Shown here piece after piece: positions 1-64,000 of a DNA stretch of 64,000 nt (position 1 is its first letter; every line of letters starts with the position of its first letter). Under the pieces are notes generated by a model that saw only the letters and a list, made by a program, of their open reading frames with translations, was not told where the DNA came from and searched no databases. The position numbers were made by a program, and so were the translations under genes. This DNA comes from Malacoraja senta (taxonomy: Eukaryota), in contig CM075988.1 of NCBI GenBank assembly GCA_038087875.1, forward strand, positions 6,760,001 to 6,824,000. Direction: 5' to 3'.

Positions 1-57
1 CGCTCCATAGATGCTGCTACACCCGCTGAGTTTCTCCGGCATTTTTCTCTACCTTGG

Positions 58-835
58 ATCTACTGGCTGCTAACCACTTTAACTCCCCTTCCCAACCCTA
101 CACGGACTTTTCTGTCCTTGGCCTTTTCCTTGGCCCTATCCTGCCCTTTCCTATCCTTTTCTCCTCCATTGCCAGAGTACGGCCACACACATCTGGAGGA
201 ACATCACCTCGCATTCCGCATGGGTAGCTTACCAGCCAGAAATTTGAACATAGAATTCTCCAATTTTAAGTGACTGACTTACACACACACACACACCTTC
301 CACTCCCCCCTCCCACCCTTTTTCCTCCCTCTCTACCCCGTGCTCCCCTCCCCGTTCCCCTCCCACCTACATTCTTTACTCTGGCTTCACACTTCACAAC
401 GCTTTCTATACTTGTCTCACACCTTTTTCCTTTTTCACCTCTGGCCTTTGTCCAGCCATTTAACTATCAACAAACCTCTAGTCACCTGTATCCACCTATC
501 ACTTGTGTGGGAAAGAACTGCAGCTGCTGGTTTAAATCAAAGGTAGACACATAATGCGGGAGTAACTCAGCGGGTCGGGCAGCATCTCTGGAGAGAAGGA
601 ATGTGATCAGCCGTGATCACATTGAATGGCGGTGCAGGCTCGAAGGGCCGAATGGCCTACTCCTGCACCTATTTTCTATGTTTCTATGTTTCAACCTATC
701 ACTTGCCAGGCATAATTCTGACCCTCCTTTCTACCTCTCCTACCACTAACAATCTGAAGAAGTAATCTACCAGAAACGACACCTATCCATGTTCTCTAGA
801 GATGCCATCACTTTGTTATTCCAGCACTTTGTGTC
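58..835 (+). mobile_element. Degraded Penelope-like 3' end with a nested insertion at 506-693
   Basis: HFNSPS...LEEHHLAFRMGSL...LNIEFSNFK* followed by a pyrimidine-rich UTR and a decayed hammerhead repeat near 753-782. Confidence 0.7.
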
Positions 836-844
836 TTTTTATCA

Positions 845-2410
845 CAGAAGTTCATAGTTGTTGTCTTGTACAGTGTTCATAGTTTGAAAATGGTAGGGGA
901 AGAAGCTAATCTTCCACCTGGTGGTCAGATTTCTGGCTTCTGTACCTTCTTCCCAATGGTAGAAGTGAAATGAGAGTGTGGCCATGGTGATGTAGGTACT
1001 TGATGATATTTGCTGCCTTTTTGAGGCATGCCTCCTATAGTTCCCTTGAATGGTGGGAGGTCATCTCCTGTGATGGACCAGGCAGTGTCTTTAAAACTCT
1101 CTGAAATCTCAAAGGATTCAACGGACTTTTATTGTCACATGTACCAATTAAGGTACAGTGATATGCAAATTACCGCACAGCCATATGGAAAAAAAGCAAC
1201 AAGACACACAACTATATAAAAGTTAACATAAACATCCACCAAGCAGATTCCCCACTTTCCTCACTGTGGTGGAAGGCAAAAAGTCCAATTTTCTTCCTCT
1301 ATTCTCCCGCGGTCGGGGCAGTCGAACCATCCGTCGGAGCGATCGTAGCTCCCACAGCCGGCGGTCAAAATTCCCGTGTCAGGGCGATTGTAACTCCCGC
1401 GTCGGGGCGATCGAAACTCCCGCGTCGGGGCGATCGAAACTCCCGCGTCGGGGTGGTCGAACCTCCCGCGTCGGGGTGGTCGAACCTCCCGCGGCTTGGA
1501 GTCCCCGAAGTCGGTCTCTGACCAGAGACCGCGGGTTCCGTGATGTTAAAGTCCACAAGCACCCACGGTTGGAGCTCTGAGGTCGATCCCTGGAGAAGGG
1601 ATCTCGAGCTCCGCGATGGTAAGTCCACCGGCACCCGCGATGGAGCTCTCGTCGGTCTCCAGGAAAGGCCGGCAACTCCTCGATGGTAGGCCGCAGTGTG
1701 GGCGGAGATACGATACGGAACAAAATCGCATCTCCGTCGAGGTAAGAGATTAGAAAAAGCTTCCCCCAGCCACCCCCCCCCCCCACATAAAACAAGCTAA
1801 AGAACACTAAAAACATACATTTAACACTTACTACTAAACTCAAGGGAAAGAAAGGACAGACGGACTGTTGGCGAGGCAGCCATTGCTGGCGCCACCCTGT
1901 GGTATATCTACTTTGTTCCTGAGCATTAGTGTTGCCGAGCCTGGCTATGATGCAGACAGTAAGTATGTTATTTGTTGTACTCCTGTTGAGGTTCTATAGT
2001 ATGTTCGTCAACATGCCAAATCTCCTCAATCATCTAAGGAAGTAGCATTGATGGGCTTTCTTTGTATTACGTGTTTCAGAGATATTCACGTCCAGGAATT
2101 TGAAGTGTTGACTCTCTCCAAGGCCAACCCGTTGAAGTGGATGCGTGGATGCTCAGCTTTCCCATTTAAAGTCAATGATCACCTCCGTAGCCTTGCTGAC
2201 AGTGAGATCCAGGATGTTGCTCCAGCACCACTTAATCAGATGTTCAATCTCCCTCCTATACTTTAACGCATCTTTACCCATTATTTGTCCAACAATGGTG
2301 GTATTCTCGACGAATTTATAGACGGCGTTGGAACTGTGTCCGGCTACACAGTCATGGGTGTCGAGTGGGTAGAGCACGGGACTGAGCACACAGCCGTGTG
2401 ATGCTCCTGG
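845..2410 (-). mobile_element. Rex1/Babar-like LINE fragments split by a GC-rich element at ~1105-1903
   Basis: Minus strand LYS.YTHDCVA...KF..TT.VG and ...YFL..LRRFG; related copies at 57150-57770 and 62490-63215 (minus). Confidence 0.65.
1105..1903 (-). mobile_element. GC-rich non-autonomous element with internal 23-bp tandem array (1393-1492); relatives at ~4500-4867, 14096-14453, 50262-51030
   Basis: Shared 5' end related to CCAC.GGGTGGCGC; tail cactgtacctta.ttggtacatgtgacaataaa like the Rex tail; no RT ORF. Confidence 0.65.
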
Positions 2411-2494
2411 GAGTCACTTGAAGCCCTTATTCTCATCATTATATTACAATCAGAGCCTTGAATGTAATTTCTAATGAAAACCCTTGACGGAAAA

Positions 2495-3005
2495 GTGTGG
2501 AGACACAAGGAACTGCAGATGCTGGAATCTTGAGCAAAACACTGAGTGCTGGAGGAACAATGAGTCAGGCAGCATCTGTGGAACGGATGGACTTGTGACG
2601 TTTTGGGTCTGAACCCTTCTTCAGACTGGTTGCAGTAGTGGGGAGAAAGCTGGAGAGGTGGGGGAGGGGCAAAGCCTGGCAAATGAGAAGTAAGTAACAA
2701 AAGCTAGCGGTGGAAAGGAGGCAAAAGTGTATCAGTTAAGGAGAGAAGAGAAGTGAAATACAAAGCCAGAGGAAACTATTTAGCTGGTAGGGGGTGGCGG
2801 GGGGGGGGGGGGGGGGGCAGTGATGATAATAGGGAAATGCTGGATTTGGGGATGGAGCAGGGTAACTGTGGCGGCATGGTGGGAAACTGGGTGTGCAATG
2901 GTGTCGAAGTGGGTTACAGGTAATAGAGAAGGTGGAGGGTGGAGGGAGAAGTAATGACTTAAAACTGGAGAATTCAATGTTCAACCGCTGGTTTGTAAAT
3001 TACTC
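2495..3005 (-). mobile_element. Degraded Penelope-like 3' end
   Basis: LNIEFSSFK terminus at ~2960-2984 and terminal repeat with CTGAAGAAGGG...AAAACGTC at ~2597-2624. Confidence 0.7.
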
Positions 3006-3611
3006 AAAGTACCTAGAGTGTGACTAAATCGTGGAAGAGGAAGTGAATGTAAAATTGAGATTTTGAAGAGCGAAGTATAATTTTAAAAGGCAAAATGAAT
3101 CAGTATTGGTTTCTAAACCACAAAGTTGAATATATTGTCATGAAATTTAGATTTGTTGCTTTTGTATTTGCCCAACACTAAACGTAGTGTTACAATGTTC
3201 CTTTGTCAGCTATTGCAACATTTCCAAATTATATCTGCAGCAAATGTTTGTAAGAATAAAACTTCATTGCACAAACTAATTGTCCCTCGAGGGCTGTTCA
3301 CATCAACATCACCCCAACATCACTTTTTTGCATTTCATTTCAACTTAAATTGTTTCTTTATATGTGCTACATTCTCATCAAATTATTTGGACATTGCCAT
3401 TCTAAAACCAGTTTTACATAGTTCTGGTAGCTAACCGCCACCCCCCTACCTATCTTGACAAGACCTTTGCTCAATAAGGGTCTGAGGGCTCTTTGCTTGG
3501 GGTGGGGAAGGGTTTGTGTTTTCTCATCAGAATTAGCTTTGGATGAGATTGGGACAGTGAAGTATAGGTGTATTCCGAATCTGGCAGGTTCGACAGCCTC
3601 CCTTAGAGTTA

Positions 3612-3917
3612 GTTGGATTGAATTAATTGATTGAAAGATACAGCGTGGAAACAGGCCCTTTGGCCCACTGAGTCCGCGCCAACTCGCAATCACCCCGTAC
3701 ACTAGCACTACCCTGCACACTAGGGACAATTTACAATTTTTTTTCCAGAAGCCAATTAACCTATACGTCTTTTGGAGAGTGGGAGGGAACCGGAGCACCC
3801 GGAGAAAACCCACTCAGTCACAGGGAGGATGTACAGCATCCGTAAAGACAGCAGCCGTAGTCAGGATCGTACCTGGGTCTCTGGCGCTGTAAGGCAGCTA
3901 CTCTACCGCTGTGCCAT
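3612..3917 (-). mobile_element. Same SINE family
   Basis: Aligns by eye to 6669-7033. Confidence 0.75.
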
Positions 3918-4979
3918 CCCTCTACCATTTAAAAGAGCTATTTTAAAATGGGCAGTTTCTTATGACACTCAAAGAGAATGAACAGTCTTATAGTTCCATT
4001 AAAGCCCGTTTTAAAGTTATCTACCCAAGTATTCTAAGTGCTCGGTTTACATTAGACAAAAAAAGATCTATGTTTATGCATGGATTTTCAGATAAGTTAT
4101 ACTTACAAGAAACTAATGTGCTGTAAGGCAATAACAATAATTTTAGTCATGGGAACCCATTGTAGATTTCTGCTGAATCTGGAACAGAGTGCTTTGAAAA
4201 TGTCCTAAGATGGATGGCGTGGAAGAGCAGGGTGATGGGAGGGCTGGTGATCCAGGACTGATGTATTGTCACGGTGAGGGAGTGGATCAGTGCAATCTGG
4301 GCAGGTGAAGGCATATGGTTGTGGTCCAGAAGGAATGGGAGGTGGTGGGTGGGGAAAGGAGTCTGGATTGATCAGGTGCTTGGTCATGAAGGAGGTGTTG
4401 GATGGTATAGTGCGGGGATTGGGGGGTGATCAGGAGAATTAGATGGGTCTCTTGAATTAGTCGGAGGATTTAGGAGAACTAGGGCCTGGGTCCTCATGGG
4501 TTCAAAGGTCTTTTATTGTCACATGTACCAATTAAGGTACAGCGATATTCGATTTTCCGTACAGCCAGACTAAAAAAAAGCAACAAGACACACAACTACA
4601 TAAAAGTTAACATAACCATCCACCACAGCGGATTCTTCACATTCCTCACAGTGATTTAGTTTAGTTTAGTTTAGAGATACAGCGCGGAAAACAGGCCCTT
4701 CGGCCCACCGGGTCCACGCCGACCAGCAATCCCCACACATTAACATTATCCGACAAAAGCTAAAGAACACTAAAACATATATTTAACACATACTATAAAA
4801 CAACAAAGAAGGAATGGACATGACAGACTGTTGGGCGAGGAAGCCATTGCTGGCGCCATCCAGTGGTCAAGACGGTTCTGTGCGAGGCTAGCAGGCTAAA
4901 GAGCTGATGGAAATTGGGGGATAGAGAGTTTTCAGATCATAAACAAATAAGGGAGTTATATTAACTAAGTTCCAGCCCA

Positions 4980-6290
<1,311 letters not shown>

Positions 6291-6668
6291 CACTGTTAGA
6301 TTCAATGGTTATAAAAGCCAGCTCTCCTGGGGATGTAGATCAATGGAAGGACAAATTAGTTCCCTTGCAACATCCAGAAGGAACAACTATTATCGCATTT
6401 TGCTTTCTATTCATTAGTCAGTGGCTAATGCTGAAAGGAATTGAGTTGTGCAATTAATTGTCACAAATGCAAAAACATTCCAGCTGAATCATAACCTTCA
6501 AATGAACAGGCCATTTGTCAAAACATATCACACAATTGCAATCAGCCAAGAGTTTTGCACTAAAGGGAGTTTATGAGCTTCCACGATCAATTCCTTCATA
6601 AAAGCTGGTGATTGCACGGATGCATCAACCTCCCCTGTTCCAGTGTTGTAGTTAACTACTGGTCTATA

Positions 6669-7033
6669 TTAGTTTAGTTTAGTTTAGTTTAGTTTAGTTT
6701 AGAGATCCAGCGGAAACAGGCTCTTCGGCCCACCGGGTCCGCGTCAACCAGTGATCCCCGCACATTAATGCTATCCTACACCCAACATTCTCCTACTATC
6801 CTTTTCAAACACACTAGGGACAATTTTTACATTTACCAAGCCAATTAGCCTACAAGCCAGTACATCTTTGGAGTGTGGGAGGAAACCGAAGATCTCGGGG
6901 AAAACCCACGCAGGTCACGGGGAGAACGTACAAACTCCGCACAGTCTCCACTCCGTAGTCAGGATCGAACCCGGGTCTCCGGCGCTGCATTCGCTGTAAG
7001 GCAGCAACTCTACCGCTGCGCCACCGTGCCGCC
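6669..7033 (-). mobile_element. tRNA-headed SINE (HE1/V-SINE-like) with (CTAAA)n tail
   Basis: A-box GGTGGCGCAGCGG and B-box GGTTCGATCC head, conserved core, tail gggccgaag..cctgtttcc shared with CR1 ends. Confidence 0.8.
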
Positions 7034-7648
7034 CAGATGTAACCTCACACTTACCGAATAGGGAAAGGCCTGACTAAAGTGGATGTGGAGAGGATGTTTC
7101 CACTAGAGGGAGAGTGTCGGACAGGAGGCCATAGCCTCAGAATAAAAGGACGTACCATTAGGAAGGAGATGAGGAGGAATTTCTTTAGTCAAATTCATTG
7201 CCACAGAAGGCTATGGAGGCAGTCAATGGATATTTTTAAGGCAGAGATTGATAGATTCTTGATTAGTATGGGTGTCATGGGGAGAAGGCAGGAGAATGGG
7301 GTTGAGAGGGAAAGATAGATTGAATGGCCTAATCCTGCTCCTATCAACTTATGAACATAAACATCTCACAAGGTTTCCCAATTTTCATCTGCCAGCCAGA
7401 TATTGTACTGAGCATTTCAGAGCAGAACAATGTACTGCTGATTGAAGGCAGCAAATCAGCTTGAAGGGATGGTCAGGATTAAGAACTGTCAACCAAAAAT
7501 GGAAGTGGGAATTGGAGAATGAGTATTGCTACTTTGGCTATCATGTGCAATGAGAAAAAATTATGTTCATTCAAACGCCCTCACGTCGGTGGTGATAGCC
7601 ATGTACCTGTAGATCTACACGTTTCACACTATTATGCCAAATGATTAC

Positions 7649-7669
7649 CTTGTGATTTGCAGGTGGCAT
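7649..7669 (-). CDS. Candidate 21-nt micro-exon
   Basis: cctttcttgtttatttacag|ATGCCACC...CACAAG|gtaatc; phase 0 MPPANHK, phase 1 (D)ATCKSQ. Confidence 0.42.
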
Positions 7670-7769
7670 CTGTAAATAAACAAGAAAGGATTAATCGTGT
7701 TACCGATATGAATTAACTCAGAACTGCCCTCAATCCGGCCTTTAAAATACTTGCAAACCAATTAAATGT

Positions 7770-8480
7770 TAAGCAAAACACAAAGTGTTGGGGGAATCCA
7801 CGGGGTCAGGCAGCATCTGTGGTGTGGATGGACGGATGATACTTCTGGTCAGGACTCTTCTTAAGACTGATAATTGGAGTAAGTGGAAGAAATCTGGAAA
7901 AGTGAAGTAGTGGTGGGACAAAGCAGGGCAAGTGATGATAGGTGGATACAGGTGAAGTGTGACAGGTAAATGAGTGGAGTAAGTGACAGAGGTGCAGAGG
8001 AGACAAAAGGATGTCAGATACGGACATCTAAAGTGTGAGGGTGCGATAGGGGTGGAAAGGGACTGGTGATAGGGCAAAGGAAAACATGGGACTTGGGGAT
8101 GGGAGATGAGTGGTCAAAGGAGGGGAATAAAAGCAGGGCGATTAGAGTGGTGGGAGATAGGGGGTGTCGATGGGAAGAGGCGCGTACATGGGGAGGGAGG
8201 CAGGGAAAAAGTAGGGGGAGCGGTTATTACTTGAAATTGGGGAATTCAATCTTCATACCGTTGGGTTGTAAGCGACCCAAGCAGAATATGAGGTGATGTT
8301 TTTCCAGCCTGCGTGTGTGGCCTCACTCTGGCAATGGAGGAGGCCAAGGACAGAAAGGTCAGTATGGGGATGGGAAGGGGAGTTAAAATGGTTAGCATCG
8401 GGAGATCCAGTAGGTCTTGGTAGACACAGCGCAAGTGTACCACAAAACAGTCGCCTAATCTATGCTTGGTCTTGCCGATG
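7770..8480 (-). mobile_element. Degraded Penelope-like 3' end
   Basis: Same endonuclease C-terminus (8225-8480) and terminal repeat (7770-7870) as the 12-kb and 49-kb copies. Confidence 0.7.
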
Positions 8481-8976
8481 TGAAGACTGCAGCACCTGCA
8501 GTTTCATGAACCAGAATCTCACATCTATCAGAAAATTGATTGTTAACACTGTTGATGCTGTGATGGTCTGGTAGAGTAGATTTTGGAGATGATTACTTAA
8601 TTGAACATGTAACAATTGATACATTTAGGAAGGAGATGAGGAAGAATTTATTTAGTCGGAGGGTGGTGAATCTGTGGAATTCATTGCCACAGAAGATTGT
8701 GGAGGCCAAGTCAATGGATATTTTGAAGGCAGAGATGGATAGATTATTGATTGGTAAGGGTGTCGGGGGTTATGGGGAGAAGACAGGAGAGTGGGGTTGA
8801 GAGGGAGAGATAGATCAGCCATGATTGAATGGTGGTGTGGACTTGATGGGCCAAATGGCCTAATTCTGCTCCTATCATGTATGAATGTATGAAGTCATTA
8901 TGGGCATGAAGTTCTTGGCTTATTTTGTTATATCATTAGTTATCTAGCCAACGCACAACACCAACTGAACACTTAC

Positions 8977-9012
8977 CATTGGATGTGGCACCTTTTGAGG
9001 CAGAGTGGGGAT
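8977..9012 (-). CDS. Candidate 36-nt micro-exon
   Basis: tttcctttatgtttatag|ATCCCCAC...TCCAATG|gtaagt; phase 0 IPTLPQKVPHPM, phase 1 (D)PHSASKGATSN. Confidence 0.45.
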
Positions 9013-9851
9013 CTATAAACATAAAGGAAATCATAGAATGATGTACTTGTAGTGAACAAATATACTAAGAGCATTCAATTCCAATGTCAGATGGGAAGGA
9101 AGTATAAGTGAATCTGCTGTTTGATTTTCTGTCAAAGTTAACGTCATGAACTGAAATTTTCTTTAATTCCAAATTTACATGGAGGGACAAACTCACATCC
9201 GTCAAGTACCCTCGACCCGAAATGTCACCTATTCCTTTTCTCCGGAGATGCTGCCTGACCCACTGAGTTACTTCAACATTTTGCGTCGATCTTCAGTGTA
9301 ACCAGCATCTGCAGTTCCTTCTTAAAGATAATTGTTACAACTGTTGTATAAGTTAGTCTTCGAGGATCACATAACCCTCAAAGAACTAACTTACGCAACA
9401 TGTGTAGGAAGGAAATGCAGATGCTGGTTTAAACTGAAGATTGGCTCGAAAAGCTGGAGTAACTCAGTGGGTCAGGCAGCATCATGGAGAAAATGAATAG
9501 GTGATGCTGTCTGACCCATTGAGTTACTCCAGGTTTTTGTGTCTATCTAAACTTAAACAACAGTTGTTGCCTCAGTCAGTACCTATCCTACAACTATAAA
9601 ACCGCATAGCCTTCTCATCACACCATACCTTGAGTGCGAGGGCCTCTTGTGTCTGGCTGCATCCAGGAAATTAACCATTGACACTGTGTCAAGAGCCCCA
9701 ATATTAATCCCTCATGTGAGAAGTAACCCAAATTTTGGCATTATGAACCTCAAACATTGTGTTACTGTGCCACAAAACTGTCAAATACAAATCTATTTCA
9801 AAGACACACCACCACCCGACTATAACAAACTTTCTACGGCCTTTATCTTAA

Positions 9852-10158
9852 AGGGCCTGTCCCACTGTACGAGGTAATTCAAGAGCTCTCCCGAGTTAAA
9901 AAAAAAATCAAACTCATGGTAAGTACGTAGAATGTACGTAGCGGGTACGTCGGAGCTCGGGTCATCTCTTAGCGGCTCGTAACGCTAACGGCAGGTACTC
10001 GGGAAACGCGGTAAGCTCGTGAAGATTTTTCAACATGGTGAAAAATGTCCACGAGAGCCCCGAGTACCTACGAATGGCTATTACCTTAATTCTCCGAGTT
10101 CGAATCAGGGGAAACTTGGGAGAACCCTTGAATTACCTCGTTCAGTGGGACAGGCCCT
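9852..10158. mobile_element. PIF/Harbinger-type MITE, core A
   Basis: TIR AGGGCCTGTCCCAC...GTGGGACAGGCCCT; TSD TAA/TAA. Confidence 0.85.
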
Positions 10159-10344
10159 TAAGTAAATGTCTACCATCATACTAACACTAATGGAAGAAAT
10201 AGGAATTCTTGCATTATAAAGTCATAGACAGGTACAGCACCCACCAGGCCCTTCAGTGGACTAAGTCCATGCTGACCATCAATCACACATTTACACCATT
10301 CCTACAATAATCCCATTTGTTATTCTTAACATAGTCTCATCATC

Positions 10345-11190
10345 AGATTCCTTCGGGCTTAAGAAGTTTGGCAGCTTCCCAACTACTCTCACCAGCTTCT
10401 ACGGATGCACCGTAGAAAGCATTTTCTCAGGATGCATCACAGCATGGTTGGGTAACAGGTCCGTCACAGACCGCAAGAAATTGCAGAGAGTTGGGGACAT
10501 AGCGCAGAACATCACGCAAACCAATCTCCCTTCCATTGACTACATAAACACTTCACGCCCAGCAAGGCCACCAGCATAATCAACGATGAATCTCACCCGT
10601 CGCTCCCGCTTCTCCCATCTCCATCAGGCAAGAGGTACAGAAATGTGAAAACGCACACCATCAGATTCAGTGTTTAAGAAGGAACTGCAGATGCTGGAAA
10701 AATCGAAGGTAAACAAAAATGCTGGAGAAACTCAGTAGGTGAGGCAGCACCTGTGGAGCGAAGGAATAGGTGACGTTTCGGGTCGAGACCCTTCTTCAGT
10801 CTGATGAAGGGTCTCGATCCGAAACATCACCTATTCCTTCACTCCATAGATGCTGCCTCAGCCGCTGAGTTTCTCCAGCATTTTTGTCTACCATCAGATT
10901 CAGGGACAGTTTTGTCACAGCTGTTATCAGGCAACTGAACCATCCTATCACCCACTAGAGTGGGATCCTGGCTTCTTTACTGGATCCCATCTACCTCATT
11001 GGAAGTCCATCTGTAATTGGACTTTACTGCACTTTATCATGCACTAAACATTTTATTCTCTATCTGTACACTGTGAATGGCCTGGTTGTAATCGTGTATA
11101 GTCTTTCCACTGACTGGATAGCACGCAACAAAAAACGCTTTTCACTGTACCTTGGTACATGTGGCAATAATATAGTAAGCTAAACTAAAA
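10345..11190 (+). mobile_element. Rex1/Babar-like LINE 3' fragment
   Basis: FLR.LKKFG...FY.CTVESI.SGCITAW.GN...DRKKLQRV; tail cactgtaccttggtacatgtggcaataa. Confidence 0.7.
10671..10889. mobile_element. Fold-back PLE-derived mini-element with two hammerhead-like cores (minus 10772-10799, plus 10801-10828)
   Basis: Near-perfect palindrome centred near 10800; perfect 14-bp TSD ACCATCAGATTCAG at 10657-10670 and 10890-10903; inserted in a Rex-like LINE. Confidence 0.8.
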
Positions 11191-11434
11191 CAAAAATCTA
11201 AACAGATTCTACCACTCACCGCGCATATTAAAGCACCAAACCGGACATCTTTGGGCTGAGGGTGGAAAGCGGAACACCTAGGGGAAAACCATACAGGCCA
11301 TATTGTCATCCCAGCTCTGCTATTTATTTACGACTGATTCTGCAGCTCATCTACTTTCCTACCCGAGCCTGGAAAATTCCCATAACAATAAACGTCAGGA
11401 CACTTGGACCCATCACCTAGAGCTCAAGTTCAGG

Positions 11435-11890
11435 GAAGGTGCAGATGATGCTTACGAGAATTATCGTAGGAATTATTGGGTTAACATATGATGAGCGTTT
11501 GACGGCACTGGGACTCTACTCGCTGGAGTTTACGAGGATGAGGGGGGACCTCATTGAAACTGACCGAATAGTGAAGGCCTGGATGGAGTGAATGTGGGGA
11601 GGATGTTTGCACTAGTGGGAGAGTCTAGGACCATAGGCCATAGCCTTCAGAATAAAAGGATGTACTTTAGGAAGGAGATGAGGAAGAACTTCTTTAGTCA
11701 GAGGGTGATGAATCTGTAGAACTCATTGCCACAGACAGCAGTGGAGGCCAAGTCTTGTTTGGTAAGGGAGACAGGGATTATGGGGAGAAGCAGGAGAATG
11801 AGGTTGAGAGGGAAAGTTCTATCAGCCATGATTGAATGGTGGAATGGACTTGATGGGCTGAATGGCCTGATTCTGCTCCTAGTATTTATA
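11435..11890 (+). mobile_element. CR1-like LINE 3' end (similar pieces at ~7060-7360, 8625-8890, 18010-18630, 25190-25630, 40810-41110, 41965-42245, 42790-43150, 43665-44070, 45740-46060, 46580-46790, 59460-59895)
   Basis: LGLYSLE.RMRGDLIE, R.FFSQRV.NLWN.LP and the gggc.gaatggcct tail. Confidence 0.75.
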
Positions 11891-12060
11891 AACTTCTGAA
11901 GTTTCAATTTCAAAGTGCTGGCTGGCAAGACTAGGTACATCCAGGTACTTGAGACATCTCTGTATCAACCCCCAGCTACCTGAGGTGCAGGAGCAGATGT
12001 AACCCAACAAGGAGATGCAGATTGACCTAGTCATTCTCCATACCAATAAGAGCAGTAATA

Positions 12061-12960
12061 GCATCTATGGAACGAAGGAAATAGGCAACGTTTCGGGCCA
12101 AAACCCTTCTTCAGACTGATGTAGGGTGGGGTGGGGGCGGGGGGGGGGTGGTGGTGGGATGAAGAAAGGAAGAGGAGGGGCCAGAGGGCTGAGGGAGAGC
12201 TGAGAAGGGGAGGAGACAATAGGGCTACCGGAAATTGGAGAAGTCAATGTTCATGCCGTTGGGGTATAAACTGCCCAAGCGAAATATGAGGTGCTGCTCC
12301 TCCAATTTCGGTGGTGCTCACTCTGGCCATGGAGGAGGCCCAGGACAGAAAGGTCGGATTCGGAATGGGAGTGGGAGTTGAAGTGCTGGGCCACCGGGAG
12401 ATCAGGTAGGTTATTGCGGACCGAGCAGAGGTGTTCGGCGAAACGATCGCCAAGCCTACACTTGGTCTCACCGATGTAGCTCAGCTGACATCTAGAGCAG
12501 CGGATGCAATAGATGAGGTTGGAGGAGGTGCAGGTGAACCTCTGTCGCACCTGGAATGACTGCTTGGGTCCTTGAATGGAGTCGAGGGGGGAGGTAAAGT
12601 GACAAGTGTAGCATCTCTTGCGGTTGCAAGGGAAAGTGCCCGGGGAGGGGGTGGTATGGGTGGGAAGGGAAGAATTGACCAGGGAGTTACGGAGGGAGCG
12701 GTCTTTACGGAAAGCAGATAGAGGGGGAGATGGGAAGATGTGGCGAGTGGTGGGGTCACATTGAAGGTGGCAAAAATGACGGAGAACTATTTGTTGTATG
12801 TGACGGCTAGTAGGGTGGAAGGTGAGGACTAGGGGGACTCTGCCCTTGTTGCGAGTGGGGGGGATGGGGAGAGAGAGCAGTGTTACGGGGTATTGAAGAA
12901 ACCCTGGTGAGAGACTCATCTATAGTAGGGGAGGGGTGTCCCTGAAGAATGAGGACATTT
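12061..12960 (-). mobile_element. Penelope-like retroelement, 3' part: GIY-YIG endonuclease plus 3' repeat with hammerhead core
   Basis: ORF 12251-12919: VPLVLTFHP...PCNRKRCYTC...FTCTSSNLIYCIRCSRCQLSYIGETKCRLGDRFAEHL (IY..YIGET motif with Cys linker); frameshifted near the end. Confidence 0.9.
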
Positions 12961-13004
12961 CTGATGCCCTGGTGTGTCCTGAATGAGGACATTGGACCCT
13001 GGTT

Positions 13005-13156
13005 CCAAAATTGGGAGCAGCACCTCATATTCCACTTGGGCAGTTTATACCCCAGCGGTGTGAACATTGACTTCTCCAATTTCCCGGTAGCCTTTATTGT
13101 CTCCTCCACTTCTCAGCTCTCCCTCCAGCCCCCTCTGGCTCCTTCTCTTCCTTTCT
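13005..13156 (+). mobile_element. Inverted Penelope 3' fragment abutting the 12061-12960 copy; runs into the assembly gap
   Basis: EQHLIFHLGSLYPSGVNIDFSNF is the same C-terminus as the neighbouring copy, in opposite orientation. Confidence 0.75.
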
Positions 13157-13356
13157 NNNNNNNNNNNNNNNNNNNNNNNNNNNNNNNNNNNNNNNNNNNN
13201 NNNNNNNNNNNNNNNNNNNNNNNNNNNNNNNNNNNNNNNNNNNNNNNNNNNNNNNNNNNNNNNNNNNNNNNNNNNNNNNNNNNNNNNNNNNNNNNNNNNN
13301 NNNNNNNNNNNNNNNNNNNNNNNNNNNNNNNNNNNNNNNNNNNNNNNNNNNNNNNN
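13157..13356. other. Assembly gap (200 N)
   Basis: Run of N. Confidence 1.
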
Positions 13357-14095
13357 AGTTGCTGCCTTTCAGCGCCAGAGACCAGGATTCGATCCTGACT
13401 GTGGGTGCTGTCTGTATAGAGTTTGTACGTTCTTCCTGTGACCATGTGAATTTCCTCCGGGTGCTCCGGTTTCCTCCCACATTCCAAAGACGTGCAGGAT
13501 TAGAGGTTGATTGGATTCTGTAAAATTGTCCCGTGTGCAGGATAGTGTTAATGTACGGAAGATCGCAGGTCAGTGCGGACTCGATGGGCCGAATGGCCAG
13601 TTTCCGCGCTGTATCCCTAAACTAAATTAAATTAAAGCTGGGACGTGAAATCTTCAATCCAATCTCCACTGGATCCATCAAGTTTCAATGGATCTTGGAG
13701 TCTAAATGGAACTGGGGTTCATGAAGCCGAACAGACTGATCAAGGTGCTTAAAATAAACGTATCATTTGCTTGGATTTTTAAACAGAACTAAGAATGCAG
13801 TGGTGCAGCTGGTAGAGCCACTGCCTCACAGCACCAGAGACCCAGGTTCGATCCTGACCTCGGCTATTGTCTTTGTGTTTGATCCTGTCTACAGTCTGTA
13901 CAGAATTTGTACGTTCACCATGTGACCATTTGGGTTTCCTCCCACATCCCAAATATGTGTGTATTTGTAGGTTAATTGGCCTCTGTAAATTGTGGCCTAG
14001 TTTGTTGGGAGTGGATGCAAAAGTGGGATAGCACCAGACTGGTCCGAACAGTTGGTCGGTATGGACTCGGTGTTGGGCCAAAGTGCCTATTTCCA
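13357..14095 (+). mobile_element. Two SINE copies (13357-13635 and 13795-14095)
   Basis: Same head, core and tail motifs. Confidence 0.75.
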
Positions 14096-14560
14096 TAATA
14101 ATCATAATCATACTTTATTAGCCAAGTATGTTTTGCAACATACGAGGAATTCGATTTGCCATACAGTCATACCAATATAAAGCAACAAAACAAACAAAAT
14201 ACATTTTAGCATGAACATCCACCACAGTGACTCCTCCACATTCCGCACTCTGATGGAAGGCGATCCGAAAAACAATCGCATCTCCGGCAAGGTAAGAGAT
14301 TGAAAAAAAGTTTCCCCGACCCGACACCCCCCACATAAAACAAACCAGAGAACATTAACACATACTTTTTAAACACAGCAAAAATAACAAAAAAAAAGAC
14401 GAAAAGGACAGACAGACTGTAGGCGAGGTTGCCACCAAAGCGCCACCCGGTGGAATGCTTTATCTTTTCAAAAATTGCAAACATATCACACTAGACCACT
14501 GGAGTAATGTGGACAATTCTGAGCATCGTACTTCAGGGTTGACTTCAACACCACAGGGGT

Positions 14561-14737
14561 AGACAAAAATGCTGGAGAAACTCAGTGTGTGAGGCAGCAT
14601 CTATGGAGCGAAGGAATAGGTGACGTTTCGGGTCGAGACCCTTCTTCCTTCCTTCGCTCCATAGATGCTGACTCACCCGCAGAGTTTCTCCAGCATTTTT
14701 GTCTACCTTCGAATTTTTCCAGCATCTGCAGTTCTTT
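14561..14737. mobile_element. Fold-back PLE-derived mini-element
   Basis: Inverted arms; direct repeat CTTCAACACCACAGGGGT at 14543-14560 and 14738-14755. Confidence 0.8.
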
Positions 14738-15278
14738 CTTCAACACCACAGGGGTGAGGGGGTTGTGAAAATTTGGGCTGTCCAAGGACCAGCAAATGTT
14801 GGTGGCATTTATCAAAAGTATGAGACATTGAGATGAAATCGATGGAGATGGCGATTCATCAGCTGAATAAATCAATGTCCATTAAGGGAGTACGGGTGTC
14901 AGGGGATACAGGGAGAAGGCAGGAGAAGGGGGTTGAGAGGGAAAGATAGATCAGCCACGATTGAATGGCGAAGCAGACTTGACGGACCAAATGGCCTAAT
15001 TCTGCTCCTATAACCTATAAACATGAATATCCAGATCTTAAATTTATACAGCCACTGAATGGCAGCAGTAGGGAAGATTTTATTTCCCCACTATGCAAAC
15101 CCAATTTGTAAGTAAAATTGTAGGTAAAAGGTTATCTAATGCTTCTTTCATCAGTACACATGATCTGAGGCATTCATTTTCCAATGGGTCTTACACTTGT
15201 TGAGGCAACTGGAAATTTCCACTCAAGACATTTTAGTCACATTAGATGGTATTTCAGGGAAATGAAGATCTGATTTTT

Positions 15279-17042
<1,764 letters not shown>

Positions 17043-17179
17043 CAACTGTGTTGAAGGGTTTGGAGACCAAGTACTTGGATGCGATTTCCCAAATGGAACT
17101 TAGTATACACGCAGAGACCGGTACCTTCTTAAGGACTGGCAAAATTATCTCTTAGTCATCATTATGTTAAAATCATTAC

Positions 17180-17215
17180 CTTTGTTGGAGCCATTATCTG
17201 AGGTACTGGCAATAT
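17180..17215 (-). CDS. Candidate 36-nt micro-exon
   Basis: ctcctcctgtttacag|ATATTGCC...AACAAAG|gtaatg; open in phase 0 (ILPVPQIMAPTK) and phase 1 ((D)IASTSDNGSNK). Confidence 0.45.
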
Positions 17216-17265
17216 CTGTAAACAGGAGGAGATGGTTAAAATGGGCATTAATTCTGTAAATAAAA

Positions 17266-17555
17266 TTAGTTTAGTTTAGAGATACAGCATGGAAACAGGC
17301 CCTTCGGCCCACCGAGTCCACACCGACCATCGATCACCCGTTCACACTAGTTCTATGATATTCCACTTTTGCATCCCCACCCTACACACAAGGGGCAATT
17401 TACAGAGGTGGATTGACTTACAAACCCGCACGTCTTTCGAATGTGGGAGGAAACCGGAGCACTCAGAGGTAACCCATGTGGTTACAGAGAGAACGTGCAT
17501 ACTCCGTACAGACAGAATCCGAAGCCAAGATTGAACCAGGGCCTCTGGCACTGAG
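17266..17555 (-). mobile_element. SINE copy
   Basis: Same core and tail motifs. Confidence 0.7.
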
Positions 17556-19754
17556 ACATCCATTGTACTAGATGCCAGTGCCATCCTTAAATAAGTCACA
17601 AGGTAAGATTCCAATTTTTTTTTGCTAAAGATCATGAATATCACAGAGAACGTGTTTTTCGTTTATCCGTCAAAATGAAACTATGGCTATCTTCATCTTA
17701 AAGATATTTAATCTCAATTCTTACTGAGCCCCCAAAATGTGATTTTGCCTTAAAATACCTAAATATCCCTTAACTAACTAATCTGTCATTACTTAACGTT
17801 CAATCATATTTGCTGTGCAGCTTCTGTCCAGATGACAATTTGAGTACGTCCTGCTCACAATAGTTGCCAGTTGTTAAGGAACATGTAAGTGTCAGAGAAG
17901 AAACATCAAGCACAGAAGCACAAGGAGATCCAGCATGGAAACAGGCTCTTTGGCCCATTCCAACCAAGATGCCATATCTTAGCTACGACCATTTGCCTGC
18001 ATTTGGCCCATTTGGAGGGTGGTGAATCTGTGGAATTAATTGCCACAGTCGGCTGTGGAGGCCAAGTCATTGGGTATTCTTAAGGCGGAGATTGACAGAT
18101 TCTTGATTAGTATGGGTGTCAGGGGTTATGGGTTAAAGCAGTAGGATGGGTTTGAGAGGGAAAGATAGATCAGCCATGGTTGAATGGTGGAATAGACTTG
18201 ATGGGCCGAATGGCCTAATTCTACTCATAACATAAACTTGTGAACTTATCCCTCTAAACGTTGAGATCCATGTATCTGTTGAAATGTCTTTTAAATGCTA
18301 TTATTGTACTGCCGCAACTACCTCCTCTGGCAGCTCATTCCTTATATGCACCACCCTGAATGTGGAAAAAGGCAACTCTTTCTCCTCTTACCTTAAACCC
18401 ATGTCCTCTGGTTCTTGATTCCCGTACCCTGGGTAAAAGACTGTGGATTTACGCTATCCATACCGCTCATGATTTTATAAAAGGATCATCCTTCAGTTTC
18501 TTGTGCTCCAAGAAATAAAATTCTTAGCCTACCCAACCTTTCCCAATAGTTCATCGGGATCTTGACTCCTGACAACATCCTCGTAAATCCTCTCTGCACT
18601 CTTTCCAACTAAATGACATCCTTCCTACAATCTCCAATGTAAAAATAGGAAATTGTAGATTTTATCTTAAGAGGGGAAATGGGATGTCATTGAGGAGAGA
18701 GAATGTGTAATATGGGAAAGATGTGTAATGGATATGCCGATCAGTGTACACCCAGCGATCCCCTCACATTAACACTATCCTACACACACTAGGGACAATT
18801 TACATTTATACCAAGCCAATTAACCTACAAACCTGTACGTCTTTGAGCAGATTTCAGCAGATTTTTGAACAGCTTCTCCATGCCATACAACCTTGCAGTG
18901 CCTTTTAAATACTCACTGAAATTAATAGCTCACTTGCAAATGTGTTGGATTAACACTACTTAGTCCCAATTCTGTCAGTGTGCTGGTTTCCTTTCCTTTT
19001 CATTGCTAGCTTCAGAGTAAGGAAAGATTTCGCTCTGGCTTGCTTTATTTGCAATTGTCCATGTAACAGTTTACTGCTAAACGCTTACAAAACTATCAAG
19101 ATACGGTTACAAACCTGAAAAAGTACATAATCGAAAGATTGCATACTCAGGCTAATAGTACAACATCGTTCTTGCCTTTGTGGAAGGCTTGAAATCCACC
19201 CGATCTGTGCTTTCCCATGAATGATAGAGTCCAATCAAACAGTGCTTGCCCTAAAAGATAAATTAACCATGTTGTGACGATCATGGTTTTCCCGCTTGGT
19301 CTTGGTGAACTGACAGCATATTTCCTTGCACTCACTTGAAGTGGCTTTGAGGTCATTGTGATGCTTGCTGACACTATGAAGTTTCACGAGAAGTGTAACA
19401 ATGGCGTGGCATCATCAGACGTAACCACTCCCGCACATTTTGGGTATTGTATCAATCTCTGCTTAAATGTTCATACCATCCTGGAAATTAGAAATGTCTC
19501 GCTTTTTAAAGAAACCATGGAATATAAAATCTACCAGTTCAATGGATAAGCTCAGATTTTGCTTATGAAACAATGAGAAAATGAAAGCTGCACTTAGTTT
19601 TGTAGAACTCCAATAGTCCGCTATGCTATGGAGTTTGGTGATGCTGGTTAATTTGCTGGATTATTGGATGTTATAATACTCCATCACACTTTCAATTCTC
19701 CTTTTCCAATTCTCCTTATAATAAATTTCCCAGTGAAGCTTAAAGGTAGTGCAA

Positions 19755-20082
19755 TGTATGGAGTTTGCACGTTCTCCCTGTGACTGCGTGGTTTTCACCG
19801 GGTGCTCCGGTTTCCCACGAGTTCCAAAGACGTGCAGGTTTGGAGGTTGATTGGCTTCTGTAAATTGTCCCAAGTGTGTAGGATGCAAAACTGGGATAAC
19901 ATAGAATGAGTACACTGGTGATCATTGGTTGGCACGGACTTTGTGGGTTGAAGGGCCACTTTCCACGCTGCAGCTCTAAACTAAACTAAACTAAATTAAA
20001 CTAAACTGAACTAAACTAAACTAAATTAAACTAAACTGAACTAAACTGAACTAAACTGAACTAAACTGAACTAAACTAAACT
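19755..20082 (+). mobile_element. 5'-truncated SINE with expanded (CTAAA/CTGAA)n tail at 19976-20082
   Basis: Core and tail motifs; pentamer array. Confidence 0.75.
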
Positions 20083-21291
20083 GAGTGCTGATTAATTTAA
20101 AGAGAATGTGGGAATGGGGTCCAGGTGAGTTGGAAGTGTGGAACTGGTGCTTCCGTGTGCCGGAGGGGAACGTGGGAACCCTGGTGAACTGAAAGGAGCA
20201 GGGCAAACCTCACAAGATGCCGAAACATTGGGATTTCCAAACATTTGGACTATCAGAATTTTACTGTATATTCCAATTTCATTATCATGGCACTCAAATG
20301 TGCTTCCTCAGCCAATTAACAACTGAACAGGAGGCTCCAGACAATAATCCCTTTGCTTGTGAGTAAGTATAATATTTCATAGTTTTCAGGCCACAGAATG
20401 AATTTTCCTTAAATGTATGGAGGTCTGATGTCTTGAGGCTGATGCCTGGATGGTGAGACCATGAATGGATCTCAGATCCAGACTGAATGATCTCAGGCTC
20501 AGGAGAAATTGTCGCTTTGGCAGATCACTGCTCCAGATTCATATATACTGTCATTATTTAGATGTATTCTTTTCTGATCTGATGATGCTACTTAGGATCA
20601 CTGGGCAGGAGTTCACATTCTTTTCTGTACAAACAGAAATCTCCGTAATTTTCGACCTATTATGATATAGTAGGCAAAAGATAGTTATAAACATATCACA
20701 TTTTTCATGCACAATTATTTTTAGCATCTCTCATAAAGGCCTCCAACTTTTAAAGTCTGTCCCCCCTGGACTTAAAATCCTTGTGTATTGTTTCTCTCTA
20801 TCTACCCTGTCTGTTCTCCTAAATATTTTAATAACCAATAAAATCGTGTGATATTCCAGGTTGTTTTAAATATGATGCTCTGCATAATATAACCATTGGA
20901 CTATATACTATATATACAAGCACTCACCTATGTACTTCAGCTTGCATTGTTATGGTGTGGTCACCTTGTATTCGGCACGATTTACTGTTTTATTATTTAT
21001 TGTACATTTAAGGGAGGGTCAGGAGAGTCTAAAGTTTTATTATTGTATGTACCAAAACAGAAAAAATAAAACCCTGACTTGCAGCAGCGCAGGTTTGCAA
21101 ACATAGCACTCAATAGAAACTGAACAAAAAAAGTAAAAGAAATTCAATTAAAAAAACCCTAATATAGTGCAAAAACAAAACAAAGTCTCTAGTTGCGACC
21201 AAGGCAGTTTGTAGTTAAGAGTTTGGAGTACCTAGTGTCCAACGTTGTGGTGTTGTTTAATTGCTGTGATGATGTATTTATGTGCCAGTGA

Positions 21292-21597
21292 AGGGCCTGT
21301 CCCACTGTACGAGGTAATTCAAGAGTTCTCCCGAGTTTCCCCTGATTCGAACTCGGAGAATTACGGTAATAGCCATTCGTAGGTACTCGGGGCTCTCGTG
21401 GACATTTTTCACAGTGCTGAAAAAACTTCACGAGTTACCGCGTTTCCCGAGTACCTGCCGTTAGCATTACGAGCCACTACGAGACATCCACGAGCTCCGA
21501 CGTAGCCGCTATGAACATACTACGTACTTACAACGAGTTTAATTTTTTTTTAACTCAGGAGAGCTCTTGAATTACTTCGTACAGTGGGACAGGCCCT
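21292..21597. mobile_element. PIF/Harbinger-type MITE, core A, opposite orientation to the 9852 copy
   Basis: Same TIR; flanks TGA/TAA. Confidence 0.85.
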
Positions 21598-21804
21598 TAA
21601 AGCTGCAGCTAGGAAGAATTTCTTTGCTCTGGTCCTAGTTCATGAAGCAATTAAACCCTCTTGATTCTTGATTTTTGATGTCAATCTGCAGAAGAGCGCT
21701 AGAAACATGATTCCATTTCACAAGCTGCACCAATAAATTATTCTATGTACAATCTTTTCATCAACAATTGTGTGTGTGCATTGGAAGGCTGTTTTCAATT
21801 TCCC

Positions 21805-23106
21805 CTTTAGACTTTACCTCAGAGATACAAAATGGAAACAGGCCCATCGGCCCACCGAGTCCACGCCAACCTGAAATCACCCCATACACTGACCTACACA
21901 CACTAGGGACAATTTTACAACTTACCAAAGCCAATTAACCTGTAAACCTGTATCTCTTTGGGGTGTTGGAGGGAACCGGCACACCTGGAGAAACCCATGC
22001 AGTTGCAGGGAGAACATATAAACTCCGTACAGACAGCACCCGTAGTCAGGATCAAACCCGGGTCTCTGGTGCTGTAAGGCAGCAACTCTACCGTTGTGCC
22101 ACCGTGCTGCTCTCAATGAGTGGTGAATTCTTCCATGAAGTACCTTGCTAGGATTAGATACGGGGAACTCGATTTTCTTCATCCCATCGCTGCTGAACAG
22201 AACCGCTTGTTTCAATGACTCAGTTACGTCCTCTCATCCACTCAATAAAATGTCAAATCAGAGCTGAATGTGGTACAATGGGGAGCTTTGATCCATTCAT
22301 TCTTATCTGTAGAAACAAAGAACTGCAGGTGCTGGTTTATACCAAAGATAGACAAAAAGTGTTGGAATAACTTAGCAGCTCCTCTGGAGAAAAATTATCG
22401 GTGCTGTTTCGGGTCAGGACCCTTCTTCAGACCTAAAGTGTGAAGATGAGTGTGAAGAAGGATCCCGACCTGAAATGCCACCAATCCATTTTCTCCAGAG
22501 ATGCTGCCTGACCTGCTGATTTATTCCAGCACTTTGTGTGTATCATTTTTATCTGTATTTGGGAACATGACGTAACTGCTTTATTGTCTATAACTCTGTT
22601 CTATTTGGCGTCAGACCTTCATAAAGATTGAGGGCCATTTGGGTGTTGGTAGTGTTAAATTCTGGATTGGCATATGATCACATTTGAGCTCAAAAGCCAG
22701 TTCAATTAATTGCTTCCCGTGGATGACCTGGATGAACCAGGAAATAGCCGCACTAATTACAAGTTATGTTCTCATAATGCCAAGAGGAACACAGTTCAAT
22801 CTAGAGGATCCAATATGCATGATTGCACAGGAAAGTCTAACAGAAGTGGTCACGGTGGCGCAGCGGTAGAGTTGCTGCCTTACAGCGAATGCAGTGCCGG
22901 AGACCTGGGTTCAATCCCGACTACGGGTGCTGTCTGTACAGGGTTTGTATGTTCTCCCCGTGACCTGCATGGGTTTTCTCCGAGATCTTTGGTTTCCTCC
23001 CACACGGGTTTGTAGGTTAATTGGTTTGATAAATGTTAAAATTGTCCCTTGTGGGTGTAGGGTAGTGTTAATGTGCGGGGATCACAAGTCGGCGCAGACC
23101 CGGTGG
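21805..23106. mobile_element. Two SINE copies (21805-22110 minus; 22848-23106 plus)
   Basis: Same motifs. Confidence 0.7.
22312..22543. mobile_element. Fold-back PLE-derived mini-element
   Basis: Inverted arms; 14-bp TSD with one mismatch at 22298-22311 and 22544-22557. Confidence 0.7.
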
Positions 23107-23258
23107 AACAAGTTCAGGAAAGCTCCCTTGAGCTCAACATGCAAGTATGGGCCTCTCCACCTTCAACTCTGACCCTCATTACCCACCCCTAGATTGCTGC
23201 CAGCTGAAATGGTACAACCAAGGTTGATAGAAAACTTAATTGAAGTATTTTATATTAA

Positions 23259-23413
23259 AGGGCCTGTCCCACTTGGGCGTCATTTGCAAGTGATGCGCGC
23301 ATGGCATGCATTACGCGCGCATGGCACGTGGTGACGTCGGCAGTGACGCGCGGTGACGCGCAGTGCCCCAGGATTTTGGGATTCACAAATGATGCCCAAG
23401 TGGGACAGGCCCT
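23259..23413. mobile_element. PIF/Harbinger-type MITE, core B (short)
   Basis: Same TIR; TSD TAA/TAA; CpG-rich core. Confidence 0.85.
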
Positions 23414-26400
23414 TAAGCAAGCTTTGTTAGGGTAACCGGGTGAGAAGAGGGACAATGGTTCACTGACAGATCCAGACAAAGGCAACGGCTGGAGGCCCTG
23501 CAGAAGCCTGGGGCTCACCTGGATCGGGCACCGCTCTATAAACCCTAGCAAGCAGACCAGATTTTGGAACTTTGGAAATAGTGCCAAATCTAGTGGCTTG
23601 AAAAATAATTGCACTGTGTTTTACACATGTGACAATAAAGCACCATTGTAACATGGATCATGTGCAGGCAGATGAGATTAGATTAACTTGGCATCATGTT
23701 CAGCAAGGCCTTTGTGGGCTTTCCTGTGATGCACTGTTCTATGTTCTCTGGTCTGAAGCTGGTGAGCTGTAGTGAAGCTCTGCTGTCATGGTACTGAGGA
23801 CTAGGCTTTGATATGGTGTAGGCCTTTTGACATCTGATTGTCCTTTAAACATTGTAATCGTACCTACCTTTATCACTGCCTGCAGCAGCCCCTTCCATAA
23901 ACTCATCATCACCCTCCCTGAAAAAAAAAATGTTCCTCTGGCCTCATTAAAATCTTTCACCTTAAACCTATGTCCTCTAGCTTTAGACTCGCTTACCCTT
24001 GGAGAACGACTGTGACCTCCACCTTACGCTCCTCGTGAATTTATAAACCAAATAGGTTACACCCAAGCCTGGTAGTGACCTATTTGTAACTCCTGACTCA
24101 TCGGTGTGGTTGGCTTCTAATTGCCTACTACTGTTTCAAGCAAATTAGCAATGAAGAACAACTAACAACTTGGAAAGCAATGCAATTAAGGCTAATTGAG
24201 GTTTAATATTACTGTTTGCTTGACACTTCAGCTATTATCTCAAGGGTTGAGTTAGGGGTGGAGCTTGAGGGGCATTAGTTGTTGCATGGGGGATATTTTG
24301 GGTAAGGATTGAATACTATTAACATGTAGGAAGGAACTGCAGACGCTGGTTTACACCGAAGATAGACACCAAAAGCTGGAGTAACTCAACGGGTCAGACA
24401 GCATCTCTGGAGAAAAGAAAATGGGTGATGTTTTGGGTCTAGACCCTTCTTCAGACACTATTAATACTATTATGATTTTTTTTGGAATTTTTCATTTGGT
24501 TAGAAGTTAGGTTTAATTTGGATGAATTTGTTTGGGGGTTTGGGAATGATTTATTATAATCCAGGTGTTTCTTTTTTGGAGAAGATTAACTGTTAGCAAC
24601 AAGGAGTTGTTTTATTTTAGTTCTGAAGAAGTCTCGATTCAAACGTCACCCATTCCTTCTCTCCAGAGACGCGGCCTGAGTTACTCCAGCATTTTGTGTC
24701 TATCTTCGGTTTAAACCAGCATCTGCAGTTCCTTCCTACATGTTAATAGTATTCAATCCTTACCCAAAATAACCCCATTCAAAAAACTACTGCCCCTCAA
24801 ACTCCACTCAATCCTAGAGATAATAGCTGAACTACAAAGCAGGCAGTAATCAAACCCAGCATCTGCAGTTCCTTCCTGCACAGTATTTTTGATTAGTGTT
24901 TGTTTCCGTGCTGAGGTTAGATTGAGGGTAATTTGAATCGGTGTCATCGGGACAAGCCTGGGCTTGTCACAAGTTCTCACGTCTTGAGTTTCTTCATTTC
25001 ATTGGCAACTGTCTCTTATATGTGCTTATTTTTCTTATTTTTACCTACTCTCTCCTCGGCTTATTTCAATGTCGAGGTTCCGAAGGTGGTTCCACACCAG
25101 ATGAAAGTACATGGATGCCAACTGAGCGATACTTTAAGGATTTGAATGAGTGTAAAGCGACAAGAGTTGTTTTGGAGTTAGGAATTGCTCAATAGGGCTT
25201 GTTTGGCCCAGGGTCTGAGTTATAGAGAGATGCTGGGCTGGCTAGAACTTTATTCCGTGGAGTGTAGGAGGCTGAAAGGTATCATATAGAGGGGTATAAA
25301 ATCATGAGGGATAAAAATAGGGTAAATGCACAGAGGCTTTACCCCAGGAATAGGGAATGAAGAACTAGAGGGCATTGGTTTAAGGTGAGAGGGTGAGGAT
25401 TTAATAGGGCCCTCAGGGGCACCATTCTCACACAGGAGGTGGTGGGTCTATGGAATGAGCTGACAGAGGAAGGGGTTGAGGGTTGTACAATAACAAGTGC
25501 ATGGGTAGGAATGTTTCAAAGTGCTATGGGTCAAAAGCAGGCAAATGGGATTCGCATAGATGGTCATGTTGGTCGGCATGGACAAGTTGGGCCGAAGGGA
25601 CTGTTTCCGTACTGTACGACACCATGCATTTCTAATTAAGTCTGGTTTTGAGGCTAGGATGTTACCAAATATGGATTAGGATTGACTTTACGGCTAGAAG
25701 TTAGGAGGCTTCAGGATATGTTTGTTTATGGGTAAAGGTTGGATTGTTTTGAAGGTTTTGGTTGGAATTTTCTTAAGAGATAGGATGGGATCTTTTAAGA
25801 GTTTGAGTTTAGTGCTATGCAATTAGTGAATTGCAATTGACAGTTTAGGATTGCTTAAAAGTTTGTGGAGGGTTAGGAATAGGCTAATAGGTTAATGGAA
25901 TAAGTTTAGGATCAGCGTTAGGGTGATACAGAGTTGTCACTTGCAATGTGCACTGTTGTTTTGCCACCACAGTTGCTGCCTGATCCACTGGGTCTCTCCA
26001 ACAGTTGCTTTTTGCCCTGTAAACAATAGGATTGTTCTCATTAGTGTAGGTGACTCATGAGAGGTTTTGATTGAAGGAGATTGCTAATTGATCTGTGCAT
26101 CCAAAGAGAGGTGTGTTTTGATTTTTATTTGTTCTACAGCCACGTCCCCTTAAGAGGCGCTGGTATCAGGGATTATATGTTCCCAGTACATTTTATGATG
26201 AATGTACATATAAATATTAATATAAATTGTACATATACTGTACAAATAGTACATACAAATATACACATAAATAATTTGAGTATGTGTGAAAGAAGATAGA
26301 CAGAAGATAGAGTAACTCAGCGGGACAGCCAGCATCTCTGGAGAAAAGGAAAAGATTATGTCTTGCGTCGAGACCTTCAGCAGACAGAATAATTTAACTT

Positions 26401-26578
26401 CTAACCAAGGGCATGCAACGCCCAAACTAGCTTTATGCAGGTATTACTGATATCAGCATTTACTTCAAAGAATTGAGATAATGGCTGATGGGTAACATTT
26501 AATGACATTTTCTAACAAAAAATGTATCAATTCTTTATGTACAATATATGCTGTGAAGATTTCAATGGAAAATAATAA

Positions 26579-27442
26579 TTAGCCAAGTGGAATGTCACTA
26601 AATCCATCTTCCTCTATGTGGCCTTCCTGTAAGCGGTCATCTTCTTCACCCTTAATTGGGTCAGGCGATTGTGTTTTAGGTTTCACCTTCTGCGTCAACT
26701 GATGGATTTGACTTTTGAACTTCTTCTTCACACCTGTGCTCCAGGTCTCCAATCTGTTGATCAGCTTCAATTGAGAGTTCTCCCTTTCGTTGGACGAGTG
26801 CTGCAAAGATTCCGGGTGGGCGTGGAGTTGTGTGAGGGGCTCTGGGTCAGGTGGAGGGTCCCAAATCGTGGACCAGAGGGACAGGTCCTGGTCAATGGAG
26901 AAGATGGGGCTGTCACTGGCAGCGGACAGGGAATCATTGTCACTCCCCGAACTGAGCGAGCCACTAAAGTCCTCTGCCTTCTGGCAGATCAGAATGATTG
27001 GATCGGAGATTCCCGCTGTGCTTGCATCGTTTCTGCAGATCTGTGTCGGAGTGCTGCCAGCCCTGTTCGCAATTGTGACATCTTCAGCACCATTTAACTC
27101 CATCGCCACCTCCTCCTGATAAGTGCACGTCTCCGAGCCTTTCCTAGGTTCGTTCACCTTTATGCCTTCACCACTTGTGATCCTCTCCTTCTCTTGCCCT
27201 GTCTGCATTCCGTATACCTGCAACCCATTTGTAGTAGGTGGATGCTCCTTGCCATTTGCCGATGCATCAGAACCCTTCACGACATTTAGTGATCCACTGG
27301 AGGTTAAGTTACTCTGGGGCACCGGTATGTCTTCCTCAGGGGCACTGCTAAGTCCTTGGTCTGAATTCGGTTGTACCTGTTTCTTCAAAGGTTCGACCAT
27401 CTTACCTCTGGATGCCTTCAGAAAATTCACTGGACTCCTCAT
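26579..27442 (-). CDS. Unidentified 287-aa ORF (MRSPVNFLK...EEDGFSDIPLG*), S/D/E/P-rich and probably largely disordered
   Basis: Longest non-repeat ORF in the window; first ATG at 27442 (G at -3), preceded by an in-frame TAA just after an acceptor ttcaaacag| at 27501; AATAAA at 26129-26124; no TE motifs. Confidence 0.65.
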   Translation of the reverse strand: MRSPVNFLKASRGKMVEPLKKQVQPNSDQGLSSAPEEDIPVPQSNLTSSGSLNVVKGSDASANGKEHPPTTNGLQVYGMQTGQEKERITSGEGIKVNEPRKGSETCTYQEEVAMELNGAEDVTIANRAGSTPTQICRNDASTAGISDPIILICQKAEDFSGSLSSGSDNDSLSAASDSPIFSIDQDLSLWSTIWDPPPDPEPLTQLHAHPESLQHSSNERENSQLKLINRLETWSTGVKKKFKSQIHQLTQKVKPKTQSPDPIKGEEDDRLQEGHIEEDGFSDIPLG

Positions 27443-27682
27443 TACAAATGATCTCTTCTTATCAATTCCCAGCTGTTCAAACAATGCCAAACCACATTAA
27501 ACTGTTTGAATAAATCATAAATTTAACAGACAATCTGCCAGTTGCTTAAAATATTTGCACAGATTAACTGACTTTTGGGCTTTGTGATGTGAGGTATAAA
27601 TGTTGGGTTGCAAGTTGATGTAACAGAGTAACTTAACATTATTCAGCACATCCAGTCTGATCAGGATTTATCATTTACTTAC

Positions 27683-27877
27683 CAGCAGTTTACACCAGTA
27701 TCAGGGTCAAGGAAAGAGCGTTCACGTCGCGGCCCTGTTTCCACCAACCTTTCCACCACCACGCACAAGAAGCACCAGAAGCGACAAGACAGGCACCATT
27801 GTGTGCAGATGCCGAGAAGTGTGTTCAGCTCTGGCTGAACAACTTCTAATCTTGTGTGTGGACTCGATAAGAAGAAT
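27683..27877 (-). other. Candidate spliced exon (195 nt, probably 5' UTR) upstream of the 287-aa ORF
   Basis: Strong acceptor gtttttcttttag|AT and consensus donor CTG|gtaagt, 181 nt above the acceptor at 27501. Confidence 0.5.
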
Positions 27878-29997
27878 CTAAAAGAAAAACGTTTCACTTT
27901 CCTTCTCTTCACAGTTGGCAGCAATAGATGAAGAAGGGTCTTGACCCAGAACGTCACCTATTCCTTTTCTTCAGAGATACTGCCTGACCCGCTGAGTTAC
28001 TCCAGCAATTTTTGTCTATCTTCAACAATAGGTGGATCCAGGTGAGGACAGATGGATGGACTTGGGTGAGGGGGAGAGGGGTGGAGATGATCTCTCACCT
28101 TCAACCCCCTCTGACCTCTTTATAGTTTTGTTAATTTAGTTCAGTTTTGTTTATTGTCACGTGTACCGAGGTACAGTGAAAAGCTTTTGTTGCATGCTTT
28201 CCAGTCAGCAGAAAGACAATACATGATTACAATTGAGCCATTTACAGCGTATAGATACATGATAAGGGAATAACGCTTAGTGCAAAGTAAAGCCAGCAAA
28301 GTCCGATCAAGGATAGTCCGAATGTTACCAAACAGGTAGATAGTAGTTCAGCACTGTTCTATGGTTATCTTGGCTACTGGATATCTTCACTCTTTCCACC
28401 CTGAGGAAACATCAACTGTCCATTCCCTCCGCAGATGCTGCCTGACCCGCTGAGTGCCTCCAGCAATTTGCTTTATTTTGCTCCAGATTCCAGCAACTGC
28501 ATTCTTTTGTATCTCCTTCAAATTGGTGTCAAATTGTTGTCAGGTGGTATCAAATTATTGAAATGAATTCTGAGGGGAGACATAAAGAAGGATGAATTCA
28601 TTGCTCAAGGATCAATGGGCATGGATTTGTAAAGTGCACGGTTGTGTCTGATTAACAATTGTATTTCTGGAGGAGATTCATGACGATGGAACATGTTAGA
28701 TTGTATATAACTGTTAGCAACATGGCAAATCGATCATGAAAGGGAAAGCACAAGGGAAATGGGAAAATTGGATTCAGACGTGGCTGCAACAGAAAACACA
28801 ATAGGTTGTGAATTTTTGTGACCGGAGAGCTGTATGCAATGAGGTTCTTCAGCCTTGGTATTAGGTCCCTTGTGTTTGTGTCATACAGCATGGAAACAGG
28901 CCCTAATGCCCAACGCCCATGCTGAATGGATGAGTGATGTGTATGACTTTGGCAATAATGTAGGGCACTCGATGAAGAGGTTTGCTGATGATACCAAAAC
29001 TGGCAAAGTGATTGATATTGAGAAATAAAGGTCTAAGCAGCAGGAAGATAGTAATGGATCAGTTGTGGCCTCAAAATTGGCAAGTAGAATTTATAGCGGA
29101 GAACAATACAAAGTGCTGGAGTAACTTAGTGGGTCAGGCAGCATCTGTGGAGGGAATGGACAGACAACATTTTGGGTCAAGATCGTTCCTCAGACATGAG
29201 GGCGAACTTGTGATACTTACTATGGAGAAATGTGAGGAAGTGCATTTAGGAAGGAAAAAAAAGACAAGGTAGATGTTGGGAATAGCCGACACTGGAAGTT
29301 GTAGAGGAACAAAGCTGTCTTGGAATTAATATACATAACTTGGCAGAGAGATGCAAGCTAGTTTACAGTAGGAGAGAAAGCAGGGGAGGAATGTATCTGA
29401 TAGGAATTGAAATAGCTTAATAAGGACAGTTATCAGTTCATTAAGTCTCTAGGACTGTATGATGAATTGTTATTGGTAAGGTGATGGGTCTTGCCCGGCA
29501 GGTTAGTATTGTTGGTTGTGGAATGAAAAAGCAGATGATGCCAAGCGTTGGAAATAATCAGTAGGTCAGGCAGCTTGCGTGGAGAAATAGCTGCCATTTC
29601 AGATGTGGAACCTTTCATGATGATCTTTCATGAAAGATAGATATAGGATAGTAGGGAAATATGGGCCATGTTCAATATGCCAGAACCATATCAGCAACTA
29701 ATGACACCACCATTTCCCATCTGCCACATGTGTTCACTCAATCAGAGAAATCCCCATGGTTTTGTACAAATTTTGTTTCAAATTGGCGTTATTAACCAGG
29801 GCAGGGGGATCAGGCTAGAATAATAAAATATCCATTATGTGAGAGCTAGAGTACAGTGCATATTTGTGTTCACCGCATTCCAGGAAAGATATGATGGTAC
29901 TTGAGAGAGTTGCGAGATGATATCGCCGAGAGGAGAGACTGTCTAAACAGACGGAACCAGAAAATGCTAGAAATCCTCAGCAGGTAATACAGCATCT

Positions 29998-31682
29998 TTA
30001 CTTTAGAGAAACATCATGAAAATAGGCCCTTCGGCCCACCGAGTCCGCGTCGACCAGCAATCACCCCATACACTCGCACCATCCTACACACTAGGGACAA
30101 TTTACAATTTTACTGAAACTAATTAATCTACAACCCTGTACGTCTTTGGAATGTGCAAGGAAACTGGAGCACCCGGAGAAAACCCACATGGTCACGGGGA
30201 GAATGTACAAACTCTGTACAGACAGCACCCGTAGTCAGGATTGAACCGCAGATCCCTGGCGCCGTGAGGCAGCAGCTCTAACACTGCACCATTGTGCCAC
30301 CCTGTTCAGAGAATTGGGCGGCATGGTGGCGCAGCGGTAGATTTGCTGCTTTACAGCGAATGCAGCGCTGGAGACACGGGTTCGATCCTGACTATGGGTG
30401 CTGTCTGTACAGATTTTGTACGTTCCCCCCGTGGCCTACGTGGGTTTTCTCCGAGATCTTCGGTTTCCTCCGACACTCCAAAGACGTACAGGTACGTAGA
30501 TTAATTGACTTGGTAAATGTAGCAATGTTACAAAATTTTGAGATTTTAAAAATAAAGTCTGCAATTTATCCCATCAGATAAAGCATAAAAAGAAGTTTAA
30601 TTTGACACCTAATTCACTTTCATATCTTCAGTATTAAAGAAGTTATGGCCATTTTAAGACTCGGAAATTAGCATCTTGTTCCCTATTGCTTTTCCATTGA
30701 CTTAACACAAAAGCTGTGATCGAGGACAGTTAAAAGCCCATAACTTTCTTAAAAATTAAGAGAACTGAAAGAAATTTTCAGTTATTATAGATTGAAGCAT
30801 TCTGAAACAAATATGAAACAATCTTACTTAGAAGACATGAAATTAAAGCATATAATTAGTTAGTTACCTAATTGTAGCTAATTACAAAATTCAATTACTA
30901 GATCTAAACATCTATCAATTTCTTAAGAATAGATTAACATTTTTAAATAGCCTAAGTGTCCAAATAACATTCACACAATAATTCACAATATAACATAATT
31001 TTTAAATCTCATTTTCATGAATTTACAGGCCAAATGGAAGGAATTGAATGTTTAATACCTGTAAATTAATGGGCATTTAAATCATCTTGTGAGTGAGGAT
31101 TTCTGGAACGCGATCTTTTGGAACGTTCATATGCGGTGAATTTAACCCCGTATTGGCATGAAAAATTCTGCCGTTAGTTCGGGGAATAAAATCACCGTTT
31201 CGCATGAAAAAATGTGAATTAAAGGCTTCTTAAGAAGCACTTTTATACATTTAAATAAACCACTTTCGTTTACCTGTCCCGTGTGTGAAATCCGTCCCCG
31301 TTATCAGCGTTGACGGCTTCAGGAGCTGCTTTTAAAATTACTCCAGCGCTGAAATTGTCAATTTAATAAAAATAAAAAATTCACAAAACGCTCCTAGGAA
31401 CGATTTTTCAGCAAACGCTTGTACTCCAACGAAATATAATTCAGGACAAGGTAGGAGAAACCCGCGTTTTAAGCCCGCCCCCCCCTTAAAGGCGCCAAAA
31501 TCGCGCACACGGCCAGTGGCAGAATTACAGCGCGACTGAAGGTAAGTATTGTAACATACCTAGTAAATGTAAAAAATTGTCCCTCGTGGGTAATAGGATA
31601 GTGTTAATGTGCGAGGATCGTTGGACGGCGCGGACCCAGTGGGCTGTTTCCACTCTGTATCTCTAAACTAAACTAAACTAAA
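29998..31682. mobile_element. Head-to-head SINE pair (29998-30300 minus; 30316-31682 plus, interrupted by the TIR element)
   Basis: Same motifs; the two heads are ~15 bp apart. Confidence 0.75.
30520..31562. mobile_element. Non-autonomous TIR DNA transposon (1043 bp, hAT- or P-like) nested in a SINE
   Basis: Termini TAGCAATGTTACAA / TTGTAACATACCTA (12 of 14 match); host GTAAATG(T) duplicated (7-8 bp); SINE sequence resumes afterwards. Confidence 0.75.
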
Positions 31683-31917
31683 AATAACTAAGACAACACT
31701 TCAGGCCAATGTGCACACAATGAACTGCAGATGCTATTTGACAAAAAAACCACACAAAGTTCTGGAGTAACTCAATGGGTCAGGGAGCATCTCTGGAGAA
31801 CATGGATAGGTGATGTTTTGGGTCAGGATCCTTCTTTAGACTGGCAGTTAATGGCTGTTCACCAAAACAGAGAAAACATAGCAATGAAACTTGTGTTTAT
31901 GGTTCAAAGGAGAGTAA

Positions 31918-32144
31918 AGGGCCTGTCCCACTTTCACGACCTAATTCACGACCTTTTTTACTCGTGGACATTTTTCATCAGGCTAGAAAAAACGCCCCGA
32001 CCTACTTGATGCCACGAGTACCTACGAGTAGCATCACGGCCTGCTACGACCTACCTACGACCTCCTACGACCATGCTGCGAGTATGAGTCAAGGGCAAAC
32101 TCGGCAGAGGTCGTGAATTAGGTCGTGAAAGCGGGACAGGCCCT
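31918..32144. mobile_element. PIF/Harbinger-type MITE, core C
   Basis: Same TIR; flanks TAA/CAA; internal CTACGAC repeats. Confidence 0.85.
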
Positions 32145-33745
32145 CAAGGATATGCACCAAGAAAAACTGAGTGACACAGGTTGTGGAGGTGATACTGAGA
32201 GTAGGCGGTAAAGACATGTTAATTATGGATGATCTGTCTGGAGGAGATGGAAATAGACAATGAATAAAAACATCATTCACATTTTGAATTCACCTGTGGT
32301 ATCTTTTTCACTGTCTAAGCTAAGATGGTTCTCTTTGGAACAATGGAGACTGAGGGGTGATTTGAAAAAAGTGATTGATTTTCCAGTGCAAGGAGGTCAG
32401 TCATTGCCTGTCATTGTTTTAAACTAATTGAATAGAAGGGAACTAAAATAAAATATTTTCTCTACTGAAGATGTAAACCGTCGTCACTTTAATCACACAT
32501 CTTAATGATCATTTGAAGAGCCCAAACCAACTGTCCTATGGAGCATGGGCTGGAAGATCAATTGAAACAAGACAGAATAGGTTTATCAATGACCATGTAG
32601 TAATAAGTCAGAGGCCAGATTGTTCGCTGAGGATTCAACTCGGTGATCAATTCCATTCACAGCCCTCCAGGAAACGACACATTTCATACCTGCATTTAGC
32701 AAGGCCTAGACAACATTCTGATAGTGTGTAAAACAATTATAAACGCTGGAGTAACTCAGTGGGTCAGGCAGCATCTCTACAGAACATGGATGGGTGACGT
32801 TTCAGGTTGGGACGCTCCTTCAGACTGATGTGTTGGTGTACTCTTATTGTTTAAACCCCAGTGTTTCCATAATATTTATATTATTCAATATTATGAACAT
32901 TTGCAAGCAATTCTATTGAGGAAACGTGACATACGACAATAGGTGGCTTGAACCCACATTGCATGTGTAGAGTCTCCATCCACTGGGTCTTATACTGATC
33001 GATATTAATATAGTTATTGAAAGGCAGGACTGTATGGGGTCCCTGACCCATGTTAGAATGACCTCAGGAAACATGCCAGTGGACTGAACAAGGAGCCAGC
33101 TGAGATCTCTACACCTCTTTCTATTTTGTGAATGTCTTGTTGACTGGATCAAAGGGTGCTTTTAACACAAAACCTGATCCCTGATGGAGACCAACTTGGT
33201 GCCAGCCTACATCATTAGTTGGCATGGACTAGGTGGGCCGAAGGGCCTGTTTCCACGCTGTATCTATAAACTAAACTAAGAAATCCCTGTTTTGAGGCTT
33301 GAAACTATAATCCTGATATGAGATCAAACGCATATTGCAAGATTTGACCTTGCGTTGAGTTGATTTATGAATAACTAATATTCCATGTATATAAAACATT
33401 GCAAACCTTTATTGTCAATTATTTTAGCATTTTCAGTTACAACTTCATACTCTGCAATAAATTGACATACATTAATTACAGAACAGTATTTTAAAGAGAC
33501 AATATCGCGTTTTTCCTCATTGAACTGCAAGATTGGGTTAAAATATAGGGGAGGGATTCTTGGTGTTTCACTGGAAGCAGAAGGTGGGTTAATAACTGCA
33601 ATAATTAGGCTAATAATTCAACATCCATGGGATTCTGCCAGTCACCAATGCAGCAGTATTCTCGTGTCAAGCTCACAATAACTCCAGAAAGGTGCTTGGA
33701 CATTACAGCATTTCACCTTGTGAAGTAATTCAACAATATGAATAT

Positions 33746-33963
33746 GAGTGAGAGAGAGTGAGGAAGAGTGAGAAAGTGAGAGGGTAAGAGAGTGTGAGTG
33801 TGAGATTGAAAGGGAGAGTGAGTGAGAGAGAGAGGGAGCAAGAGTAAGAGTTTGAGAGAGAGGGTGAGAGTGTGAGATTGAGAGAGTGAGAGAGAGAGTG
33901 AGAGAGACATTGGGAGAGAGAGTGAGAGTGAGAGTGAGAGAGATTGGGAGGGAGTGAGAGAGA
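33746..33963. repeat. (GA/GAGT)n purine-rich microsatellite
   Basis: Direct reading. Confidence 0.92.
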
Positions 33964-34486
33964 AAATCCTGATTGTTCAACGAACAAAAGAAAAAATTAA
34001 AAACAGCTATTGCCTCTTTAAAGAAAGAACACAGGAAGTTGCTTACATTTCGTTACAAGAACTCAGTTAGACATACATTTGTTCCATTCTCTCGCGTATT
34101 TATAAAATTAACATTGATCAATATTAGTGTTTGTTCTTTATTATACAAGCAATTAACGGCCAATTTGACACATTTCCTGTCTTCTGATTCACACAAGATT
34201 CAATTGCGGCCTCTCTTCACTGAGAACAGCCTCCTAACTTTGAGAAATTAAATTAAAAAATTAAATTACTACTGAAGAGACATAACATGGTGTCTAGCAG
34301 TTGTAAAGATAAGGTAATTTGAAGTGCAGTCTTTTGACTTGGAGTTAATACCATGGAGAGCTGGTATCCACTGTGAATGCAATGTCTTTTGCCAGAACTT
34401 GCTGCATTCTAGAACATTTCTTGCATGGTCTGTGTATTTATACAACGAGCAGTTTAAGTTGCAGATTCCAACATTGGGGATCAGAT

Positions 34487-35178
34487 TAGTTTAGTTTAGA
34501 GATATAGCGCGGAAATAGGCCCTTTGGCCCAACCAGCGATCCCCGCACATTAACATTCTCCTACCATCCTTTTCAAACACACTAGGGACACTTTTTACAT
34601 TTACTAAGCCAATTAACCTACACACCTGTATGTCTTTGGAGTGTGGGAGGAAACAGAAGATCTCGGATAAAACCCACGCAGGTCACGGGGATAATGTACA
34701 AACTCCGCACAGACAGCACCCGATCGAACCTGGGTCTCCGGCGCTGCAAGCGCTGTAAGGCAGCAACTCTACCGCTGCGCCACCGTGCCGCCAATGATAT
34801 TTGCTCCCATTCTACAGATAAACATCCTTTTCCAATGATATGCTTTTTGCTACAAATCACAACGAGTCATTTAAAACAGTACAAATCACAAGTTTAGTAT
34901 AGTTTACAGATACATTATGGAATGAGGCCCTTCGGCACAGAGAGTCTGCGCCGACCAGTGATCCCCGTACACTAGCACTATCCTACACACTAGGGACCTT
35001 TTACATTTTTTACCGAAGCCAATTAACCTACAAACCTTTATTTTTCTTGGGAGTGTGGGAGGAAACCGGAGCACCCGAAGGAAACCCACGCTCTATACAA
35101 ACAGCACCCGTGGTCAGGATCAAACCTGGGTCTCTGGCGCTGTAAGTCAGCAACTCTACCTTTGCCCCACTGTGCCAC
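34487..35178 (-). mobile_element. Two tandem SINE copies (34487-34792 and 34891-35178)
   Basis: Same motifs. Confidence 0.75.
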
Positions 35179-36460
35179 CACTAAGTTACAAATATTTTTA
35201 ATGGTGGGATTGAGGATTGTCACTATTAATTTCTGTCCTTGTTTGAAATTTGTCTTGTCACATAGTTCAAAGTTGAGGGAGTGCTTTTAAATAAACTTTA
35301 GTACCATGGTCAGGATGGCCAGATTTGGATCTGGAACCACTTAAGTTACAAGCACAGCAAAGCTTCTTTTATACCTCCAGAACAATATTGCATAACATAC
35401 CTGCTTCTCTGAACAAAAATGTGTCACTCTCAGCAAACCCTGGCTCACCCCTCTCACTCCTCATTACATTACAAATTGCTAAAATCAATCCCGCAGTTTC
35501 TTCCACAGAGGCTGGATCAGCGCTGTAAGTAGGTCGCCAATGTCTTCTGGTTCGTGTCTACAAAATGGCAGGTTGATACGTACACCTTAAGTGTACCCTC
35601 CTACTTAGATTATCATTACAAGGAGAGACACTGTAATTTGGTCCTGGATGCATATTCTCCACAGGCAGGCATAAGAATCGATCAAAGCAGGGTGTAGAGA
35701 GAGAATGACCCTCAATAAGCCATCCATTTCCTCACTTACAAGATCGGTATTATAACCTGCTGCCTTGAGTACACTGTTTAACATTTTTAATTTACCTTTG
35801 CAGAGATGCTCTTTGAGCCTTTTTAGATTTTATCTCTTGAGTGAGGACAGGGGCAAGAACTGAAACCAATGGTGCCTCCATAAAAACACAAGACATAGCA
35901 GCAGAATTAGGCCATTCGGCCCATCGAGTCTGCTCCTTATCACAGGAGTGGCTTTCTCAAGCACAGTCTGAGTATAGCTACTGTAAACTTGCCTCTGTGG
36001 GACAGAGCAATGCTAGCATCATTATATTTAGTACTCGACATTCAGCTGGGGCAAGGGTACAGCAGGCAGTGGAATCATTTTAGATCATGACTAAACTGTA
36101 CCTTAATCTTATCGATCTGCTTTCACCTCATAAACCCTTAACTTAACAAAACCTAATATAGCGTTTAGGAAGGAACTGCAGATGCTGGTTTACACTGAAG
36201 ATAGACACAAAATACTGGAGTAATTCAGCGGGTCAGGCAGCATCTCTGGAGAAAACGAATAGGTGACGTTTAGGGTCGAGACAAGAAAGGTCTTGACCCG
36301 AAACGCCACCTATTCCTTTTATCCAGGGAGCCTGTAAAACCAAATACAGTATTGATGTTAGTTTTTAAACCCAACGTCCATACTTTGTGAGGCGAATTAA
36401 CTCCAGATTTCCAAGATGTGTCTCCCGCCAGATTTATAGTGATGTACGGCAACACTGTAA

Positions 36461-36757
36461 AGGCCCTGTCCCACGATGCGAGTTCACCCAAGAGCTCTCC
36501 CGAGTTTCAAAAAAAATCAAGCTCGTGGTAAGTACGTAGAATGTACGTAGCGGGTACGTCGGAGCTCGTGGATGTCTCGTAGCGGCTTGTAATGCTAACG
36601 GCAGGTACTCGGGAAACGCGGAAACTCGGTACGTTTTTTCAACAGTATGAAAAATTTCCAAGAGTAAAAAAATACTCGTGATGAGGTACCATGAGTTCGA
36701 TTTTTTTTTAAAACTCGGGAGAGCTCTTGGGTGAACTCACATCGTGGGACAGGCCCT
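36461..36757. mobile_element. PIF/Harbinger-type MITE, core A variant
   Basis: TIR with one mismatch; flanks TAA/TTA. Confidence 0.8.
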
Positions 36758-37268
36758 TTAGTGTTTTTTAAGGTTATTTAGTTACCGGGTTTGCAGACAT
36801 ATCACTCCATAGTATTGAACTGACCAGGAATGAATAATGCATAGTGTAAGACTGGACTTTTCAAAGGCCTGTGTGCTGTCAATTTACCATCTGTATGCCG
36901 TGTTTTCTTCTTAATATTCATTGTATACAATACAATAATAATTTACATCCATCGTGGAAATAAATATATAAATAATCATAGCACCAATGAGGTAATACTT
37001 AACAATGAGCAGGATCAGGGTACAATGCTGTCTTCAGAAGCTTTAAACAAGTGATATTAACCTGTAAAGTGTTAAGCAATCTACTTTTTATGGACAATAC
37101 AATAAGACAAGGACATGTCTTATAAAAGAATTTTGGTTTCTTAGGCAGGAAGGTGACCGATAGGAGTTAGGATGTAAAATAGTGAGGAGCAGAGACTGAC
37201 GGGCGGAAGGTAACGCTTCCTTCTGATAGAATTCGTTTGAAAGGAAATTAAAGTGAATTTAGAAGAAA

Positions 37269-37547
37269 TGTAGAAACAAGGAACAGCCGATGCTGGTTTA
37301 TACCAAAGATTGATAGACACAAAGTGTTGGAGTAACTCAGCGGGTCGGGCAGCATCTCTGGAGAAAAAGGATGGGTGACATGTCGGGTCGGGACCCTTCT
37401 TCAGACTGAAAAGTCCTCGGACTACTTCAAACTGAGTTTGGTCCTTCTTCAGACTGAAAGAGGGACCCGACCTGAAACGTCACCCATCCTTTTTCTACGG
37501 AGATGCTGCCTGACTCGCTGAGATACTCCACCACTTTGTGTCTATCG
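37269..37547. mobile_element. Fold-back PLE-derived mini-element
   Basis: Inverted arms around a short spacer; TAAAGTGAATTTA repeated at 37249-37261 and 37548-37560. Confidence 0.65.
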
Positions 37548-38523
37548 TAAAGTGAATTTATTTGGGTTTATTGATAACCTTTCCCTCCCACACCCCAACT
37601 TGCACCACTCCCAGCATCCCCTACAGTGCGACTGCACCCAGGAGTAGAAAGCATCAGTATTGCTGCACCAACTCACTCCTGTCTAATATAATGCCATGGG
37701 ACATAGGGTGCTATGAAGCTGGCAACTTAGCTTTCAGCCTCCCTGGTGATCACCAGTCCTGCAGCTTTGATACTGTGGCAATACTGACCTGGTTATGCAC
37801 ATTGTTCTTACACCATACAGACACCCCTGAGGTAAAACCCTCAGCCTGTACCATGAAAGGAATATCTCCATTCAAAGCAGTGCATTGAGACCACTTGAAA
37901 TGAGACAGAACTGTGATCTAGGAGTATGGGGAAATTGTGGTGAGTTGCTTCATGTATTTCACCATTATTACCTATGGTTTTAGAGGGATATGGGCCAATG
38001 CCGGCAGGTGGGCCAAGTGTAGAAGGGGCATGCTGGTCAGCATGGGCAAGTTGGGCTTGTTTACACACTCTATGACTCACTATACCCTGATAGGAAGGCC
38101 ACTTCCCCTAAAGTTTCCACTATCCAAATTGTGGATGGGCTCGTGCTGATAAGCATTAAATCCCTTAATTCCAGTTTATATGGTTGCAGGACCGAGAGTG
38201 TTCACTTGATTCCCCTTTACTAGTTGTCGTTCTCATTCCACATCAACTCGATTAACTGACTGGTGACTTGAGAAAAGCAGAGAAGCTGGCGTTTGGGGAG
38301 AGCGACTTTCAAAGGGACATCTGCCCACCAGGTGGTGGAGGGCTATCTCAGAGAGGCTGGTGACAGTGGAGGAGTACGTTACAGAGGTGGCAGGTGGCAA
38401 GGTGTTCTACCCACACAGATGGCACCAGAGAGAAATACATGCCAGAGTGCGCTCTATCTAAACAGGGATGGTCAATTTGTGAAGGGGACACTTTACTGCA
38501 GAGCACATAACAGAGAGAAGCTA

Positions 38524-38529
38524 TTTATT
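38524..38529 (-). promoter_or_regulatory. Candidate polyadenylation signal (AATAAA) of the FEZ gene, implying a ~1.2-kb 3' UTR
   Basis: First canonical AATAAA I found on the minus strand after the stop; the intervening DNA lacks the common repeats. Confidence 0.5.
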
Positions 38530-39756
38530 CTTTAACAGTGAAGCACAGTAGACATGCTTAGAAACTAGGCTTTACATTGGCATAACCATAAAGCAGTGGC
38601 CGTTGACTGTAGTGGAATAACAGGGCGATTGTTGAGACAGTCTTGACCAGGGAGATACCTGGACTAGATACTGTATCAAATAATGCTGCTGTTGAATTTC
38701 TTCTCGTGGTTGTCAGCAGTGTTAATCGGCTGATTATTCCATTCACGCCCGCCTTTGGGCAGGGTCTTGGTTTAATGTACATTGTGCTTGAGGAGCAACC
38801 ACGAAGATTGCATAAATACTGGATGATGTACACTCGTGACTCAGCAGTGCCCACCATTTTAACGAGGCCCTTCAGCCCGCCACAGGAGACTACTATCCTG
38901 AGGCTGTAAACAATTTTATGAATCATTGTTAGAGATTTCAATGCATGATGGATCAGGTACGAAATATAGTCACCACCAGACCAGTAAACAGCTGGCTCCA
39001 GGAGGGATTATGCAGCAATAAAGACAGCACTTCAAAACAATGTTTCCATCTATCTCAGTGATATGTGTTTTATCCCAGCAGTGATGGGATATAATGTCAG
39101 GACATGGCACTTACCAAAAGTTATCATGTAAACCCCTTATAATACTATTATTAGGCTAGATCCTTCCTCAGATCCCTGATGCACAATCAGTGATAAAGAT
39201 CTGATAAAGACCAAATTTCTAATTATTTCATCGAAGATTTCTACTTGCTACTTTAGGACTGCAACACATTGCAAAAGCTATGAATTGTGCCCAGTGACTT
39301 CGGTAAGATTGCCAAATCGTTTCTCCTTTCAATCTGTCTCAATGTGGGTGGACCTAGAGCAATTCTTACTCCCAAAACAAGAGCGGATTAAGGGTGACTG
39401 CAATATACACAGGCCTGAATTTCCAAGTGTACCCGATGAAGAAGCTATGACAGATTAAGTATATTTAAATTGTTCCTGTTAGTTTCCATTTTCTTTGTTG
39501 ACGATTTCTGATAATTTCTGATTATTGATGCCAACTCCAATGTCAGTTAACTCTTAAAAATAAAATATTTACAAAACCTTTGCCAAAGCTTAAGAAACCA
39601 CATTTCTTTCAATTGGCTGTGCCCTCTCTTCTGAAGGATGGAGACTGGTTCATGTGGTTAGCTTATCTGGACATTATTTTGGCCTTGAGATGCAGCCTGC
39701 AAGCGGGAATCTGGCAGCCTAGCCAACCCTGGCATCCGTGGGAACAATGCGTAGGT

Positions 39757-39773
39757 TTATGTCGGGCACAAAA
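39757..39773 (-). CDS. FEZ1/FEZ2: FEZ terminal coding segment (17 nt including TAA)
   Basis: tgtctttgtctttccag|TT TTG TGC CCG ACA TAA gives (V)LCPT*, the conserved FEZ C-terminus, in phase with the previous exon. Confidence 0.9.
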
Positions 39774-40318
39774 CTGGAAAGACAAAGACACATCAAAACA
39801 TAACAGTGCTGTGAAGGGCAGGCATCACATGAATTATGAATAAGAATTTAACACATAGTCCCGAGAATAGCCTATAAAGCTCCGTATACCATCTGAGCAG
39901 CATCCCAGAAGAATACAAGACTCCAACTGAACATTAAACATTCAGGTTAACTTCCAGTTACTGCTGTTGTATTCATTATTCCGTCCAAGAGGAGTCTGTA
40001 ACCTGTCTGTGTTTTTGTTCTCAACCCTGGCAGAATCACTGCTACATGTACATGTGGACCTTCATTCGCAGATAGAATGAGGTTCAATGTTGTTATCAGT
40101 CTTTGACTTGTTGTTAATACTTACACGTCTCGTTCAGAAGGAGGTTGTGGGTTCAAGGCTTACGTCAAACACTTGACTGCATAATCTGGATTGATGTTTC
40201 AGCCTTTACTGAGGGGATACAGTACAGTTCAAAAACATTAACTTAGAAATTGTACCTCACCTATTTTTGGTGCTGTTTAATGTTAATCTGTGTGAGGCTT
40301 AGATAGGGTAGTCAGTTA

Positions 40319-40806
40319 AGGGCCTGTCCCACTTGGCTGTCATTTGCGCCTAATATGTAAGCGTCATATTTAAAATAGGTCGACGCGTTGTGATGCACGG
40401 GTAGTGTGTGGGTAGCGCGGGACGGGTGCATGGAGAGGCGTGGAAGAGTGTGGAGTTGCACGCGGTATCGCGCGGCGCTCCAGGATTTCGTACTGTACGA
40501 AATCCCTGCACACCACCTGCGTGACGTATCGCGTACGCACGCTGACGGATTGGGTACGCACGCTGACGCATTGGTGTTGCATGCTGCGTCTCGACGTCTC
40601 ACGTGTATCGTGTGGTGACGCATGGTTACGTCACTGTGCGTAACCATGCATCGCCGTGCACCGCAGGGTATTCTAATGACGTCACTTGCACCAGACGGCA
40701 TGATGACACGTGATTTGCGCGCGACGTCGCGCGTAACGACACATCGACCTATTTTACATATGATGCGTAAATGAGCCGCAAATGACGGCCAAGTGGGACA
40801 GGCCTT
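40319..40806. mobile_element. PIF/Harbinger-type MITE, core B (long), in the last FEZ intron
   Basis: Same TIR; TSD TTA/TTA; very CpG-rich. Confidence 0.85.
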
Positions 40807-43800
40807 TTAGAAACTTTATCCCAGGGTGGAAATGTCCAATACTAGAGACCATAGCTATAAGATAAAAAGAGGAAAGTTTAATGGAGATGTGCAGGACAAG
40901 TTTTTCCTTACACAGGGTGTAGTTGGGGACTGGAACCCATTGCCAGGTGTGGAGGTAGATACATTAGTGGCATTTAAGAGCCTTTTAGATAGGCACATGG
41001 AAGAGCAGGGAATAGAGGGATATCGATCGTGTACAGGTAGATGAAATCAGTTTAATTTGGCATCATGTTCAGCACAAACATTGTTCCTATGCTGTACTTG
41101 TCTGTGTCTGTTTCAATGTCTAGTGTCTAATGTTCCAATGCCAAAGAAGAGGTCACTAAGTCATTAATTTGGGGGGCATTCCCATTTAAAGAAATCATTG
41201 GTGTAAGAAATCTTTTCACCTCCCCGTTTACAAGCAGTTTAGAGCCTAACGTGTGTTCACAGAAGCAGCTGAGCTGAATGCTGCCTGATCATTTGCATAG
41301 TGCGGTTAGGAAGTGGGGCAGCAGTGTTACAGTGCTTTCTCAATATCAGACACACATGTGAAGGGGGGATTGGGAAAGGTGAAGTTTGAAAGGAGTGGTG
41401 TGTGATGAGGCTCCCAGTCCTATCTAACAGCCTGGATCAAAGCCTGTATTGTGACCATGTTATGATCAAGCCCCTTGATATGACCAGATCCCTGGTGTGA
41501 CAGAAACCCTCTCTGACAAAGGCCTCCTTGCTGCTTTAGGGCTTCGTGACTGAGCTGGGTAATGGCCTTCGTGAACGTCAAGCAAAAGGGCAGCACTTGT
41601 ACATCAATGTAGGGGACTCAGTGCTTACAAAAAGCGGTGATCCACTAAACCACTTAATGTGAGACTTGTTCCTCGTTTAGCTGTCATTACACAACTGAAG
41701 TTGTGCATCACAACCTTTTGATCCAGTTCCTGCAGTTGAGTTAAAGCTGTGTGCTGCCCTCCTAGACGATGTCATCAAGTGCGAAATACAAATGACAAAA
41801 TTTACAGGAGATTAAAGCGAAACAGGAAATTCCCTCCAACTTCCCCTAAAATAGGCGCAAAAACCTCTAAATTTGCACAAAAGCATTTTAAAGTTATGAT
41901 TTATGTACACACACACAGGAGCAAACGGTATATTTACAATCCACGGTTCAGGAGATCTTTAGAACTAGGTTTAAGGTGATTGGGGAAAGATTTAATAGGA
42001 ACCTGAGGGGTAACATTCTTTTACACAAAGGGTGGTAGGTATATGGAACAAGCTGCCAGAGGAGATAGTTGAGGCAGGTACTATCACAATGTTTAAAAAA
42101 CATTTGGATAGATACATGAATAGGATAGGTTTGGAGTGATATGGGCCAAACACAGACAGGTGGGACTAGTGTGGATGGGGCAAGTTGATTGGCATGGGCA
42201 AGTTGGGCCGAAGGGCCTGTTTTCACCCTATATGACCCTCTGACTAAATGTGAAGAATTAGTGGCACTACTCAATGAAGAGCAGGCGGACACTACCATTA
42301 AAGTAAGTAGTAGAGAAGTAGAAACAGTTTACAGTAAATGCTGGTTTACAAAGAAAGTCACAAAGCATTGGAATAACTCAACGGGTCAAGCAGCCTCTAT
42401 GGAGAACGTTACTGGTTGGGATCCCTCTTCAGCCACAAGTAATCTTGTTCTCTTGGGTAAAAAGCAAACTGCTGCAGTTACTCAGTGGGTCAGGCAACAT
42501 CCGTGCAGGGAAATGGACAATGTTTCGGATTGGGATCCTTCCTCAGTCTAAAGAAGGGTCCTAACCTAAAACTTCTTCTGTCCATTTCCCACCACAGATG
42601 CTGCCTGACCCATTGAGTTTCTCTAGCAGTTTGCTATCCCCTATATTTCCAGATGCAGAGTGGGGTGGTACAGCTACACGTCGGTAGAGTTGCAGTAGAT
42701 TTTGATCAGTGAAGGCAGAATCATTAAATTAGACTATACTCTCGAGACTTTTGCAGAATGAGTCGCAATCTCACCGGAATATATGAAATTCGATATTCTT
42801 ATGGGTTTTGATATGGGTCGATACAGGGATGAAGCTTCCCCTGACTGATGTGCCCAGAAATAGGAGTCACGGTCACAAAATAAAGGGTTGGCCATTCAAG
42901 ACTGTGCAGGGAGTACATTTCGTCACCCGGAGAATAGAATCTTTGGAATTCTCTATTCAAGAGAGCTATGAATAGAATTACCATATTCAAGGCAGAGAGA
43001 GAAGGATTTTTGAATATTAAGGGAATTAAGGGATGTGGAATTAGTGCATGAAAGTGGTTCTGAGGTAAAAGAACACCCATGATCTGACTGAATGATAGAA
43101 CAGGCACAGAGGGGCTGAATGGCCTGATCTTGCTTCTATTTCTTGTGTTATTAAGCTCCACCGCCAGGCTTTGGACAAGTTAATCAGTATTTTGTGTGTG
43201 TATTGCCGGCAAGGCCATCATTTAGTGCCTCTTTATTGAAGCCGCGTTATTGAACCATCACAGATGTCTACATCCTATTTCCAGCTTATTTCAGACTCCC
43301 TGTTTCCATCCGAGACGCACTAAACTGAGGTCAGAGCTACCCTCGGAACAACCTCGAGTAAATCATCGGGATTATGGCCAATAATACTTGAAACTTTATT
43401 CTTGCTATATTTCTGTCTCAATGAAATATTGTTCTGACATTCCAGGCTTTAGTTCAGGTCGCACAAGGGAGTAGTTGTCAATACATTGTGGGGAAAATCA
43501 ATTTTTAATTACCATCCAGCACATTCAAGCGAGGCTCCTTCACCTCTCCTCACCTTATAAGGTCACTGCGGTCAACAGATGTCATGGCACTAAGAGGGAA
43601 TGGAGATTCAAAGGGTCCAGCCAGCATAGCGGCATCTTTAACGTGTGTTTAACCACACGTTTGTTAGAAACATAGAAAATAGGTGCAGGAGTAGGCCATT
43701 CGGCCTTTCAATATGATCATGGCTGATCATCCAACTCAGTATCCTGTACCTGCCTTCTCTCCATACCCCCTGATCCCTTTAGCCACAAGGGCCACATCTA

Positions 43801-44456
43801 ACTCCCTCTTAAATATAGCCAATGAACTGGCCTCAACTACCTTCTGTGGCAGAGAGTTCCAGAGATTCACCACTCTCTTGTTGGTGATGTCTTGTGCTGT
43901 GCAACAAACTGGTCTGGTTTTCATCAACACAAACACAGGGGTGATGGGGAGAAGGCAGGAGAATGGGGTTAGGAGGGAGAAATTGATCACCTATGGTTGA
44001 ATGGTGGAGTAGACTTGATGGGCCGAATGGCCTAATTCTAGTCCCATCACTTGTGACCGTATGACCTTATGACAACTGGTCCTTCAGCCATCAAGCTGTC
44101 TGCATCCTCAAAGGAGTAGCACAACACCTGAATTGTTCCCCAAGATGACAAAGATCAAGTAATCCCATGTTCTACTCATTCACATTGTAGCACTCATGCT
44201 CAAGGCATTATTGACGCGGGGGATGATTGGGTTCTCAAAAGGGCAAGCAGTCGGAGAGAGCAGGAGAAATATGAGATGCAGGAGAAGGTTTCTTGGCCCG
44301 ATGTTCCCACTCTGCCGTTCTCAAGAACCCAGCTGATCTTCTACCTCAATGTCACCATCCGGTACTATCCCATTATCCACCATCCCATTCATATCTAAGA
44401 ATCTATTATCATTAAGAAAATGGGAATGTAGAACACACATAGGTCAATCCACATGT

Positions 44457-44627
44457 ATATGTGAGTGAGAAATGCATCTATATATGTGTGTGTGTGAGTG
44501 TGTGTGTGTATATGTGTGTGAGTGTATATATATATATACGTGTGTGTGTGTGTGTATGTGTCTATGTGTGTGTGTATGTATATATATATATATATATATG
44601 CCTATATGCATATGCATGTGTGTGTAT
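44457..44627. repeat. (TG/TA)n microsatellite beside a FEZ exon donor
   Basis: Direct reading. Confidence 0.92.
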
Positions 44628-44649
44628 ATTATTTGTTTAAAATAATTAC

Positions 44650-44715
44650 CTTTTAAAATGTAGTCAGTCAGTAAAACTGGAACCTTCTCACTGTCCTCCT
44701 TCATAGCCAGAAGAA
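44650..44715 (-). CDS. FEZ1/FEZ2: FEZ coding exon, 66 nt, phase 1 to 1
   Basis: (I)LLAMKEDSEKVPVLLTDYILK; tttctctgtag|TT ... AAAG|gtaatt. Confidence 0.93.
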
Positions 44716-45000
44716 CTACAGAGAAATAAAGTTGGTTAGTGACTTCAAAAACGGAACCTTCCAAAGTACATTCATCATATTCTCTCTCCAGCCTTGTGTT
44801 CTATTTTTAAATTTTCTCATCTCCACCACTTCTGGGTACAAGTCCAGTGCCACTATTAACGTTGCTCTGAAGGAGTTCTGCTCTGTCAGAGGTGCCATCT
44901 TCCAGATTAATTTTGTTTTCTCTCTGTGCCAAGAGGCCATTTGGGAAAGGAGCCTTAAACGTCAGTGGTGCTCGTTTTTGTGTGTGAATTTTAAAACTGA

Positions 45001-45089
45001 GTGCCCTAATCTGTGGTGATATCTCATGTGCAAGACCTTTCAATTTGTACCCTAATCTGTAGTGATATCTCATGTGCAAGACCTTTCAA
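45001..45089. repeat. 46-bp-period tandem duplication in a FEZ intron
   Basis: ccctaatctgt(g/a)gtgatatctcatgtgcaagacctttcaa occurs twice. Confidence 0.9.
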
Positions 45090-45378
45090 CACTGCCCCAG
45101 AACCTCAAGATGTCAATTTCATCAGGTCATAAGTGATAAGAGCAGAATTAGGCCATTCGGCCCATCAAGTCTACTCCGCCATTCAATCATGGCTGATCCA
45201 TCTCTTCCTCCTAACCCCATTCTTCTGCCTTCTCCCCATAACCTCTGACACCTGTACTAATCAAGAATCTATCTATCACTGCCTTAAAAATCTGCATGAA
45301 ATAATCTCATTATTTCATCTCACGAAATAAATCTATCATCAAAGATTGAAACTAGCAACTTATTTCCATGTTACTCAC

Positions 45379-45454
45379 TTGTGGTTAGTATTTGAAGATC
45401 TTCAACAGTTGGAGGAATGCTCTTTTTTTCATAAGGAATCACCGTAGTTAGATA
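45379..45454 (-). CDS. FEZ1/FEZ2: FEZ coding exon, 76 nt, phase 0 to 1 (not in ORF track)
   Basis: YLTTVIPYEKKSIPPTVEDLQILTT; atctag|TAT ... ACAA|gtgagt. Confidence 0.93.
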
Positions 45455-46962
45455 CTAGATACAGGACACAAACACAATTAGTTAAGCGAAATAAATGTCA
45501 TTGCTTTTTCTCTACTCCCAAGCTAGCCTCAGATGTTCTTTATCATAAACTCCTTATTACTGGACCAGTGATACACAACAGCAAAGGGAAGTGCAGATGC
45601 AATGAGAGGGACCCTCATTCTCCCAGTTAGTTGAAAAGACTCAGACCAGTAACAGCTATTGTATCTACAAAATAATGTTCAAACATACACACACTTGAGA
45701 GACTGAAAAATATATAGTGTATACAATGAGGGGGGATAGAGTCTTTAACCCAGAGTAAAACAATCAAGAACCAGAGGGCAGAGGTTTAAGGTGAGTGGAG
45801 AAAGATTTAATGGGAACCTGAGGGGCAATTCTTTCACACAGAGGTTGGTGGGTATATGCAACGAGCTGCCAGAGGAGATAGTTGGGGGGTATACTATAAC
45901 AACTTTTAAAAGACATCTGGATAGGCACATGGATAGGAAAGGTTTAGATGGATACGGGCCAGATGCAGGCAGGTTGGACTAACGTAGATGGGGCATCTTG
46001 GTCGGCATGGATGAGTTGGGCCGAAGGGCTTGTGTCTGTGCTGTGTGACTCTATGACTAAATTAAAACGCTCACTTACCATAATGGTGAAGTTTGTATTT
46101 AGATATAAATGTGCCATATGTTTTGCATAAATGCAAATGTTCTTGCAGTGCCTCAACTGAATTGTGGAGAGTGAAAGAACAATGATTAAGAATCATCACT
46201 TCTTCCAGGTACTGCTGTGGGAAGAGTGGCTTCAAACTTGCTAAACCTCAGTTTGAATATTTCCCGATATTTCCTGAAATAACCTGCACAAGATAAATCC
46301 GCTGAGGTTGCAAACCAGTTAGAACAAGTAACCCGGCCTAGAACGAGGGCTTTGAAGAGTATTGATTACTTCAGCAAATCTAATTATTTTCCCTTATCAT
46401 CCAATGTTGCCTTAATATAGGGTTGCCGACACATGTTACACAAACTCCCGGATATTTCATCATATGGCTGCCCACCTCCAGCTATCGTGCCCACTCAAAC
46501 ACCCATTTTCTCATCCTTAATATTTTAATAAATAATTAGCAAAAGATCTCAAGGAAAGTTAGAATGATAATGCACACAGAGCAGGGTTGGTATATGGAAT
46601 GAGCAGCCAGACGGGGTTGTTGAGGCAGGTAGGATCACAACTTTTAGAAGACATTTGGACAGGTACATGGATACTTAGAGGGATATGGGCCAAACGAAGG
46701 TAGGTGGGACTAGTATGGATAGCGCATCTTGGTCAGCATGGGTAAGTTGGGCCGAAGGGCCTGCTTCCAAGCGGTATGGCTCTATGATAATACACTATTA
46801 TTTTAATAGTCTATGCTATTTCTTCTGGTTTGTTGAGGACATTAATCTCTAATTCCTGAAGACTCCAGAACTGTCCGGCGGGATTCACAACTACGAACTC
46901 AGCTCATTCAGCTCATGAAGTTCAAACAATAGAACTGGGGAAAGGCAGAAAAAGGCAGCTAC

Positions 46963-47043
46963 CTGTTTTTCATTGCCCGAGTTTCCAAAGGTCTGTCGAA
47001 TGCCACTCTGGATGACACTTGAGATCCCTTCCATGCTGAACCG
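46963..47043 (-). CDS. FEZ1/FEZ2: FEZ coding exon, 81 nt, phase 0 to 0
   Basis: RFSMEGISSVIQSGIRQTFGNSGNEKQ matches the FEZ RFSMEGIS exon; cctcag|CGG ... CAG|gtagc. Confidence 0.93.
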
Positions 47044-48389
47044 CTGAGGGCCATGTTTGATAGAGGAAGAGAGGATATCAGTGGAAGGTACAGGTACAGC
47101 AAACAAAAATAACAACAGTAGATTCATCGTGCCTTTATCACAGAAAAAAAAAAACACCTCCATGATTTTGATACTGAGCCACACGAGAGGATTTTAACGT
47201 AGATTCCCAAAAGATTGATCAAAGGGGCAGGTTTAAAAGCATTAAAGAAAAAGGTATAGCAGAGAGGTTTAGGGAAGGGCGTCTAGGATTCTGACAGGAG
47301 GCAGCGTAAAGGCAAACTATGAATGGTGGATCAATAAATATAAATGACATTGGAACAGAAGCCATGACTAATTTCCCAAATCATATCTAATTGAAATTCA
47401 ATGCTATTAATTTGCATGACCGATATTTAATATGCCTAAGTAAACATACCCTGATGAGTTATCTCGTCACGATGTGGAGATTGTTACACAATGTCACAAC
47501 CACCACAATAATGTGAAATAGTATGATTTTTTACATGATTTCTAACTAAACCAGTTACTCAAATAGAATTTTCATAATGGAGAAAAATTATCCTGCTCAG
47601 ATGGACTGACTATGTTTTTAGTACAATTTAGGTAATCGTTTTAATTTTAGAGATCCCCGCTGACCTGCGATCCCCGCACATTTACACTATCCAACACACT
47701 AGAGATAATTCACAATTTTCTATCAAAGCCAATTAACCTACAAACGTGTACGTCTTTGGAGTGTGGGAGGACACCGGACCATCTGGAGAAAACCCACGTG
47801 ATCACACGGAGAACATACAAACTCCATGCGGACAGCACCCATAGTCAGGATCGAACCCGGGTCTCTGGAGCTATAAAGCAGCAACTCTACCGCTGTGCCA
47901 ACATGCTGCACTTATGCAATGTGGAATCTTCCATATTATTTCATACATCCACTCACTAGAGACTATGTGAACACAAGGTCTGAAACAGTGAGGAAGTGCT
48001 GTCTTTCAAAAATATTAGTGCTGTCTAAATATCATTTCTTGTGGTCATGAAAGGTCCTGTGGCAATGATCTTGAGTATCATTATTCTATAAACAACACAC
48101 AAAAATAATCCAGTCATTTATTTCATTATTATTTGTCACAGCATGCTTTATGGAAATTAAAAGGGACTGGTGACTATAATTATAAATATTGACTACATCT
48201 CAAAAACACATAATAATCTATGAAATGCTTAGAACATCCTAAGATTATCAAATATATCTTTACTTTAAATATTATTCTGTTATTTTTACCTAAAGCACCA
48301 TAATTTAACAGTAGTGGCCTGTTAATTGTAGTGGTATAGTTCCTTGCAAACCCTGTGTATATGTTGAGTTTATCAGATGCTTCTATGTT

Positions 48390-48620
48390 TTGTTTGTTTT
48401 TGTTTTAATCAACAATAATTTATTCAATTATTTACAATAATATGGACAGTATGAAATAAATCAAAACAAAACCCACCACCATAATACAAGACAAGCAAAT
48501 ATTCTTCAATACAAAATAAATTATTATACAACTATATCACCATCCTTATTAAGGATCATTCCACCCCCCATGGTGCCCAGCGGTCCTGGAAATCCCCGAG
48601 GGCGTAGTCCCTTTGCAAAA
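48390..48620 (-). mobile_element. Tx1/L1-like LINE extreme 3' end
   Basis: ...GDFQDRWAPWG-type terminus, AATAAA and A-rich tail. Confidence 0.45.
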
Positions 48621-48939
48621 CCACATGGCTGGACACCGTGAGACCAGCGGGCCGTGGCCTGTCGAAGGAAGCTGCTGCTGAACTCGACCCTGCTCATCCC
48701 CGAAGACCAGAGGAGCCACCGGCGACAACGGACATAGGGCCGTGCGGCGGAAGCTCTCTGAGGGCCTTGCGGGCGGTTGCCAAACCACGACAGGCAGCGG
48801 CCGTGGAGCCGGGGTATCCCACCTGCAGTGGGTCCGAGGCTCGTCTCCCGCCCGCCCCCGAGAACCAGGAACCGGAAGGAGGAGAGGGTCGGCAACACCG
48901 GTGGATGCTGGACAAAGGGCCGGGAGGAGAACCGGATGT

Positions 48940-49571
48940 CACTTGCACCTCCTCCAACCTCATCTACCATATCGGTTGTTCAAGATGTGGACTCATACAT
49001 CGGCGAGACCAAACGTAGACTGGGTGAATGTTTCCCTGAACACCTTCGCTCAGTCCGCCTGGACCTACCTGATCTCCCGGTTGCCAAACATTTTAATTCC
49101 CCTTCCCATTCCCACGCTGACCATTCTGTCCTGGGCCTCCTCCATTGTCAGACTGGGGCCAAATACAAATTGGAGGAACAGCACCTCATATTTTGCTTGT
49201 ACAGCTTACAACCCGGCGACATGAATATTGATTTCTCTAACTTCAAGTAACCCTTCAAGCCCTCTCTCTCCGTCCCTCCCCCACCCAAGTCAATGTACTA
49301 GCTTCAAAGTCGTCTTGTTGAGTCTCATTGTCTGTAACTAATTTTCACCTCGACCATGGCTAACAATGGCCTGTCTCTTTTATCGTCGTTAGTTTTTTGC
49401 ATTTCTTTCATTCATTTGTTCTATATCTCTGAATATCACCGTCTAAATCTTTTGTTTCCCTTTCCCCCGACACTCAGCCTGAAGAAGGGCCTCGACCTGA
49501 AACGTCACCTATTCCTTTCCTCCAGAGATGCTGTCCGACCCGCCGAGTTACTCCAGCATTTTGTGTCTATC
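48940..49571 (+). mobile_element. Penelope-like retroelement 3' end: GIY-YIG C-terminus, 3' UTR and hammerhead-containing repeat
   Basis: TCTSSNLIYHIGCSRC / YIGETKRRLGECFPEHL...KHFNSPSHS...LEEQHLIFCLYSLQPGDMNIDFSNFK*; CTGAAGA...GAAACGTC at 49479-49506. Confidence 0.88.
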
Positions 49572-50232
49572 CCTGGGGGTCCGACCTTCCGTGCCGTCAA
49601 GGTCGGCTGTGGGAGGCGCCCCCCCAGGGCACGAAGACTGAAGGCCCGGAGAGGAGAAGGACGGCTCGCTGGCAAAATGAATGAGGTGATGGCTGCAATG
49701 GGGCCTTTATGGCCAACTGCAGCATGGACTGTGTAATAACGGTGTCAAATCTGGAGACTGTTGCATATGGACTCAGTGGGCTGTTTCCATGCATGTGGTA
49801 CTATTGGGGATTGTCTTTATGTACGGCAATAATCGCTCTGATCTATGTGCAAAAAAAGTATTTCATTGTACCTTTGGAACATGAGATAATAAAAGAACCA
49901 TTGAACCACTGAACCATCATTAAACCAATATTGCTCAGCAATGTACAACACCCACTGTTGAACTGAATTGCTCTGCAAAGGAGATTCTTCTGTCTATTAC
50001 AAATAAATAAAGACTCGTTGTTTTATTGAAATTTAAGTCTTGGGGCCAGGCATTTCGTTACGATAATTGCTGATAATCTGATGATTGCAGTTATCTATTT
50101 CCAAGATCTGGATTCACTGATATAGGAGAGGCAGGTTTAAAATAACAATGTGCTTGTTTCCCTGTGGCAGAAGACTGCAGTAAATTCAGCATCGTTTATT
50201 AGGCTGCAGTAAGACAGGAATATATAAAAGGC

Positions 50233-51197
50233 ATTGGAAGGAACTGCAGATGCTGGTTTAACACCAGGTGGCGCTGTCAGCGATGGCAGCCTTGCCTGCA
50301 GTCTGTTTGTCCTGTCGTCTTTTTTGTTATTTTTAGTGTGTTTTAAAAAGTATGTGTTAATGTTCTTTGGTTTGTTTCATGTGGGGGGTGGGATGGGGGC
50401 GGTCGGGGGAAACTTTTTTTCAATCTCTTACCTTGCTGGAGATGTGATTGTTTTCCGGATCATATCTCCGGTCGCTCTGTGGCCTAACATCTTGGAGCTG
50501 GAGGCCTTGCTCGGGACTGACTTTGAGCCCCACCGCGGGGCCGTGGACTTACCATCGGAGCCTGCGATCCCTTGCCTGGGATCGACGCTCCAACTGCGGC
50601 CTGTGGATTTCAACATCGAGGAGCTCGCAGTCTCGGGTAGAGACTGATGTCGGGAAGCTCCAAGCCGCAGAAGGTTAGAACCGGGAGCCCCGAATCGGGA
50701 TTCCGATCGCCCGACGCGTGGAGCTGAGATACCCCACCCATGCGGGAGCTTGATCGCCCCGATGCGAAGGGCTCGACCGCCGGTTGCGGGAGCCAAGATC
50801 ACCCCGACATCGGAAGGTTCGAGTGCCCCAACCGCGGGAGAACAAAGAAGGGAAGATTGAACTTTTTGTTGCCTTCCATCACAGTGAGGAATGTAGGGGA
50901 GTCGCTGTGTTCATGTAAACAAATTATTTGGGTGTCTTGTTGCTCTTTATGGTACGACTGTATGGCAATCTGAATTTCACTGTACCTTAGTTGGTACGTG
51001 TGAGAATAAACTCACCTTGAAACCTTGAAAAGGCTGGAATAGCTCAGCGGGACAGGTAGCATCTCTGGAGAAAAGAAATAGGTGACGTTTCAGGTCAAGA
51101 ACAGAAATTCAGTCTTGACCCATAACTTCATCTATTCCTTTTCTCCAGAAATGCTGTCGGACCTGCTGAGTTACTCCAGCTTTTTGTGTCTATTTTT
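50233..51197. mobile_element. Fold-back PLE mini-element interrupted by a ~770-bp GC-rich element (50262-51030)
   Basis: 15-bp TSD GAATATATAAAAGGC at 50218-50232 and 51198-51212. Confidence 0.7.
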
Positions 51198-51863
51198 GAA
51201 TATATAAAAGGCTTGGTTTGGCCTCTGAGATTGACCACAATAAAATGATTCTGTGCTGAACTCATCCAGCAGATTTTTAATATCACCTTGGACCACTTTT
51301 AAGAATTGTGACCAACATCTTTGTGTTGTGGATACATTGCTTTTGTGTTGAATTTGCCAGAAAGTCTACTTTGGTAGAGAAAATTCACTGTAAGAAATGC
51401 TGGTTACATAATATAGGATCCTTTATAAATAGTTGCCAAGAAGTTTTGCTGCTAATTCATGTCACTCCTCACTGTAACATCAGTGTTGCTGATATACAAA
51501 TCTCATAAACATCCCAAAATAATGTTTTGCTTCATAGGTGTTATAAGAGATATGGTACAATGCCGATGTATTTTGAAAATGTTTCCTTCCTTAAGAAATA
51601 CAAGATAGAACTTTAGACTTTACTTTAGAGATACAGCATGGAACCAGGCCCTTGGGCCCATCGAGTCTGTGCCGACCAATGATCACTAGCACTATTCTCC
51701 ACACTAGGGACAATTTACAATTTTCATGTCTTAGGAATGTCTTAGGAATGTGGGAGGAAACCGGAGCACCCGGGGAAAATCCACACAGTCACAGATAGAA
51801 CATACAAATGCCGTACAGACAACACCCATAGTCAGGATTGAACCTGGGTCTTTGGCACTGTAA

Positions 51864-52657
51864 TGGGCCTGTCCCACTTAGGCGATTTTTGGGGTGTCTT
51901 CCGGCGACTGACAAGTTGCCGGCAGTCGCCTGAAAACCCGATAACTGGAATGGCGACAGTCAGAGTGTAACACACACACGCACACAAACACATCGCAAAG
52001 GCGGGGGACAGGGCAAGCGGGGTGAAATTCACACGGTACAAAGCCAAGGTGATATAGACACACACTGCGATGAACAGGAAGGTTGGCGCTGTAATTAAGA
52101 CGGCTAAAGCACAGTGTACGGTAATTCCTTTAAAAGAGGGGGGGCGGGGGGGAGGGGGGGGGAGGGGGGGGGAGGGGAGGAGTGGAGACAACTTTTAAGA
52201 AGCCAGACAACATTTAAGGAGTCAGAGATACACTGCTGTGAAGCTTGGCGGACATCAATTTTACCGGTCAGTTAGTTCTGGTTCTGAAAACTACTGGTTA
52301 CGTTTTTTTCCCAATGAGCCAATGAAATTCACTGGTCAGCACCGGCCACAACCTACAAGAACCTACGAGAACCTTCGACCTCCTGGCAACCTGCTAGGAC
52401 CTCCTGGCGACCCACCTACGGCACGAGAATTCTCGCTACTCTCCATGGCAGCTTCATTCTAGTCGCCGCTAATTTTTCAACATGTTAAAAAATTTGCGGT
52501 GACCATAATGAGGCCGCGACTAATTCCCAGAATGTGGGAACTCCTCACGACCATGAAGGCGACTCCCCGGCAACTACCCGCGAACATGTGGCAACCATGT
52601 GGCTACTGCATTGTCTCCTGCTGTCGCCTAAAAAGTCACCCAAGTGGGTCAGGCCCA
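51864..52657. mobile_element. PIF/Harbinger-type MITE, core D, nested in a SINE
   Basis: TIR TGGGCCTGTCCCAC; splits the SINE as ggcactg|TAA[MITE]TAA|ggcagc, which fixes the TSD at 3 bp. Confidence 0.88.
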
Positions 52658-52814
52658 TAAGGCAGCAACTCCACTGCTGCACCACTGTGCCACCATAAAA
52701 GACGGCCAACTCATTCATATTTTCTCTTCCGATATGGAAATCCTGGGATAGTAGCAAATAAGGGCTCCACACCATCAAGGCCAACCCTAGAGCTGGGTTT
52801 GGATGGCCCTTGAG

Positions 52815-53005
52815 GTATGCAGGGTGGGAAGAAGTGTAGTTGAGACAGTGGTGGGTGTCAGTGGGTTTATAATAAACGTCAGTTGATAGTCTATCTCCAG
52901 TGATGGAGACAGTGAGATCAAGAAAGGGGAGGGAGGTGTCGTAGATGGCCAAAGTGAATTTGAGTGCAGGATGGAAATTGGTGGTGAAGTTTATGAAGTC
53001 CATGA
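52815..53005 (-). mobile_element. Penelope-like reverse-transcriptase C-terminal fragment
   Basis: FINFTTNFHPALKFT...LPFLDLTVSITGDRLSTDVYYKPTDTHHCLNYTSSHP shows the typical PLE FLD and Y.KPT...YL...S.HP pattern. Confidence 0.85.
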
Positions 53006-53123
53006 GTTATGTAACGGAGATAGAGATCAGGGATAGGGCCAGTGTACACCTGGAAGGGTTTGGGATTGATTTATTATTATCCAGGTGTTTCTTTTTGGAA
53101 AAGATTAACTGTTAGCAACCTTA

Positions 53124-53380
53124 GGGACCGGTCCCACTTTCACGACCTAATTCACGGCCTCTGCCGAGTTTGCCCTTAACTCATACTCGCAGCATGGTCG
53201 TCACGAGGTCGTAGAAGGTCGTAGGTAGGTCGTAGGAGGTCGTAGGTAGGTCGTAGCAGGTCGTGATGTTAGTCGTAGGTACTCGTGGCATCAAGTAGGT
53301 CGGGCATTTTTTCAACATGATGAAAAATGTCCATGAGTAAAAAAGGTCGTGAATTAGGTCGTGAAAGTGGGACAGGCCCT
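53124..53380. mobile_element. PIF/Harbinger-type MITE, core C, opposite orientation to the 31918 copy
   Basis: Degenerate left TIR, intact right TIR; flanks TTA/TCA. Confidence 0.8.
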
Positions 53381-53875
53381 TCAGTTATTTTACTTTAGGT
53401 CTGAAGATGGTTCTCGACCCGAAACGTCACCCATTCCTTATCCAGAGATGCTGCCTGTCCCGCTGAGTTACTCCAGCATTTTGTGTCTATCTTTCTTATA
53501 TATTTTGTAGGAAGGAACTGCAGATTTGAAGGGTTCTGACCCGAAACGTCACCTATTCTTTTTCTGAAGAGATGCTGCCTGACCCGCTGTGTTACTGCAG
53601 CATTTGGTGTCTATCTTTATATACTGTAATAGTCAATGTGTAGCCATCTACATAGCTGATTGTATGTATGTGTGTTAAAGTGAGATGGTTCCTACGAGTG
53701 TCTGCATAGATGTGTGTGCGTGTATGTGTGTGGGGTGGGAGATTGCATCCTTCACGTTTCGAAACCCTGTTTCGACGAATGCAATCAATCTGACGTGCAC
53801 AATCAAGTAAGATCAAATAGAACAAGTTGTCCTACAACTATAGGCTGTGCACGCCATACGCAAGAAGAAGAAGAA

Positions 53876-53987
53876 GTGTATGTGTGTGTATGTTTATGCG
53901 TGTGTGTGTGTGTGTATGTTTATACATGTGTGTGCGTGCAGGTGTATGTTTGTGCGTGCGTGTGTGTGTGCGTGTGTGTGTGTGTGT
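53876..53987. repeat. (TG)n microsatellite
   Basis: Direct reading. Confidence 0.92.
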
Positions 53988-54284
53988 AATGCATTCTAGT
54001 AGTATGTGTAATGATGTTTATGTAATGGAGTGTTGCGTATCAGATAACAGCCTGTTAATTTTCCGTTTTAAGCTATGCCCTCTGCCTGACATTTTTCTGT
54101 ACCACTTACTGAGTAGCAACAACTGCCCTGTGTCTATTTTGGGATTAGACCGTGACAGCCCCTCTCTCTTCTGCACTTTAATCACCTGACAGCACAACAT
54201 GCAGGACATTGATGCAATAATGTTTAGCTGGTGAGGACCAGCCTCATGGTTGGCACCATCACAGAACGACCAAGAACGTCTCAC

Positions 54285-54556
54285 CTTCACGGGCATGCGG
54301 GTCACTCTCTCCTGACGGACGCTGGGCTGGACCCCACCTTTATCCTTCTTTTTCTTCTTCATTGACTCCCGGTGTTCCTTCTGCTTGTTCTGCACCTCGA
54401 TGAGTATGGAGATGAAGCTGTTCTTCACTTCCTTCTCAAACTCGAGCTCATCGCGCAGTGCCAGCTGTTGTATCAGCTCCTCCGAGTAATCTTTAATGGC
54501 CAGCTCAATCCGCACCAGCAGCTCGCCCACTTCTGCCTCTGTCATCAGTTTAACAT
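54285..54556 (-). CDS. FEZ1/FEZ2: FEZ (fasciculation and elongation protein zeta / UNC-76 family) internal coding exon, coiled-coil region, 272 nt, phase 1 to 0
   Basis: Translates (D)VKLMTEAEVGELLVRIELAIKDYSEELIQQLALRDELEFEKEVKNSFISILIEVQNKQKEHRESMKKKKKDKGG...RMPVK; contains the FEZ signature QQLAxRDELEFEKEVKNSFI; acceptor ggtgcag|AT, donor AAG|gtgaga. Confidence 0.95.
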
Positions 54557-54944
54557 CTGCACCAGCAAAACACAACAGCACGCTTCAAGGTTTGTGATCC
54601 AAAGCCACTCAATTCTTCCTTATAAGTTTATTTTCTTTGAATTGAATTGAATACTTTATTGTCACATGCGACAAGCCTCAGTGACATTCTTTGCTTGCAT
54701 CCCCAAGGTATACAAATAGTCGCCCATAAAGGACACTTACAAAGTTACAAATTCCCCAACCCTGCACATGTTCCCCCTTTGTTCTTCCCCCCTCCCCTCT
54801 CTCTTATGGCGCCCCCCCCACTCCGGTTCATCCGTTGTCCATTGTTATTCCCCCTCCCTCACGGCAACCCCGGAAGGCATCTGCCACCGCGGCACCTGTA
54901 GTGTATGTGTGTATCGCGAACCCTCAGTTTAGTATCAGTCAAAT

Positions 54945-55518
54945 GGAGACATAAGGAACTGCAGATGCTGAAATCTTGAGCATAAACCCAAAGTGCTGGA
55001 GTAACTCAGCGGATCGGGCAGCATCTGTGGAGGGATTGCACAGGTGACGTTTCGGGTCAGGGCCCTTATTCAGTCTGATTGTAATAAGAGGGAGAAAGCT
55101 GGAAGAGAGGTGCGGTGGGGGATGGGACGGAGGTTGGGAATTGAAAGGTGGATAGGCACAAAATGCTGGAGTAACTCAGCGGATCAGGCAGCATCTCTGG
55201 AGAAAAAGTATAGGTGATGTTTCGAGTTGGAACCCTTCGAAGGAAGGAACTGTAAATGCCGGTTTATACCGAAGGGTTCCGATCCGAAACATCACTTTTT
55301 CCTTTTCTCCAGAAATGCTGCCTGACCCGCTGAGTTATTCCAGCATTTTGTGTCTGCCTTCGGTATAAACCAGCATCTGCAGTTTCTTCATACACAAGTG
55401 ATAGGTGGATAGTGGTGGTGAGGGCTGGGGAGGGGGGTGGGGGGGAGGTTCATGGAAGAGATGACAAAGGCTAGAGATGAAAAGGAGACAAAAGGGCGTC
55501 AGATAAGTCGAGAAGTGA
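54945..55518 (-). mobile_element. Penelope 3' UTR and terminal repeat with a nested fold-back unit (~55155-55395); truncated by the gap
   Basis: Terminal repeat at 54950-55077; purine-rich UTR on the + strand similar to 2495-2760. Confidence 0.6.
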
Positions 55519-55718
55519 NNNNNNNNNNNNNNNNNNNNNNNNNNNNNNNNNNNNNNNNNNNNNNNNNNNNNNNNNNNNNNNNNNNNNNNNNNNNNNNNNN
55601 NNNNNNNNNNNNNNNNNNNNNNNNNNNNNNNNNNNNNNNNNNNNNNNNNNNNNNNNNNNNNNNNNNNNNNNNNNNNNNNNNNNNNNNNNNNNNNNNNNNN
55701 NNNNNNNNNNNNNNNNNN
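55519..55718. other. Assembly gap (200 N)
   Basis: Run of N. Confidence 1.
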
Positions 55719-56249
55719 GTTTTGAATCTATCCACGTGAGGAAGTTATGACACTGAAGGTCTTTCCGACACCCTGGCCTCACCGGGGAGAGGCTGAGCTG
55801 ACTTTGGAAAGTGAACGACAGTAATTGTAAATTTTTCGCAAATAAAGGTTATTTTCTAAAACTCTACCAGCCATGCTGTTTAATGCAATACCTTAATACT
55901 TTAATACAATACTCTTCACCTTGCTCAGGGATTTGTGTGTGTGTCGGAGATTCGTCTGCTCTGGAGCCATTGCAGTGTGAAAGATGAGATATGTGAAGAC
56001 AATGCGATAGATAGATAATGTAAAATGCTACGAAACGCACTACCCTGCTGAGTACCAGGTGATCTAAGGCACGCAAGTCGCAGATTCTGCACAGCTACAG
56101 ATTGTTAGCTTCAGAGGCGCTAAAATCAACAGTCTAAATGTGGTGGTACAGCATCGGATCGCCAGGTTGTGTTAAACCTGTTACCGAGGCTGAGGCAGAA
56201 CTTTAAGGAGCATCCTCACAGATGAACAGAAAGAATGGCCCCTCTCCAA

Positions 56250-56570
56250 GTTCAGTTTTTAGATTCGTTTTAGAGATACAGCGCAGAAACAGGCCCTTCA
56301 CTCACTGAGTCCGCGCCGACCAGCAATCCCCGCACACTACTAACGCTATCCTACACACACCGAGGGACAATTTACAATTTTACCAAGCCAATTAACCTAC
56401 AAACCTGTACATCTTTGAAGTGTGGGAGGAAACTGGAGATCCTGGAGAAAACCCACGCAGGTCATGGGGGGAACGTACAGACTCTGCACAGACAGCACCC
56501 GTAGTCAGGATTGAACCCGGGTCCTCTGGCGCTGTGGGGCAGCAATGGTACCACTGCGCCACCGTGCCAC
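56250..56570 (-). mobile_element. SINE copy (others at ~47640-47905 minus, 51611-52693 minus, 59190-59340 minus, 63727-64000 plus)
   Basis: Same motifs. Confidence 0.75.
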
Positions 56571-58090
56571 CCTATACTCGACACATCGCTTACAACTTAA
56601 AATAAAATCTGCAATTTTTCAGACTTGCCTTAACGCTGGGATCTCAAAATCCAGCCCCTCTGGCACTCCTTTCTTGCCTCAGAATGTCTCTGCGTTTTCT
56701 GAGTTGCAGTCTGGTGGAAACTTGTGATGGGGATAGTCTGGCAAGTCTTGTGCTAACTCAATGCTAATTATATCCAATGCTAATTGGCCTTGCTCTCGTA
56801 CCAAGTGCAGGGGCCACACAGCCATGCGTACAGCGGTCGGCAGCATCTGCCTTTTGCCCCATGATTTGCATTTCCTTGCAGGACAATGGGTCCTTTCAAA
56901 TACCACCCTGCTGCTGTCATTCGGGAAGCGATGATCTGATCTAATTTGGCAGCAGTTCAAAATAAATCTAAAAATAAATGATTCTGCCTTTCCAATATTT
57001 AATCTTCCCGTGGGTCTCCAGTAGTAGACACAATTCGGGATTCGATATCATAGAAATGGGTCATCTTACCAATAGGTTTTGTACGAGTGTTGATATCCCA
57101 GTTAAAGGTTTCTGACTCCACATTATCGGTTTGGTTTTATACCAGACATGAATACATCATCTCGTGCAAAGGAAACCAAACAGAATGCAGAATCTAACAC
57201 TGCAGCCACGGAGAAAGTGCAGATTGAAAGAAAACTGCAAGAGCTCCAACAAGATAGATTGGAAGATCAGGAGTTCATCCCCAACATTTGAGAGGTCCGT
57301 TCGAGAGTCTGAGAACAACAGTGAAAAAGCAGCTTTTCAATCTGGTGGCACGTGCCTTCAAGCTTTTATATCTTCTGACTGATGGGAGAGGGGGGAGGAG
57401 GGAATGACTGGGGAGTTAGTGGTCCTAAATATATTGGTTGCTTTCCCAAAGTAACGTACAGTATAGGTGGTGTCAAAGTACAGTAAATGTGGTGTCAGCA
57501 TGGAGGGGGTGGTGGAGAGATTGGTTTGTGTGATGGACTGAGCTGCGTTCACAACTCCCTCCAATTTTTGTACAGTTCCCATTAAAAAGCTGTGAAGCAT
57601 CCGGTTAGGATGCTCTCTGCTGTACATCTTAAAGAACTGGTCAGATTCACTGGAGCTAAGCCGAATTTCCTAAGCCTTCTGAGGAAGTAGAGGCATTGAT
57701 GTGTGATTTTTTGATGTGGCTCAACGATGATAAATTGTTGCTGATATTTATAGCTCGGAACTTATTTCATCTAACCCTAACATAATTTCTAATTGTTTTT
57801 TATCATTCAGATGAACTATTCAAGAAATATATCTGAGCCGGGAGGAGTTTTCCAGCTTATGGTTTTCAGCTCACCGATGCTGGTTCACCAATAAGGAGGC
57901 AAAGTGGTCGAGGAACTCAGTGGGTCAGGCTGCATCTCCGGTACACTGTCTATGTTCTCCAGTGATGCTGCACTTTGCGTCTCTCTGTGTAACCGTGTGT
58001 TAAACTGCCATTGCCTGTGTCAGAGCACTGCGTAGGAAGGAACTGCAGATGCTGGTTTAAACCGAAGATAGACACAAAAAGCTGGAGTAA

Positions 58091-58625
58091 AAGGGCCTGT
58101 CCCACGAGCATGCGACTGCATGTGGCTAGCGCGACCTAACGTGGTCGCTTGAGCCGTACGGCCTCGCGGGGCCGGTCCCACTTCGATCGCCGGAGCCGTA
58201 TGGAGTTGTGCGGAGGCTGGTCCCGACATCGCGCGGGGCTCCGAAAAACTGACTGTGTTCAAAAATTCGCGCGGCAGAGGCCTGTCGGCCCGCAGCCGCA
58301 TGGAGGCCGCACGCACCGCCTCGACGCCGTACGCAGCGTCTTGACGCCGAACGCAGCGTCTTGATGCTGTATGCAGCGTCTTGACGGCGTACACATAGTG
58401 CGTGGCGTTGCGCGATGACATCACCGCCCGGCGTGCCGTTGTGTGATGACGTAACCGCCCGACGCCTGCCCAGCTGATTGGTGAGTAGATGTCGGGACCA
58501 GCCCCGCACAACTCCAGACGGCTCCGCGGTTGGAAGTGGGACTGGCCCCGCGAGGCTGTACGGCTCAACCCATCACGTTTGGTCGCGCTAGACGCATGCA
58601 ATCGCATGCTGGTGGGACAGGCCCT
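58091..58625. mobile_element. PIF/Harbinger-type MITE, core E, nested in a PLE repeat
   Basis: Splits gctggag|TAA[MITE]TAA|ctcagcggg; internal 20-bp tandem unit x3 at ~58333-58390. Confidence 0.85.
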
Positions 58626-60698
58626 TAACTCAGCGGGCCAGGCAACATCTCTGGAGAGAAGGAATGGGTGACGTTACGGGCGAGACCCTTCTTCGGGTCT
58701 CCTCCCGAAACGTCACCGTTCCTTCTCTTCAGAGCACTGTTCTCTGTTGAAGTGTTGTGGTTTTTCACAACTGTCAACGTGATGCACAGCAAGTGTGATG
58801 GTGGTGAGCAGATGTTAAAGGGAAGTCGCACAGTAGAGGCCAGTGTTCTTCCAGCTACAGGGGGAGGTTGTGATCAGTTATTGGATCGTTGTGAATGGGT
58901 GGGAGAATGGGCCCAGGAGGACAAAGGCACTTGGATAAGGTGTCAAAGAATAGTGCTCACAGTTTGCATGTTCAAACATAAGCCAAGGAGACTCGTCTGT
59001 ATTCCTGGCAGAACGCAATGATGTAAGTGCAGTCTCCAAATGCCTGCATAATGGAGAGATCTGCACGGCAGGCAAATAATACCTGTTCTCACAAAAGGAC
59101 ACAAAGTGTTGGAGTAACTCAGCGGGTCAGGCAGCATCTCTGGAGGACATGGATAGGTGACGTTTTGGGTCGGGACCCTTCCCAAATTAAGTGTGGGAGG
59201 AAACCGAAGATGTCGGAGAAAATCCACGCAGGTCACGGGGTGAACGTACAAACTCCATACAGACAGCACCTGTAGTTAGGATCGAACCCGGGACCGAGTC
59301 TCTGATGCTGTAAGGCAGCAAATCTAATGCTGCGCCGCCCAGATTTGATTTCGATTTTGGGGCAATTGAATTGCAGGTTGCAGCAAGTGAACAAGCTGGA
59401 AAAGGTCCAGTTGAAATTCTATTTGGAATATTTTGGAGGACCAGGAAACCAAGAACCAGGGTGCAGGGAAGATTTACGAGGATGTGGCCAGGACTCCCGG
59501 GCCTGAGCTATAGGAGGGGGTTGAGCAGGCCAGGACTTTATTCCTTGGAGTACAGGAGGATGAGTGGTGATCATGTGGAGGTGTATAAAATCATGAGAGG
59601 AGCAGGTCGGGTAAATGTACAGAGTCTCTTGTGCAGAGAAGGGCAATCAAGAACCAGAGGACATGGGTTTAAGGTGAGGGGGGAAATGATTTAATAGGAA
59701 CCTGAGGGGTAACAAATGGTGGTGGGTGTATGCAATGAGTTGCCGGTGGAGGTAGATGAGACAGGTACTATCATAACATTTAAAAGACAATTAGACAGGT
59801 GGGCAGATGGGACTAATGTAGATGGGGACATGTTGGTTGGAGCAAGCAAGTTGGGCCGAAGGGCGTATTATTTCCACGCTGTATAACTATGACTCTATTT
59901 AGAGGCCCCACACAAATTGGAGGAATAGTACCTTATATTATGCAAGTCGTATTAGTATTGAATTCTCCAATTTTTAGGTGACACTCTCCTTTCACCCCCC
60001 CCCCCCCCCCCATTCCATGTATCCCACCCATTTATCCCACTATCCTGGCGCTCATTCCCTTCCTCCCCCCCAATCCCTTCCACTTATATCCCATCTTTCA
60101 GCTTCTCATTTCACTTCTCTTCTCTCCTTGTCTTACACCCTTTGTCTCCTGTTCATCTGCTCCTCTGTCCACCCATCTACCAATTAACCCCTTGCTGATT
60201 CACTCACATGGAGGTTGCAGACTGTCCTTGCCTGTCTGGCTTACACTGACTCTTCCTGCAAGGCCAGGGCAACTTCTACATTACCCTCTGAACCCCAGTT
60301 CAGGGAAAAGCTTGTTAAGCCAACATCCTGAGAATTAATTCGAAAGCAAAAAAGTCCCAGAGGAAAGAAAATCAATACTTAAAGTGGCAACGACCAACAC
60401 AAAGAATGACCAATACAAAGTCTAAAGGTGGAAAAAAATGCTGGAGAAACTCAGCGGGTGAGGCAGCATCTATGGAGCGAAGGCAATAGGTGACGTTTCG
60501 GGTCGACCCGAAAAGTCACCCATTCCTTCTCTCCAGAGATGCTGCCCATTCCGCTGAGTTACTCCAGCATTTGTGTCTATCTTCGATTTAAACCCGCATC
60601 TGCAGTTCCTTCCTACACAAAGAATGAGTTATCCATTCACTGATAAATTCACAATGATGATGCATTTTTACTGAAGGTGTTTCTTTTCCGTAGCCTGA

Positions 60699-60910
60699 AG
60701 GGCCTGTCCCACTTAGGCGTCATTTGTGCGTCACGCAGATGGCGCGCGAAGATTTTTGAACATCCCAAAATCCTGGGCGCCGCGCGCGACCGCGCGTTGC
60801 TACCTATGTCGCCACGCAACATGCACGCATCACGTGCGTCGTCCGTCGTGACGCGTAAATCATGTCGCGTACATTTTACGCGCAAATGACGCCCAAGTGG
60901 GACAGGCCCT
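60699..60910. mobile_element. PIF/Harbinger-type MITE, core B
   Basis: Same TIR; TSD TGA/TGA. Confidence 0.85.
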
Positions 60911-63900
60911 TGAGACATTGCTGAATCGTTCTCCTAACTGTGGGACGCATTATTACTCCTCCAATTCAGTTGAATTGTATCACAGAACAGATTGGTAAAA
61001 AGCAACACCATGGCTGTAAAATTATGCCTGAGTAATTCATACATGCCTGAAGATTCCCAGTGACATTTTCCTGGCAGCAATGGTTTGTTAAATTGAGAAT
61101 TTCAGATTAAAGGATATTTTGAGAAGCTATTTCAAAGCTTATGGAATGATGATAATGAGGTAATTGGCTAAGCTCTCAACGTATGTCAGCTATTACTCAA
61201 CTCATCCTCAGGTATATATAAAAAGGAATAAAAAGACACGATGTGCTGGGGTAGCTCAGCAGTTCATCTGAATCCATTCACATCTTAAAATGTTCCAATT
61301 ATATTTCATGTTGTGTACAGATGCCAACTCAAGAGCTGAAAACTCAGGATGTGGCAAGACACATAGAAGACACATTGCAGTAGAGAGGCAGATGAGGAGG
61401 AAGCAATTTCACACAATAAGTGCTGCTGATTGCCAGAATATAAAGCAGCCTGTTCAGTGAGACACTCACTTCCTTCCTTCTGGGGTAGCTTATTGAGACC
61501 CCTTGAAGGAGAATGGATTTGCAACAAATTAGGTGAATAACTCACTCATTTTTAAGCTACACGTTACATGGAATTTACAGCCACAGGAACCCGCCATTTG
61601 GCCCATCGCTCTGTGCTGGCATTGATGACAGGCTCCACATTTAAATCGTTCATTGCATAAAGAACTTTCAGCTATGGTGGGCATGAGCTAACAGCAGGGC
61701 AAATGCCAGTTTTAACAAACTTTCACTGTCACCCTCTATCCTTATTTCTATTTCCTTTGGCAGCAACAGGCACATCAGCAAGGCCATGAGACAATCTCAA
61801 CTCCAGATAAACCAGAAGCCTTCGAGCTGACAATATAGGGAAAAAATACGTCAACTGGTCTTATCAATGCCTGTTGGGAATGGAGTACTAGCAGTGAGAT
61901 GCCCACCTCCTATTGATTAGAGGGTGAAGCCATGGGTGAGGCAAAGGGAGCAAGGACTGAGGTGGCCAAGGTGGTCGGCAGCAGAAGTGAGGCCGGCTCC
62001 TTGGCACCTTCTGGAGGCCTGCCAGGCCCCAGATGCCAGGCCCCAGATGCGGAGCCCGCATCTGGGCCTGGCTTGGCGTCATGGAGGCGTCTGGAGAGGA
62101 CCCGGCAGCGATAGTGGAGATGTCGATGCGGCACTCGATGATGGCGCCACGACTGACGGACGAGGAAGTGACGAGGCCGCTGCCGGGGGAAGGAACAAAG
62201 GAGGACCCCGTGTGGACCGTCCGCCGTGAGGGAGGGGGGAGAACAATGGACAATGGGGGACCCAGCAGGGGGTACTTTGTAACTTTGTCAGCGGCCTTTA
62301 TGGGTGACTACTTGCATACCTTGGATATGCAAGCAAAGAATTTCACTGTGACCTATGACATGACAATAAAATATTCATTCATTCAAGGATTTAAGCATCT
62401 GTATGAATACTTGAATCACCCAAGGCACAGAATACTATGGACTCAGTGCTGGTCAATGGAATTACTCTATAATACCCCCTCCCCAGGCTTTAGTTTAGTC
62501 TATTATCGCATGTACCGAGGTACAGTGACATTTTTTGCAGCATGCTATCCAATCTGCTGAAAGACAATACATGATTACAATTGTGTACTAAAGTCAGGGG
62601 CTGGGGGGGTGGGGGTATCATAAAATCATTGAACACTTCAACCCGCCATGTCCATGCCGACCATTAAGTGGCCATCTGCGCTATTCCCATTTACCGTGCA
62701 TGGTGTATAGATACATGATAAGGAAAATAATGTTCTAGTGCAAGATAAAGTCTAGTAATGTCTGTTTAGAGATAGCCCGAAGGTCCCATTAGGTAGATAT
62801 TAGTTCAGAACTACCTCTCTAGTTGTTGGTAGAATAGTTCAGTTGCCTGATAGCAGCTGGGAAAGAAACTGTCTCTGAATCTGATGGTGTGCGTTTTTCA
62901 CACTTCCTGTACCTCTTGCCTGATGGGAGAGGGGAGAAGAAGGAGTGATCGGGTTGAACTCATCCTTGATCAAGCTGGTGGCCTTGCTGTGGCAGCCTGA
63001 AGTGTAATTGAGTTGAATTGGAAGGGAGGTCGGTTTGTGTGATGGTCTGGGCTGCATCCACAATTCTCTGCAATTTCTTGTGGTCTTGGATGGAGCTGTT
63101 CCCAAACCCATGCTGTGATGCATCCCGACCAAATGCTTTCTATGGCGCATCTGTAGAGTTGGTGAGAGTTGACGGGGACATGCCAAACTTCCTAAGCCTT
63201 CTAAGGAAGTATTTGCATTAAACAGCATTGATGGTAGAGTTGCAGAAAAGCAGCTCTATCTGCAAAATTTAATTCATAATTACTAGCATTGGCTTTCCAT
63301 AGCCAGCTCTGCCTCCCTCGGGGAGGCCAGGCTGTTGGACGGACCTTCTGTGTCATAAATTCTTCACGTGGGTAGATTCAAAACAAGTCATAAAATATAA
63401 AGTTGGCTAAGTCTGAGCTGTAATCTGAGTCCCGCTGCCAAATCGAACCTTGCAGACCGAGCAGTCTTCCCCACTATCCCCAAGGGCTCCAATGCTGCCA
63501 AGAGCAGTGACTGGTCGAGAATAAATCTCCACCTCTGTTGTCGCCAAGTCACATCGCAGAGAAACACTGAGAAACAGAGTAGTGCGTGTATATAGTATAC
63601 ACTGGTTTCTGCTCTGTGTTAGATGGCCTCTCGTGCATATTTCAGCCATATTTAGATGTGGAGTCGAGGCTCGGAGCTTTAATAAAGAGGACGCATAACG
63701 AGGTAAATGTTAGTCTCACTTACACCTGGTAGAGCTGCTGCCTCACAGCGCAATCGATCTGGGTTCGTTCCTGACCTCGAGTGCTGTCCATGTGGTGATT
63801 GCACGTTCTCCCTGTGACAACATGAGTTTCCTCTGGGTGCTCCTGTTTCCTCCCACATCCCAAAGATGTGCAGGTTTTGTAGGTTAATTGGTCCTCTGTA

Positions 63901-64000
63901 AAATTACCCGCGGGTGTGTCGGAAGTGAATGAGAAAGTGGATAACCTAGAACTAGTGTGAGTGTGTGATTGATGGTTGGTGTGGACTCATTGGGCAAAAG

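What the first reader, a model, noticed from the sequence alone, without database searches (positions are those of the whole stretch)
10657..10903. Fold-back mini-retroelements carrying hammerhead-ribozyme cores on both strands, inserted as units with 11-18-bp TSDs
Seen: this ~220-bp palindrome has CTGAAGA-A-GGGTC-TC-GACCC-GAAAC-GTC on the minus strand (10799-10772) and CTGATGA-A-GGGTC-TC-GATCC-GAAAC-ATC on the plus strand (10801-10828), back to back. It sits inside a Rex-like LINE and is bounded by a perfect 14-bp duplication. The same fold-back design recurs at 14561 (18-bp direct repeat), 22312 (14 bp, one mismatch), 37269 (13 bp) and 50233 (15 bp), and in more decayed form near 9400, 42480, 55155 and 60425. 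Established: CUGAnGA...GAAA...NUH is the hammerhead catalytic core, PLEs carry minimal hammerheads in their terminal repeats, and PLE copies often have an inverted repeat. Inference: these are either independently truncated-and-inverted PLE insertions or a non-coding, retrozyme-like family that can self-cleave from either transcript polarity.
Basis: partly seen in the sequence, partly recalled or inferred. Interest (0 to 1): 0.75.

Follow-up and report, generated by a model that had tools for sequence, protein, structure and literature searches.

The report
Inverted Penelope retroelement stumps with hammerheads
The palindrome, its two hammerhead-like motifs and its 14-base target duplication are real, but it is the mirror-image stump of a very abundant Penelope-type jumping gene, likely made anew at each site by copying the front end of the element's RNA into both strands, and its hairpin is predicted to lock the ribozyme motif rather than let it cut.

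Summary
Observation largely confirmed: both motifs, the 14-bp duplication and the empty site in a paralogous LINE. The window holds 13 such fold-backs; 9 have 11-18-bp duplications. They are not one replicating family. Centres differ in 12 of 13. Arms group by Penelope subfamily, not by side (AU tests reject). The one recurring centre is a native TCAG-N-CTGA micro-palindrome, used in two subfamilies. Arms run straight into Neptune-type GIY-YIG ORFs at three places. Eleven of 13 carry the ~37-nt 'tail' on one end only, the published Penelope signature. Only the focal copy has a core on both strands, and its plus core is damaged. Opening either core costs about 40 kcal/mol. Cores are no better conserved than flanks. 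Most 5' ends stop just before CUGA, not at the cut site, which likely marks the RNA's start. One fold-back joins two subfamilies, pointing to two RNA templates. The scan found this before in other genomes (e1-9811310, e1-9157776, e1-9500928). A known kind; of modest use as fossils of Penelope integration.

The parts
10657..10670 (+). left copy of the 14-bp target-site duplication
10671..10707 (-). ~37-nt Penelope 'tail' (long 3' end), on the left arm only
   Evidence: alignment; tail defined in PMC8557442 Fig. 2 legend and PMC11167929
10671..10799 (-). left arm: pLTR stump, hammerhead-sense on the minus strand, subfamily A
10772..10799 (-). minimal hammerhead core with intact ACGU helix III and GUC site
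10796..10804 (.). centre: native TCAG-N-CTGA micro-palindrome where the two arms meet
   Evidence: the same 9-mer precedes CUGA in parents 12114, 7865, 55073
10801..10828 (+). second core, decayed (AUC site, helix III pair broken, G-U in stem II)
10801..10892 (+). right arm: pLTR stump with the short 3' end; 89% identical to the left arm
10890..10903 (+). right copy of the duplication; its first 3 bases overlap the arm's end
10330..11070 (+). host LINE 3' end split by the insertion (Rex1/Babar-like, a lead only)
62712..63208 (-). paralogous host LINE with the empty site (14-mer once, 62875-62888)
12056..12976 (-). 5'-truncated parent Penelope-like copy: CX4CxxC linker, GIY-YIG, 3' UTR, hammerhead
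13015..13156 (+). inverted partner of that parent, running into the N gap: a long version of the same head-to-head design
48914..49571 (+). second parent: GIY-YIG ORF remnant, 3' UTR, hammerhead, short end
7764..8497 (-). third parent (subfamily C): ORF remnant leading to the arm
9401..9548 (.). fold-back, long/short, no cores, weak duplication
14543..14755 (.). fold-back, short/long, 18-bp duplication, no whole core
22297..22557 (.). fold-back, long/short, 15-bp duplication (1 mismatch), central spacer
24323..24742 (.). atypical fold-back, long/long, ~160-nt spacer, no duplication, inverted flanks
36148..36349 (.). fold-back, long arm plus early-ending arm, 14-bp duplication (2 mismatches)
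37249..37560 (.). fold-back, long/short, 13-bp duplication, central spacer
42456..42640 (.). fold-back of subfamily C with the same centre as the focal copy; no duplication found
50218..51212 (.). fold-back with nested ~770-bp insert, 15-bp duplication
53506..53617 (.). fold-back whose left arm is tail only, beside a direct tandem arm
55139..55410 (.). fold-back, short/long, partial-tandem left arm, inserted in another copy's upstream pLTR
58020..58739 (.). fold-back with nested inverted-repeat element, 11-bp duplication
60394..60627 (.). fold-back joined at the stem II palindrome; arms from two subfamilies

Best explanation
This is a head-to-head pair of short end-pieces (pLTR stumps) of a Neptune-type Penelope-like retrotransposon, likely made once at this site when the element's endonuclease cut both strands 14 bases apart and each cut likely primed reverse transcription on uncleaved element RNA. 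Shown: membership of the arms, the empty site, the one-sided tail, copy-specific centres. Inferred steps: (1) one cut starts at the long (tail) site and the other at the short site about 37 nt earlier; (2) both cDNAs run 90-130 nt towards the RNA's 5' end and stop at or before a fixed point just upstream of CUGA, likely the transcription start; (3) the two cDNA ends anneal through whatever microhomology they offer, here the self-complementary TCAG-N-CTGA; (4) repair fills the staggered cut and leaves the duplication. The hammerhead is a passenger from the parent's pLTR; in the fold-back RNA it is predicted to be paired with its own antisense copy and inactive.
For: Arms are contiguous with GIY-YIG ORFs at 3 places; the ORF has the CX2-5CxxC linker of Neptune/Nematis (PMC8557442 passages) and 47-70% identity to 9 homologues, 6 of them from sharks and rays. 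Two discrete 3' ends; 11 of 13 fold-backs, and 9 of the 9 with a significant duplication, carry exactly one tail (p=0.011 for 11 of 13 at 0.5). Inverted pLTR + one-sided tail + TSD is the described typical structure (PMC3846280). The anole protein nicks and extends both strands and starts at two sites that bound the tail, on uncleaved RNA (PMC11167929). Centres differ in 12 of 13; the repeated centre lies in two subfamilies (one clade rejected, p-AU 0.006). Long arms, short arms and all fold-back arms are each rejected as a clade (p-AU 1.6e-5, 1.4e-15, 1.4e-101). At 60425 the left arm has the subfamily-A state at 6 of 6 diagnostic columns, the right arm at 1 of 6. Duplications flank 9 of 13 fold-backs but 2 of 14 lone arms. 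In 4 runs of related organisms 1450-1519 records per run stop matching right after CUGA's first letter plus about 3 bases, then run on as unlike AT-rich DNA; 528-802 continue into a parent's upstream sequence. Opening a core costs 39-41 kcal/mol in the fold-back and 4-5 in a lone arm.
Against: The two-template evidence is one locus (pair-as-clade p-AU 0.046) and later gene conversion could mimic it. For the focal copy alone, two primers cannot be told from one molecule folding back. 24323 (long/long, inverted flanks, no duplication) and 42456 (no duplication) do not fit. The transcription start is inferred from end positions and a recalled initiator consensus; no 5'-end RNA data. The aligner extends reads that continue ACTG, so the exact end (-1 to -3) is not resolved. 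No genome was held; the genome-wide data are contig fragments of related organisms with 135 and 481 joints unlisted. Focal-type centres do recur there (6 of the 24 listed pieces span it) and their number could not be counted.
Confidence: 0.72

Rival explanations
1. Same element and same independent origin, but the second arm is made by self-priming on one molecule at a palindrome (the model of Arkhipova et al. 2013, which invokes an antisense template), not by a second target primer.
For: The focal, 42456 and 60425 centres sit on native palindromes. PMC3846280 reads palindromes at inverted junctions as self-priming. Inverted flanks at 24208-24850 and 9336-9406 look like fold-back copying.
Against: Arms of 60425 come from two subfamilies. 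Unrelated central spacers at 22308, 24323, 37269, 50236 and asymmetric, non-palindromic centres at 14558, 9401, 53506. Arm-to-arm identity gives no support (partner is the best match for 1 of 20 arms), though that test has little power in a star-like family.
Confidence: 0.14
2. The monomeric stump (start site to tail, about 132 nt) is itself a non-autonomous source element: it carries an internal promoter and both reverse-transcription start sites, is copied in trans, and in head-to-tail tandems may act as a dimeric retrozyme. Fold-backs would still be one-off insertion products of it.
For: Fixed 5' end and very high copy number (69,476-86,013 contigs laid in 3 DNA runs). The best-supported joint is tail-to-CUGA head-to-tail, in 60-68 contigs per run. 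Drosophila Penelope has an internal promoter (PMC2377424 passages). Non-LTR retrozymes are pLTR derivatives and occur in the one chondrichthyan sampled (bioRxiv 10.64898/2026.07.22.740005).
Against: Partial tandems are an ordinary PLE product (PMC8557442). Tandem joints are few beside 2154-2376 contigs with loose ends at the same place. No excess conservation of the core, stem II shows no covariation above shuffles, stem I is 2 bp. No intact tandem pair of cores in the window.
Confidence: 0.11
3. The fold-back is a replicating, retrozyme-like unit that self-cleaves from either polarity.
For: The focal copy has a core on each strand; the focal-type centre recurs in the window and in related organisms; RNA reads cover both strands about equally.
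Against: 12 different centres in 13 copies; clade tests reject arm lineages; 5 siblings have no whole core; one core per polarity, buried at about 40 kcal/mol; no pile-up of read ends (weak, a fragmented poly(A) library of a relative, 6% of the run).
Confidence: 0.03

Closest known systems
Typical insertion unit of endonuclease-positive Penelope-like elements: inverted pLTR, one-sided 31-40-bp tail, TSD (Adineta vaga Pen2a, PMC3846280; scheme in PMC8557442 Fig. 2; passages read)
   Same: Head-to-head inverted pLTR copies, tail on one end, target duplication, palindrome or overlap at the inverted junction.
   Different: Here no ORF lies between the arms: the whole insert is two 90-130-nt stumps. 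Duplications are 11-18 bp against 8-10 bp in the rotifer examples. Copy number is far higher.
[quoted passage not shown]
   Same: CUGANGA, extra base before G10.1, G10.1-C11.1 pair, palindromic 15.2-16.2, no helix III; that paper already notes dual motifs 100-700 bp apart on opposite strands in Schistosoma and no cleavage of a single motif.
   Different: Stem II is 4-5 bp and stem I only 2 bp here; the two motifs are back to back and fully complementary.
Poseidon PAc of Anolis (Frangieh et al. 2024, PMC11167929; parts 1-2 of 4 read)
   Same: Two internal reverse-transcription starts about 100-130 nt downstream of the hammerhead bound the tail; both strands are cut and extended; uncleaved RNA is the template.
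   Different: Other clade (this one has the Neptune/Nematis linker). Several junctions here show 3-9 nt of overlap between duplication and element end, whereas PAc started without homology in vitro. Fixed 5' run-off is not described in the parts read.
Non-LTR retrozymes (PMC7229834 passages; bioRxiv 10.64898/2026.07.22.740005 parts 1-3 of 5)
   Same: Short, non-coding, pLTR-related, type I hammerhead.
   Different: Retrozymes are direct tandem repeats with a whole ribozyme in at least two consecutive units and yield circles; these are inverted pairs with one sequestered core per strand.

Membership tests
EN+ Penelope-like element insertion (Neptune/Nematis type) | Sequence continuous with a C-terminal GIY-YIG ORF | tested here: met
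   GIY-YIG E=0.003, under Pfam's cut-off; homologues carry RVT_1 plus GIY-YIG
EN+ Penelope-like element insertion (Neptune/Nematis type) | CX2-5CxxC linker and two cysteines inside GIY-YIG | tested here: met
   translation; definition. Neptune against Nematis not tested by a tree
EN+ Penelope-like element insertion (Neptune/Nematis type) | 30-40-bp tail on one end of the insertion | tested here: met
   11 of 13 fold-backs
EN+ Penelope-like element insertion (Neptune/Nematis type) | Inverted 5'-truncated copy head-to-head, with target duplication | tested here: met
EN+ Penelope-like element insertion (Neptune/Nematis type) | Full-length RT-EN source element | not testable with these tools
   no genome held; only ORF remnants in the window
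Minimal type I hammerhead of PLEs | Core boxes, base after A9, G10.1-C11.1, palindromic 15.2-16.2 | tested here: met
   minus core intact; plus core breaks the 15.2-16.2 pair
Minimal type I hammerhead of PLEs | Covariation in stem II | tested here: inconclusive
   87% of stem II cells paired, 1 compensatory cell, not above shuffles
Minimal type I hammerhead of PLEs | Self-cleavage as dimer or with protein | not testable with these tools
   needs an assay; no read-end pile-up (weak)
Non-LTR retrozyme | Direct tandem units, two or more consecutive whole hammerheads | tested here: not met
   focal unit is inverted; no intact direct pair in the window; rare tandems exist in relatives
Non-LTR retrozyme | Replicates as a unit with shared structure | tested here: not met
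Non-LTR retrozyme | Monomeric linear and circular RNA | not testable with these tools
   only a poly(A) library of a related organism had raw reads
MITE (DNA transposon derivative) | Fixed, symmetric termini and a fixed short duplication | tested here: not met
   ends differ by 37 nt, duplications vary 11-18 bp, lone arms are common

The most novel reading that the evidence does not exclude
The ~132-nt stump is a self-sufficient mini-element: it starts at its own initiator, overlaps a hammerhead with its promoter, ends at the reverse-transcription start, and is copied in trans tens of thousands of times; head-to-tail tandems give a dimeric ribozyme and a ~130-nt circle, and a two-RNA enzyme dimer lays two such RNAs head to head, so the fold-backs record both templates of a single integration.
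Probability: 0.12. Interest if true: 0.55.

Novelty: new member of a known kind. Interest (0 to 1): 0.22.

Why it matters
As an element it is ordinary transposon debris of a described kind. Its use is as a fossil record: how Penelope-like elements form inverted repeats and one-sided tails is stated as open in PMC8557442 and PMC11167929, and thousands of short, duplication-flanked fold-backs could test two-sided priming (tail asymmetry, mixed-subfamily arms) and map the RNA's start without a bench. It also warns that hammerhead motifs on both strands in shark and ray genomes are not signs of viroid-like or two-polarity RNAs.

Tried and rejected
No genome is held for the window. Pattern scans found nothing in metagenome contigs or viral contigs. 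Rfam gave no hammerhead family among 61 matches; hairpin microRNA hits over the fold-backs are far below gathering scores and rejected. No RNA holder was listed for the locus; this says nothing on expression. No place where many molecules begin or end in run X22; weak test. The 1413 and 1777 loose ends near the cut site in X22 (10766, 10834) are a divergent subfamily like 12114, not cleavage. Single arms do not fold better than shuffles (7 of 7 with z above -1.7). Arm-to-arm identity has little power. Tests first grouped arms by genomic left and right, which is the wrong grouping for a unit that can insert either way, and were redone by long and short end. A wider boundary 42318-42652 and 5 larger units gave no duplication. 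Pfam did not name the host LINE. MITE rejected (see membership). The antisense strand loosely resembles tRNA-type A and B boxes (recalled consensus); not pursued because ORF, tail and core all give the other orientation. Paper searches for a description of this family listed none; the library lacks most subscription journals and Repbase, so this is no claim of absence.

Full report
Observation. The 14-bp repeat at 10657-10670 and 10890-10903 is exact and occurs once in a paralogous host repeat at 62875-62888, so it is a true target duplication. A search with six reference arms gave 53 strand-specific hits, 2 of them upstream pLTR only. They form 13 fold-backs, lone arms and partial tandems. 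Nine of the 13 have a flanking repeat of 11-18 bp with p<0.02; 9401 is weak, 53506 confounded, 24323 and 42456 have none (14 boundary pairs tested). Only 2 of 14 lone arms have one. The title overstates the ribozyme part: a strict descriptor hits 4 places, both strands only at the focal copy, and there the plus core has lost the helix III pair. Five siblings have no whole CUGANGA on either arm.

What the arms are. On the hammerhead-sense strand the arm follows the 3' UTR of a GIY-YIG ORF at 12056-12976, 48914-49571 and 7764-8497. The ORF has the CX2-5CxxC linker that marks Neptune and Nematis elements (PMC8557442 passages). Its 9 homologues are 47-70% identical, 6 named from sharks and rays, and the 4 scanned carry RVT_1, 3 of them also GIY-YIG. 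The copy at 12056 has its own inverted partner at 13015-13156, a long version of the same design. The family is very abundant in related organisms: 69,476-86,013 contigs were laid on one arm in three runs and 95,719-128,665 on the palindrome; these are not copy numbers.

3' ends. The alignment shows two discrete ends about 37 nt apart. Eleven of 13 fold-backs carry the long end on exactly one side (p=0.011 at 0.5), including all 9 with a significant duplication. This is the published one-sided 'tail' (PMC8557442 Fig. 2 legend; PMC3846280), which PMC11167929 equates with the stretch between two internal start sites of reverse transcription. The same paper shows cutting and extension of both target strands and that ribozyme cleavage is not needed.

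Centres. Counted from the first C of CUGA, the arm starts are about 27/49, 1/-4, 3/34, -3/-3 with spacer, -2/-3 with spacer, 11/4, -5 with spacer, 1/-4, 12/11 with spacer, 108/6, 6/6 with a tail piece, 3/9 and 14/14: 12 kinds in 13 copies. The repeated one is the native 9-mer TCAG-N-CTGA that precedes the core in parents. It is used at 10800 in subfamily A and at 42547 in subfamily C, which the tree separates (100/96 and 99/98; one clade rejected, p-AU 0.006). In related organisms alternative centres are each seen in 1-9 contigs, with 481 joints unlisted, and 6 of 24 listed pieces span a focal-type centre. Recurrence is thus explained by microhomology. Long arms, short arms and fold-back arms as a whole are each rejected as clades (39 of 41 arms used, 2 under 68 nt left out). 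At 60425 the left arm has the A state at 6 of 6 diagnostic columns and the right arm at 1 of 6, which points to two templates in one insertion; it is one locus and gene conversion is not excluded.

5' ends. Of 23 arms that reach the core's start, 6 continue into parent sequence, 5 sit in a focal-type centre and 12 stop within 5 bases upstream. In four runs 1450-1519 records each stop there and run on as unlike DNA, against 528-802 that continue into one parent's upstream sequence (top 6 loose ends per run shown). The ends are not at the GUC site. The native TCAGTC fits an initiator consensus (recalled), and Drosophila Penelope has an internal promoter (PMC2377424 passages), so the likely cause is run-off from the RNA's start after initiation in the first pLTR.

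Ribozyme. The motif fits the minimal hammerhead of PLEs, for which single motifs did not cleave and dual opposite-strand motifs were already noted (PMC4209133). Among genomic copies core positions match the majority at 268/310 and downstream non-CpG positions at 2121/2468: no excess conservation. Stem II is 87% paired but does not covary above shuffles. The fold-back RNA is a -162 kcal/mol hairpin (z -22); in each polarity the single core lies 3' of its antisense copy, and opening it costs 39-41 kcal/mol against 4-5 in a lone arm. RNA reads fall on both strands about equally with no end pile-up, a weak test.

What stays open. Head-to-tail tail-to-CUGA joints are the best-supported joint in relatives (60-68 contigs per run). 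They fit ordinary partial tandems, but a stump-sized non-autonomous element or small retrozyme is not excluded. Self-priming on one molecule remains a rival for palindromic centres such as the focal one (PMC3846280).

Verdict. A new member of a known kind: Neptune-type Penelope-like insertion stumps in a likely skate or ray genome. Earlier reports of this scan reached the same reading on other genomes; they are not independent support. Papers seen: PMC4209133 and PMC11167929 parts 1-2 of 4 (plus one unreadable figure supplement), the 2026 preprint parts 1-3 of 5, passages of PMC8557442, PMC3846280, PMC7229834 and PMC2377424. Interest 0.22.

Noticed in passing
window 24208-24850: The inverted repeat runs about 110 bp beyond both tails into flanking DNA (82-91% complementary), with a ~160-nt AT-rich centre, no duplication and a third tail piece at 24853-24880; may be fold-back copying into target DNA. 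A smaller case lies at 9336-9406.
   Followed up: partly
window 60394-60627: Fold-back whose arms come from two subfamilies; a degenerate extra copy of the duplication seems to lie between the left repeat and the arm.
   Followed up: yes
window 10669-10671 / 10798-10802 laid on runs X1, X5, X7: Head-to-tail joint of a 129-132-nt unit (tail to CUGA) in 60-68 contigs per run: partial tandem or mini-retrozyme.
   Followed up: partly
window 14738-14746, 60612-60619, 58729-58734, 10890-10892: The duplication overlaps the element's native end by 3-9 bases at several junctions; at 58734 the arm ends early at such a match, suggesting priming by microhomology.
   Followed up: no
window 58091-58626: A ~535-bp element with 123-bp inverted ends and internal 20-bp repeats, nested in a fold-back arm; looks like a non-autonomous DNA transposon. 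Similar ends at about 9850-10160 and 53370.
   Followed up: no
window 50262-51027: A ~770-bp repeat nested in the tail-side arm of the 50236 fold-back.
   Followed up: no
window 57876-57990: Possibly a fourteenth, internally deleted fold-back; not counted.
   Followed up: no
window 27703-27736 (+): Weak partial match to the CPEB3 ribozyme model (27.6 bits, gathering 35, E 0.004); likely chance.
   Followed up: no
window 10770-10778 (-): The ACGT of helix III lies about 27-30 bases after the candidate start, where Drosophila Penelope has its downstream promoter element (RGACGTGY); ribozyme and promoter might overlap.
   Followed up: no
window 15270-17040: Long AT-rich (TA/TG) microsatellite-like array; source of most Rfam microRNA noise and the largest inverted repeats.
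   Followed up: no
window 52740-53070 (-) and 193-279 (+): Further Penelope-like ORF remnants (RT part; endonuclease end).
   Followed up: no
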